Source of the DNA: Lytechinus pictus
Lineage: Eukaryota
Assembly: GCF_037042905.1 (NCBI RefSeq)
Contig: NC_087251.1
Coordinates: 27,218,001 to 27,282,000, forward strand
Direction: 5' to 3'
Length of the DNA: 64,000 nucleotides
This document shows, in pieces, positions 1 through 64,000 of the stretch. A program made the position numbers and the translations under genes. The notes beneath the pieces were generated by a model, which did not search any database, was not told where the DNA came from, and saw nothing but the letters and a program-made list of their open reading frames with translations. Within the stretch, counting starts at the first letter, position 1, and each line of letters starts with the position of its first letter.

Positions 1-1
1 T

Positions 2-805
2 TTGGGAACAGATGGAAAATTTCTCTCATATTTTGATTTTCAACGCAAATACAATGTACACGTCAATTTTCTTCAATATCATGGCCTGTGCAGCGCCATT
101 CGATATGGTTTCAATAAACATGTAATACCAAAAGCTATGGAACCTATTATTCCAGAAGCATTATTTTTGATAATTAAAGTAAAAAAAGGTTGTGCTCACA
201 TTTACAATATTTTTTTGAAGTATAAGTTGAAAGATTGTAAAAGTCTCATCAAATGGAAACAGACGTTTGACTTTGACAACACGATATGGAGGTTCTACTA
301 TCAAATACCTTTTTATTCAACTGCAGATGTCAACATGAGATGGTTTCAGTTCAAAATAGTGAATAGAATTATTTATATGAAAGATGCTTTGTTACGATTT
401 AAATTTGTTACAGATAACTTATGTACCTTTTGTTATAATTATGAAGAAACTATTATGCATATTTTTTGTTCTTGTGCCCACACAAACGAAATATGGTCTC
501 AACTCGAAATTTGGTTTTCTCGTAACAATTTGAATATCAAAATTTCAAACCAGAATAAACTATTCGGTTTTTACGGAAACAACAATGGTGCTCTTAATTA
601 TATTTTTATAATCGTTAGAAAAGAAATTTTTGCAGCAAAATGCAAACACTGTCTTCCAGTTTTCGACCATATTTTGTCTGAAATAAAATCTTATTATGGT
701 ATGGAAAAGTATATATATAAAACAAATCTGAAAGAGAAGAAATTCATAAAAAGGTGGTCATCTTTTACTTTATTACATTAAGTATATCAGATATCATTCT
801 AAAAT

Positions 806-847
<42 letters not shown>

Positions 848-1030
848 TATGGATTTTTTCTTTCCTTTGCACTTTGATTTTGCTTTTTGTATACAAATGT
901 TACGACAATTTCATGGAATATTGTATTGTACATATTCAACTTGTGTGTCATATACTGTGTTAATTATTTAATCATGTATTGTCAAAAAATATGTATTATA
1001 GTGATTTCAATAAAAGACCCCTGTGGAAGG

Positions 1031-1061
<31 letters not shown>
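2..1061 (+). mobile_element. 3' end of a non-LTR retrotransposon (L1/Tx1-type): ORF2 C-terminus with zf-RVT domain (2-781), 3' UTR and poly(A) tail
   Basis: ORF 2-781 has W(R)..FQFKIVNRI and the CCHC zinc knuckle CTFC-x4-ETIMHIFCSC typical of L1/Tx1 ORF2 C-termini. It is followed by (TA)n at ~812-843, AATAAA at 1009-1014 and A27 at 1035-1061. It lies antisense within an intron of the RGS22-like gene. The 5' end is outside the window. Confidence 0.88.
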
Positions 1062-1277
1062 TTGGTATTCTTCATTAGTGTGATCCCACAGTTCCGAATT
1101 CTAAATTTTAGTTCAATATAATAGGGTCAGGGGCTCCCTCAAATTTTCTGATTTTTTTTGGCAATAATAGGCGTGGCTGCCTTCATTCGAACCTTTGCAT
1201 CTCAGAAACCACTGAATATATATTGTAAAGAACATGTTGGGGCTTAGATGATGTGACTTCAAACATCTTATACTTAC

Positions 1278-4200
1278 TTAGCCCAAGCATGGGTGGCATA
1301 CTAATACATCTTGATCCTGGCCGCAAGTGTTTGAACAAGAAGAGTCTGTCAGCATCACCAGGCCAGCTGAAATCACTGTCGTTCTCATAGGCAGATGCTT
1401 CATGGCTTTGGGCTAGGCTCATGGAAGTGCTAGAGTAGCTAGCCGTCTCTCGGCTGTACCCTCTAAGGCCTCGGCTACTTGGACGGCTGGTTGATCGACG
1501 CTCTTCGAGAGGACGGATAAGAAGCTTGCATAGTTTGTATTCTAGGAAGAGCTTTGTTCTGTGTTAGATTGGCAAAGAAAAAGAAGAATATATCATCTGA
1601 ATTAGAAATTGTACAGGAATGATAAAAAGGCCTTTATCATCACAAATTTTCAAATGTTAAGGCATCATAATAACTATCCTAAAGAATTATATTCATCAGT
1701 TTGATAAACTAATCAAATATTTAAATTAAAATACATACTCCACTTTTAAAACAAAAATGCAAACATGTTTTGAGACAGATTTAGGCTTGCTTCTTGCGAC
1801 AATAAATTAATATAAGGTGACTCTGTTTAAGTCACATCTCATTGAGCTCATGTTCGACTTAATTTTATTTTATTGAACTCACGTTCGCAAAATTTGACTT
1901 TCAAGATGCTAACATACATTTTGCATATGATATTCTGTTCTGAAATAATACTTTGAATTAAGCGATTATTATGGAAGGTCAACCCATCCAGATTCTATCA
2001 AAGTTAAAACTGATCTACAATTGCTCATTTACAATTCACAATTGCAATCAATTGCAAAATAATTTTCTTACAACATCCCAAAAAAGGAATATTGAAATCC
2101 GTTTCCGATTCACCTGAGAAATAGCGGTAATCTTTCCCTCCTGGCCCAATCCATGATCCTCTCCCTCTCCGCATCCCCTGGTCCATAGTACCTCCTCCTG
2201 GGGTCTCCACCAGAAGAATGCACTGCTCCATATGGAGAATCATCCTCTACCTCCTGGAAGGAGCCAGTCAGGCGATTGTAGTAGAGTGGCTGGGGGAAGG
2301 CCTGATATGACAGATTAGAATATGATGAAAATGAGACACCTCACTCTAGACTTACTACTTAGAATCATACGCTTGATTGCTACAATGTAACAATGAATAA
2401 ATCAGTTGGATTTTAGGTCTTATTTGAGTGTGTTTTAACTATGATGTGCTGATTACGTTCAAATCATATAATCCAAGTGTGTCATTATACAAATATATTT
2501 TGATATTACAAATGAAAATGGAAAGACAGAGAAAACAAAAGGATAAAAACATCAACATTTTTTTGAGGTAATGGTAAACATTAACAAACATGAAAATGAT
2601 ATACTTATGAATATAATATCAAGAAAAAGGTTACAAAATAACAGAGAGAGAGGAAGAAAAAGAAAATATCTAGAGAAAACAATTAAATCTAACTCTTTCA
2701 GAAGATAAAGAAAAAGTTTTAATGAAAATGATATTAGTTTGTAAATAAAATATAAACTTAAAAAGACAGGAATACTCACTGGATATTGAAGAAATGCATT
2801 GAAGTAATCTAAGAAGAGATCATCATAGGCAAGAAGGGAATCAAAGTTGTCTTCATTAACTTCAATGGCTGTTAATGGATAAAAAAAAACACAAACATAA
2901 TGTTCATTCAGTCATGAATTGCCTGAAATTTGAAATGTTAAGCTTTTCTGTAATATATTTTGTTCTAAATGTTTTGCCACAAAAAGAAATTTGCATCAAT
3001 GTTTGTAAAATATATCTGTATATTATTAATTGCAATGTTCATGTATATGCATATTCAACTTCCATCTCAATATTTCATAAAATCTTGAAATGTATCGCTA
3101 TGTTTTGCAGCCGTGATTCAACATTCTTGCCCTCTGTTTAACAAAGCACATTCAAAAGTCAGTGCATGAGTGAGCTTCTGAATCATGCTGTGCCACACGC
3201 GATATGCAATGCAACAAAATAATCGTCGAAAATCAGACTTTTGGGAAACGCTAGCCTAACTTAAAGCAATTATATTAAAAACCGCAAAAACTATTCCAGA
3301 TGATTCCACCACCATCTTGGCCTATATCAAAGAAAACAGACGAGCAATTGTTGGGACTGTGTCGAAGAAGGAACAGGATCTGGGTAACCTGTAAGATACA
3401 ATAATCTTTCTTAGAATAATAACAGTAATTTAATACGTAGAAGAAATCTCCGTAAAATATACTTCAAAAATGGGAGAGTAAAGATTGAGGAAAAGAAAAG
3501 GAAAGAAAGGAGGAAGGAAAAGGTTATGAGTTGGCGGTCGCCATTAGATCTACACCCACCAAAAAAAAAAAAAAAAACATGGGTTAATAGCCAGCAAATA
3601 AAAACCATGCAGTGTTTGATCCCCTGCCTGCTGCCCAAGTGATTAGCCCATTAACATTGGGCAACTACTTTCCATGACAAAACCAAATGTCAAGATGGCG
3701 GTGTGCCCATCAAAATTTTTTTGAGTGTTGGAAAGATTTTTTTTTCTTGTTCTTTGCTTTTTTAAATTCTCTTGGAATAAAAATAGAGGTCTATCCTAAA
3801 TCAATCCCTTTGGCAATTGTAATTTGCATAGTCAAGGTTACATGTATGTTTATCAATCAATAATCTATTAATTTGTAATGAAGACAGAATCTAGTGTTTA
3901 TTGTTTTTTTTTTCAAACATGTGATATTTTCTGCATTATGCACTTAGCATTTTCATTTATTGAATGTCTTGTATCTATTTTACCATTCTGTTGTGTCCAG
4001 TTTTAATTATATAATTTTCTTTGTATATGATTTATACTATGACTTTGTTTTAGTTTAATTTTCAAATACATGAGATTGAGAGATGAATATAAATCCTTAC
4101 AAATGTAATTGTAGGTTATCTTGATACCAAGGCGTACGGCTGCACTGTAGTCTACAAAGTCAAATTACAATTCCATTCTCACTGCTTTCAGAAGAGTTAC

Positions 4201-7200
4201 AACTGCAATCTATTATGGTCCATTCTTTGTCTGAAAATTACTGTATGCTAAAAATAATTTATCTCCAATTTGAGCACATTTTTTTAACCATTAAAAGCTC
4301 TTTGAAGTTATTTTTTTCTCTAATGAATTTACAGTCAAAAGTTTTGAACAACAAAATTTCACAATTTTTCTTTGTTTCATTTTTTTGCCAGGAATTTCAA
4401 AGGTGTTTTCATGCCAAGACTACTCGAATAAATAATGGATGCACAACTAAGATCTGAACTACCAGCTGACATGTCAGCCAAAAATGCTTAGGTGACCATT
4501 ACTCTGTAGTCCACAGAGATCACCAGAGCAAATTTCACATCAGACACTGGCTGTCGTAGCTGTCAAACACCTCAGCTGCCTTTGTGGTTGTGTCCTGGTT
4601 GTCTGTGCTCCTGATCTTGACCAGGCCCATTATCCAGCAGTAAAAATAAAATACCAAGAAAGAAACGAAAAGATTTATGCTCATGGTTTGACTGTTTCAT
4701 GTTTGTGACTTCTGTTCTTGTCTTTGTGTGTATTTTGATTTGTTTTGTTTATGTGTTCAATACTCTATGTGGATTTTTTTTCCTTCTCTTCTATTTTTAT
4801 TTTTTATATTCATATATATATTTTTTTCTTGCTGAAGTTTATCGTTCATTATTTTCAATAGAATTTTTCATTAACAAGTGTTTAATTTACACAAGTTTGT
4901 GAGAAAGTAGAATAAATTTTATTTAACAGGAAAATGGCAATGGAAGGAATCGCACCAGACCCAGGGAAATTACTGGCCACTATCAAAGAAGGAAAAAGTG
5001 TTACCAAAGGAGAAATGTTGAACGCATATCATACAGAGAAAGAAATTCTGCCAGAAGTTGCCAAAATCTGGGATGTGAATGAGCGCACTGTTGTTCGACA
5101 AATAGAGCGACTCAGGGACAAGCTAGCTTCAGTGAAAAAAAAATTCAACAGGCCAGGTACCAAGGAAAAAATTGCTGCCTTCATGGAAGAACCATATCCC
5201 ATTCCTACTCCTTCATCCACCCATCCAGCTCTAAAGCCCTTGACAGATTCATGTTCGAATTGTCAGCAACTATTGAAGATTTCTGACTCAAATAAGTTGG
5301 ACTATCAAGACAAGCTTGAGCAGATCACAAAGAACCATGATATAACAACCAAAGAGCTTCGGAAAAAACTAGCAAAAGCAAGAGGCCGAGCTTAGAAAGG
5401 GAGGGAGAAAAGACTTGCAAAGGAAATTTCAAAGAGCTAAGAAGAGTCTGCAGCATTATAGAGAGCAGTTCAAATTATTGTCATCGAAAGCCAAAAAGCT
5501 AGAAGCAGGGGGAAAAAATGCTGAGAGGAAAGCAGAGAAGTACAGACAAAAGAACATTGCCTACAGAGGAAATTGTTCTCTACGATTCATACAGGTACAC
5601 ATAACTCCGCTTTGCCTCCGCAACAGGATTCCGATGTGGTACATCTTCTTGAAAAAATTGAAACACTTCAAGATGAAATTAAAAGGCTTACTGTTCCGAT
5701 TCCCAAGAAAGAAGGAAAACAATTCAACACTAGCGTACGCGAAGCATCATTTTATCTACAGGTTAGTGTTCTTTTTGGTCATTGATTCATTGATATATGA
5801 GAAGTGAACCCAAAGAGGTATAGAGCTTTTGGGAAATTAAAAAAAAAAAATCCTGTCTATATCTGATTTTGCCAACACATGATTTTTTCCTTCTATTTAA
5901 ATTCAGATACATGTATGCCATTTTTTTTTGGAGGGGGCTTGTCAGAAAAGGGGCTTCATTGTCGTTTCAAACAGCACCCCCCCCCCTGAAAATCATTGAT
6001 CCCTGAAAAGGGTAAACTTTGTCCAAGTTTGCAACCCTCCCCCTCCCTCAAAAAAAAAATACTACTGAATTTATGGTATAAAAATGAATTATTAAAAAAA
6101 AAATACAAACCTTTCCAACTGAAATTCTGGGATTAATCCTCCAAGCCCCACACCCCCCCCCCAATTATTTACGCCCCTGCTTAATAGTGAAGCATGTGAT
6201 ATGAAGCTATTCAAAATTCCTCTTAGAAAAGACAAAGTTCCAAAATTGGAAGCAAACAGTTATAATTTATTTTTTACAGAAAATTTCAAGATGAAAAGAC
6301 TTGGGAATATTTTTTTATTTTTTTTCTTCTATTTATTCTATCTTATTATTATTATTATTATAATTATTATTATTATATATTTTTTTGCTTGCTTGTTTGC
6401 TGACTTGAATAATTGTACCCCACAGGCTTTACTCTTGTTATATTTTTAATGACATTTTTATTGAAGTTGGCATGGAGCTAAATTTGCATGAAATAAAGAA
6501 GAATCACGTGAATGAAACATATTAGTAAAATTTTGACAAAAATCAATCCAAAAATAATATCTGAAGTTTTCAATATTTTTTTGTTTTGTGATGTCACATC
6601 CACCGCATCCAAATCGCCGTTGGGTAGCGTATGCACTGCCCGTACCCGGTACCGTGCAGATTACATCATGCGACTCGTCGAGCAAAGCAGCCGTCTACTA
6701 AGCTCGCTAGTAACACGCTGGTGTAAGATATCAGTCCGATCGGGAGCTTCCGTTCGAAATGGAGATATGGAGATAATCTCCATTTCGAACGAAAGCTCCC
6801 GATCTCCATTTCGAATGGAAGCTCCCGAAAATCAATGCCTCTTCTCCAAAAGCCTTCCACCTGAGACTGGCGGAAGGCCAGAGCTAAATCAGATGGGACT
6901 TTTTACTTGCACCTGTATATATTTTGCACTGCACACCTAAACCTGGCCATACACACATGCCAAATAAACCATCTGCAAGAATCTTCAATCCTGAAGGAGG
7001 CAGATTTAACCTGAAGAAGAAGATCGGACTGATACCTTACAAATTTGCTCCTTTGGCCAATACCAAACAGAGAAGCACCCCGCAGGAGAAGCACTGCGCG
7101 CTGCCAAAAGTCTGCAGCGACGTCTTATTTGAGGCTAAGGAGGTGCGAGTCATAGCCACTCTGGTGCGCCCGCACACGAGATGACGTAATGTTATTGAGT

Positions 7201-8002
7201 CGCGTAGGTTCATAAATTTCTGCCACTCCGAGAATTGAAAAACTCCAGTCAAGGTAGGCAGGTTTACAATTTATTTTTATCCATAACTAGCATTCTGTGG
7301 TTATAAAAATGTTGTTTTTATGTAAATTAGGTGTGTTTGAACATATTCTGAATGATAATTTATTACAAGTTCTAATTTGAAAATTTCAATGATGAAGCCT
7401 AAGTCATACAGTCTACCAAAGTCTACAGTATACAATGAAAAGATTGGACACTTCACAGACTTCGCGTAATGCCTTGTCGATTTGCGTGTACAATAGTTTA
7501 GGTGCCTAGTCTTTCCCTTGTCGTGTCTTTGATATGAATATAAATCGCGCGCTCTCTTTAGGCCAAAAATTGATTTCGTCGCTGAGCGAAGGGCATCTCC
7601 GTGAAATCTTCACTGAAGATCAAGAAAAAATACATTTTTTTTAAGGAAACTAAGTTCAAAGAGAAGTCACCAAAGCAAAGCCGGTTCGGTCAGTGTCATA
7701 GCAGAATGTGAAATCCAAACTTGTGACGTTATCATATTTTATTTGGGCAAAAGCCCATGATATATATTTGCATGTGTCATGTGTGTCGCGTGCATATGAT
7801 ATTCCTTCGCACGCGAGATGAAATGAACCCATGGCATGGGTGAACAAGGCCGTGTCGACGTGTCCCGGTCGGTCAGGCCAACTGCAACAAAAAATTCAAC
7901 AGGTGGGACTACATAGTAATACACTTGATTTTCGAGTTTGACTACAAACACACGCTCAAACTTCACGTTGAATGCATCATAATGATAGTACTTACGCTTC
8001 AT
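1278..8002 (-). CDS. RGS22: RGS22-like regulator of G-protein signalling (RGS22/RGSL1 family), 5' exons; gene continues off the left edge
   Basis: Phase-compatible GT-AG exons 8002-7996 (ATG AAG C, tentative), 2868-2780, 2301-2114 and 1558-1278 give MKPIEVNEDNFDSLLAYDDLFLDYFNAFLQYP/AFPQPLYYNRLTGSFQEV...IMDWARRERLPLFLR/TKLFLEYKLCKLL. This matches the recalled RGS22 N-terminus (EDSLATDDFLVDYFNEFLSLPTF...IKWIKKERLPAFLESDCYFEYRLAKLV). Orthology versus RGSL1 or another paralogue is untested. Confidence 0.75.
4934..5761 (+). pseudogene. Decayed gene fragment, probably the N-terminal half of a DNA-transposon protein (basic coiled-coil region)
   Basis: Acceptor ..TTTAACAG at 4929 just before ATG 4934. 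Collinear ORF pieces 4934-5395, 5415-~5575 and 5573-5761 are broken by a stop and frameshifts. They end in KKEGKQFNTSVREASFYLQ at a donor-like GTTAGT (5762). Located antisense inside RGS22-like intron 1. Confidence 0.45.
6738..6828. repeat. 29-bp inverted repeat plus a third tandem copy
   Basis: GATCGGGAGCTTCCGTTCGAAATGGAGAT (6738-6766) versus ATCTCCATTTCGAACGAAAGCTCCCGATC (6776-6804), one mismatch. A further copy lies at 6801-6828. Confidence 0.85.
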
Positions 8003-9217
8003 TGTAGATTACGAATCATTTCCATATTCATTCATATCACCCAAGTTGTATTCAGTGTTTGGAAGACAACGAAATCATAAATTAATACTGACGTTTCGTC
8101 CCATTTCGACAGCTTTGAGATTTCAAGTCGCAACGCAAGTTAGACTCGTTGCGTAGAGTTTTTACATTTATCAACAATACCACATACAAGACCGCAATAC
8201 AGAAAGGAGCATCGATAAAAATCAATAAACTAACGGCTGGTATCAATTAATTTATAGACCAAAGTATACTGTATCCATGGATGCAAGCCACTCAATGTCA
8301 AAACATGCCCCCATGAAGTTAATGTTCGAAATATTTTCAAAAAAAATGATCAACCTTCTACTTACAGTAATTAAACATGATTTAAACCTCTAAAATCTAA
8401 TTAGGCGGACTATAACAGTTGGACAAGAGAATCAGTATCAACATGTTAGTTGCTTCAATTAAGAATTTGTTTTTATATTAATCGGATTTGGCCCTCAAGC
8501 ATTATTACAATATGGAGAAATATGTATTTCACCTCTATTACTTCTGCGCCATTTAGTGAACAGTAATTGATCTTGTAATCACTTTCAATTATCAGATTGT
8601 TGTTTAGCTGTTGTGATAAATTTGCCATCTTTTTTTTTTCTTTTCGCTTGTTTGTAATTCTTGTAATTTGTTATTGATTGCTTTGATTGTTATTTCTATG
8701 AATCTTGAAAATCAATAAAGACTTAAATATATATTTAAAAAATTATCCCATTCATCATTGATTTAAAAAGGGTACATGAAATATGTGTTTGTGCAATAGT
8801 TGTTTCGAGCAAATATATTAAACAAACACATGCACTGCAATAAATACAAATACATTTTCAGATAAACATTCAGTCTTTCAAATATAGCTTTCAATTAAGC
8901 TAGTCGAAAGACTATATTGTCTATATCGGTATATGAATGTAAACTCAATGAAAGGGTCATTCTTATAAATATGATAGTTCGTATTATAGGCCTATTCATG
9001 ATGAGTCGGTAATAAACTATGTCTATATGATCAGTTATTCACAATGATACGGCATACATTCTCCAACGTAGACTAAATTAGAAGAAAGAAAGAAAGGTAG
9101 AAAGGAAGAAGAAGACAAATAATAATAAACAACACAGCATTTATTATGAGCCATATATCTAGTAAACTATTCCGAGGCGCAGAGGGATGGGGATTACAGA
9201 AAAAAGAAATGTTTGCT

Positions 9218-9413
9218 NNNNNNNNNNNNNNNNNNNNNNNNNNNNNNNNNNNNNNNNNNNNNNNNNNNNNNNNNNNNNNNNNNNNNNNNNNNNNNNNNNN
9301 NNNNNNNNNNNNNNNNNNNNNNNNNNNNNNNNNNNNNNNNNNNNNNNNNNNNNNNNNNNNNNNNNNNNNNNNNNNNNNNNNNNNNNNNNNNNNNNNNNNN
9401 NNNNNNNNNNNNN
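9218..9413. other. Assembly gap (N run)
   Basis: Run of N. Confidence 0.99.
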
Positions 9414-10526
9414 ACAGATATAGAAATGTATAGACGGATGAATGAGATGTGAAATTAAATTCAATCGGAGACGCATTTTACAATCCAAGTGCTGCATTGG
9501 CGATTCAACTTGTCGTTGCACTTAGCAATAAATGGCGCCACCAAATTTGTGGGTTAGAGGATGTATATGCATCCTCTATCCCACAAGACCACACCAACAC
9601 TTCAGTCGCTGTGCTGAGAGGGAGGCGGACTTACCTAATCAATAACAGTCAATGCTGGCGTAAGAGACAATGCAAGGAGGGATAGAGGTAAGCATAAATT
9701 GTGCACACGATTAATCGATCGCAGTCTCTATCGGAATTTATCGCTCGACAGCTACAAAAATAATAACTCATCGGTCATTCCAATGCTTTAAGGCCTGTAT
9801 AATTTCTCACACCAGTGGTAATTCAGAGGAATGTTCTCTTCTTTCTGTATGTTCTATGCCAGCAGAATAATTACTCAACTCATGTGATTATGATCACCAT
9901 GGATGACTCCGAAGGATAACTATTATTAATCTATTTTAGGATATTCACTGGAATATTTTCTTTGCATTTGCCGTTCGAACGGACTCTCTTCACGGATGAA
10001 TGGAAAATTTATGGTATGTTATACATATAGGTATTTCCCCCAGGGGTTTCTGAGTTTATTAAAGTAATGAATTGATCAACATTATTGTTATACAATGCGT
10101 AAGATAATCAAATGAAGAAAAAAAAACGTGAAAGCTATATAACAATAAACTGTTTTAATGAAAAGAAAAGTTGTCACCTTATTCGTCATCATTATCATTC
10201 TTACCATACTCTTCGTCTTCATCATCGAAGTTATGTTAATAAAAAAGTTATTGTGGCTGTTATGTTGTCAAGTAATCTTGTCAGAACGATAGTCTTTTTT
10301 CAGTATGTAATTTCATAATATGAATGTTGTTATAATTAGGTATTTCAAGAAATTGCGGGGAATAACCGGGGGGGGGGGGGGAATAATAATTGTTAGTGTG
10401 GGTTTATGACTCGCTGTCATAGTTATTTCCATATTTTTGTTTTGTAGCATAAGAAAATAATAAAACCAAATCAAATCAGAAACAGAGTCAACAATTTCCA
10501 ATTTTTTTTAGCAAACGAAAAGACAT

Positions 10527-10660
10527 CAGGGTCCCGTAACACAGAGGTTAGCGATCAATCGTACGCTTGATTTTCACAATTATTATTGTACATTGTAGTC
10601 AATGCAATCAATCATTAAAAAATGTTCTACGATGATTGCTATAAGCTTTACGGGTCCCTG
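10527..10660. mobile_element. Short MITE (PIF/Harbinger-type); degenerate second copy at ~52782-52900
   Basis: Ends CAGGGTCCCGTAA...TTACGGGTCCCTG. The internal sequence (AGGTTAG...AAAAAATGTTCTA.GATGATTGCTA) recurs at 52782-52900. Confidence 0.65.
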
Positions 10661-12075
10661 GAGTACTTATTCACTGCTCTTAGATTAGTTCATGCTGAAC
10701 TATGTATCACAGATAACATGTAACTTATGTTTTTTTTTACTATTAGGCCTATAAATAGATAACAGAACACGTGAATATGCAAAAACCTTGAATTGATGTA
10801 GGCTATACTGACATGCCTCGAGTAATATCTATTATGATTTAATTGCATGTTCCTGACAAGCATGTAACACTGCTATATTGTTTTCGCATGTTTATATACA
10901 GCAAGGGGAATTTCTGTTTTGTATTATGAAGACCATTGGTCCAATGAATAAAATAGATAAAGGTTAACAAAATAAAATAAATTCATTATAATTATTTAAT
11001 TGTATTATCATTATATTATTATTATATAGAAATCGTTTACATGGTGTACAGCGTTATCACATTATCCATGCTGGTGTGCATACGATGTTTGGTTGAAGTT
11101 GAACACTGCAGAACTTTAAAATGCCACCATTGTTATTTCAAACCTGATTTTGCTAGACCTTAATAAGAAATCTTGTCTCTACTTGGGGTGGACTTGTCCT
11201 TTTTAGTATACAAGCACGGATTTATCAACACATGGTATAAAAAGGGAGTTTAATTTGATGTAATCATAAGATCGACCCCGTCTATTAAGTCATATTACTT
11301 TCGGTACATCTAATAGATTCCAAAAGTCATAAATAAGATATCTATGACGACTGTGATACTAATTATACATCACTACTATCACCACAATGTAATATGCACC
11401 CGATCAATTACAAACACATCAAACACATCGGGCATTATACTGCATTCGGGATTGTGGAATCTGAGGATGGGGCACTGACATAATGGGGTACATTCATTCT
11501 CTGATAATACACTGGCGTCTAAATGGGGGGCTTGGGTGTCATGCCTCCCTAAAAGTTCCACTACCAGGTTAAAAAAAGAAGAAAATTAAAGGAAATGAGC
11601 GTAGAAAGGTTAGAATATGATTTTACATACCAAATCTATTGTCGGAATCTTTCCCCAAATTAGCCTTTTCTTTCATCAAATAAGGTCAATATCATTTACC
11701 CCTCAAACTTTTTCGGCTCTTTAAACCACTGATATATGTATAATAGGCATAGATCATGAATGTTCACCTGAAAAGATGGACTTCCTTTTTCACTTTGCGT
11801 ATACATGTCTTCCCCATCTCCCTTTATTCTGGTGAAGTGTAATTTCAAATTCAATTAATTATTCTTATTAGATATTAAATTAACAAAATTAACAAAATGG
11901 CTCATACATCTGAAACACAATCATATGCTTTACTCGTGTATAACTTTCTCACATTATTTAGAAAAAAAGTTTGCTATTCAAACGGGGTATCTTCATATTT
12001 GTAATTGTCGCTGAACGGCCCTTAATTTCATCCTAGATAGAACCCAAGTAAGTTAGACAACCGCGGACCCTTTCC

Positions 12076-12203
12076 TAGTCTAGATCTAAACGTTAGCAGT
12101 TATTTGCTTGGAAACCCCTACATCAGTCCTCTCTGGTGAAAAGAGAGAGGACTGATGTAGGGGGTTTCCAAACAAATAACCTCTGACGTCCAGATCTAGA
12201 CTA
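12076..12203. mobile_element. 128-bp palindromic MITE with TAG...CTA termini and 9-bp TSD (Academ/AcademH-like)
   Basis: Near-complete fold-back TAGTCTAGATCT...CCCCTACATCAGTCCTCTCT / AGAGAGGACTGATGTAGGGG...AGATCTAGACTA. Flanks are ACCCTTTCC (12067-12075) and ACCCTTTTC (12204-12212). Confidence 0.75.
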
Positions 12204-12478
12204 ACCCTTTTCATGAATGACGTGTTTCCATATAGCATTCTAAAAATGCCACTGTAACGGATAGCCTATACACGATGAAATCAAGAGTATCCCGATTGGT
12301 TTTAGCAACCCTGACCAACGATGACAGGCCCATAGCTTGTGACATTTCCATTACCCCTTATACCAGTGATGAGATGCATGCACGATGACAGGTTTAATAC
12401 AGGGATAGCAGGACTATCATCGATCCCGTTTTTAGGAGGGGCACGGGTTGCAACAGGGAATTTCAATAGGAGGGGGAA

Positions 12479-12656
12479 CCGGGTGGGTGTTTCATAAAGC
12501 TGTTCGTAAGTTAAGACCGACTTTAAGAAAGACTGGTGAACCTTATACGCGCGTAACCATCGCCAATGAATATATACCATTTACCACAATAAAGGATCAC
12601 CAGTCGTTCTTAAAGTCGCTCTTAACTTACGAACAGCTTTATGAAACGGCCCCCGG
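12479..12656. mobile_element. MITE with ~55-bp TIRs (PIF/Harbinger-type)
   Basis: GTTTCATAAAGCTGTTCGTAAGTTAAGA.CGACTTTAAGAA.GACTGGTGA is mirrored at ~12597-12648. Confidence 0.8.
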
Positions 12657-14243
12657 AAAAGATGACCTGTAATGTTGACGTCATTTTTTTTAAATCGAAT
12701 AATTGTGTATTACAGACTTGATTTTCACTAAGCTCTCTTTTTATGCTCTTTTCTTTCCCCTTTTCTTTCCTCACCACTCTCTCTTTTTTTTCACTACTAT
12801 ATAGAAATATCATATACGGGCTAGTCACCCCTGCACACTACCGCCCCTGGGATGCGACCAAAAACATTCAGAATCAAAGTTCATTGATTAAGATCCACAT
12901 TCCACATTATAAACTGGAAAATTCTTGATTTGACAACAAACAAACTATTAACCTATTCCACAAAGTGACCTAGTCGAAAACTTTCAATAAAATTAAAACA
13001 AAACAAAAACATGAATATTTCGATATATACCATTATCATACAAGAACAGCAATAGAGATAACACACATACACTTAAAATACTTAGATTATGTATAATGCA
13101 ATAATTGTTGTGTTTCATAATGATTAAAAGCATCATTAGTAATAATGAAATTTAATAAAAATAATAATAATCTTATAACCAAAAATGGTAACGGTATTGT
13201 CAATAAATGGCACCCCAAAAGAATAATACATATCATTAAAAGAACAAAATTTATTACATAGATTACAGAATATAACATATAAATGCAATGTTTCTTATTT
13301 ATCATATAGTAGAAATGACACATTTAGTCTTGCCTTTCTGTCATCAAATTAACAAAATAAAGTATTCTAATGTCAGCTTATTTTTAATATACAGGATAGA
13401 AAAATATTTTGTCAAAAATATTATATGAGGTAAATAAAAAAAAAATGTCAAATTGGTTGCCGAAAATAAACAAAGTTTGCAACAGATCGTTATCATTCTG
13501 GGAAGAGGAGATAGCAGGGTGGAAAATAAGAATGAATCATTCAAATTATTCAAACTTTTACTCTGGGTCTCTATGATTATGATAATTAAACGGCCGAATG
13601 CTGGCAATCATATTCAGTGTAACGAGGCCTTGGATGGACAACCTTGATTGCATTGTCCGGAACAGACAAGTAAGCAAGATTGAATATCACTTTCAAATCG
13701 TGGACATACAACAATGTACAAGTAATTATCGGTATTCATTGTCTTGTGGCGTACATGCAGTTAATTTTATGGTCATTACCATGAGAATATTACTATTACC
13801 TTGGATATATCTTCCGTTTATTATTGAAAGTGTGATATTGCATGTCAAACATATAGGGATAGGCTAATTTGACAAATTAATGTGTGAAACCATCAGCTGG
13901 CCTTGTAAATATTTCAGCCGGGGTTTATTACCATGGAAATAGCTTGCATTTATTATTGAAAGTGTAATATTCCATGTCCTAATTTGAAAAATAATAATGT
14001 GTGGGGGTGAAACCTTTGCTTTGTAAATATTTCATTCATATTGGCTACGCATGGAATTGTCGTTTCATCGTACTTCATTTAGCTATCAACAAAAAAGAAC
14101 ACAAAAAATAGTATTTTGGTTACCGTCTCCACCAACAACACATCCCTTTCTCTCTCTTTCTCTCCCTCATAATTAATAGACTGTCCCCTTCAAAAGAAAT
14201 GGCATATTGGCATACCGTTTGGAAATGTATTTTTTATTTATAT

Positions 14244-14745
14244 AGACCCCAACAAAATGTTGATTTGAATAAAAAGAGAAATCCAACAAGCATAACACTG
14301 AAAATTCGGATGTAAAATAAGAAAGTTACGAAAATTTAAAGTTTCGTTTATTTTTCACAAAACAGTTATATGCACAACTCAGTAATATGCAAATGAGGAA
14401 ACTGATGGCGTCACTCACTCACTATTTCTTTTGTATTTTATCATGTGAAATATGAAATATTATCATTTTCTCCCCCTTGTCATGAGAAATCGAGTTTAAT
14501 TCCTTCCTGAACATGTGGAATTGGTATTGTTTAACATTATGTGGTTCAGTCAAGTTTTAGATTATTGTCAATTCTGTAAAAATTGAAATATTGTATAATT
14601 CAAACAACAAAAAACATAAGAAATAGTGAGTGATGGACATCATCGACTCTCTCACTTGCATATCACTGAGTTGTGCATATAACTGTTTTGAGAAAAGTAA
14701 GCGAAACTTTAAAATGTCATAACTTTCTTATTTTACATTACATTA
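14244..14745. mobile_element. End-truncated copy of the palindromic TTAA (Kolobok-type) MITE also found at 33656-34256
   Basis: Long shared sequence (AATCCAA.AAGCATAACACTGAAAATT...CATCATCGACTCTCTCA.TTGCATATCACTGAGTTGTGCATATAACTGTTTTG) with internal inverted symmetry. Confidence 0.8.
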
Positions 14746-15291
14746 CATATTCGATATCACAGGATATTGGAAAAATGTTTGCTCCCTTGTTTCACTCACT
14801 TGCTAATATTCATTAATAGCGCTCTATGTTGAATATTTTGTCAGTATTCATTTTTGATCACGTGATTAAATAAATCAGAGTCTCACATCTTCTTTACCAC
14901 CTCTTTTGATTCTTTCTTAATGTTCTATTGTCTAATTTTCGTATCCCATCTCTTTCTCTTAATCGCAAATCTCTCGCTCTTTCTTTTTTCTCTCCGGCTC
15001 TTTCACTCCCTTTATTTCCCTATATCTCCCCCTTCCTCACTCGACTGAACCCCCTCCCATCCGCTCTTGCTTTAAACCAAGATCGCCATTTGCGGGATCA
15101 ATTGCAGTCCATGCAAACTGGAACCAGATTCAACAGTGGGATTCTTTGGATGCCTTCCGTTCGCACATCCTTGAAACACGGTTGCTAGGGGATGCTGGAT
15201 GCAGAAGAGGGGGGGGGGGGGATAAATGCTACGGTCACATCAGGGAAACCGTCTCCAGACTGACCGATGGTATGTCAATGGTAATAATGTA

Positions 15292-15980
15292 CACAGCAAA
15301 AACTGTGGTGTTAATCGGTGTACATAGAGGACCACACCAGTTATTTTACACCGGTGTTAAATTGACAATAGCGCGTTTTCGCCCAGCGTCGTACGACGTA
15401 GAACGTAAGGGTCGTGTGCAAAAATCGCCAACTTCCATGGAAACAGAGGCCCGAGCGTTCTTGAGCTCAAATCACGGACGGTTCTTCCGCAAATTAGCGG
15501 GCGTCTGCATTAGAACGTAGGATTTGTCAACAGCCGTCAACAGCCAATCAGATCGCTTGTAGAGTGTGCATTTGATGTGCTGCAGAAGTCGAATCAAATC
15601 GAGCGCGCGCCGACAGCCAGTTCATAGAGCGCGGGCGCGGGATTTTCCCTAGTAGTGGTGACGTCATGCAGTCTACGTACTTCCGGTCGATCCGGCCGCG
15701 TTCAGCGATTTGCGAAACTGCTTACAAGCGAGAGTTGAGCGCGACGGACGCACGAACCAAGAGATCGTTCTACGTCGTAGATAGCGTCGTACGACGCTGG
15801 GCGAAAACGCGCTAGTGTTAGTTTAACACCTATAGGTTTTATTACAACACCTTTGGTTGTTACATTAACACTCTTTGGTGTTATGTTCAATATCTAGGGT
15901 GTAATTTTAACACCTCAGGGGGTGGTCCTCTATTAACACCAACTGGTACTGTCAGTTTTAGCACCACAGTTTTTACAGTG
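15292..15980. mobile_element. CAC(A/T)G-terminal MITE with TA TSD (EnSpm/CACTA-like) containing a nested element
   Basis: TA|CACAGCAAAAACTGTGGTG.TAA ... TTAGCACCACAGTTTTTACAGTG|TA, with internal AACACC/GGTGTT subterminal repeats. Confidence 0.72.
15369..15813. mobile_element. Nested CpG-rich MITE with a 30-bp perfect TIR
   Basis: TAGCGCGTTTTCGCCCAGCGTCGTACGACG ... CGTCGTACGACGCTGGGCGAAAACGCGCTA. It interrupts the surrounding element. Confidence 0.8.
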
Positions 15981-16942
15981 TAATCGTCTTTGGTCGGTCT
16001 CGGGTCGGTTTCGTTAGAGTGTCTGCAGCATATTGTGATGCTGGCGGCCGGTAGCCATGTATAGTGGTTTGGGCATGCATTAATCCATAGGACATTTAAG
16101 AGTCGGGGATAGGGGTAATGGCTGCTCTCGTGGGCGGTGCCACTGAGGATATTTCAAATAGCGGAGATAGACGACCTTTGAGAATTTACATGACCCGAAC
16201 CTCAATTTTAGAACTCTAGACCTGAGAGAAGATGTCGCCTTTTACAGGACCATGGGACGATTTTGAAAGTGGGAGGGGTTGGGCTGAACCCGAACTGAAC
16301 ATTCATAATTACAATTTATTCCACTCATATATACACACAACACCGAGTTTCAAAAATAATCGCATTCAAGTGATATAATTTCATTAAAAATATTTGTGTA
16401 ATCTCCCATATTCTAGGTGCCCATCTGCCATGGAAATATACCGTACATCATAAAATCCACTTCAAACATTTTGGTTCTTTCCTCATTACCAGCCTTACTA
16501 TCTGCGGACAATAAAACCCTTTTTCATAATTCCAATTTCCTATTTACTTGTCCGTATATTGCATCGCATTGTGAAGTGAACAATACCCAATATATAAATT
16601 TTACTTGCTCGTGAATTATTTGCTTTTATCTGCCTCTGAAATTTGGCGGTGAGAGCGAGAGCAAGATCATGTTATTATATAGACCTATGCACACAAAAAA
16701 ACGATTAATCATTATTATAATAGCGATGGGTTCATAACCTGTGCACTCAAAACAATTGCACTTGCCAAATAGGGGAGCGGGCAGGAAGAACCCAACCTCC
16801 GTACCCCCAACAAAAATACGATTTTCCCCCAATCATTAATTTCAACATCTGACAATTTATCATTTTCACGTACCCAACTTTATTCGAAGAAATAAAACTA
16901 ACTCATTTAGAGGATCGCTAATTTAAAAATGTCAGATCTTTC

Positions 16943-17060
16943 CAGTAGCGGACCGTGACCCGGAGGAGACAAAGCATTGGAGGGGCACTGTATTGTTTGT
17001 CAACAATGCTGTGCCCCCCCCCCCAATGCTTTGTCTCCCCCGGGTCACGGTCCGCCACTG
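16943..17060. mobile_element. 118-bp palindromic hAT-type MITE
   Basis: CAG...CTG termini, near-complete fold-back, and a perfect 8-bp TSD GATCTTTC at 16935-16942 and 17061-17068. Confidence 0.88.
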
Positions 17061-18873
17061 GATCTTTCTTTACGAGCTAGCAAACGCCCCCAACCCCATC
17101 CCACCCTTTTTGGTATTGTATTGCAATTCGTAATCAATCACCGCGAGGCTGGTAGCAAAATGAAGAGCCGTTTAATTGGATGATATAGGTGGGATTATAA
17201 AGGGATTAATTTTGATTGATTATATGCTTCGCTATTTGATTTGGATTTAATCCATGTGATATACAGCTGCGTGAATGTGATATGTTGTCATGAACGCGAG
17301 AGACAGGTCATACCGTGCTTATAATACTGTAATATTAACTGCATTTAACACTCGACAACCCTATCAATGTTGCATTTTCAAGGTCTAAAATCAGTATAAT
17401 GGTATAATAGTTTCTGCATTCGCTCATTACTGTTACGATGCAGCAAGATGTACCGCATTAAGCAGTGACTTTGAATATATTATGTTCCAAGGTTATTGTT
17501 ATTGATTAATTGATAACACTCTTTGTTGGATGATAAGAAAATGTACGTCGACTTTTATTTCTACAGGGTTAATCTTAGAATATGAAAAATACTCAAAACA
17601 GATATACAAAAAAGTCATTAGCATGCAGAAATTTTCAGGTGAATCTTAGGAGTTGATATCCCATGATATTTCAAGATTTTTCATTTAATTTGCCCGTTAT
17701 GATTACTATTATGCAGCATTATGATATGGTGTTTTGATGCATAGGAATGGATGTAATTCGAGTTGTAAATGTTATGGAGTCAAAAGAGGGGATTGGGATT
17801 GGAAATATTGATGAACCGAAAGTTGTTGATGTTAAGTTTTTATGTTACGTTTAGAAACAACATGCGTCAAATTAAGTCATACAGTTAGGAAGTTTCTTTG
17901 GACCAAACAATAAGTTAACCTTGTAAAATTAATTTTTGATATTTTATCTATCCTTTAAGTTTTCCTATGTATTTTTGCTCGATTATTGTGGTAGGCTTTA
18001 TAGTCAAGTACAAATCAATTCTTAATCTTCTGCTGAAAATCCATATTTTATTATGATTTGATTCACGTGAATTCTGATTCGATTCTGTTTATAATAATGT
18101 ACATTTTACAATCTGAAAGTCATTATAATTAGTCTTCATCGTTTGTTAAAAAGCTTGATTAGTAAGATGGGAGAGACATTTTTTTTAAACGTTTCTAATT
18201 CGATTTTCCGTCCGCTAATTGCATATTATGAAAGTGACTACTGGAATTCGGCAGATGCCGACAATCTCCGAATTTGATGGCGGAAGGATACAAGAGAGAA
18301 GAGGGTGGAGTGACAGGGAAAAGAGAGAGACAGAGAGAGGGAGTGAGAAAAGGAAAAAGAGATGGGGTAGGGAGTTGCAGTAATTAGATGAAAAAAAATA
18401 ATAGTTTGAATGAAAGAAATGTTATTATTCGACCCCCCCCCCCTCGTCATTCACAGTCTGATTAACTTTTTGGAAATGAAACCGCCTCATATATAAACAA
18501 TCACGTGACATTAATGATTCAGTTTGAAATCCCCAAGTCTTGCACTGGCTCATTCCAGTTATTAAATTTTTACATGATTGGCAAGCATGTTCTCATGGCA
18601 GCTGAGCACACAATATTGAGCTTGCGTCGCATCATCGTGTAATCAGTCTTTCATGTCTAATTATTTCAGATTGACATAATATAACTAACGGGCGAGCTTG
18701 AGCGATTGAGGACAGAGAGAAAGGCAGAGAGTATTTGGAGTGGAAATTTTATTCCCTCTTTAGATACGTCGAAATAAGAATTTGATAATACAGTTTTTTC
18801 TGAGTTGTCCTCGTTGCTGTTAATCTTACTTTTATCTCAGTTCTGGTTTTTGTCTGTATCTTCTCTGTAACAG

Positions 18874-21800
18874 ATGTCGAAGAAAACCAGATTGCCTGCT
18901 CTGGACGGCAGCAAACGCGATGGGAAGTCATCGACCACGGGTACGGGAGCGCCAACGAAGCAGGGCAATAATAAACTGATTGATCCGTCGGATCCCCGGC
19001 GGGGACATATGAGCAAGATGAAATTTCCTAACATCAGTGATACTTATCAATATAGTCAACAGGTAAGCTCACGGACTGACCGGGGGGTTTTGTTTAAATA
19101 AAAGTTTGTAAACAACTAAGCATAAATAATTTAACTGTCTAAAATCTTTATTTAAAAAAACGCAAGAGTATTTTTTGTATTATCGTAGGCACGTATACTC
19201 TTGGTCTTAGAATTTTTTTCCTGACAGACAATGCTGAAAAAAAAAGAACTCGTATTCTTTACACGTTTTCATTGACATCGTCAATAGTTCATGAAATATG
19301 CTATAAAGTGTGAACAGAAATTGTATAGAACATAAAATCTAAATCACGTGGAAGTTACAAATTGATTCAGAAGCCACGCCCTCCAAATTGACGTTTAAGT
19401 TTGTTTATTTATGTTTGACAACAATAGAAAAAGAAACTTAAGAATCGAACATGCTAACACAATCTATTAATTAAAACTGAACTATACATGTACAGCGCGT
19501 CCCAAAAAAAATGTCCCTCTTATATGGGGCTAAATTACTTCAAAAAATTAAAAATGATTCTCCATGAAATGTATTTAACTAGGGAGCTCATCTCATGTTC
19601 TAACTTCTATAAAAAAAATTCAGCCCATTCCAAGTTTGCATGCATGCAGCACTACTGCATGTGTTCTGCACTTTCTAGCATATCAACCCCCTTTGACCAT
19701 TCTGACCAAGGAATTCCCTGATCTGACCAGGGAAATCTCCATGATCTAACCAGGCTCATCAAATCACAACTTTGACCATGTTTAGAAGGGCAAAAACAAT
19801 ATTTGACAGCTCATTTCATGTTTGAAAATGGGGGATGCACAATGATTAAGACATGGGTCATGTTTGTTTCATGCCTAATTCATGCCTAATACTGCATTTT
19901 TTTGTTTTTATTGTTTTTTTTAGTTAATAAGCTACTGTGGTCAAGTTAATTCAATGTACATGTAACTTTTTAAAAGAAAAAAAGTCAAATTTTTCTCTGG
20001 TAAAGTTCCTTTTTTGCAAAGGGTGTTTAACTTGCGGATTCCCCTTTATTTTTTAGCTTATTTTACTCATCCATCATTCACATTTTCTTTCAAGTTGGTG
20101 CACTGATTCCCCTTATCAATCATCAAAAAACTTTATTTTTTTATATTTCTTGCCCTTCTGAACATGCCCAAGTTTATAATTTGATGAGCCTGGATATGAT
20201 TAGGGAAATGTCCCTGCTCAGATCCTGGATGTAAAAATGGGGGTAAACATGCCATAGACAATGCAGATATGCATCAATGCTGCAAACTTGGAATGGGCTA
20301 AAATGCACCACTGTTACGTAACAGAGTGTGTATTCAAAACCGCTGAAGTGAGACCAATGAAATTTTCATAGAAGTTAGATCATGAAATGAGCTTTCTACT
20401 CATGAACATTTATTTGAGAATACTACCACATTTTAGAATTAATTCAGTCCTATGTCAGAGGGACATTTTTTTTGGGACGCGCTGTATAAGCACATGTTAC
20501 AACACCCTGACACTATATTTCCACTAAAGTGTTGTAACTATTTTACTTTACTATGGTTTACTTCAGCTCCTGGTGGATACTTGCATAGCGCTCCATGGAA
20601 TTATTCTCCAGGATCTGAGCATGGGTAAGCGGGAGCTCCTCAAGGATCCTTTCTTCATTCAAGGAAGATTCTATGAGACAATTACGTACATCATGAAACA
20701 ACAGGACAAAACATTAGACCAGGTACTGTAATATCTTTCTCATTCTCCATCTTTCTGTTTTGTTTTTGTTGATAAGTATGTGATTCGACTGGTCTGCAAA
20801 CTGATGCGGATGAATATTTTCACACATATAAGTGAGATGCGATGAATAGCAAGGAAAGGCCTATCATCAAGACGACCCTGCACATTGTGTGTGAGTGACG
20901 TTATATTAATACTGTTGTCTGATGGTTGGCTGAAAGTTTGATTGATCTTTTGAGTTGCGTTTGATTGAAACCCTTTCTGCAACGATCTCACGATTTCATC
21001 TCGCTTAGTCGCAGACCGGTCGGGGGCTTAAGTAGAAAAGTCGGAGAAAGGGGTACAAGAGAGTTGGGGGGGGGGGGTTACCTTGAATTAAGGAGGGGGT
21101 GTCTTTAACCTAACATTAAAACTATAAATTTCGTATTTCTTTCCCAGGTAATGATGGAGCACGAACATCCGAGGTTAAAATACCTTCGTGGTCGAGTCGT
21201 CATCCAACCCAAGATCGACATCGTCCTCGCCCGTCGGAAACCCGAACTCATCTTCGTCTCTTCGCTCATGCTCCGAAAGCGAACAGCCGGATACGAACCC
21301 GACTCGCGAAGCGTCCGGTCAGACATGGCTCGTCTGGCATATCTAGTCTTGGAGAGAGCCTTCTTATGGGGCTTCTATCTATGGATCGGACCGATAGAGG
21401 AATTAAGACATTTTGAAATGATCAATAGTTATTCGGCACTTTGTGAAGCCGATGGACAAAAGAAAAACTACATTGTCTTGCAAAAACATACCTTGGTCTT
21501 GCCTCGACTAGGTAAACCTATACCATCGACTTTCCAAACGACTCTCTTGTTGAACCGGATAGCACCGGATTTTTGTCTAAGGTTGTACCGGGTCGAACCC
21601 GAGATGACGATGTGGGATGACAAGGATGACGATGTTGCTAGGTAAATGCATGTTCTCATATCATGTACTTTCATTATGACTGTATTTGACTTTGCCTTGA
21701 AATTGTGGATTGAACAAATCAATTCATATTATGCAATAAATCAATTTTGGACAGGGGAACTACTGTTGTCAAGCAAAGAATTAGCCTCACAAAATTTAAT

Positions 21801-23011
21801 TTCTATCGAAATGTTTGCCAATTATTTTTTTGTGTGTGTGTGTTTGTGTAAAGATTTTCGGTTATTTTCGTTATATAATTGGGTATACTGAAAGCCCGAA
21901 TAATTTAGAACTTTTCAATTATCTTTGGAATTAAATTGATTCACCTTTTTATAGAAATCCTCATCACATCTCAATATCGGCACTTTCATTTAGTACAAAA
22001 ATTTACCATTTGGTGTGAATTTTCCCCAAATCAGGTTATACGATTTCTACAGCGGCAGTGGGAGCATTCACACAGGGCTTGGGATGTGGGGAATCAGTGA
22101 CCAAATCAAGAATGTGAGAACACAACTCATGAAAATCAGAGACTATGTCGAGGTAAGTAGACACAAAATCAAGGATATCTTGTCCATGGTTTCATATTTC
22201 GTTTTATTTGGTTTAACTTATTCATTACTTAAATAACTTATATGTGAATATATAAATACATCCATTGCCGGCGATGGGGGGGGGGGGGACAAGTCCCCTC
22301 GAATTTTAAATTGTGTACACCAGCCCATGGGTAAGGCTCGTCTTGTTCTCCCAATCCTCCCAGATAGACCAAAAAATCTTACAAAATTACAGCCTATGAT
22401 TTCATCAAACTTAATTTTTAGTATAAGAAATACACTTCTCAGTGCATTTCATTGTACAATGATCATAATATTCGATTCACATTCAATAGTACTGATGAAC
22501 TTTAAGTTTGCTCGTATAAAAAGAGTAAAATATCATCAATACATATGGATATAAATTTGTGGATGGCATTTTGGGTTGTTTATCACTTAAAAAAATAGGT
22601 CTAAAAGTACATGAAGAGAAATAAAGCTATATATTTTTCTCAGTCACTCCCATATAAACGTACAATTGTGTAAGAGATCACAAAAGTTTATTGATTTTTC
22701 CTGATATAAACTGTTTTATTTTAATGACAATTGCTTTGTCACATGCATTTCAATATGATAAGGATGAAAACAAATATTTTCTTTTTTTTCAGGCAAGTCT
22801 ATTTGACCGTGCTCGTGCGATGTTGATGATGGCTCGGGTGATGTTTACGGATCTCGTGGTTGTTAAGAATCTCGAACGGGACGAGATCGAGGAGACGAAC
22901 TATCTTAAACATCACATGGACGAGTTAAAATTGAGGATAGAGGAAGGTTTAAAACAAGGCGCCTGGGACTCCTCCACGGATGATGATATATACAGTGATG
23001 ATGGAAAATAA
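18874..23011 (+). CDS. Uncharacterised protein, paralogue A (391 aa, 5 coding exons); putative PD-(D/E)XK-like fold
   Basis: Exons 18874-19062, 20567-20722, 21148-21641, 22035-22152 and 22793-23011 are all GT-AG with compatible phases (0,0,2,0) and total 1176 nt with no internal stop. Gap-free alignment with paralogue B. AATAAA at 23146. The ATG sits right after an acceptor, so an upstream exon exists. Confidence 0.88.
19493..20484. mobile_element. Non-autonomous Tc1/mariner-type element in intron 1 of paralogue A
   Basis: TA|CAGCGCGTCCCAAAAAAAATGTCCCTCT ... AGAGGGACATTTTTTTTGGGACGCGCTG|TA, with extended imperfect internal symmetry. Confidence 0.85.
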
Positions 23012-24390
23012 CGAGACCATGCAGTTTCTTCGTTTGTGCCTGGTTGATCATTTTCTAAGCGCAATAATGTATCAAATAGTCTGATTCAAATTATAATTAT
23101 GGGGGTGACGAAGTTATGGCATCATCGATACACATTTAATTCATTAATAAACATTACCAAATCTCACCAATGCATCTGTTTGGCCTTGTAGTTTTGAGCA
23201 AAGGTTTTGAACCACCTCAAACGCATCTTATTATCTCAAAAGACGGCAGTGTGGTTGCAGTAATAAGCCTATTCTCATGATTGTTGAAATGGTTGAATAG
23301 TGAAATATATACAAGTAACCGGGCATCACAAGAGGACGGTCCAAGTGATGCATCTTTTAATACAGAGAAAATTAATGTAGGCGATGTTCAATTTTCTCTG
23401 ACGACATTGGATCTCGCGAAAATTCTGTATTGTATATGATTTCGAAGACCACCAACAACCGTTTGTCAACCTGAATGGAACATGTTAAACGTATACAAGG
23501 AACGTCTCCTCAACTTTAGTGAAACTGTTTGAGTATATTGTCTGTCGATTATTTGTTTAATATCAGAATCATTGACACATACAGCAACGTGTACATAATG
23601 GATACATGGTTGTAACGCTTGTCTTATAAAAAATTACATCTTTTCGTCAACCGTTAAAGTGCCAATGAAAGGATTACAATTAGATACATATGCTGCACAT
23701 AATTTTGTCAAATGCGAAATGATATGTTATGACATATTCATCTCCGTTTCAATTTGAAGTAATACATAATGGAAAGAGTAAAAATATAAAATATGCAAAT
23801 AATAAATAATAGTGTTTACCCGAAGGGCCTGTCTTTGAGATCCCATTTTGTTGGAAATTTTCGTCAACCTTTTCGTCAACCCCGAAGTGCTAGTTGACGG
23901 TGAAATGTCAAATGCTACGAACTTGTCTACGGTATATTTCTTTCCTTTTCAATCGAAAACAACGGAAGTTTACAAAATAAATTGGTACAATAGCAATGAA
24001 GTGAGAAGAATACAATAATGGAATATGCATAGTAAGTTTGACCAAGCCTATCCAATGGAGGGACATGTTGGACAGGCAGTACTTTTGGGGAAATACATTT
24101 TTGTTTCACTGTCGCTTTTATAGTGTTAATGCTCTTTTAAAACTATACTTCGGGTTGGAAAGTGAAAATTAAAAAGTGCCAAATCTGAAACTAAACCACG
24201 TTGTTTATGACTGATGTGTGGAAAGCAGGGGTGATAACACAAACAGGTATGCGATTGTAATCGAAAGAGAACAAGAACAATTTTAGTGTCATACGGTCAA
24301 TTACAATAGGGATTAATACATAGTATAGTACACACATTGACAAGAAGAAAAGCGTAGAAAATACACAAATATGCACCTAATTTGAATGAT

Positions 24391-24660
24391 CAAGATTCAA
24401 GATTTATTAAAAACATGTGATCGCAGCTTAAAAGCTGAATTGACAGATGTTTTACAGTTTAAAAAACAATGAACTTAACAAATAAGGAATATAACAAAAC
24501 AATCAAGAAATTTACAGAAATTACAATATAAATTCAAAATATTATGATATTCTCAAGGTAATAGCGGTAATGTACAGTGTAAGATAATAATTGAAAATCT
24601 ATGAGAAGATGCATATTAACTAAAGATTTGAAAGACCGTCTGAAAAGGTTGAGCTATCAT
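24391..24660 (-). mobile_element. Short 3' remnant of a CR1/L2-type LINE
   Basis: The minus strand ends AATAAATCTTGAATCTTG (short tandem tail), and upstream reads LNLFRRSFKSLV, resembling the SL..FK..LK terminus of CR1/L2 ORF2. Confidence 0.4.
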
Positions 24661-25821
24661 TACATATAGTAATGATTATTTGGCCGTCCCTAAATGTGAT
24701 AGTCTCGATTTTGATGCCGAGAAGATGAACATTACAAGAAATTTTTTTAAATTATCATACGAGACCTAAACAAAAATGAAACTCTTTTCTGCTAATGTAT
24801 TTTGGCAACAACAAAAAAATCTGCCGATGTGTGTATCAGTACCTTGATTTGTTTTTATAAACACATTTATTTTTGTTTTATCATCCTCATGCAAGCTCTT
24901 CATTGAAAGGACAAGAACATTACATTTAAAATGAAATTAAAATGTTCAACAAATATTTATAATTTTCATCTTTTCGTTTACTTTATATTACCTGATGTTT
25001 ACGGAGTGAGAGAAATTAATAGAATTCCATTTTGAAGTAAAAAGTGGCGTAGTTGCATTTATTATTGATAAAGGTGAAATAGTTTAAAATAACATGTTGT
25101 CATCTATTATAAGTCCATCATCGATGTATTATTACGGTGAAAGTGTTTTCTATATACTTGAAATGAAAGCAAACAAGGCTCAGTTGCATACGTGCTTTGA
25201 ACATGATATATACAATATATTCCATCATTATTTCGTTCGCGATCCGCAGTGAAAGCGCCAGATGAATGATTAATAATTTCCGTGTTTATCATTCGCTATA
25301 GAAACATCACGGTACAGTGATCCAAAATTAATTTTCTGCCTCATTTTGCATTCTCTCCCCAAACTGGGCATACGTAATTATAAGAATACCAACGTAGGCC
25401 TATGCAGGTGCACTCTAGTAGCAAACTTTAGTTGATTTAGGTTAATCAAATTTGGTGTTGACCAAACAACGGGATCATTCAAGAACGATAACGTGTGGTT
25501 AATTGTCAGTAACAACATATTTCATTTAGATGATTATGTTTACATCGGAAAAACTTTGAAGGTCAAATGAAAACCATGTACTGTTTGTAACGCTGAGAAG
25601 CGGATCCACGACGGAGCACGTGCCGCCCCTTTTACTCAAATTTAGTAGGCCTAGTAGTTCCCTCCCTTTGCGCCTAAAAGATTGAAGACCCTTTTCTGGT
25701 TAATTTTGATTGGATAGAAATTTGGATAAGAGATTCTGCAGTTATAAACTCCCCTCTATAAAAAAAAAAAAAGTGCTCGCCCACCACACCCTCTTAAAAA
25801 ATGACGCTAGACTTCAATACG

Positions 25822-26137
25822 CTGGCTCGTATTCTGAAGTCGGGTTTAACTTAAACCATGGTTTAAGTCTGGTCTCAAATTATGGGGAGCCCAAAAATCG
25901 AAAATTCTGCTTATATTGTCTATTTCTTATATTTACTATTCTGTTACTCTTTGCTTTTATAATGAAGAAAATATTTCAGTTATCATTCTGAGACATTTAT
26001 AAATGATTTGAGTGTCATAGGAGTTAATAAATCGAACATCTACTAATATAGACTTGTGCCCCAATTGGCTTTCCATTGTTAAACTACAACTTTAAACCAG
26101 GGTTTTATTTAAACCCGAGTTCAGAATACGGGCCCAT
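25822..26137. mobile_element. MITE (PIF/Harbinger-type)
   Basis: GGCTCGTATTCTGAAGTCGGGTTTAA ... TTAAACCCGAGTTCAGAATACGGGCC. Confidence 0.7.
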
Positions 26138-26587
26138 GAGGTTATTTCTTTCAAAGATCAGCTAATCTATTTGGGAAGGAAGGCCTGTGGGCCATGGTAA
26201 TTCAGTTTACCTTTTCAAAACCCAGGCAGCCCCTTCATCTCTATTCCAGGTCCTTTGTAATATGTCACCTATGTCCTATTGTTTGTGTGATTTGTATTGT
26301 ACTATAATTTATGTATTTTTAATTGCCGAATAAAATAATAATAATAATTATTATTATTCTTCGCTTTAGGTGGAAATAATTGTTGACGCGGTATTGAACG
26401 GAAAATTTAAACCATTATATGCAACATTTTAATCGCTATGTATTATATTCTTGTATTTTTTAAGCAGAGCAACATGATTCTGGAATGAATTGACTGTGAA
26501 CATGTTTATTATGTATGTTCTTGTATATGAAGAATAAATATATTTATCAAAATTCTTGATGTGATTTCGTGCTTGTCATTATTGATA

Positions 26588-26828
26588 CACTGCAAAAACT
26601 CCAGTGTTGATTTAACACCAGCCTGGAATCTATATATGTCCACACCAGACAGTGTTTAACAACACCAGTTTCGTTTTGGTCTAACACCAGAAAGGTGTTT
26701 ATACAACACCAATTAGTATTAAAACAGCATCGGATTGATTCCAAACTGGTGTTGTTTCAATACTTCTCTGGTGTGGACATATATAGATTCCGGGCTGGTG
26801 TTAAATCAACACCGGAGTTTTTGCAGTG
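26588..26828. mobile_element. CACTG-terminal MITE with TA TSD (EnSpm/CACTA-like), ~65-bp TIRs
   Basis: TA|CACTGCAAAAACTCCAGTGTTGATTTAACACCAGC..GGAATCTATATATGTCCACACCAGA is mirrored at the right end ...TTTTTGCAGTG|TA. Confidence 0.82.
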
Positions 26829-28516
26829 TATGAATAAAATCGACAATAATGGAACATGAATGGAAGAAGATGACGGGAAGGGGGAAAGAAACAATAAGAG
26901 AAAGGGAAAGAGGGGGATGAGTGGAAGATACGCCGAGGGGAGAGAGGGGAAAAGAGGGTTTCGTGTTTTTTAGGCTTTTCAGGGATTAATTGTGTCCAAA
27001 TTAACCAAAATTTTATCAAAATTTACATGATTGTAACTAAAGTAGATTTTTTCGCTCACTTGCTATGCTTGCTCGTGAAATTGCAAATAGAAATTGACGG
27101 TAAGTAAATTGAAAAACAATTTAAAGAATAATTATTTTCCCTAACAAATCATATACAAAGCACAAAAAAATATATAGAAGAATCATGGCAACTCATAATA
27201 ATTTAAGGATAGGCTTTTTTCTTAAGAAACAAAAGAACCCTTTTCGTTGGGCTCCCTATTACTTATTCCTTAAACTGTTGTTATGACGTTCATACATTTC
27301 TTACCGTTTGCACACCACTGAGGCCTCCATACACCATTCAACATAATGGGAGATACACCGACAATTCCCCAATCGATAATCTGATCTATGAATAAGAAGA
27401 GAGGTAGAATAAAGGAAAACTTTAAATAACAAATGGACTTATATTGATTAGAGTTCGTCCGCCCCTTCTTAGATTATCTTTTTTACAATCAATAATATTT
27501 TCTGGTGATTTCAAATATAATCACGTAGTTCGTAGACCCGATTCGCTTCTGGCAAGGTGCAGTTTGTTTGTTTTTTTATCAGATGAATCGCATTCAACCT
27601 TCTTTCAATTTGTATAATTTTTAGAGGAATTGAGGAAGATTTCACAGGAAGACGACAAGATGATTTGAACAGTTTTGATGAACAGTGAGATCGCGTCGGG
27701 CATATTTTATATTACGTGAGTACATTCAGTTTGCACCCCCTTGATAATGTTCGTAAAGAAGTATATTATTATGGATGACTTTCCAATATTTATTTTTGTG
27801 GGCGGGGGGGGGGTCAAATAATTCGAATCAAGCAAATTCAAGTCTTCCCTCTAGCTCTCATGTCCTATGTATTTAGAAATAGTAAATTATTTTCTCAACA
27901 TTTTCCAAATGAACAAAATATTCCATTTGGATTCCCCGTAATACAGTGCGTCCCACAAAAAACTAAACCGAGATTTATCGATGATTTGTTATAACTAAAT
28001 CACAAATACAAGAGACAAATGACCTACCATTGTAAAGCTTAGAATCTCCTCTTTCATCTGAAATTACTTAGATTATTTCTCATTCACGCATGAGTGAGCA
28101 AAAACAATTTGAAGAGGGGATACCAAAAAGTCATTTGGCGGGCTGTATCTGGGTTTCAAAACAAATTCACATTTTTAAAAAGTTCAATATCTGCTCTTTA
28201 ATTTGATACCTCAATTACAGAAAATGGTCAAGAAATAACAAAGTTCTGGTTATTTGAAATAAGGCTTGAATTTCAATAATTTTATAAAATGAAGAGGTTT
28301 TACAAGCTAGCGTTCCAACTCACTCGACACTCCGTTTTGTTGACGATCAGCCATGATTAAGTCTTTTGTTAACCGTGCGATAGCTTCTGTGGGAAACCGG
28401 TTTTTGTGATTAAGGTATCAAATAAAAGAGCAGATATTGAACTTTTTAGGCATGTGATTTTCTTTATGAAATTCAGATCCCCGCCAGATGAGTTTTTGGT
28501 ATCCTTTCTTCAAATT

Positions 28517-31365
28517 TTGATTTTGATTTTCTAGATAAAAAACAAAAAATGTCTACTATTGGTGTCATATATAGAAAACCGGGATCAAATTATGATTTAT
28601 TTTTTGAATTTTACGATAGTGTTATTAACAAATTATGCACTGAACATAGAAAAATTTATATAACTGGTGATTTTAATATTGACTTATTCAAAGATGATGA
28701 TACTGTTAACGAATTCCTCCGACTGAATTCTGTACTAGGTATATTCCCAATTATAAAAACTCCAACTCGTATTACACTAAACACAGCTACACTTATTGAT
28801 AATATATTCACCAATGTTTTGGATTCATATTTTGACTCTGGCAGTCTATGTTCAGACATAAGTGATCATTTACCAATTTTTCTGATCTCCAAATGTTCTA
28901 GTGCTAATTCCCATCAACCTAATACAACTCGCTTTACTCGTAAATACTCAGATGATAATATAAGAAATTTTCAGTATGACCTTTACCAGGAAAAATGGAA
29001 TAGTCTTTATAATATTACAAATGTTAATGATGCATACTCGTTTTTTATAACTCGTTTTATCCAATTGTTTGATAAAAACTTTCCTTTGCTCAAATCTAAA
29101 CCTACCAAAAGGATGTTCAATAAACCATGGATATCAAAGTATTTATTCAGATGCATTAAAAAGAAAAATCGTTACTATAAAAAATTTCTCCAAAATAATT
29201 CATTAGATAATGAAAGGAAATACAAAAAATATAGAAATAAATTGAATACTATGTTAAAGCATGCAAAAAAGATATATTTTTCTAATAAATTAAAGCAATA
29301 CAAAGACAATTCAAAACAGACCTGGTCAGTTATAAACTCACTATTAAACAAACCTAAAACGTCTTTACCTGAATTCTTTTTTAGTGGGAGTGAAAAGGTT
29401 TGTGACCCACAACACATAGCGACTGAATTTAATCAACATTTTATAAACTCCTCCAGACGGATAACCACATCTATAATTAATTCTCATAATGACACTTCTT
29501 ATAAAGATTTTCTCATTGATCATATTGACAAATCCTTTTTCTTAAATCCTATAACAGAAAATGAGGTAATTCAAATATGTAATTCATTAAGTAGTAGCAA
29601 TTCCACTGGATTTGATAATCTCAGTACTAATTTATTGAAAAAAATTATTTTCTATATTGTACAGCCATTGGTATTCATATTTAATCTTTCTCTCTCTACA
29701 GGATCGGTCCCTGATAAGTTGAAAATAGCTAAGATAACTACAGTATTTAAAAAAGAAGACCCTCATAAATTTGATAATTATAGGCCTATATCTATTCTAC
29801 CGTCTATTTCTAAGTTGCTTGAAAAGTGTATTTATAATAGACTGTATTCATTTTGTTTAAACAATAAAATTCTCACAGATTCACAATACGGGTTTAGAAA
29901 AAATCACTCTACTGCACACGCTTTGATAGAATTACAAGATAAAGTTTTGACATCCATTCATACTAATAAATTTTGCATAGGAATTTTCATGGACCTTTCT
30001 AAAGCTTTTGACGTTGTCGATCACAAAATACTTCTTTTTAAATTAGAACACTATGGGGTTAGGGGCTTGCCACTTTCTTGGTTCAAAAGTTATCTTTCTG
30101 ATAGATCCCAATATGTTGTTTTTAATAATAGCTCATCAGACTTTTCCAGTATCACCCATGGTGTACCGCAAGGTTCTATTCTCGGCCCGCTATTGTTTTT
30201 AATTTACATTAACGATCTCATATATTCCTCAAATAAATTTGAATATATTATGTATGCCGATGATACTACTTTAATATACAACCAACCTGATAATCTTAAT
30301 ATACAAAATGATATCAATGTTGAATTAGATAAAGTTACAAAATGGTTCAAATCAAACAGGTTGTTAATAAATCCTAGTAAAACTAATTATATTACTTTTT
30401 TCCATAGGCAGTCTTGCATTTCTAATTTACTTAATGATTTATTGCTTGAAATAGACAAAGTTCCAATTAAAAATGTAAATAGTGTTAATTTTCTAGGTGT
30501 TTATATAGACTATAATATGCAATGGGACACTCATGTTCAAAAAGTCACCCAAAAAGTATCTAAATGTGTTGGTATTCTATATAGGTTAAAAGACTCCCTT
30601 CCAACTTCTGCATTATTGCTATTATACAATTCTTTCATGTTGTCATATCTTAATTATTGTGTTGTTGTTTGGGGCAATTGCAGTCGCACGAAATTAGAAA
30701 AATTATTTAAATTGCAGAAAAAAGCCCTTCGTATATGTATGGGATGTCATTATCAAGCCCATTCTGCCCCACTCTTTCGGAAAATAAAGTCTCTTAATAT
30801 TTATGATTTGTATTATTTTTCTATTGCATTAATTGGTTTCTTTTATTTCCAGAATAAACTACCTCTTAATATCCATAAAATGTTTACCCTTAATCACCGG
30901 ATACATAATCACAATACTCGTTTTAAAGATTCATTTCACCTATGGCCAGTTAAAACAAATAACGTAATGAAATGTGTAAGACATAATTTCCCTGTAATTT
31001 GGAACTCCACCCCTAGAGATGTAATTGAAAGCAAGTCTGTTATAGGTCATTCAAAAAAAGATTGAAGCAGTTCCTATATCTTAAATATGTATAGTTATTT
31101 TTGTCTTGTAGATTGACACCTTTTTATTGTTTGTTTTTCTTGTTTATACATCATGTTTAATTCTTTATCTTATTGTTTCTCTATACCATGTCATGTTATT
31201 AATGTTTTGGGAACTGCGCTTACACAAGGCCACTTGGCTTTATTTATGCAGTTCCCCATTTCATTTTCATTTTTACTCTTGCTTGTAAATATATTGTTTC
31301 TCATACCTTGCTTTATAATTGTTTTTATCGAGAATGAAATAAATGCAAATTGAATTGAATTGAAA
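28517..31365 (+). mobile_element. 5'-truncated CR1/L2-group non-LTR retrotransposon
   Basis: Begins in frame inside the APE endonuclease domain and ends AATAAATGCAA(ATTGA)3A. AAATT is duplicated at 28512-28516 and 31366-31370. Confidence 0.9.
28549..31065 (+). CDS. LINE ORF2 (partial apurinic endonuclease + reverse transcriptase)
   Basis: Endonuclease motifs IYRKP, GDFNID, TLIDNIF and SDHLP. RT motifs YRPISIL, QYGFR, DLSKAFD, GVPQGSILGPLLFLIYIND, YADD and FLGV. Probable frameshift in the last ~10 codons (the alternative frame reads SFKKRLKQFL). Confidence 0.93.
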   Translation: MSTIGVIYRKPGSNYDLFFEFYDSVINKLCTEHRKIYITGDFNIDLFKDDDTVNEFLRLNSVLGIFPIIKTPTRITLNTATLIDNIFTNVLDSYFDSGSLCSDISDHLPIFLISKCSSANSHQPNTTRFTRKYSDDNIRNFQYDLYQEKWNSLYNITNVNDAYSFFITRFIQLFDKNFPLLKSKPTKRMFNKPWISKYLFRCIKKKNRYYKKFLQNNSLDNERKYKKYRNKLNTMLKHAKKIYFSNKLKQYKDNSKQTWSVINSLLNKPKTSLPEFFFSGSEKVCDPQHIATEFNQHFINSSRRITTSIINSHNDTSYKDFLIDHIDKSFFLNPITENEVIQICNSLSSSNSTGFDNLSTNLLKKIIFYIVQPLVFIFNLSLSTGSVPDKLKIAKITTVFKKEDPHKFDNYRPISILPSISKLLEKCIYNRLYSFCLNNKILTDSQYGFRKNHSTAHALIELQDKVLTSIHTNKFCIGIFMDLSKAFDVVDHKILLFKLEHYGVRGLPLSWFKSYLSDRSQYVVFNNSSSDFSSITHGVPQGSILGPLLFLIYINDLIYSSNKFEYIMYADDTTLIYNQPDNLNIQNDINVELDKVTKWFKSNRLLINPSKTNYITFFHRQSCISNLLNDLLLEIDKVPIKNVNSVNFLGVYIDYNMQWDTHVQKVTQKVSKCVGILYRLKDSLPTSALLLLYNSFMLSYLNYCVVVWGNCSRTKLEKLFKLQKKALRICMGCHYQAHSAPLFRKIKSLNIYDLYYFSIALIGFFYFQNKLPLNIHKMFTLNHRIHNHNTRFKDSFHLWPVKTNNVMKCVRHNFPVIWNSTPRDVIESKSVIGHSKKD

Positions 31366-32709
31366 AAATTGTTTTTGCTCACTCATGCGTGAATGAGGAA
31401 TAATCTAAGTAATATAAGATAAAAGAGGAGATTCTAAGCTTTACATTGATAGGTCATTTGTCTATTGTATTTATGATTATGTTATGATAAATCATCGCTA
31501 AATCTCGGTTTCATTTTTTGTGGGACGCACTGTATAAAATCTAATTTCACATCCGTCTGACGACTTGTCTGGTATTTTGCCATTCGTACAATAAACAATT
31601 GTCAGTGCCATGATAGGCAACCATGTAAATTACTATCTAATTAACCTACTATTACAGATGAATCACTCAAATAGCAAACGGCCATGAAAACAAATTAACT
31701 TCCTATATCAATAAAAGGAACAACCTATAAGCACTATTCACAAACAATTATGTTTGGACGATCCCATGGGGTAACTATTGTTGACGCAATGGGTACGAGA
31801 AAATTAAATGACATTTTCATTTATGCCAAACATTGTGAGTCCTTTAGAATCGTCGTGTCAAAATTAATGAAAATAATGGAGAATGTAAAGAGGTTGCAAT
31901 TTAAAGAAATAACAGGGAAGATGATGGGGAGGATAGAAAAAGAAAAATTGAGGGAGAGTGTTTTTTTTTAGAGATATAAATATATGTAACGAGAGAAATG
32001 AGAGGGAGGGAGAGAGGGGTGGGAGAGAGAGGGGGATGGGGGAGGAGGAGAGACCATGAGGAGGGGATGGGAGTCAGAGACTGAGAAGAAAATCTGACAT
32101 AAGCCTATTTTTATTAAGAGGGTAATAAAAGAGCATCATCATAAAAATGGGATGGTTTTACCATGCTCAAGAGATGAATTTCAGGAAATACTAGACCTCA
32201 TCAAACAAACCATTATGCATATTGTAATATAGTTATTGTCACGATGTGTAACTTACGATAAATTTGGGACCAAAAATGGCGCCACATCACTCTTACAACA
32301 GCTTCTCACATCGATTGATGAACGAACCACAAAACACGAACAGCAAATAGAATGATGTGAACGGGTCTGCTCAGATAACTGATGTGGTATGTCAAAAATG
32401 TCATGCGTGTCACATCGGCTTTAGATGTCAAGTTGTTGAAGGCATTCCTACCATGCGTTCTAGTAATGAGAACTAGAATTAATTAACACAGTTCCTAGTT
32501 TATTGCCCTGTCATACCTATCCCATGAGGTGGAAATATAAAAAAATATAAAAAATACGAGTATGACTATCTGTAACTGGATAATATTTCTTTTCGCAAGT
32601 TCCGATAGTTTACTGATAATAATTACAATGAAACTAAAGAACTAAAAATCCAACTTCATAACCCGCAATGTGATTGTATTTTAGCTATCCCAAACTACCA
32701 TATTAAATT

Positions 32710-33330
32710 CATCATTAGCCATCGTCGTCGTCATCATGCATCAGAATTTGATTATCATTATCAACAGCGACGGCAACATCGTCGTTGTCGTCACCATCAT
32801 TATCTTCATCATCATACTCCCCTCGCTACTCCTCCTACGTTTATCTTCTTCTTCTTTTTTTTTTCTCTTTTGCTCCTTCTCCTCCTACTTCTTTTTTTTT
32901 CTTCTTCTTCTTCTCCTCCTCCTCCTTTTTTTCTTCTTCTTATTCACCAGCTTATTTCCGTTCTTCTTTTTCGTCTTCTTTTTTTCTTTTCCATTTTCCA
33001 CCTCTTCTGTTCAATGCCACTATCGTCTCCATTATCACCATCACGATCAACTTATCCACCATCATCATTAACATCAACATCTTCATCATTATCATTGTCA
33101 AGTTCTTTGTCATCTTCTTCATCATCATCATCATTATTATTATTATCAATATCTTTATCAACCATCTTCATCATCATCGTCGTCGTCACCATCATCATCT
33201 TCACCATCGTCATCATCATCATCATTGTCATCATCATCTTCATCATCATCATCATCATCCTCATCATCCTCATTATCATCATCATCATCATCCGTTCCTC
33301 CTCCTTTCCCGCCATCGTCACTACAGTCAT
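32710..33330. repeat. Compound (CAT)n/(TTC)n low-complexity microsatellite
   Basis: Long degenerate trinucleotide runs; all overlapping ORFs are homopolymeric. Confidence 0.92.
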
Positions 33331-33655
33331 CCTTACTGTACATTATATAAATATTTTACTGCTACCTAGAACAGACTTATATAGAAGGAAGATGCTCATG
33401 ATGAAGTCGTTATCATGGTATATCGGCTAGGCAATGAAGCTCTCTTCAGGCTACCGATGATAGTAGTAGTGACAATTATGATGAAACCAATAATTATCTC
33501 CCGCGTTTCAACTATGCCAGCGATTTCCTGCTCATACATGGTGCGTTAAAGACTCGATGGACAGGGGTGTCCGTAAATAGGCACAGTAATGGAAATCATA
33601 TAATGATTTAATGTGTGGAGTCTGCTCAGGCAAAGAATGTTCTGGCACCATTTAA

Positions 33656-34256
33656 AGGACAAGTCCACCCCAACAGAAAGTTGTGTTGAATAAAAAGTGA
33701 AAAATCCAATAAGCATAACACTGAAAATTTCATCAAAATCGAATGAAAAATAAGAAAGTTATGACATTTTTAAATTTCGCTTTATTTCACAAAACAGTTA
33801 AATGCTCATTCTGGTCGGTATGCAAATGAGGGGACTGATGACGTCACCCACTCACTATTTCTGTAGTATTTTACTATATGAAATATTCTGATTTGCTCAT
33901 GAATGTCCTGTGAAACAAAGTTTTCTCCTCACTGAACATGTGGAATGACCACTGTTTTAAAATGTTATGGTTCAATCAAATCGGTCCTTATTGTCAAATC
34001 TTTAAAAAAATGAAATATTGTATAATGCAAACAATAAAAAAATAAAAAAATAAATAGTGAGTGAGGGACATCATCGACTCTCTCATTTGCATATCACTGA
34101 GTTGTGCATATAACTGTTTTGTGAAAACTAAGCGAAACTTTAAAATATCATAACTTTATTATTTTACATCCGATTTCGATGAAATTATCAGCAATGTGCT
34201 TGTTTGATTTTTCTCTATTGATTCAAATCAAAAATTTTCTGGGATGGACTTGACCT
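33656..34256. mobile_element. 601-bp palindromic MITE with TTAA TSD and AGG...CCT ends (Kolobok-type)
   Basis: TTAA|AGGACAAGTCCACCCC ... GGGATGGACTTGACCT|TTAA, with long internal inverted symmetry. Sister copy at 14244-14745. Confidence 0.85.
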
Positions 34257-35697
34257 TTAAAAAATGCAGCTTCTGGGTGCCTCCTGTAAATCAGGTGCAC
34301 GGGTTGAATATACATATATAGGCCTTTAATGGCAAATTCACCATGATCACTTTAATCTTGAAGGGTCGCCTGTATCAGACGACTGGTATATCAATAAGTA
34401 AAGAAGTGAATAAAAGGATGTAAGAATGAATCATGAAAAAAAAAACAAGATCGAAAAAAGAGAAAGAGAGAGAGAGAGAGAAGGAGGAATGACGATGGGA
34501 ATGAGTGGGAGATCTCGTCCTTTACTTCTACTATACTTTTACTTTATTTCTGGACAAAATGTAGATCTGGACAAGAAGCCATTTATAATAATTTTGCAAA
34601 TTAATGTTACTTACAAGTAATGTTTGACAACATCAGAGAAAAAGAATAATCACAATTTTCCGTGCTATCATATGCATAAATTTTTAGGAACAAAACCTGC
34701 GAGAGAAAGTTTAATTAAAAGTGTCCGGACACCCCACCTCCATGCTAACATACCAATCTAGTATACTTCTATAGACCGACTACTTTTTATTTTAATGATA
34801 CTACAAAGTACTGCTACTATAAAATTAACATTATCTCCACCAGCGTAATGACAAGTATCATAATCCCTCCAAGCTTGTATGCAATATGTCAATTTCCAAA
34901 AATGTTTTCAAATAATTATATAATCATCATTGAATCCCTATCCTCAGTGTGTGCAACGAAAACGATTTTGAAAAACATGTCTAGTTTGATATACAATAAC
35001 ACGAAGATATTATTCTCGATATTTTTTCTGTTCTGGTTTTATTTCCTCAGAAAACGAATCCTGGTATTAGCAATCGTTGATATAAACAGAATTAAAAGAT
35101 TAATCAAGTATTTCCGATAGGGGATCAGACAAAATCTGCATGGATTATTGTGTCTCGGTTTTCCTTTTTAGTTGCTGAAATTACTCTTTTCTGTTTATTC
35201 AAACCCACAAGTTCATGTTTGGAAGTAATTGATTGGATATTTCATCAATACAAAAATCCAAGCTTTATGACCATCATGCTCGAATATCATGAGTGTATTA
35301 GTTCTCGGTGATGGATCAGTGACTGATCAGGGGAAATGGGTCTAGAAATCTATCAGGGGTGCGAAAAATAAGGAAAAAAGGGGGCTCCTCTACTACCTAA
35401 ATATAAAAAAATAAGTATAATGGTGCTTATGTATTTCTCGGTGTTTTTGACAAAGGTAGACAAAAGGATCATGTTTGTGATAGCGAAGACGATTACAATG
35501 ATGATGGTGACGACGGCGGCGACGACGATGATGATGTGAATTACGACTCCTGGTGGCGAAAGAAATTGAAATGTGAAGATTGCAAGCATAACACTCGATT
35601 ATAATAACGACTATTTGCAAAGCGAAATGCTATATATAATCTAAACAATTTCTTCACAGACTTACATCCAGTCTTTTCCTCGAGAAACTCTCCAGCC

Positions 35698-38600
35698 ATG
35701 GCGGCATCACAGTACGACAAGCTGCGGGAGAAAAACAAAAAGTACCCTAACATCGACAACCATTACAAATACAACCGATTGGTGATGGAGGATACGTGTG
35801 CAGCTTTGTATGGCATCATCCTGCAAGATATAAGGATGGGAAAAGCTGAACTCCTCAAGGAAGCCAAGTTCATCCAGGGACGTCTGTATGAGACACTCAC
35901 CTACATCCTTGAGAGACAAGGAAAGACTCTAGACCAGGTATGGGATAGGTTGCCGTATTGGGGCGAGTATAATTAATATAAAGATAAAGAAATGCGGGCA
36001 CTGCATAGAAACACAATAACCCATTTACCAAATGATTTTTTAAATTTATTTTTATTTATACCCATTTTCTTTTTATCATATGTTTCTCCTGTAGTGCTAG
36101 TCCTGTGATCAGGGTACTTGTGATGACAACTGGTTTAAAATATTAGAACCATCACCAATTCTAATCCAGTTCGGTTATATTGATATTTGAAATAATTTCG
36201 GTCAAATACTCAGTATTGAAACTGAATAACCTTTCTTCACATTTCTTGACCAGGTCATGATGGAGTTCGAACATTCGAAGATGAAGTACCTTCGAAGTCG
36301 TACCATCGTTCAACCTCGTATTGATATGGTGCTTGCCCAACAAGAACCACAGCAACAGCTCATAACAGCAATAATGATCAGAAAACGAACAGCGGGCTAC
36401 GAACCTGATGTGCGCAGTGTTCGCTCGGACATGGCTAGGTATTCTTTTATTTTTATTTTTTTTGCGAAGTTTAAGGGGGAGATGGATGGGGTGCACCGTG
36501 AGAGCCCTTCAGATTCGTTCAATATGCTACACAATATGTCTTTGTTTTAATACATTTAGTTTCTTGATTTATGTTTGTTTCATTAGTGATAAACCTGTAA
36601 TATGAGAGTTTTTAATTCAATAATTTGGTTAATTGAATTATTGAAACAGGTTAGCCTACCTCATCCTGGAGAAGGTCTTCCGCTTCGCCTTTTACATCTG
36701 GATCGGAACGCTGGAAGAGCTCCGGCACCAAGAGATGACACACAGCCTGACCACGCTATGCGAGGCCGAGGGCGAGATCAAGAACCATCTCGTCCTCCGT
36801 AAGCACACCCTGGTCATGCCGAGGATCGGTAAACCCATCCCGTCAACGTTCATGACGACGCTCTTGGTTAATAAGATCTCTCCTGATTTCTGCGTGCGGC
36901 TCTATAGGGTGGAACCGGAGTCCTCCATGTGGGATGATAGGGAGGATGACGTCACAAGGTGATTTTTTAGTTTTTTATTTGTTTGTTATAGGTGCTTGGA
37001 TAAAAGACAAGTTTATGCAAGTGATACATCTTAGTGTTGGTTCCAACAAGACAGGTGATTCTCCGACAGAGAAAATAAAATGGATAACAATAGGCCTCCT
37101 TATATAGTATTCAATGATCACATGTCAATTGTTGCCATGGCAGGCAATGTCATTCTATATTCTAATCGTATACTTACCGGCAAAATAGCGCATTCCGATT
37201 CCAGTTGTTTAGTTGTACTATTATGCAATGTCTTGTTGTTCCCGGGAGGGAAACTAGTAGGAGAAATCAAGTCTACATGTATTGTCAGAAATAGATATTT
37301 CTGTGTCTAAAGAGTATACGGTATAATTTAGTTGGATATGCCTACTCGGTCTACTTAATTTGCAAATGTTACAGAAACATTTTATCGAATGGCGAGTATC
37401 ACGATATTGCAATACCCTTACAGTACATGATCTTGTAAATATATTACAGTACTGTAATTGATTTTGATGCTATTCTTTAAAAAGATATTGATTTGATTTA
37501 GCCTACGCGTTGGTATGATGTAAAATCTTGTTTATCACAACATTTCTATTATTTTATGTTCCACATTCTTTCTTCAACAGGTTACATGATTTTTATAGCA
37601 GTAATTCTCAGCTCAATACAGGCTATGGTATGTGGGGTATTAGTGGTCAGATAAGTAACGTTAGGAACCAAGTCAAGAAAGTTCGTGACTATGTCGAGGT
37701 AAGATTGCAACTTCACTTAATTTACAAATAAATATCAAGGCACATCATGTACCCCTCATTTTATATTTATTAAGACAGAAAAAAATTGCTGGAAACATAT
37801 TTATTTTAAGAAATTAAGGTAAAAACAATAATTAGATGGTTTTTTCAGCCGCCCCCTTGTGTATGCACCAAAATAGAGCAGCCTAAATAAGACTTTCTAT
37901 TTCATAAAAGAAAAAGAAAAAACCCTTTATATTTCGCATTGCTAATAAATGGTAGTCACTGATGATTGACTGAAGCAAATTAATGTGAGTTCTCTCATAA
38001 AATATTGAGTTATCGACAAATATGTTTGCAAATGTTCTGCCACCAACAATTACGTTATGGGGTGTCTTGATAATAATAATGATAACAATAATAATTATAG
38101 CCAATTTTCATATAGCGCCTTTCCCAGAATGGCTCAAAGTGCTTTACAGCATATATATTATTACCACGGTCATTGGATTCATTTCAATCCCGCACGAAAA
38201 GTGCACAATTGTGTCTTAGCAACGAAACGCAAACATTTTCTGTTGAACCGTAATGGTATTGGGCTACTCTTGTTTTATGCATTCCCTTTAAAGAATACAT
38301 GGGCCCGTTTTATAATGAGTTGCGACGAATGTAACTTAGCAGTCATGTTAACTAGCAAGGTAACAAGGCTCAGCAGCCAATTGCAATCAAGGTTTCCATG
38401 GTAGTTACATTAAAGGCATCTTTACCATTGTAAGTCTCGGTGAAATGGGCGCCGGTTCCCATCGAAGAAATAATTGATTTCCGGGGGGTGAAGGTGGAGA
38501 AAGGGGGTAGTAGGTGGGGAAATTATTTAGACAAAAGTTAGGAATATTTAGACGGAGGTGGGAGATGCCCATTATTCTATGAAAAACAAACAAACCCCAA

Positions 38601-39690
38601 TTGTTTAAACATCTTGTATCATGCGAAGTAATTCACACCCCTTCTTCTTCTTCTACTTAAGTTTAAGTGATAATTTTAAACTAAATAAGAAGCGTAGTAA
38701 TATTTTCAATAATAATTTTGGTGATTTAATGTTAGGGTTGCTTAAAACTAACGGTTTTCGAGCACAGCGTTTCAATAATTATATTAAGAAAGTACGTGCC
38801 TTCATTTGGCTACTAAAATCAAATTACTGCAAGTCAATGCATTTGATCAATAAAATACGCATTATGATAAAAGAGCCAGACGATGCCATAGACATTTATT
38901 GACATTAATGGGGCGCATTCGATATTTGCAATGGTTTCATTAATCATTATTCTTCGATAGATTAGACATTAAGAGGCCAGGTTATATGTTGAATATGATA
39001 TCGTGACTGTTACTGTTATTTTCATTATTATTATTATCATTGTTATTATCATTATTATCATGATTATACTTATTGGTAGTTTAATATTATTATCATTATC
39101 ATCGTTATCAGTAATAGTAGGCATATTCAAGTAGTAGTGTAGTAGTAGTATAGTAGTAGTAGTAGTAGTAACAGTAGTAGTAGTAGTAGTAACAGTAGTA
39201 GTAGTANNNNNNNNNNNNNNNNNNNNNNNNNNNNNNNNNNNNNNNNNNNNNNNNNNNNNNNNNNNNNNNNNNNNNNNNNNNNNNNNNNNNNNNNNNNNNN
39301 NNNNNNNNNNNNNNNNNNNNNNNNNNNNNNNNNNNNNNNNNNNNNNNNNNNNNNNNNNNNNNNNNNNNNNNNNNNNNNNNNNNNNNNNNNNNNNNNNNNN
39401 NNNGATCGATATTGCTTTGCATTCAAAGCACCAATTTATTTAATTTTGTTTTAATTACCCCCTTCCCCCTCTCTTACAAGGCAAATCTCTTCGACCGTGC
39501 TCGAGCGATGCTGATGATGGCTCGAGTGATGTTCACCGATCTCCTGGTCGTGAAGAACCTTGAGAAAGACGACGCAGAGGAGACAGACTACCTCAAACAT
39601 CTCCTGGATGAACTCAAAGTCGAAATTCAGCAGGAATTGGAGAAAAGAGAAGGATTGTCGACATCGGAATCGGACGAGAGTGATGATTGA
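35698..39690 (+). CDS. Uncharacterised protein, paralogue B (353 aa, 5 coding exons); putative PD-(D/E)XK-like fold
   Basis: Exons 35698-35937, 36254-36438, 36650-36958, 37581-37698 and 39481-39690 are GT-AG with phases 0,2,2,0 and total 1062 nt open. Exons 2+3 sum to 494 nt and exon 4 is 118 nt, identical to paralogue A exons 3 and 4. GCCATGG Kozak context; acceptor at 35659. Confidence 0.88.
38068..38200 (-). mobile_element. 3' fragment of an L2-related SINE/LINE
   Basis: The minus strand reads GTAAAGCACTTTGAG...GAAAGGCGCTATATGAAA followed by an (ATT)n tail, like the L2-type 3' stem-loop. Confidence 0.5.
39010..39206. repeat. (ATT/ATC)n then (TAG)n microsatellite abutting a gap
   Basis: Direct inspection. 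Confidence 0.9.
39207..39403. other. Assembly gap (N run) inside the last intron of paralogue B
   Basis: Run of N. Confidence 0.99.
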
Positions 39691-41133
39691 AGACATTGAC
39701 GATTTCGATCATGATCATGAAGAATACTGAAGAGTCACAATGGACATTATATAACAAAGAGGGGCAGGCGTTTGGGTATGTGTGTGAAAGATAGTGAGAG
39801 AGATAAGAAGAAGGATTTAAGATAAGGTGAAAAACTATGTAGACAGACAGAGGGAAGAAGATTTATATGGCGCTTGTTTATATTATTAATGCCATATTTT
39901 GTACAATCAATAAAGTCAGAATAAACAGTAGATGGAATTTTCTTTCAAGTAGAAATAGGTAAAGAGGGGCAGAGTGAGAGAGTGAGAGAAAAAAAAGTGA
40001 GACGAGAACATGGGGAAGAGAGAGAGGGGGGGGGGGGAGAGAGAGAGAGAGAAAGAGAGGGGGAAATGGGGGAGGGGATCAGAGGTAGGGAAAGAAGATG
40101 GATAGATGGGATTAAAACTGAATATGGTAAGAGAATAGGGAAGTGAGATGTTATTGTCGTTGAGTATTGTTGACATTAATATTGTTTATATATTTTGTAT
40201 TATTGAATAAACTGCAAGTGCAATATTCTTGCAAAAAATAGTACGAGATGTTAAATGTCAACGACTCTTCCTTCATAAAATAGGTATTCATTTCGTAAGT
40301 AACGAGATTCATTGGCAGTTGCACTTGGACTCGACCAATTTTTACCGAGTTTCATTCATTCATTCATTCACTTGTATGTTTATTCATCACTTATTTATCT
40401 ATCTATATAGCCTATTCAGTGCAAACTGCTTTACAAATCTTAAAGTCATCCAACTATGCTAACTTTATCATTGACGTAATAACTATGGAAGTCTGGATTG
40501 TGATTGGCTGCTGAGCCCTGTTACCATGGCAGTTTTCATGATATAAAAAATGCCATAGATGTAGCTCTTCATTAAAAGGGAACAAGTTGTTAGAATAAAA
40601 CTTTTTTGAATGAAACTCACTGAAAGATCTTGCACATGTATTGTTCGTCATTTATGTTTATTAATAAATACAAATTAATAAAAATCAAATGCAAAAAATA
40701 AGAAACGAAATGATTCATTTAAACATTAAATTCAAATTATACTCTCAGATCTAACTCTGCCAGAAGTCTAAATATTTCATTCGTATCAGTATTTTACGAA
40801 AAAACTAAGATATTCCATCATTTCAAATTACAAATTACCATATAAACCATAAAACGATCACTGTACCGTATACGAAATTCGAAAAATATATTTAAAAGAT
40901 ATTTTATACGAAATTATAAAATTAGTAAGTTGTTGTTAGCATACATGACACATAGTTGATCATTGTCATGGATTTCCATAGACAGGAAATCAAAATGATT
41001 ATACAAAAACTATTTATAATGATGGAAGAAAAATAATGATCCAGCTCGGTTACTCCATCCAAAATGTCCCCTCTCACATGTACATCTACACCTGCATCTT
41101 GACGAAACTAGTAAAGGGGAATTTATCCTCCTG

Positions 41134-41290
41134 GGGCCCGTTTCATAAAGGACTTACAACTGTTGTAACTTTGCCATAATGGCAACTACCATGGTAACAG
41201 GGCTCAGCAGCCAATCATGATCAAGGTTTCAATGGTAGTTGCCATAATGGTAAAGTTACAACAGTTGAAAGTCCTTTATGAAACGGGCCC
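41134..41290. mobile_element. Harbinger-type MITE with CTG TSD
   Basis: CTG|GGGCCCGTTTCATAAAGGACTT.CAACTGTTGTAACTTT ... AAAGTTACAACAGTTG.AAGTCCTTTATGAAACGGGCCC|CTG. Related degenerate copies at ~38320-38455, ~40430-40570, ~53905-54060 and ~61280-61480. Confidence 0.87.
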
Positions 41291-42433
41291 CTGTACTCTC
41301 AGAATGACCAACCTATCAAATTGATTAATATACGAACCTACCAATTATGGTTAAGAGAAGCCCCATTAATAACCAGCAGTTTGTAGGTTCGTATTATCAT
41401 GTTAACCAACCTATTGTTTTCCTCCTGAGAGTCACATAATAAAGTTTAAATGTTCATTGTCTTCCAAATTTATCAGAAAATGAACAAAATGTCATAGAGT
41501 TTGTGGGATTTCGGGGGCATTTCTTGAAAGATTTTTCCTGGAATCTTTTAACACAATATTACAGCAAGAATAAAAAAAGTAAAACATAGTCACAATGACT
41601 GACCTCATTAAATCAAAATAGCTTAAAAATAAATTGAAAATTAATTATAAGAAAAGGGACCAAGTTTGATCTGTTTTACTATACAAGACCAATAATAAAA
41701 ATAAATAGAAATATGACTGAAAATTACTTATATGAGATACAAATTAACTCGTAAATAGCGAAAGCATGCTAATCGTATTACATGCGTGACATGGTAGAGG
41801 TATGAGAATCAAATGTGATAAGCCACTGAAATGTTTAATTCTGATTGGCTGAGAGAAAGACGTGAGGAAAATGGCGAATGAAACACTTTATGAAACAGTT
41901 CCCGGCATAATAATTCAGGGTTGAACGACGACACTTAAATTCTTTTTGGTGTTTGTATACTACACAATAAAGGCATGACAGATATTCGTATTGAAAATAT
42001 AATTTCATAACTTTTTTTATAAACATCTCCATACTCTCTTATATTATTTTTAAGTATTAAACTTTCTATACAATATGCAGATTGATTAAAATTTCCCATT
42101 TTGTAAATGGGTATTCCAGTCAAGATTACATTCATGGGGATGGGGTGAACTTCATGTGGTTAAAGAGACTCGGTGTCATTCTTGTTTCCAGTTGACATAT
42201 TGCAATAATTGTTGTTAACCCGCTACTTGCAGTTTTTGACATTATCACCTCTGTATAAAATCAAGCAAGCAAAAATACGAACTTCATGCGACTGGTTCAA
42301 CAATAATTGCAGTGAGTTCGTGGTAAGTCAGTAATCTTTCGTTACTCTTGAACGGACGTGTCGATTCCTTGTGCTTCTGCTGACAACTTTAACATTTCAG
42401 GAAACCGACATGATTGATCTTACCGGTTACCCA

Positions 42434-45097
42434 TCAACCGAAGAGTTTCCATGGAGTCCAGTTGCCGATCGTTTCAAAATGTGGATTAACGTCCATTTCA
42501 CTAGGAGCTGTCCTGCAATCCTTGTACCAGGTTGAATTCCCGATGAGTTTGATCTCACTTTCTGGTCTCGGGTAAATATGAGGCAGCGTCCTACATAGAG
42601 ATTCAGGACGATACGGGAAGGGTGTGATGACTTCCCCATGCCGACGCCATTCATGGTACTGTCTGTACAGAGTATCGTTATTATCCACCTTCTTCAGATG
42701 ATCCGCCACTGCCTTTATGCTCTTGAAGTCGCCGAAATGGACGAAAGAATTAGGGGGTGCGACCGGCTCATAGTCCTCCTTGACTGTCCCTAAGACCAGT
42801 GGAACAGTGCCGTATTTCAGAGATATCATCCAGAACTTTTCGGTGATGTAGTCTCGGCATTCTGAATTTGGAATGGAGAGGTAGAATTTGTAGCTCGCGA
42901 AGAGTTCGTTGCAGTGGGTCGATCTTCGTGGAAGACACTCCTTGTGCCCACATGCTCCGTAGTCGTCAAGGGAAATTTCTTGACGTAGCTTGTCAATGAA
43001 CTGCATCCGAGGCCAGAAGACATCTTGACAGTTGGTAGCAACCCAAGACAGGATTCCTGTCCGGTTAGTGTAGAAGTCGTCACGTAAAAACCGAGTGTCA
43101 GTTGGGCCATCCTTTGGTTTCGAAAATGGCCGATAGTAGCCGAATGGGACGTAGACGTCAGAGGCCCTGTTATATGTCATGAGCACATGGTATTTAAAAA
43201 GAGCCAGGTCATCGCTTCCCGCCCATTTCTTTACTCTGTACGGAGTTTCAGTACTGTAAAAGATCCAGGTCTGGCCCGGCTCTGGCTTATGCTTCAAGAC
43301 ATTATGCAGAAGATTCTTGGTGATCCAGATCGTCGAGACCATGCCGAAGATTACGGCGTCCTTCCCAACCAGATCTTCGCGTGCTGCTCCAAGAGACAGC
43401 TTGATGTCGCATTTATACCCCGGGGAGGAACAATTCACGTCCGACTCGTATCCATCTAGTTTGCTGGTTTCTAGAAGAGCCTTGAAATGATTCAACTCGG
43501 GAATCCATGCCATGCGTATCATACTACCGAAGATGAGAACCTTCTTTACGCACCTCGGTGTTTGATCTGCTGTCACCTTCTGCCCATCCGAGGTCCGACG
43601 TCCTGAAACGACAACATCGCTTGAAAGATCGCGAGGTGAGCGACCATGTCGTTCTTCCAAGTGCGGATCACCTCCTTCGGCTTGGATAATCCGCAGGGCT
43701 CTGGTTTGCGAGGAGTATTCGAAGGATGGAAGCGTCTCCACTAATCCGTTGAGTATTCCCACGCTCAGTAAACCAGCCAAGAAGAAGAAGACTGTTTTTA
43801 TCACCTGATCAAAGGAAATGGGATAGGAGCGTTATAAAGATACATAATTGATATTTACAATTGAATGTATTTTTTTGCACGTTTAATAATAGGCCAACAT
43901 AACTATGAATGTTCCATTTTGACGGGACCTAGGACAAAGAAACAAAAATATATCTGGTTATTGACGACAACCTGCAAAAGGTAGGTTGTCCAATGCGATG
44001 TGGTTCCCACTCCCCCTCCGATTTTCGGGTTCAGATTCAGGAATCCTAAAACCGCGCCGACATTCTCAATCTATATCTAGTCTTGAGGACTCCATGATGA
44101 TGTTTTTAAAATATTTTGACATATACTTCTTCAGTATACTGTATGCATATATAGTATATGTCAAAATATTAAAAAAAAACATCATCATGGAGTCCTCAAG
44201 ACTAATCTAACCCGTGAAAGATAGATTAAATGGTATATGGGATCCAGCTATAATCATAAATCAAACATTGATATTCTGTTGATATTCTTCAGGAGTGGAT
44301 GAGAAGAAATATCACACGTGGTCCTATAATTTTCATTTTATGATAACGGGTGACGTGGGGAAAATGAACGGTAGGTTTTAAGAACCCTGCCTTTGAAAAA
44401 CTATACCAAGGTCATTGAAAAATCCAGTCATTTTGTGACTGAATTTCGTGCAAAATTTATTTACTTTTCATACTGTACAATTTTTGGAGAAGCTGCCAGA
44501 CACTCCCTTTTATCAACTTTCACTGATCAACACACATCAACAGAAAATACGTTCCCCTTAAATACATTCTAATGAACGTCGACCATTTTTCCTCCTGATT
44601 TTTCACCAATCGAAATTTGAAAATAGATTTTCAGAAACAGATTCGGAAGCTTCAGTTATCTTTGTTTCAACGATGTAAAAGAAATATAACATTTACAAGA
44701 AAAATTACATAACATCCACCACTTTTTTTCTTGAATACCACAAATAGGATTTTATTTCTTTAATGAGTATCAAGTAAACCTGTGTAGAGAGTGATCCTTG
44801 CCGGATGAAGTAAGTACTGATTTGGATTCGAAACTTGACTAATATGATTAACACCCGTCTTACAATCTCACATAAGATAGGATTATAACTTAAGCTGATG
44901 GTAATTGAATAAATGATTGAGAATAAGATTTCGTACCCAAAGATATGTTAGAAGAGCTTTATGAAATACCACCTTGGAAATAAGACATGTATTTGTCTCC
45001 GTTATGCAGGGCATAAATTTCTTAATAGTTTCCAATCAACTGTTTGTCGATAAAGATCAATATCAGGGCTTACCTTCGAATTCTTTCTGGAGACCAT
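42434..45097 (-). CDS. Alpha-(1,3)-fucosyltransferase (glycosyltransferase family 10), type II membrane protein, 464 aa
   Basis: Exon 45097-45074 (MVSRKNSK, GTAAGC donor) splices in phase 0 to 43804-42434. It has an N-terminal TM segment (VFFFLAGLLSVGIL) and the GT10 motifs WIFYSTETP, MTYNRASDVYVPFG, WVATNC..WPR, DYGACG, YKFYLSIPNSECRDYITEKFW, VPLVLG and APPNSFVH. Confidence 0.93.
44078..44204. mobile_element. 127-bp palindromic MITE with TAG...CTA termini (Academ-like) in the fucosyltransferase intron
   Basis: TAGTCTTGAGGACTCCATGATGATGTTTTT..AATATTTTGACATATACT is mirrored. Flanks ATCTATATC / ATCTAACCC may be a decayed 9-bp TSD. Confidence 0.7.
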
Positions 45098-46312
45098 TTT
45101 AGACGCCTTGATCACCCTTCGAATCCAGAAGTGCATCTGTGCTGGTGAATTATCTTATTCTAGAGATCTAACAGTTCATCGTGGACACTACGTGGGCACT
45201 ACGAAATCACCACTCTTATGCGAGAGAAGCTATGAAGACAAATAGCAGATGGGATAGCTTGCTTCGGCGAAAGAAACGGCGCGCCAAAGAGTGCAAGGTT
45301 TCCAATCAACAGGTCATGACATCATTTCGATCCCATTCTTTGCATAATCCGGGAAAGCTACCTAATGTTCAATTTACGCATTCCAGAAAGAGGGCTTTCT
45401 ATTGTCATCTGAATTTGGATTCATTTGTAGTTGCTATGTCGGTCAAAAGCCCTAAACGCAGTGAACCTGGCAGTGACAGGGCACAGTTGATCAAACTTTT
45501 CAGTGTACTGAGTGTCGAATCGCCAACCTTTGTTATCTATGTTAATCCGAGAGGCCATTGATTGTGATGTCATTCATTTGATCGGATCCCATGGGATATT
45601 TTGGGACTGAGTTGACAATTGCCGATTGTAAGGTAATTCATTCCTCTATATTTAACATAGGGCAAGGACGGTGTATCTTGGTAAAGGTATGCGGATGAGG
45701 ATAAAATGTTAACTTTTGTATCAATTAAGTAAAGGGAGTTCTCGAGTTCTGTCTTTGCAAACAATTATTTTTCTTTCCTTTCTTCACTTTCCCATCTTTC
45801 ACCCTTATGGGAGACCGCAACCACTGTTTTCACTTCGAACTATCACAATAGCCCCTTGTAAAGCATAGTTTAATCACAAGAAATAAGGAGTCATTAGGTT
45901 TCGATTGGAATGGTGGAAATTCGGTCCGGGTAATGAGTGCTGTATGAAGCAATTTAATGAGTTAAATTCAGGGTACCCTATCACTTTAAGTGCAATTTCT
46001 CAAAAAGGTTCGGTAACTTTTAAACGCGGATAAACTATACTAATACCTTTGTGGCAGTTTAGGCCTATGTCTTTTTCGACCGATATATTGGTTTGGTATG
46101 AAATGCGATATTCATTACCTCATAAAACTTTAAATTTGCTTTGATGACCCATGCTTATTAAATTGCAAGTGAGCGAAGCGAGGGAGGAAATTTTCAGTAG
46201 ATTGTATATTGTTGGTGTCAAAAGAAACATTGTAGATATGACAAACGGAAAAGGCTACTTCTAACTTTAAGTAATATGATAAATATAAACTACACAATTT
46301 ACAGTTTTTAAC

Positions 46313-47790
46313 TTGGAGGTAAGGTATAGATGGTGGAGGCAGAGAGGACTGGGAGGTGGAAGAAGAATAAGAGCATATATTGAGGCGATGAAGAACAATG
46401 TAAACGCAGAGATGGTGAAAAGGAGAGGAGGTAGAGGGAGAGGTTACGATGAAGGCAGAAGATGAGAAGAAGCCGACGGCAGATGAAAGAGTGAAGGCAG
46501 AAGCGAAGGGGGAAGCAGAAGAGGAAAACTGACGACTGAGGACGGGGGGTGAGAACAGATGAATATGATATCAAGCTGTAGAGAGAAGTTGAAAGCAGGG
46601 GAGATTAATGTTAAGGAGCCGTTGAGGAAAAATGATGAGATGGTGGAGGCAGGGGAGAAGAAAGAAAATGGTACGTTGGAGGCACATGAGAGGATTGAAG
46701 CAGAAAGGGAGAAGGCACAGCAGACAAGAAGTGGAGGCAGAGGTTAAGCTGGTGGAAACAGATAATATTGTGGAAGCGAGGTGGAAGCAGCTAGAAGGGA
46801 GTGGAAGGAGAGTAACAGATGGTGGAAGCAGAGGAGGCAGAAGATGATGAGTTGGAAACAGAGGAGCAGATATTGGAGTCAGATTTATGATAAGATGGAG
46901 GCAGGATTGGAGGGACGGAAGGCAGAGGAGAAGCTGAAGACACATGAGAAGGTGGAAGCAGAAGAGATGGGGGAAGCAGAATAGATGGAGATATCGGAGA
47001 CAGGGTAAATGAAGAAGGGATGAGGCTTAGGAGGAAGTAGAAGATGATCGGGTGGAGGCTGAGGAGATTGTGGATGCAGAGGAGGAAACGGGACAAAAGG
47101 GGGTCAGAGAAGGTGGATGCAGAAGTTGAGATGATGGAAGCAGAGGGGGTTGGGACTTGGGAAGGCGGGGAGTTTGCAGAGAAGTTGAATGCAGAAAGGG
47201 AAGAATGCGAATGCACAGGAGGAAGATGAAATATATCAGGAAGTTGTGAATAGAAAATGACTTAAAAGTGGTGGAAAATACTTAACCGTTTGGGGCAGAG
47301 GAGACGCAAGAGATGCTTTGAAGGAATTAAATTAATCAATTAAATTTTGAATGATTGTAAATAAACTGTTTACTAACTAAACATAATCTTCAAACATGTT
47401 TTGAAAAGTACTTTGCTTTATTCAATTAAAAGCTGAAAGCTAAAAGGAAGGGATGGAGCTGGGAAGCCCCAAAAGGTATTACAAAAAAGTAGAAGAGATG
47501 CGTGTAGAAAGAGAGGGAGAAAATGGAAGGTGTAAGTAAACAGAGAGGGCAAATAGAGGAGTGGGGAAGGGGGAGGGAGAAGGATAGGAGAGGGGGTAGA
47601 AATAGAAGATCGAGAGTGAGAGGAAGGAAGAGACAATGAGAGGGAGTGATAGGGGAGAGAGGAGTGAGGGAAGGGAATGTAACAAGAAGCAGAGATAGAA
47701 ATAGAAGAGTCCAGAGAGAAGTGTAGTGAAGGGGAGGGGGCAAGAAAAAGGGAGAATAAGAGTGAAGAGAGGGAGAGAAAAGCAAGAGAA
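46313..47790. repeat. Purine-rich degenerate minisatellite and low-complexity tracts
   Basis: Recurrent GTGGA(G/A)GCAGA(G/A) units at 46313-47230 and a GA-rich tract at 47440-47790, with stops in all frames. Confidence 0.75.
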
Positions 47791-49026
47791 TTACAACCCC
47801 CACCCCATGCAGCTACTGTAGTGAAAAATTATCTTACCAAATCATTGGGAATTTGCATTGGGTTGGGGAGGGGGATGACCTTTTGGCCCAAATTTGTACA
47901 CAATTAGTATGGCAACCCTGTTCTCTTGTGCCCCTGCCCCTTATCATGATTAATCTTTTTGCAATTTGCAACAGAAAACAAGATTTAAACTAGGACAAAG
48001 GCTGGTAGACAATGAAACAAGAAAACAAAACAAACAAGTTTGGTTTAACACTTTTTTACACTTTAATATATGCACTAGCCTGAATGCTCTTCAACAAAAT
48101 AAATCAAGGTATACTGTATAAAAATAATGATTTTGATCTGTGTCACACTCCTACATGGGTATATAATTTTCCAACTGTTCTCTTTCTTCTGAACAGTAGA
48201 CAACAATGATATTCACTTTAATACTGAGGAAATATACCTTATTTACACAACTTTTTCCTCTACCAAATAACTTTCATGTGTACAGGCTTATCACAAAAAT
48301 AGTTCAAATGATGTTGCGCTGGTGCAATGCTCCTAAATAATGTTAAAATATTAACACTAGAAACTTGTCATCACAACCAATTCTTATCACAGATACTACA
48401 TCAGAAATGTTATTTTTAGCTCTCTTTCTACTCCTATTTCAAATTAACTTCAGAGGTATAGAGTATTGGACTGTTCATGCTAATTTGCAAGATGCAATTC
48501 TAAGAAACTGCAGTAAAGAATATCTTACAAAAATATAAAAACAAAAACATGTTGAAAAGAAAATAGGTATAAAAGTAGAGTTGCCTTTATACACAAAGCA
48601 TGAATACATCTTTACTAAGTGGCAAAAGCAAATTAAAATAGTACAAATCTGCAAAAGTGCTTTTGTTATCCCGCCAATTTCTCAGAAGGGGATCAGAGAT
48701 TCATATTGTACTACCAATAATTGGCTGTGTCTTCTCATTTTTAATCAAATTTATAATAAAACAAAACTTACTCGTCAAAATCAAATATATGATTGTGCTG
48801 CATTAGTTCTCTTTTAATATAAGAGTGTCAATATCTCTGCAAATTTTGCATCAATTACACATCCAACAGTGAAGACTGTCTTGATCATGTAAAGGCTTGA
48901 TTATCTCTTTGTGCACAATGAATAATGTACACATTCTGCTTTTTCTTTTTTTAAAGCAATAAAGATCTCAAGATTTCATATATGAAATATCTCATATTCT
49001 ACATGAATGATTATATCCATCCTTAA

Positions 49027-49372
49027 CCCTAATAGGACTGGGGGGGGGGGGGCATGATGGCCCCCCCTCGACGCTTCGCGCGATATTTCAAAAACACAAA
49101 AAAGATAGCGCCGCAAAATTTTATGACTTTTTTCTTTGAAGACTCGCGCAACTTTTCAGACCAAATTAGCGACATACGGGTATACCATCGCGACGTCACA
49201 TGACTTTCTACGAGGCAATGTCATGCCGAAAATGGCTCATTTTTATACTTGTGTCCAAAGTCTGGGGGAAAAGAAATTTATAAAAGGGCGATTATTTTTT
49301 CGTTCTAATTGGTCATCAGGGCCCCCCCCCCATAGTCCTCAATATATCTTAAATAGCCCAGTCCTTTTAAGG
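49027..49372. mobile_element. piggyBac-type MITE
   Basis: TTAA|CCCTAATAGGACTGGG ... CCCAGTCCTTTTAAGG|TTAA. Confidence 0.8.
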
Positions 49373-50539
49373 TTAAAGGGGTATCTCTAAAAATCTGAAA
49401 CAAGCATGTGGATCCACTAATGTAACTTTACAACAGTTATTTTCTGTTCCTTACACAATCACTGGGTCAGCAAATTATCCAACAATCACAAAAGCTGAAG
49501 ATAAAATATCTTTACTCCACAACCAGTTAGTTGTCTCCAGTGATGTATATTTATTAGAGTTATTTTCAGTTCGTTTTAAAACTCTGGACTCGGCAAACAA
49601 TAATCCTTTTCCCATACAAGCTGTCAATATTATATTTATTTTTCTTTGTGATAATGCATGTATGGTGTTAGTATTGGTAATTGAGTGTAGGAAGGATGGA
49701 TCTGCATTGTGCTCCCAATTGTCACTAGGTTCAGATAAATCAAAAAAGTTGAGTGTTTTGGTAGGTGTTTATTTCATTCTAATATCAACACTCGCATTGG
49801 ACACTGTAGTTAAATTCAACCCCAAACTCTGAAGGTTTGTATTTTCTGTACTCCACAATAGTCAATGTCATAATATCACATTTGATAAATAGGACAGATA
49901 ATACATAACTTCATAAAGAAGTTTTACAAGTTCATGAAATATGCATTTGTGCAAGATTACTTTACCGGAATATACACACATGAGGCTCCCTTAAAAAAAT
50001 TGTTTATTGTGAATGCATGCATACAGCTTGACATCACAAAGCTGTGAGCAAAGGAATCGGTAGCTTTGCTTATATAATATAGGAGCAATTTGACCGCCTA
50101 TATTTTTGTCACTGAACTTCTATTTCTGTTAAAAATGGTAATAATCAGAAAAAAAGTGGGTGTTTCGCACTCAGTTCAAGTGCACATTGATTTTCATCAA
50201 ATTTGAGTAGCCCCATCCCCACTATTTCCCAATGCAATTTAAAAAGCATCGTTTTCATTCAAATTTGAATCAAACTGCGGTTTGTCATACTTTACTTAAA
50301 AAAATGAAATTCTAAGACAACTCGACTAACGTACACTGAAAGTGTGATTACATTTCATTAAACCACACCAAATCTTCATACTTGTAAATGGTACACTGAC
50401 CATTACCAACAGTTAATGCTGCTTTTCTGCTGGTATATACAATAGCTTGAGGAATCTTTTAAGACGAACCTCATACATTATATTCTTTATCACTTTTTTT
50501 GGATACTAGCATGCCAGATACTGGTGCAATTGACTCCAG

Positions 50540-50696
50540 GGGTGCGTTTCATCAATATTTTCATCCGACAAGTTGTCAGATCTGACATCTTTCCATGATT
50601 TTGATTGGCTGAGAGGCACTGTTCCTATGGTAACTGTCGGATAAAATGGGACTTGTCGGATAAAACGTCCGACGATTCCTTTCATGAAACGCCCCC
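50540..50696. mobile_element. Harbinger-type MITE with CAG TSD
   Basis: CAG|GGGTGCGTTTCATC ... TCATGAAACGCCCCC|CAG, with internal ATCCGACAAGT/ACTTGTCGGAT symmetry. Confidence 0.78.
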
Positions 50697-50998
50697 CAGA
50701 AGTATGGTATCCTATCAAGGTACACCAGATAAGCAATATGAATGGCCAGCGGATATTGGTTGCTATGCTACACATCAGAATGAAGAGCCTTTGAAGAATG
50801 ACTGTGATCTAATTCACTTGTTGGAACAAAGATTCAGTTGTCTTATGACTTCATTTTGCAACGATGACTTTCAAATGACAACTCTCGGTAATACCTGACT
50901 TTCACTTGACCAATCTTGGAATCTAAAATTGCTAAATGACGTCCCATTAGTGTCCTCAGGAATCAATGTCTATCAAATGACTTTTCTCTATAATAAAT

Positions 50999-51132
50999 AA
51001 TTAGAAAGTCAAAAGGGGGCTAAGCTTTCGATCCTAGCAGAATCTTCGTCGGGGGCAAAATGACCTGGAGGACTAACTTTGACGAAGATTCTGCTAGGAT
51101 CGAAAGCTTAGGCCCCTTTTGACTTTCTAATT
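50999..51132. repeat. 52-bp near-perfect inverted repeat, Penelope pseudo-LTR-like, with a degenerate hammerhead core
   Basis: Arms 50999-51050 and 51081-51132 differ at one position and are separated by a 30-nt spacer. Each arm carries nnGACGA-A-GATTCT-GCT-AGGATC-GAAA-GCTTA. Confidence 0.7.
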
Positions 51133-51239
51133 TACTCCATTGGCTCTCTTTTATTAGATAAGCAGTTTTCAGCAGCTTCTTTTTGCCATAATAAATAATT
51201 GTCAAATGACTGTCCCATATCTTTCCTGAAGAACCAATA

Positions 51240-51830
51240 ATTGTCACATGGCTCACTCTCCTCAGGGATCTATGAATGTCACATAGACTGTCCTCGGCAA
51301 TCAATGCATGTCACATAACTTTCCTAACAAATCAATGTATGTTACATGACTGTTCTCAGAAATCAATCAATGTCACATGACAGTATTTTAGAATTGACAT
51401 ACAGTATGTCACTTGACTTTTTCCTTAATGTCAGTCACATGACTGTCTTCAGGAATCTACATATGTCGCATGACTTTCCCTAGCAATCACATGACTTTCC
51501 TCTAAACTCAACATATGTCACATGACTGTAATCAGAATAAGGAATCAACACATGTTATCCTTAGCAATCACATAACTGTACTATTGAATCAGTGTACGTC
51601 AAATGACAGTCTTTTGGAATCAACTAATGCCAAATAACTGTCTTTCGGAATCAACAAATGTCATATGCCTATCTTCGGGAATCAATCAATGTCGCAGGAC
51701 TGTCTTGAGGAATCAACAATGCCACACGACTGTCTTCGGGAATCAATGAATGTCGCACAACTGTCCTGAGCAATCGAGGCCTATCACATGACTACTCCTG
51801 GATGTACGATGATGATTTCATGACTGTCAA
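51240..51830. repeat. Degenerate ~30-bp tandem repeat in the ZNF106-like 3' UTR
   Basis: Approximate unit TGTCACATGACTGTCTTCGGAATCAATCAA, repeated over ~590 bp immediately after the stop codon. Confidence 0.8.
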
Positions 51831-51851
51831 AGGTAGTCCTCTAGGATACAT

Positions 51852-54800
51852 CTACATTCCACCCTTTTTAAGGTCCTTCAGGTGGGAAAACACATGCTGT
51901 TCAATGGCCTGCAAAGATAAAGAAGAAAACAAATTGTACATTTATCTTCAGAAAAAACATGGTACTGTCAAACTTTCAATTTAATAGTGATATAAGCAAG
52001 CAACATTGGATTCATAATATTATTTTCATTGTTATGTTTTAATCAATAAAGTATTACATAATAGTGTGTAATACACAAGTCTTCAGTTATTGTTTTTTTA
52101 GGTCATAAAGAAATACTTGTTTAGAAAACACAGATTAACTGAAAGGCCAATTTCACTGGAGAAAATGTTGTTTTGAAAGAATAATAATAATGAATATAAA
52201 GCAAAAATTTAATGATGCACAGGACAGTAACAGAATTTTTGAATATTTACTTAGTTTCACAAACTATTATGAATGCATAACACATGCAATAAAGAAATAA
52301 AGGAGTCAATTATGTCAAGCACTTTTATAGATTCCATCATTAAAAAAAAATGTAATTTCCATTGAAGATCAAACCTTTTTTACATTACTGGAAACAAACA
52401 TTTTGATATTTTAAATTTCATAATTATCTGGAATATCTATTATTAACTTAAAAAATTAAAGAGACAAATCAAAATAATTGTTTACCTTGACAGTGGTATT
52501 ATTATGTGGGTAGTTCTTGAGACAAGACTTCCAGAGGCATTGCCGAGCTGATCGCCGTATGTGGATAAACTGAAGATGGGTCTTGAGGGCGTCCAGACGC
52601 AAGAAACGACTTATGCAGTGACTCCACTGATGGGAATAAATATCAAATGTTTTCTGGAGTTAAGATGATTTGCTATTGCATGTGGAGAGGTGGGGGGGGG
52701 GGGAGGGCTCCAATAATGGAAATAAACATTAGAGCATTTTAGTTATGATAATGAAATATGCTAAAGTAGGTGTTTAGGAGTCCAGTGTCCCATAACACAA
52801 AGGTTAGTGTTTATTTGTACACTTGATATTCACGATTAACTGAACATTCAATTGATAGTAAAAAATGTTCTAAGATGATTGCTAGCCTTGTGTTACAGAT
52901 GCAGAGAAAAAAAATGATTCAGTGACCCCACTCATGGGAATAAATGTATTTTTTAATCATAAAATGAAATAAGCTAAAGTAGGATCTTTAGAGCATCCAA
53001 ATGCAGGAACAATTGATGTGGTGATATCATTGGGGAAAAAGTATTGAATTATATTCTTTGGTTATTCGTGATTAATACCTCGGTCACATTTGCTCTACGG
53101 CGACCATACAGCGAGCCGAAAACAGCCGTTTTATTAATTTTTATTCAAACCCCACTATATGTAGCTGGTACTAAAAATTTTGTAACGGCTGTTTTCAAAT
53201 TGCCATAGAGCAAGTGTGACCGAGGTATAAGATGACACCTGTTCTAGGAACGATTGCTATTCTATTCAGTGCAGAAAAGAATTTGTAACAAATGTCAGAG
53301 ATGCTGCAGTATGGCGTGTCAAGAGAAGGATAGGGTTGAATATCTTGGCACTTGACATAAAAGAGGCCTCTACACCACTTCAATTGCACAAAGTCAATGC
53401 AAAGACAATTGCACACATTTTGTTTCTTGTAATAATGTTAGGCATAATTCTACTCAATTAAAAAATCTGGCTTGGAAATATTAAATTACCCAAAATGTTG
53501 ACCCTCTGTCACGACTTTGAGCAAATTAAAGAGATCTAACAAAATGAAGATATTAATTACCTCACAGGGGTAGATGGTTGAAGGGTAGAGAGGAATGACA
53601 TCGATGAACCCATCTTGGATCCCAAGAAACACCTGTCAATCAGATACAACATCATATCGAAATCGTTATGGAAAACATGGATTGGTCGGAATACAGAACA
53701 TTGATTTAGAGGAGATATTGGACAAAGTCAAGGAGAGTACGATCGTAGTTTAAAATATAAATTAAAACTTTTAGACTAAAGACTGGTGGACTGAGTGTGT
53801 CAATATATTTTCATATGCAGTATGATAAATTGGTCCGTACTGAAAAGCAGTGAACTGAACAAGTGAGTTTGGATTGTAATTAGCCTGGGACAAATATTAA
53901 GCCATGGGGCCGTTTTATAAAACTTGTTATAGCAACAAATTTGCAATAACAATTCAAAGGTAAGCTACTGAAATAATTCGATTTGATTGGCTGATAGTAA
54001 ACTTGTTATAGAAATTGTCCATTTTGAAATTATTAAAAGTTTTTATGAAGAAAACCCAGGAATTAATATTTAGGAATAATAAGGTTCTCAATTAGAGAAT
54101 CATACCGCAGGTGGTCTAATAGTCATATTAACTTTGCTCTCTATATATTGTCTAATTTTTGTTTGAACCATTTCTAATATGTCTAATCAGCAAGCTTTGT
54201 AGTGTTCGACAAAGTGTATATGAAGTTTGATGAGACCAAGTGGGCATAACACAAAGTGATTTCAGGGGCTTGTTAAATCTAATTTTTTTGAGTTATATGT
54301 AATCCCAACTCTTTCAGCAACTGGCCCCCAAACAAAAAGCAATTAATTGTCTGATTACATAAGACTGCTCATTAAATGTCATGTGCACATTGTTGCTTAA
54401 GCATGACTTATAGTCAGAATGAACTCATTGAGAAACAGCCTCCTGAGTGTGTAACTCACCATATCTTGAGAAGCAGTCATACAAGTTATAGTCCCACAAC
54501 CACTGTCAAAGATGTCTACCTCATCAGTCTGTGCAGGAGAGAAATGATATCTGTAATGCTAGATCAAATTGTCACCATCAATGCTGCTTTTGAAATAATA
54601 GCATGGAATTGAAGACATCCCAACACTTCTGATTATAAGTTCTTGGGATGATTTTGCTTCAACAAAAAGGAAAGAAATTGCATTTCCCATAGGAGTGCAC
54701 AGTAATTCTATCAAATAAATTGGGAAAAACTGTCCAGACCTCTCAATGTTAAAAATGTGGATTCCTTTCTCATACGTCAGAATGGTTGAGTGCTGAAATT

Positions 54801-57800
54801 GCTTATTAACCTTGGTTATCAATAATCGGGCTTCCACGTTTCCATTGAATGTAATCTAGCTATTTTGGTAGCTCTGACATTTTTGGCCTCCTCCCCTCCA
54901 ACAACAATTTGATATTGAACCAGGGAAAAAATAACACTTTTACATCCGAAATGCTTCAAATAGCCATGGAAAATAAAAGAGCATTGGAAATCCCCATTCA
55001 TTGTTAATACTTATCCAATGTTGCAGATTTACGCAGTAGGTGTGAAAATAGCCCCCCTCCCCCCGTCTATCTGTTTTGTGGGATCAAGGAATTCAAATTA
55101 CCATTATTTTGTAGTAGTAGACATTGCCAGTATAACCAGCTACTGCTAGAGTGTCTCCTGACATGACACAACATGCGATCTTCGTTTGATGCTTGATACG
55201 ATGAATGACATCTCCAGTCTGTTAAAAGATAATTGAAAAGATGACTCAATTTTTCATACACAAATAAAAGAAATATTCAAAAGTTAGAGAATACGGTGCA
55301 ATGTACTACATACATGATATTCAATGAGCAGGACCGGTTTAAACCTATTGTAATGACTTGCAATGATAATAGGTTTGACTATGTAAAACATAAGAAGGTA
55401 AGATGAGGTACCAGCTTACCAAAAGCTCTCGAAAACGAGCGGGACTAACAGGACCAACCTAAGCCTCCTGTCCCAAGAAGTATTGGAGCAACATTGGACA
55501 AATCAGGACAGGACCCCATCCCCTTAAAAAAACAGAAAAAAGGCAGAGAGAGACTAGGACAGAAGCTGGACTTGACCAAAGCCTATGAACAAAATCAAGA
55601 CTGAACCAAAGCAGGACCAGGCCCATGTCTAATGACCAAAGCTGGACTGAACCTCAGCCAATGGACCAAAGCAGAACTAGACCCAAGCCTATGAAGAAAA
55701 CCAAAACTGGACCAAAGCAGGACTAGGCCCAACTCAATGAACTAAAGCAGGACCGAAAGGCCAAAGGAGCAAAACAGAACTGGACCAAAGCAGGACTTGG
55801 TTTGAAAAAAATGGACTAAAGTAGAACTGGGCCTAAGCAAGATTATGGGAAAGCATATCACTGAGATATGATGGTAGAACCCTGAGAGATTGGAAAGCTT
55901 TCAATAAAAAGAGGAAATCCACCGGATGGAGCTAAATCTCATGATAATGAAGCTAATCATGAATATGTAACAACATTCAACAAAATCTACAGTACATCCC
56001 TAAAGAAGAGCAGATGAGAACAGGAAAATAGTGCTAACTTATTTCCTGTTTCTCTTCAGTTATTCATCTCTTATTCCATCCTTCGATGGCAGCAAGGAAT
56101 ATCAATATTTCATTTCCCAAATGATTAACCCTTAATGACCTACCCTGTCTGAGTCAGCTTCAACTGAAAAAAAGAGCGAGAGTTTGAAGCACTATGGCTC
56201 ACAGAATAATCCAGTCAACTGCACTGAGCTTCATCACATCTATTATATTGAGACAATTTGCCAATGCACACAGCACCCTCTCATAGTTAAAGAAGATTAA
56301 TCAATAAGATAATCAAACTTATAGATAAAGAAGATTAATCACAAAAGTAATCAAACTTACATCCAGGTCATGAATGAAAATGGTATTGTTCCTTGCCTTA
56401 CTCAACACACGGGATCCCAACACCTGGAGTAAAAAAAGACAACAAAGTCAGAGAAAAATTTGTTAGAGCTTAGCCAATCTATAATTTGACCACACTCAAG
56501 AAGTTCAATATAGATGTCAACTGTAACAAGAATATAATTGATTCTGTGGCATGCAATTATAAATTTCATACACTATTTCAAGTGTGTATTAGAGTGTTCT
56601 GTTTTTTTTGGATTTGTTTCATAGTCAGGGTGTGAATCCTGATCTGAGATGATCTAAGCTTTGTGCATTGACATTACAATGAATGATCAGCAAATTAATC
56701 AACTGCACATAAAAGCTGATATTTCTATGGTCTGCATTTTAACTGAAAATTTGACGCTGATCAGCAGAAGCGAATGTATGTAATCCCTTGTGTAAACTAC
56801 ATAACTGCCCCAATTAGGAAAGCAATGCCTCTGTCTTGCTTTTGCTATAACTTGAAAAGATGTTAAAAATTTCTCAAGATTATTGACTATAGAGAGGCCA
56901 ACTACCTGAAAGTCAGTCACCACATCTATGTGTCCGTCCAGACTTCGGAGCAGTAGACCATCATTTGCTTGTCTGATGGACACGGTGCGATCCTCAGAAG
57001 CCGTTATGAGCAGTTTTATACCGCCCTCTAGTGTAGAAGCAATGGCGGTTACAGCAAATGTTGGCGTGCAGTCATAGTACCATGTTACCCTGGATTTCTG
57101 TTTGAGAGTGGGAAGGTACGAAGAGATGATCATTACGTAGCTTGGCAAAGAAGGTTGTATCAAAAGCAGACATGGATTAGACACAATAGTCTCGCTATGC
57201 CAAAATTGTGCAAAAAGAATATGGCCCTATAATGGTATTGTGTCTAATCAGGCTAGATCATCGCCTGATGGAAAATCAACAAGTCCCTGTCTACCAAAGA
57301 GTTGCAATTTCTCTGATTGATCTACAAGATTCCAATGACCTTAACATCTAGCATACATATGTCCATTCAAATTACATTCTAAATGTGATGTATATCTATA
57401 CATTAGGGGGATATTGTGTAAATTTCTTCTATTAACAAGTGGAATGCCTCTGGCCGTCTCACCTGCATCACGCGATTCAATATAGCAGCAGTGCTGATTT
57501 TGAAAACTACTATAACTCGCACAAGATGTTCAGTGATACTTGGTTACTCGTATTTCCACGTTTTATGAATTAGACCAATACACTTATAGAGATATGATGG
57601 CAATTCAACAAATACCCCCAACGTGGCCAAAGTTCTTTGACCTTACATGACCTTTGACCTTGATCATGTGACCTGAAACTCGCACAGGATGTTCAGTGAT
57701 ACTTGATTACTCTTATGTCCAAGTTTTATGAACTAGACCAACACACTTTCAAATTTATGGCTGTAATTCAACAAATACCCCAATTTGGCCAAAGTTCATT

Positions 57801-60800
57801 GACCCTAAATGACCTTTGACCTTGATCATGTGACCTGAAACTTGCACAGGATGTTCAGTAATACTTGATTACTATTATGTCCAAGTTTCATGAATCAGAT
57901 CCATAAACTTTCAAAGTTATGATGGTAATTCAACAGATACCCCCAATTCGGCCAAAGTTCATTGACCCTAAATGACCTTTGACCTTGGTCATGTGTCGTG
58001 AAACTCATGCAGGATGTTCAGTGATACTTGATTAACCTTATGTATAAGTTTCATGAACTAGGTCCATATATTTTCTAATTTATGATGACATTTCAAAAAC
58101 TTAACCTTAGGTTAAGATTTTGATGTTGATTCCCCCAACATGGTCTAAGTTCATTGACCCTAAATGACCTTTGACCTTGGTCATGTGACATGAAACTCAG
58201 GCAGGATATTCAGTAATACTTGATTAACCTTATGGCCAAGTTTCATGAACTAGGTCCATATACTTTCTAAGTTATGCTGTCATTTCAAAAACTTAACCTC
58301 AGGTTAAGATTTGGTGTTGACGCCGCCGCCGCCGCCGTCGCCGTCGGAAAAGCGGCGCCTATAGTCTCACTCTGCTATGCAGGTGAGACAAAAATGATAT
58401 TGATGGAATTTCATACTTGAGATTGAATCAATCATAACTCCTTGTAAAAAGACAGGGCCCTGGATTCAAAAGACAAGAAAAATGGTGTTGAATGTCAAAA
58501 TACATAAGAAAACAAACGTACTATCGTCTCACTCACACCTGTTTTTTTTTTAAAGTAATTTGACAATTTTGAAAGGTGTTTTGCGGTCGATGGCCGCAAT
58601 CTCGAGGGGGAGGAATCCCTCTCCCCCAACTCTGAGACGGGTCCAAATAACATGAATATTTTGTGATGCTCTTCCAAAGGCTCTTTGCAAAATACAATAC
58701 TCCTGGATCATACCTGTACATTGATGTTAGCAATTTCTCCATTAACCAGACCTGCATACAGGCTATTCCACTTCAAATGAAGGCAAGATACCTCTTTTTG
58801 AAGCACCATGGTCTGAAGAAATTCTTTACGCTGTAAACACAACATGAACAAAGAAATACACAAACACAAACAACTTTATTCTTGGCATAAATTGATATTT
58901 TCTTCACATGAATAGAAACTACACTGGTAATGGTATATCAAATGATGACATGTAGCCATCCAGAGAGCATTAAAATTACTTGTCTGCACCAAGTTGTAAA
59001 TACATAATCCTATCCACGGGTTTGATAATAACGTAACAGCTCTATGTTCCCAGGAGCCCAAACAAATACCACTGGTAACACATCTCAGCTAAAGACACCC
59101 TGCATATCATAACACTGAATAAGCTTTCTAGAGTCATGTGACCAGTGCTTCCAAACCATGGGTAACACAGCTGGGGAATAAAGATCAAGGAAGCGTTTCA
59201 TAAACCATCTTATCAATGACTTTTCACTGATATATTTGCTCTCAGCCAATTAGAATCATGTTATTCAAGAACTTATAACAATTTTCAAGCAATGAAAATC
59301 ACTGAAATTGTCCCAAATCGCTTCAGGTAACACTCCCAAAGAGGTTGCTTCCTATAAAGGACACATTTACATAAATAAGCTAATTTTGTTATCAATCATT
59401 TTTAGTTATTTCCAAAATTGACATTCCCACCAACAAACATGTTAAATGTCAAGTATATTTATGTTATTACCCGTTTGTAATTATAGGTAGTAAAGTCAAA
59501 TTTTGTAAAATATTGACCATGACTTTTAGCCCTTCATACTTCCGTGATAAAGCAAACATATGACAAGATGAACGCCCCTGGCAGTCTCACCTGCTTTATG
59601 ATCTAATATAGCAGAAGTATTGACTTTAAAAACATAGATAAATAAATTTTAACAAAACACAATTCATATAATAAAAAAAATACTAAGTTCGATGTCCTCA
59701 AATGACCACTGAACTTGATCATGTGACCTGAAAGTCATGCAAAGTGATCAGTGATACTTTTTTTTAGAGATATGTCTAAAGGCAACCGCACACCTTACGA
59801 TTGGTCTGCGACTCAATTTTGGAATAAAACGTAGTAGAATTTGATGCGAATATTGAGACTTGGAATATCTTACTGCGTAATGTTCGAAATCATTGTACGA
59901 ATACCTCTGTTCAAATCTGTGACTCTGCTACCATCCTTCTTAGAATAAAAGCAAATTTAATATCTAGTCGTAATGACGTCATAGCAGTCGTACGATTGAC
60001 TACGATTTGAAACGAATTTGGCCTTTCCTCCAAAATAAAGGCTTGCAATCTTTCAAAATGGTTATATTAGTATTCTTTCAATTAATTTTAACCTCAAATA
60101 AAATTTTCAGAAAAAGAGCAAAATGCGATTTGTTTCAAAATCGGATCGCGAACAGTCGTAAGGCGTGCGGTGGCCTTAAGATTCATGAAATGGATCAATT
60201 ACTTTCAAAGTTATAACATTTCAATTTTAACCATGGTTAAGATTTCAATGTTGATACAGTATGGTCAAAGTCCATTGATCCTAAATGACCTTTGACCTTG
60301 ATCATGAAACCTGTAACTCGTGCCAAATTGTCAGTGATGAAATAGATCCATATAATTTTTAAGTTATGATAATTAAAAAACTGACGTTGCCTCAGCTGTA
60401 GGAAAACCAGTGCCTATATTCTAACTCTGCTATGCAGGCAAAAAAAAAAAAAAAAACAGCTGTGTGAAAAAAATTTGATTCATTTTGACATTTGAAATAG
60501 CCTCTTAGTAACCTTCCCAGGGCCTTGTGGTGCCTCCCAAGCTACGGGTGACAGGTCTCTGCTACAGTGACCCAGGCAAAGACCACTGGGTTGATGACAA
60601 GCCCCCACACCCCGTCAAGGTGGACTACTTCATGTTCCTCATCAAATATAGAGAGATGGAGGGAGAGAGGGGGGTGGGTGGGCAGGGAGGGAAAGAGAAG
60701 GGAAGGGAGGGGGTGGTAAAGAAAGGGACAGATAGATGAAGGATAGAAGGAAGTAACGAGGAAGGAGTGATAGAGGACGTGGGAGGGAGGGAAAATAGCG

Positions 60801-63573
60801 AGGAAGGTGGGAGAAGAGAAGGGGAAGGATGGATGAATAGTGGGAGGGCACATGGGTAGATGGAGAAAAGAATAAAGAGTAAGGAGGAGGGAGAGAGGAT
60901 AACAGAATGAAGGGAGGGAAGAAGGGATGGATGGACTGGGGGAGGGAAAGTGAAGGAAGGAGTATGGGAAGGAGCAAGGAAGGGGAGGGAGTAAGGGACA
61001 GAAAAGGGAGTGAAGGAGGGAGGCATGGGAAAGCAGGAAGAAGGAAGGGACGGAGAATAGGAGGAAAGAAGGAAGGAGCGAATGAGGGAGAAAAGCATGA
61101 AAGACGCGATACATATATACAGAGGAACATTGTGGAGGTTTTTCTGGATCAATTACAAAACAGCTAAAACATTAACAAGTTTTACATGACTGATCATCCA
61201 TCAGCTTTTGCACAAGATTGTGAAATTTCTTGTTTCAAGATTAATGACCCCTAGTCTTCTGAACTAATAACTAATCTGGGTTTACAAGATTAATATGGCA
61301 AGTCTTGTGGTTCGTCCATTAGATGCCAGTGCCCTGTTGCATAAAACCAACATAGTGACTGCCATCCATGCCATCTTCCTTTGAAGCCTTAATTTGATTG
61401 GTTGTTTGGCAAATTTGCCATGGTAGCTAAAAGTAATGGCAGAGTTAGCATTAATTGTAGGTTTCATGCAACAGGGCCCGCTTCAATGCCTACCTGAACA
61501 TCAAACTGAACCAGGTTTCTGCTACCGTTACTGGCAAAAGCCACCATCTTGTTCGCAGTAGTGTCTCTCCACAGTTCAAAGTTCTTGATATTTTTCAGAG
61601 CGAGATCCTCTTCTGTATCAATCTTGTTGGTCTGATGGTATTCAATGCAAAAATATGGTTTTAATATCATTATAGTAGATGGTAAAGTAATGTGAGAAAT
61701 GGCTGGTAAAATCAATGATAGTCTCCTCTTACTTCCTTTTTCACAATTATCTACTAGGAGTGTGGGGAGGGTGATATTTGATAGCTTGACTTTCATTAGA
61801 AAAAAAATCAAGCATCAGTATAGATAACTGATCATTTCACAACTCATCAGAGCAATAAAAACTTGTATCAGAGTATGTGGTAAGTACATAGCAACTTGAG
61901 CAAGGTGGTAAGATACACGTGAAATATCAAGATGTGCCATTAAGAGTCTTATACATAAAGCCATTATTTCAGAAAAATATCTACATCAAATAATTAAAGT
62001 ACCCCCATTATCCTCTTTTGAAAAAAACAAAAAAACACCTTGATTCAAAAGTTATCAATTTTATGCCACATAATAGAGAATTTCTTGTAAATAAATGAAG
62101 TCGACTAGGAAGTGTATATCCCAAAATCTTTAATGCTGATTTTTTTTTCTCCAACAAATTCATGAAAATTCACACTAGATGAAAACGATAAAATACAATG
62201 CCACACATTCAAGGTGAATTATCTGACATTAGAGGAAATGAATTTATATGCTCCAATATAGTCTTCTTTGTAATAAAGTGTAACTTTTTGTAAAAATGTT
62301 ATATTTCAAGAGGTAAATACAAGATTTTTTTGAAAAAGACTTACTGCAAGGTTGAATATGATAAATCTGCTGTCAGAAATGCAGGCATAGAGTTTATCTG
62401 CAATGATGCACATGCTGATCACATAGCCTTTAGAACTAGGGCTTGAAGGCTTCTGTTCCTCTGGATTTCCATCTGCTGTCTGCAGTGTACCCGAGGTGTC
62501 TGGGATACTGTCCTTTGAACCTAACGCATCTGAAACACTTGTCACATTGCGCACTTGTGATAACAAGGTGTTGTTTGATCCTACAGGGTCTGACAAACTG
62601 ATTGCACTCTGCAGTTCACCAGGTTCTTGTACATTTCCAGGTAGAGTTGTGTCTTGCTGGTTGTTTTTGAGTCTCTTTGCTTGGGTATCTTCAGATATCT
62701 CGTTCAATCGCTTTCGCTTCGTGGTGTAGGGTTCAAAGTAGTCCTGCTTTTGGCAAATTTCGTCATTATCTGATGGTTCTTGCTTAATTGTCCTAACTGA
62801 ATTTTCTGATGATGTTACGTTATTGTGTGGTGATCTGAATTCAGATGTACTCTCTCTATTGTCTGCCGGAAATAGTGGTATTCTTTCTTTGTTGTTCCTA
62901 ACCTGACCACACTCTGCAAACATGTGATGTTGCTCAGAGGTGATATCAGAAAATGAGGACAGCTCCATGCTCTGAGTCACCCTGTCTGTGTCTGGGGACA
63001 TCAGCTTAGCAACTGCTCCAATCACATCGCTGCCTGAGAGTTGGGAATCTCCATGCATCAGCTGTTTGCAGTCAATTCCATAGAGAGTGTCTTCATCTGA
63101 GGACACGATGTTTACCTTGATGCCACCTCCACAGCTATTGAGCTCCTGCAGAGTCTTAGCAAGGCTCTCCCTGCTCATGACCTGTGGGACAACTTCGATG
63201 CTTTGGCCTGCAAGAGACTGCTGAGAACTTCCTATATCAATGCTCTGTTCATTCTGGTAGTGTCCCACATCCCCAAAGGTGTCCACTGTCCCTTGACTCT
63301 GATCTGACACATTCCTGGCGGGACTTCTTAACATTATCCTGAAGCCTTCACTAGGCGTTTCTTGAGCCACCGACATCACATTAGAAATCACGATATCACC
63401 CTCCCCTCCAGACTGCAATGCTTCACTGAGGACATCGCTTATTCCCGTCTCCTGGATGTCTGTCTGAAGACTGTTTGAGTGGCTTGATGAAGATGGACCA
63501 TTGTCAGTGTGGCTACTGCTACTTGAAGCCATGCTTGAAACTGATTTGCTAATCTTCTCACTTGAGGTCAGTC
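51852..63573 (-). CDS. ZNF106: ZNF106-like protein: Ser/acidic low-complexity region, WD40 propeller and C-terminal C2H2 zinc fingers
   Basis: Ten exons: 63573-62345, 61631-61494, 58830-58714, 57097-56906, 56423-56361, 55218-55102, 54528-54460, 53632-53561, 52626-52486 and 51908-51852 (TAG). The nine introns between them are all GT-AG phase 0. Peptides VSCLHLKWNSLYAGLVNG, AVTAIASTLEGGIKLLITASEDRTVSIRQANDGLLLRSLDGH and YPCEWSHC..F...DALKTHLQFIH...CLWKSC...HVFSH are collinear with the recalled human ZNF106 C-terminus. The start is either ATG 63532 or further upstream. Confidence 0.85.
53076..53228. mobile_element. MITE with TAA TSD (PIF/Harbinger-type)
   Basis: TAA|TACCTCGGTCACATTTGCTCTA ... 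TAGAGCAAGTGTGACCGAGGTA|TAA. Confidence 0.8.
55440..55840. repeat. Degenerate tandem repeat (core GGACCAAAGCAGGACT) in a ZNF106-like intron
   Basis: About ten recurrences of ACCAAAGC(A/T)G(G/A)AC with variable linkers. Confidence 0.75.
57283..58460. mobile_element. Harbinger-type MITE interrupted by a HINE
   Basis: GTCCCTGTCT..CAAAGAGTT (57283) and AACTCCTTG....AGACAGGGCCC (58460) flank the insertion. Confidence 0.55.
57434..58393 (-). mobile_element. Helentron-associated non-autonomous element (HINE/DINE-1/Tsp-like) with internal 162-192-bp tandem repeats
   Basis: 12-bp subterminal IR GTCTCACCTGCA (57456-57467) / TGCAGGTGAGAC (58378-58389), a partial IR GTCTCA at 58364, a (GCC)n microsatellite at 58321-58345, about 4.5 internal tandem units, and T-run termini on the minus strand. 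Confidence 0.78.
59563..60440 (-). mobile_element. Second, decayed HINE copy, itself interrupted by a MITE
   Basis: ACAAG..GAACGCCCCTGGCAGTCTCACCTGC start, CTAAATGACCTTTGACCTTGATCATG repeat unit, and TGCCTATA.TCT.ACTCTGCTATGCAGG end. Confidence 0.7.
59780..60176. mobile_element. MITE with TAA TSD (PIF/Harbinger-type) nested in the second HINE
   Basis: TAA|AGGCAACCGCACACCTTACGA ... TCGTAAGGCGTGCGGTGGCCT|TAA. Confidence 0.82.
60650..61100. repeat. GA-rich low-complexity tract
   Basis: Almost pure purines on the + strand. Confidence 0.9.
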
Positions 63574-64000
63574 CTGGAGAAAAACAGATAAGTGATGAAA
63601 TTTGGTTCAAAATGAGGTTGATCATTACCATATTTTCCCAGTGACTCACTTCAGCAGTTTGACATCACGAAAGTAATGTTGACCTTGCCCTTCTTTTCCA
63701 TCTGGAATCACAGGTTTGGTTTTCAACCCAAGGAATTTTTTTTCACATTAAAGGATCAGATCCACGCGATTGTCAAACATCTAACCTGCCTGAAACATTA
63801 CGTACACAACCACCATTATATTAAGAAATTACATCACCTTCCTTTTGACATGGCATAATTTATTATACTCTCTTCTCATTTACCTCAACCCACCCCAAAA
63901 AGTTAAGTAGCCTTGCCAACCTGGTGGTGACATGTAATAAAGAAAATGAGCAGAATATCTCGCTACCAGTGATAGGAATATTTTAAGGTCATGATTGGAT

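Follow-up and report, generated by a model that had tools for sequence, protein, structure and literature searches.

A tandem gene pair of Lytechinus pictus represents an ambulacrarian protein family with a predicted PD-(D/E)XK-like core

Two head-to-tail genes, A and B, on the forward strand of a 64,000-nucleotide window of the Lytechinus pictus genome encode the only two copies that this genome holds of a protein family restricted to Ambulacraria. The family members, about 350 aa in length, are likely to share a PD-(D/E)XK-fold core with a conserved pocket for a phosphodiester substrate. Each protein is apparently soluble and would consist of a variable N-terminal tail, a core of about 235 residues with mildly basic character, a bundle of three helices and an acidic (Ser/Asp/Glu) tail. 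The putative pocket would be formed by Glu84 on beta1, Asp104 (in P-x-[IV]-D, where beta2 begins) and Lys124 just past beta3; an acidic residue of helix alpha1 would contribute to it, as would a loop and helix with the invariant pattern Y-x-P-D-x-R...D-M-x-R-L-A. Its most likely ligand would be nucleic acid, and the bundle may act as the protein-interaction part. As no member has the canonical middle acid of (D/E)xK, its place being taken by a hydrophobic residue, the family may represent either a non-canonical E-D-K metal-dependent nuclease or a binding-only derivative. Catalysis is a real prospect that we put somewhat below even, and binding without catalysis comes close to an even chance.

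Both genes are spliced, with GT..AG boundaries at all introns. The rebuilt models reproduced exactly the lengths given by the first-pass annotation (391 aa for A, counted from the ATG at 18874, and 353 aa for B) and its spacing of 12.7 kb from the A stop to the B ATG. All exons lie on the + strand. The A coding exon at 18874..19062 encodes a basic, disordered N-terminal tail with an internal ATG and is joined (19062/20567, GT..AG) to the exon at 20567..20722, which encodes the N-terminal helices including helix alpha1 (FIQGRFYETITY). The exon at 21148..21641 covers the predicted PD-(D/E)XK-like core (beta1 to beta4 and helix alpha2) and a distal beta-hairpin; that at 22035..22152 (joints 21641/22035 and 22152/22793) covers the linker and helix 1 of the C-terminal bundle; and the last coding exon, at 22793..23011, encodes bundle helices 2 and 3, the acidic tail and the stop. 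The models were rebuilt from the sequence, and the structural elements are those of an AlphaFold2 (AF2) model. An alternative first coding exon (MNGKFM, RefSeq isoform X1) at 9996..10013 is followed by GTATGT and joins the acceptor at 18873/18874. The whole of A is contained in the LOC129265871 proteins (P0032/P0033), which carry 6 extra residues from alternative upstream exons; P0032 consists of MNGKFM followed by the 391 residues of A.

Gene B starts with an exon at 35698..35937 encoding a short N-terminus and the N-terminal helices, followed by exon 2 at 36254..36438 (beta1 to beta3, holding E84, D104 and K124), exon 3 at 36650..36958 (alpha2, beta4 and the distal hairpin with RLYRVEP), exon 4 at 37581..37698 (linker and bundle helix 1) and the last coding exon at 39481..39690 (bundle helices 2 and 3, acidic tail and stop). 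The encoded protein is 100% identical, residue for residue, to RefSeq LOC129265870 (P0012). A non-coding assembly gap at 39207..39403 falls within the last intron (37699-39480), 77 nt 5' of the acceptor, and thus leaves the B coding sequence untouched. At the exon 4/5 boundary (VRDYVE|ANLFDRA), B is colinear with its orthologues in L. variegatus, S. purpuratus and Diadema and with the RNA-confirmed junction of A, which gives no indication of a hidden exon.

All four A introns were confirmed as joints in transcript contigs from two studies (X1/3 and X15/6), and the A 3'UTR reaches at least 23700 in such contigs. In contig X15/6, 204 nt upstream of 18873 map outside 18300-23700. Word shares in RNA-type runs fit the exon share at both loci (0.36 for A and 0.20 for B), and raw RNA-seq reads (X22 and X23, 6% sampled) showed near-zero depth over A exons, too little to bear on strand or abundance. 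The transcript support that the first-pass annotation had named as a check was obtained, with RNA signal at both loci and splicing of A at every intron.

The A and B proteins align with 65% identity over 339 residues, in agreement with the approximately two-thirds identity first estimated by hand; the alignment is not gapless, as had been stated, but is interrupted once, by a gap of 1 residue close to the C-terminus. When the two loci were compared by blastn, four exon pairs matched and no match was found in introns or UTRs, as the first-pass annotation had noted. The nonsynonymous difference (pN) was 0.21 and synonymous sites were saturated, which, together with the exon-limited DNA similarity, bears out an old duplication under purifying selection. 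The N-terminal tail of A is about 40 residues longer than that of B and strongly basic. Exon 1 of B corresponds to exons 1 and 2 of A minus an intron private to A. The private introns were also considered as introners and rejected, that of B being single copy and that of A holding a nested repeat without being one itself.

Database searches detected family members in Ambulacraria only, the yield being 5 representatives in a set of 1.84 billion proteins and 13 to 16 clusters in one of 5.8 billion. Searches with exon 3, with the core profile and with the most divergent member found no remote homologue outside this group. The phyletic check placed the family in all five echinoderm classes and in hemichordates (acorn worms). 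Most species carry one copy, and the family tree mirrors the species tree, with a very long branch for a Ptychodera paralogue (P0005) and an A/B split confined to echinoids. The tandem order is retained in Diadema; the pair dates from the echinoid stem, and its two genes have been neighbours since before the Diadema split. A single exon encodes residues 1 to about 285 in a sea star, a sea cucumber and an acorn worm; the feather star gene has the same layout save for one extra intron near the N-terminus. The locus also records a stepwise gain of introns along a dated series.

Both genes are annotated solely as 'uncharacterized protein', and the initial impression that they match no named family was upheld. 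Neither Pfam nor NCBIfam gave a match above threshold with exon pieces, whole proteins or family alignments, and PDB sequence and profile searches with exon pieces, proteins and the family profile likewise returned nothing above threshold. No sequence or profile link to any PD-(D/E)XK family was found by the methods used. DUF5847 gave sub-threshold matches on the C-terminal helices of 7 of the 16 members, one of them at 21 bits against a cut-off of 27, and a genome search with the DUF5847 family was uninformative. The literature searched contained no paper naming DUF5847 or one of eleven LOC identifiers. ESM Atlas feature searches scored 0.75 to 0.84 and give leads only; the weak protein-language-model neighbours were restriction-enzyme families as well.

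Structure prediction points to a restriction-endonuclease-like PD-(D/E)XK fold for the A/B core. Confident AF2 models of the full-length protein (pLDDT 84.5, pTM 0.83) and of the core alone (pLDDT 87.5, pTM 0.87) showed an identical order of elements, which DSSP assigned as alpha 56-73, beta 81-86, beta 102-110, beta 114-122, alpha 136-148 and beta 154-161. This is the alpha-beta-beta-beta-alpha-beta order proposed by the first-pass annotation, and each motif it had quoted falls on the predicted element to which it had been assigned. A full-length VIA search was swamped by generic helical matches to the C-terminal bundle, and the core was then folded alone. With this core, the 50 best VIA-wide matches included at least 40 PD-(D/E)XK-fold chains as judged from entry titles (Z 7.0 down to 3.7), led by 3ijm at Z 7.0, which is below the VIA caution line of Z 8, and followed by CinB (6.3), BglII (6.2), OkrAI (6.0) and DUF820 (5.8); EcoRV, Rep15, BamHI, Cas4, Hjc and RecU were also among the top 50. 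Foldseek against AlphaFold DB clusters retrieved DUF4143 (E 2e-7) and then NERD, YqaJ, restriction endonuclease and HsdR-N clusters with E values up to 1e-3, and found no match at E <= 1e-3 against PDB. A bacterial cluster in the ESM Atlas structures aligned over 187 residues (TM 0.65/0.61), next to HSDR_N_2 and PDDEXK_3 clusters, and the Swiss-Prot models matched were RecB, AddA, Cas4, SfsA and UPF0102. The fold is thus supported by four structure libraries that return mostly PD-(D/E)XK-fold proteins, though with scores that are moderate and not decisive; the structural comparison proposed at the outset returned almost nothing else. The family is lineage-restricted, previously uncharacterised and, on these models, of known fold.

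The candidate active site is conserved. None of the 16 sequences, Ptychodera P0005 among them, departs from E84 (beta1), D104 or K124, and all 15 that cover position 65 on helix alpha1 have E or D there. Motif II is present as P101-x-[IV]-D104 at the start of beta2, with P101 and D104 invariant (n = 16), while the end of beta3 reads [MYV]121-[ILMV]122-[RKTN]123-K124 and lacks the (D/E)-x-K of motif III. The first-pass annotation was correct that the motif II Asp is kept, but its placement of M-x-R at the E-x-K site may need correction, since R123 varies (R/K/T/N) and the adjacent K124 is invariant. Because of the beta-strand register, K124 is predicted to lie on the same face as D104, and a hydrophobic-x-K motif that retains the Lys is no less likely than M-x-R. 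From the strand limits, we infer that E84, D104 and K124 cluster in space. Fourteen of the 16 cores have a pI of 8.3-9.3; the remaining two have 7.8 and 5.5.

These residues would suit an active, non-canonical nuclease in which Glu84 replaces the missing beta3 acid (E...D...K) and whose cleavage of DNA or RNA might serve repair, defence or the control of transposons. Tn7 TnsA, with the catalytic residues E63/D114/K132, is a PD-(D/E)XK enzyme with such a migrated acid. The strict conservation of the three residues, the acidic position 65, the invariant Arg residues near the site, and the predominance of active nucleases among the closest structural neighbours all argue for this reading. On the other side, the residue two before K124 is always I, L, M or V, no sequence homology connects the family to active enzymes, the geometry is a predicted one, and ligand binding or folding would explain the invariance equally well. 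We consider an active enzyme of this kind plausible at somewhat less than even odds. The pseudo-nuclease suggested initially agrees with the absence of the canonical beta3 acid but was premature in view of the invariant E84, D104 and K124 and the E or D at position 65.

A pseudo-nuclease could also be a pure protein-interaction scaffold, with the three-helix bundle as a second binding surface, for which Rep15 offers a precedent. Rep15 is a vertebrate Rab15/Rab3 effector (PDB 8a4a/8a4c) that binds Rab GTPases. It was among the structure matches (VIA Z 5.6; Foldseek E 0.075), and its authors describe a Hjc-like fold without a nuclease role (PMC9308819). The loss of the canonical beta3 acid and the MIT-like shape of the C-terminal bundle would fit such a scaffold. 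The bundle itself is borne out by the AF2 model, in which residues 262-343 or thereabouts form three antiparallel helices that superpose on MIT domains (Z 9.8-9.9, rmsd 2.0-2.5). These values of about 10 are nonetheless below the noise line for helical bundles, the match being generic: TPR, spectrin and designed bundles fit equally well, and the MIT profile in Pfam did not match. Moreover, Rep15 scores no higher than restriction enzymes, it was not among the hits of PDB sequence searches run with exon 3 and the family profile, and three strictly invariant residues of catalytic type are unexpected in a mere scaffold, which makes this reading rather unlikely, at about one chance in four. The A/B heterodimer put forward with the bundle gained no support: a complex prediction for A (55-397) with B (14-353) scored 0.00, a value that weighs neither for nor against it, and most species are single-copy.

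Could the fold call itself be an artefact, the core being a generic three-layer alpha/beta or a novel fold and AF2 misled by a shallow alignment? The input comprised only 16 sequences, fairly similar to each other; pLDDT ranged from 71.5 to 87.5 over five core models and was about 60 in a single-sequence ESMFold2 run; the best Z was modest; and a few VIA matches were non-nucleases, such as sensor-kinase extracellular domains (Z 4.1-4.2). Against this stand the shared element order of the full-length and core-only runs, the convergence of four libraries and two aligners on one superfamily together with the weak language-model neighbours, and the earlier prediction of the same elements from the letters alone. 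We regard an artefact as improbable. A similarly small probability is given to an origin of the core from a bacterial PD-(D/E)XK gene transferred horizontally to the ambulacrarian ancestor, as opposed to descent from an older eukaryotic gene: the Ambulacraria-only distribution, the bacterial best structural neighbours and the intron-poor genes of the sea star, sea cucumber, acorn worm and feather star would suit it, but sequence similarity to bacterial proteins is absent, intron-poor genes are common, and bacterial top matches are expected anyway because PD-(D/E)XK structure libraries consist mostly of prokaryotic entries. Very improbable is the fuller version in which a horizontally acquired, near intron-less bacterial defence-type nuclease kept a working E-D-K site, became a lineage-specific nuclease, e.g. 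for genome defence or innate immunity, and split in urchins into an A with a basic tail and a B lacking that basic tail.

A core of probable PD-(D/E)XK fold with a conserved pocket gives the first testable hypothesis for a family kept since the origin of Ambulacraria and would add a rare animal-specific branch to a mostly prokaryotic superfamily. The invariant Glu, Asp and Lys without the usual middle acid make it a useful case for studying how sites of this type become remodelled or retired, and knock-outs are feasible since L. pictus is genetically tractable.

Among known systems, DUF4143 (PF13635), which in bacteria and archaea usually forms the C-terminal domain of AAA_14 ATPases, gave the top Foldseek hit among AlphaFold DB clusters, with about 230 residues aligned and TM 0.42-0.61. 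In contrast to the family, DUF4143 domains keep the canonical D...E-x-K in their alignment, A and B have no ATPase partner domain, and the L. pictus genome contains no DUF4143 match. Residue mapping through DUF4143 was rejected: hhalign of the family profile against 29 Bacteroidota domains gave a probability of 0.2%, so that this alignment is meaningless and was left unused. Rep15 resembles A and B as a deuterostome protein without a Pfam domain (the VIA match spans 138 residues) but has no C-terminal helical bundle, showed no sequence link in the PDB searches, and is no closer than bacterial nucleases. The MIT-type bundles of Vps4, katanin p60, MITD1 and NRBF2 are alike in shape to the A/B bundle, without a counterpart in Pfam profiles. 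The PD-(D/E)XK superfamily is known mostly from prokaryotic nucleases. From its members the family differs in the hydrophobic residue at the place of the (D/E)xK acid, in the missing sequence and profile similarity, in its Ambulacraria-only range and in the added N-terminal helices, distal beta-hairpin and C-terminal three-helix bundle. With BglII, OkrAI, BamHI, EcoRV, Cas4, Hjc, RecU, CinB/CidB, DUF820/Uma2 and the HsdR N-terminal domain it shares the predicted order of core elements, and like them it has a Pro followed by an Asp at the start of beta2, a Lys at the end of beta3 and a Glu upstream, all of them invariant in the family.

Genes A and B, two tandem paralogues of Lytechinus pictus, belong to a previously undescribed, lineage-restricted family that very probably has a known fold, with an unusual conserved site. 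Their models were rebuilt from six-frame ORFs and inspection of splice sites. Gene A (LOC129265871) comprises the coding exons 18874-19062, 20567-20722, 21148-21641, 22035-22152 and 22793-23011 on the plus strand and encodes 391 aa from an internal ATG, and gene B (LOC129265870) comprises the exons 35698-35937, 36254-36438, 36650-36958, 37581-37698 and 39481-39690 on the same strand and encodes 353 aa, exactly the lengths given by the first-pass annotation for two spliced plus-strand genes. Every intron of A and B starts with GT and ends with AG. Across 18300-23700, transcript contigs from two studies contained all four joints of A (19062/20567, 20722/21148, 21641/22035 and 22152/22793; all GT..AG) and a 118-nt exon that is also present in B; one contig carried 204 nt more upstream of 18873. 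Two run searches showed that sequencing runs, probably of RNA, hold 0.36 of the words of the A stretch and 0.20 of those of the B stretch, in agreement with the exon fractions of both. B was identical to P0012, the RefSeq protein of LOC129265870 in L. pictus (353/353 residues). P0032 and P0033 (LOC129265871, isoforms X1 and X2) include A in full and have six further residues encoded by alternative upstream exons, that of X1 being placed at 9996-10013 by comparison of P0032 with A. Existing annotation names both products "uncharacterized protein".

An assembly gap (39207-39403) lies within the last intron of B (37699-39480), 77 nt upstream of its normal pyrimidine-rich acceptor, and touches no exon. 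Every other family member, including the B orthologues of L. variegatus, S. purpuratus and Diadema, is colinear with B across the junction VRDYVE/ANLFDRA, which is the counterpart of the RNA-confirmed junction of A; comparison of the junction sequence with these B orthologues, family members and A gave no sign of a hidden exon at the gap.

A and B shared 65% identity over 339 residues with a single 1-residue gap near the C-terminus, and only four exon pairs matched when the two loci were compared by blastn. The nonsynonymous difference was 0.21 per site with synonymous sites saturated, indicating that the duplication is old and that both copies are under purifying selection, as had been proposed from the sequence. 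Searching the 812-Mb assembly with the family profile gave nine exon matches, none of them outside the window, and the L. pictus genome has exactly two copies. The maximum-likelihood tree of the family tracks the species tree; in it, A and B separate within the echinoids, earlier than Diadema and the camarodonts diverge (support 99/98, each clade 100). In Diadema, a 395-aa A gene is followed ~8.3 kb downstream, without a change of strand, by a 351-aa B gene; the A-B tandem order is therefore ancient. The Diadema antillarum pair was present in the same arrangement on two contigs (1.45 Mb and 2.33 Mb; orthologous loci L163, 26992-28660, and L164, 1-1523), which probably represent haplotigs or a duplicate within the assembly.

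The spacer between A and B contains an 838-aa uninterrupted plus-strand ORF (28549-31065) with an RVT_1 domain (E 1e-38), which is a LINE-type element, and low-complexity sequence at 32736-33430 with long overlapping ORFs rich in Ser/Phe/Leu, His and Ile, or Asp/Met (minus strand), which is simple-sequence DNA and no gene by the tests applied. The gene that follows B is a 456-aa single-exon ORF on the minus strand (42434-43804), opposite to that of B, and encodes both GT10 fucosyltransferase domains (E 5e-45). Elsewhere in the window, a plus-strand ORF with a zf-RVT domain (2-781) is probably the 3' part of a LINE, a 447-aa minus-strand ORF (62306-63649) had no Pfam match, and a purine-rich stretch (46001-48000; GC skew 0.53) contained only a short 18-nt tandem repeat (46918-46988).

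The family, aligned as 16 sequences, was found with phmmer (five proteins for the 165-aa core exon of A against 1.84 billion representatives) and with word-indexed searches, which gave 13 clusters for the sea-star orthologue, 16 for the core profile and 5 for the most divergent member. Members whose source is named come from sea urchins (Strongylocentrotus, Lytechinus, Diadema), sea stars (Patiria, Asterias, Acanthaster), a brittle star (Amphiura), sea cucumbers (Holothuria, Apostichopus), feather stars (Antedon, Anneissia) and hemichordates (Ptychodera, Saccoglossus, Glandiceps); every one is annotated "uncharacterized", and no mention of the members' identifiers was found in the literature searched. 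One conserved coding intron, after residue 284 (B numbering), is common to the Patiria, Holothuria, Antedon and Ptychodera orthologues, with an additional intron close to the N-terminus in Antedon. Diadema A and Diadema B have three introns each (after residues 80, 244.67 and 284), and the fourth introns of L. pictus A (19063-20566) and B (36439-36649) differ; the positions therefore imply that two introns were gained before the duplication and that each copy gained one of its own after the split from Diadema. Logan fragments that stop at ...DMAR point to the private intron of B in another camarodont sea urchin as well. The private intron of A contains a ~1-kb foldback or MITE-like element (19491-20486) with nested inverted arms (56 nt at 88% at the ends, starting TACAGCGCGTCCC...), which has at least 40 near-full-length copies of 91-98% identity across many chromosomes and very high RNA depth on both strands in contigs and raw reads.

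The structure of B was predicted with AlphaFold2 from the 16-sequence family alignment (mean pLDDT 84.5, pTM 0.83; core residues 18-256 alone, pLDDT 87.5, pTM 0.87). Three helices at the N-terminus (the third at 56-73) are followed by strands 81-86, 102-110 and 114-122, helix 136-148 and strand 154-161, in agreement at each element with the alpha-beta-beta-beta-alpha-beta order predicted by the first-pass annotation. More helices and strands come next, among them a long hairpin (208-231), and helix 242-253 precedes a C-terminal bundle of three long helices (265-284, 288-307 and 313-343). When the full model was used, its helical tail filled the results of the all-against-all search with generic three-helix bundles (MIT domains, TPR, spectrin, designed bundles), whose Z of ~10 falls under the noise line that the tool sets for helical proteins. 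With the core alone, PD-(D/E)XK-fold proteins made up, by our own count, at least 40 of the 50 chains that scored best, led by 3ijm (Z 7.0, 122 residues), CinB (6.3), BglII (6.2), OkrAI (6.0) and DUF820 (5.8), and including EcoRV, Rep15, BamHI, TT1808, BpuSI, Cas4 and NgoMIV; HsdR, Can2, Card1, tRNA-splicing endonucleases, Hjc, EcoRII, SduA and RecU were also among the 50. Foldseek of the core against AlphaFold DB clusters gave DUF4143 (E 2e-7), then NERD, YqaJ, "restriction endonuclease" and HsdR-N; the ESM Atlas gave a bacterial cluster (TM 0.65/0.61, 187 residues, 3.2 Å) and HSDR_N_2 and PDDEXK_3 clusters; and Swiss-Prot models gave RecB, AddA, Cas4, SfsA and UPF0102. Foldseek on the PDB returned proteins of these same kinds, none at E <= 1e-3. 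Single scores are moderate and all searches agree in direction, so that the predicted core very probably adopts the PD-(D/E)XK fold.

Pfam, NCBIfam and PDB profile searches of the family gave no match, and hhalign of the family profile against 29 DUF4143 domains from Bacteroidota genomes gave a probability of 0.2%; it is therefore the predicted structure that ties the family to known ones. Sub-threshold Pfam matches to DUF5847 (PF19165; best 21.4 bits, cut-off 27) occurred in the C-terminal helices of 7/16 members (residues 306-370 of the family protein P0010 and the equivalent in six others; about 22080-23000 and 37620-39640 in the window), and the searches made returned no information on DUF5847. 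The gene is nearly intron-less outside echinoids, has bacterial proteins as its closest structural neighbours and had no relatives found in other eukaryotes, which makes an ancient horizontal acquisition possible though unlikely; against this, sequence evidence is absent and prokaryotic nucleases are over-represented in structure libraries.

E84 (beta1), P101 and D104 (start of beta2) and K124 (just after beta3) are invariant in 16/16 sequences, as are, in the loop and helix alpha2, Y129, P131, D132, R134, D139, M140, R142, L143 and A144. The distal hairpin contributes several more invariant residues, and position 65 (alpha1) carries E or D in each of the 15 sequences covering it. The active site is certainly non-canonical, as had been claimed, but the proposed replacement of E-x-K by M121-x-R123 is probably out of register: position 123 varies (R/K/T/N) while K124 is constant. 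Given the hairpin 102-110/114-122, the strand limits of the model indicate that residues 120, 122 and 124 should lie on the D104 side. A hydrophobic-x-K motif is the more likely reading, in which the Lys is retained, the middle acid is lost and E84, on the adjacent strand, is the candidate second acid. The label "pseudo-nuclease" is premature for the family.

The core is mildly basic, with a pI of 8.3-9.3 in 14/16 sequences (7.8 and 5.5 in the remaining two), the additional N-terminal tail of A was strongly basic (net +7/+8 in the S. purpuratus and Diadema orthologues), and the extreme C-terminus of the family is acidic. The favoured putative mechanism is that the core binds a phosphodiester ligand, with nucleic acid the likeliest, through the conserved pocket and that the three-helix bundle makes the protein contacts. 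Catalysis by family proteins is possible, at somewhat under even chances. Rep15, a vertebrate Rab effector whose authors describe an Hjc-like fold (PMC9308819), shows that animals too employ this fold purely for protein binding, and a pure protein binder is an unlikely alternative to ligand binding by the pocket. The suggested A/B heterodimer has no support, most species having a single gene.

The 29 Bacteroidota DUF4143 domains have the canonical D...E-x-K, whereas the middle acid is absent in the A/B family. Sets of E, D and K residues occur within the PD-(D/E)XK superfamily, and the site of TnsA consists of E63, D114 and K132.
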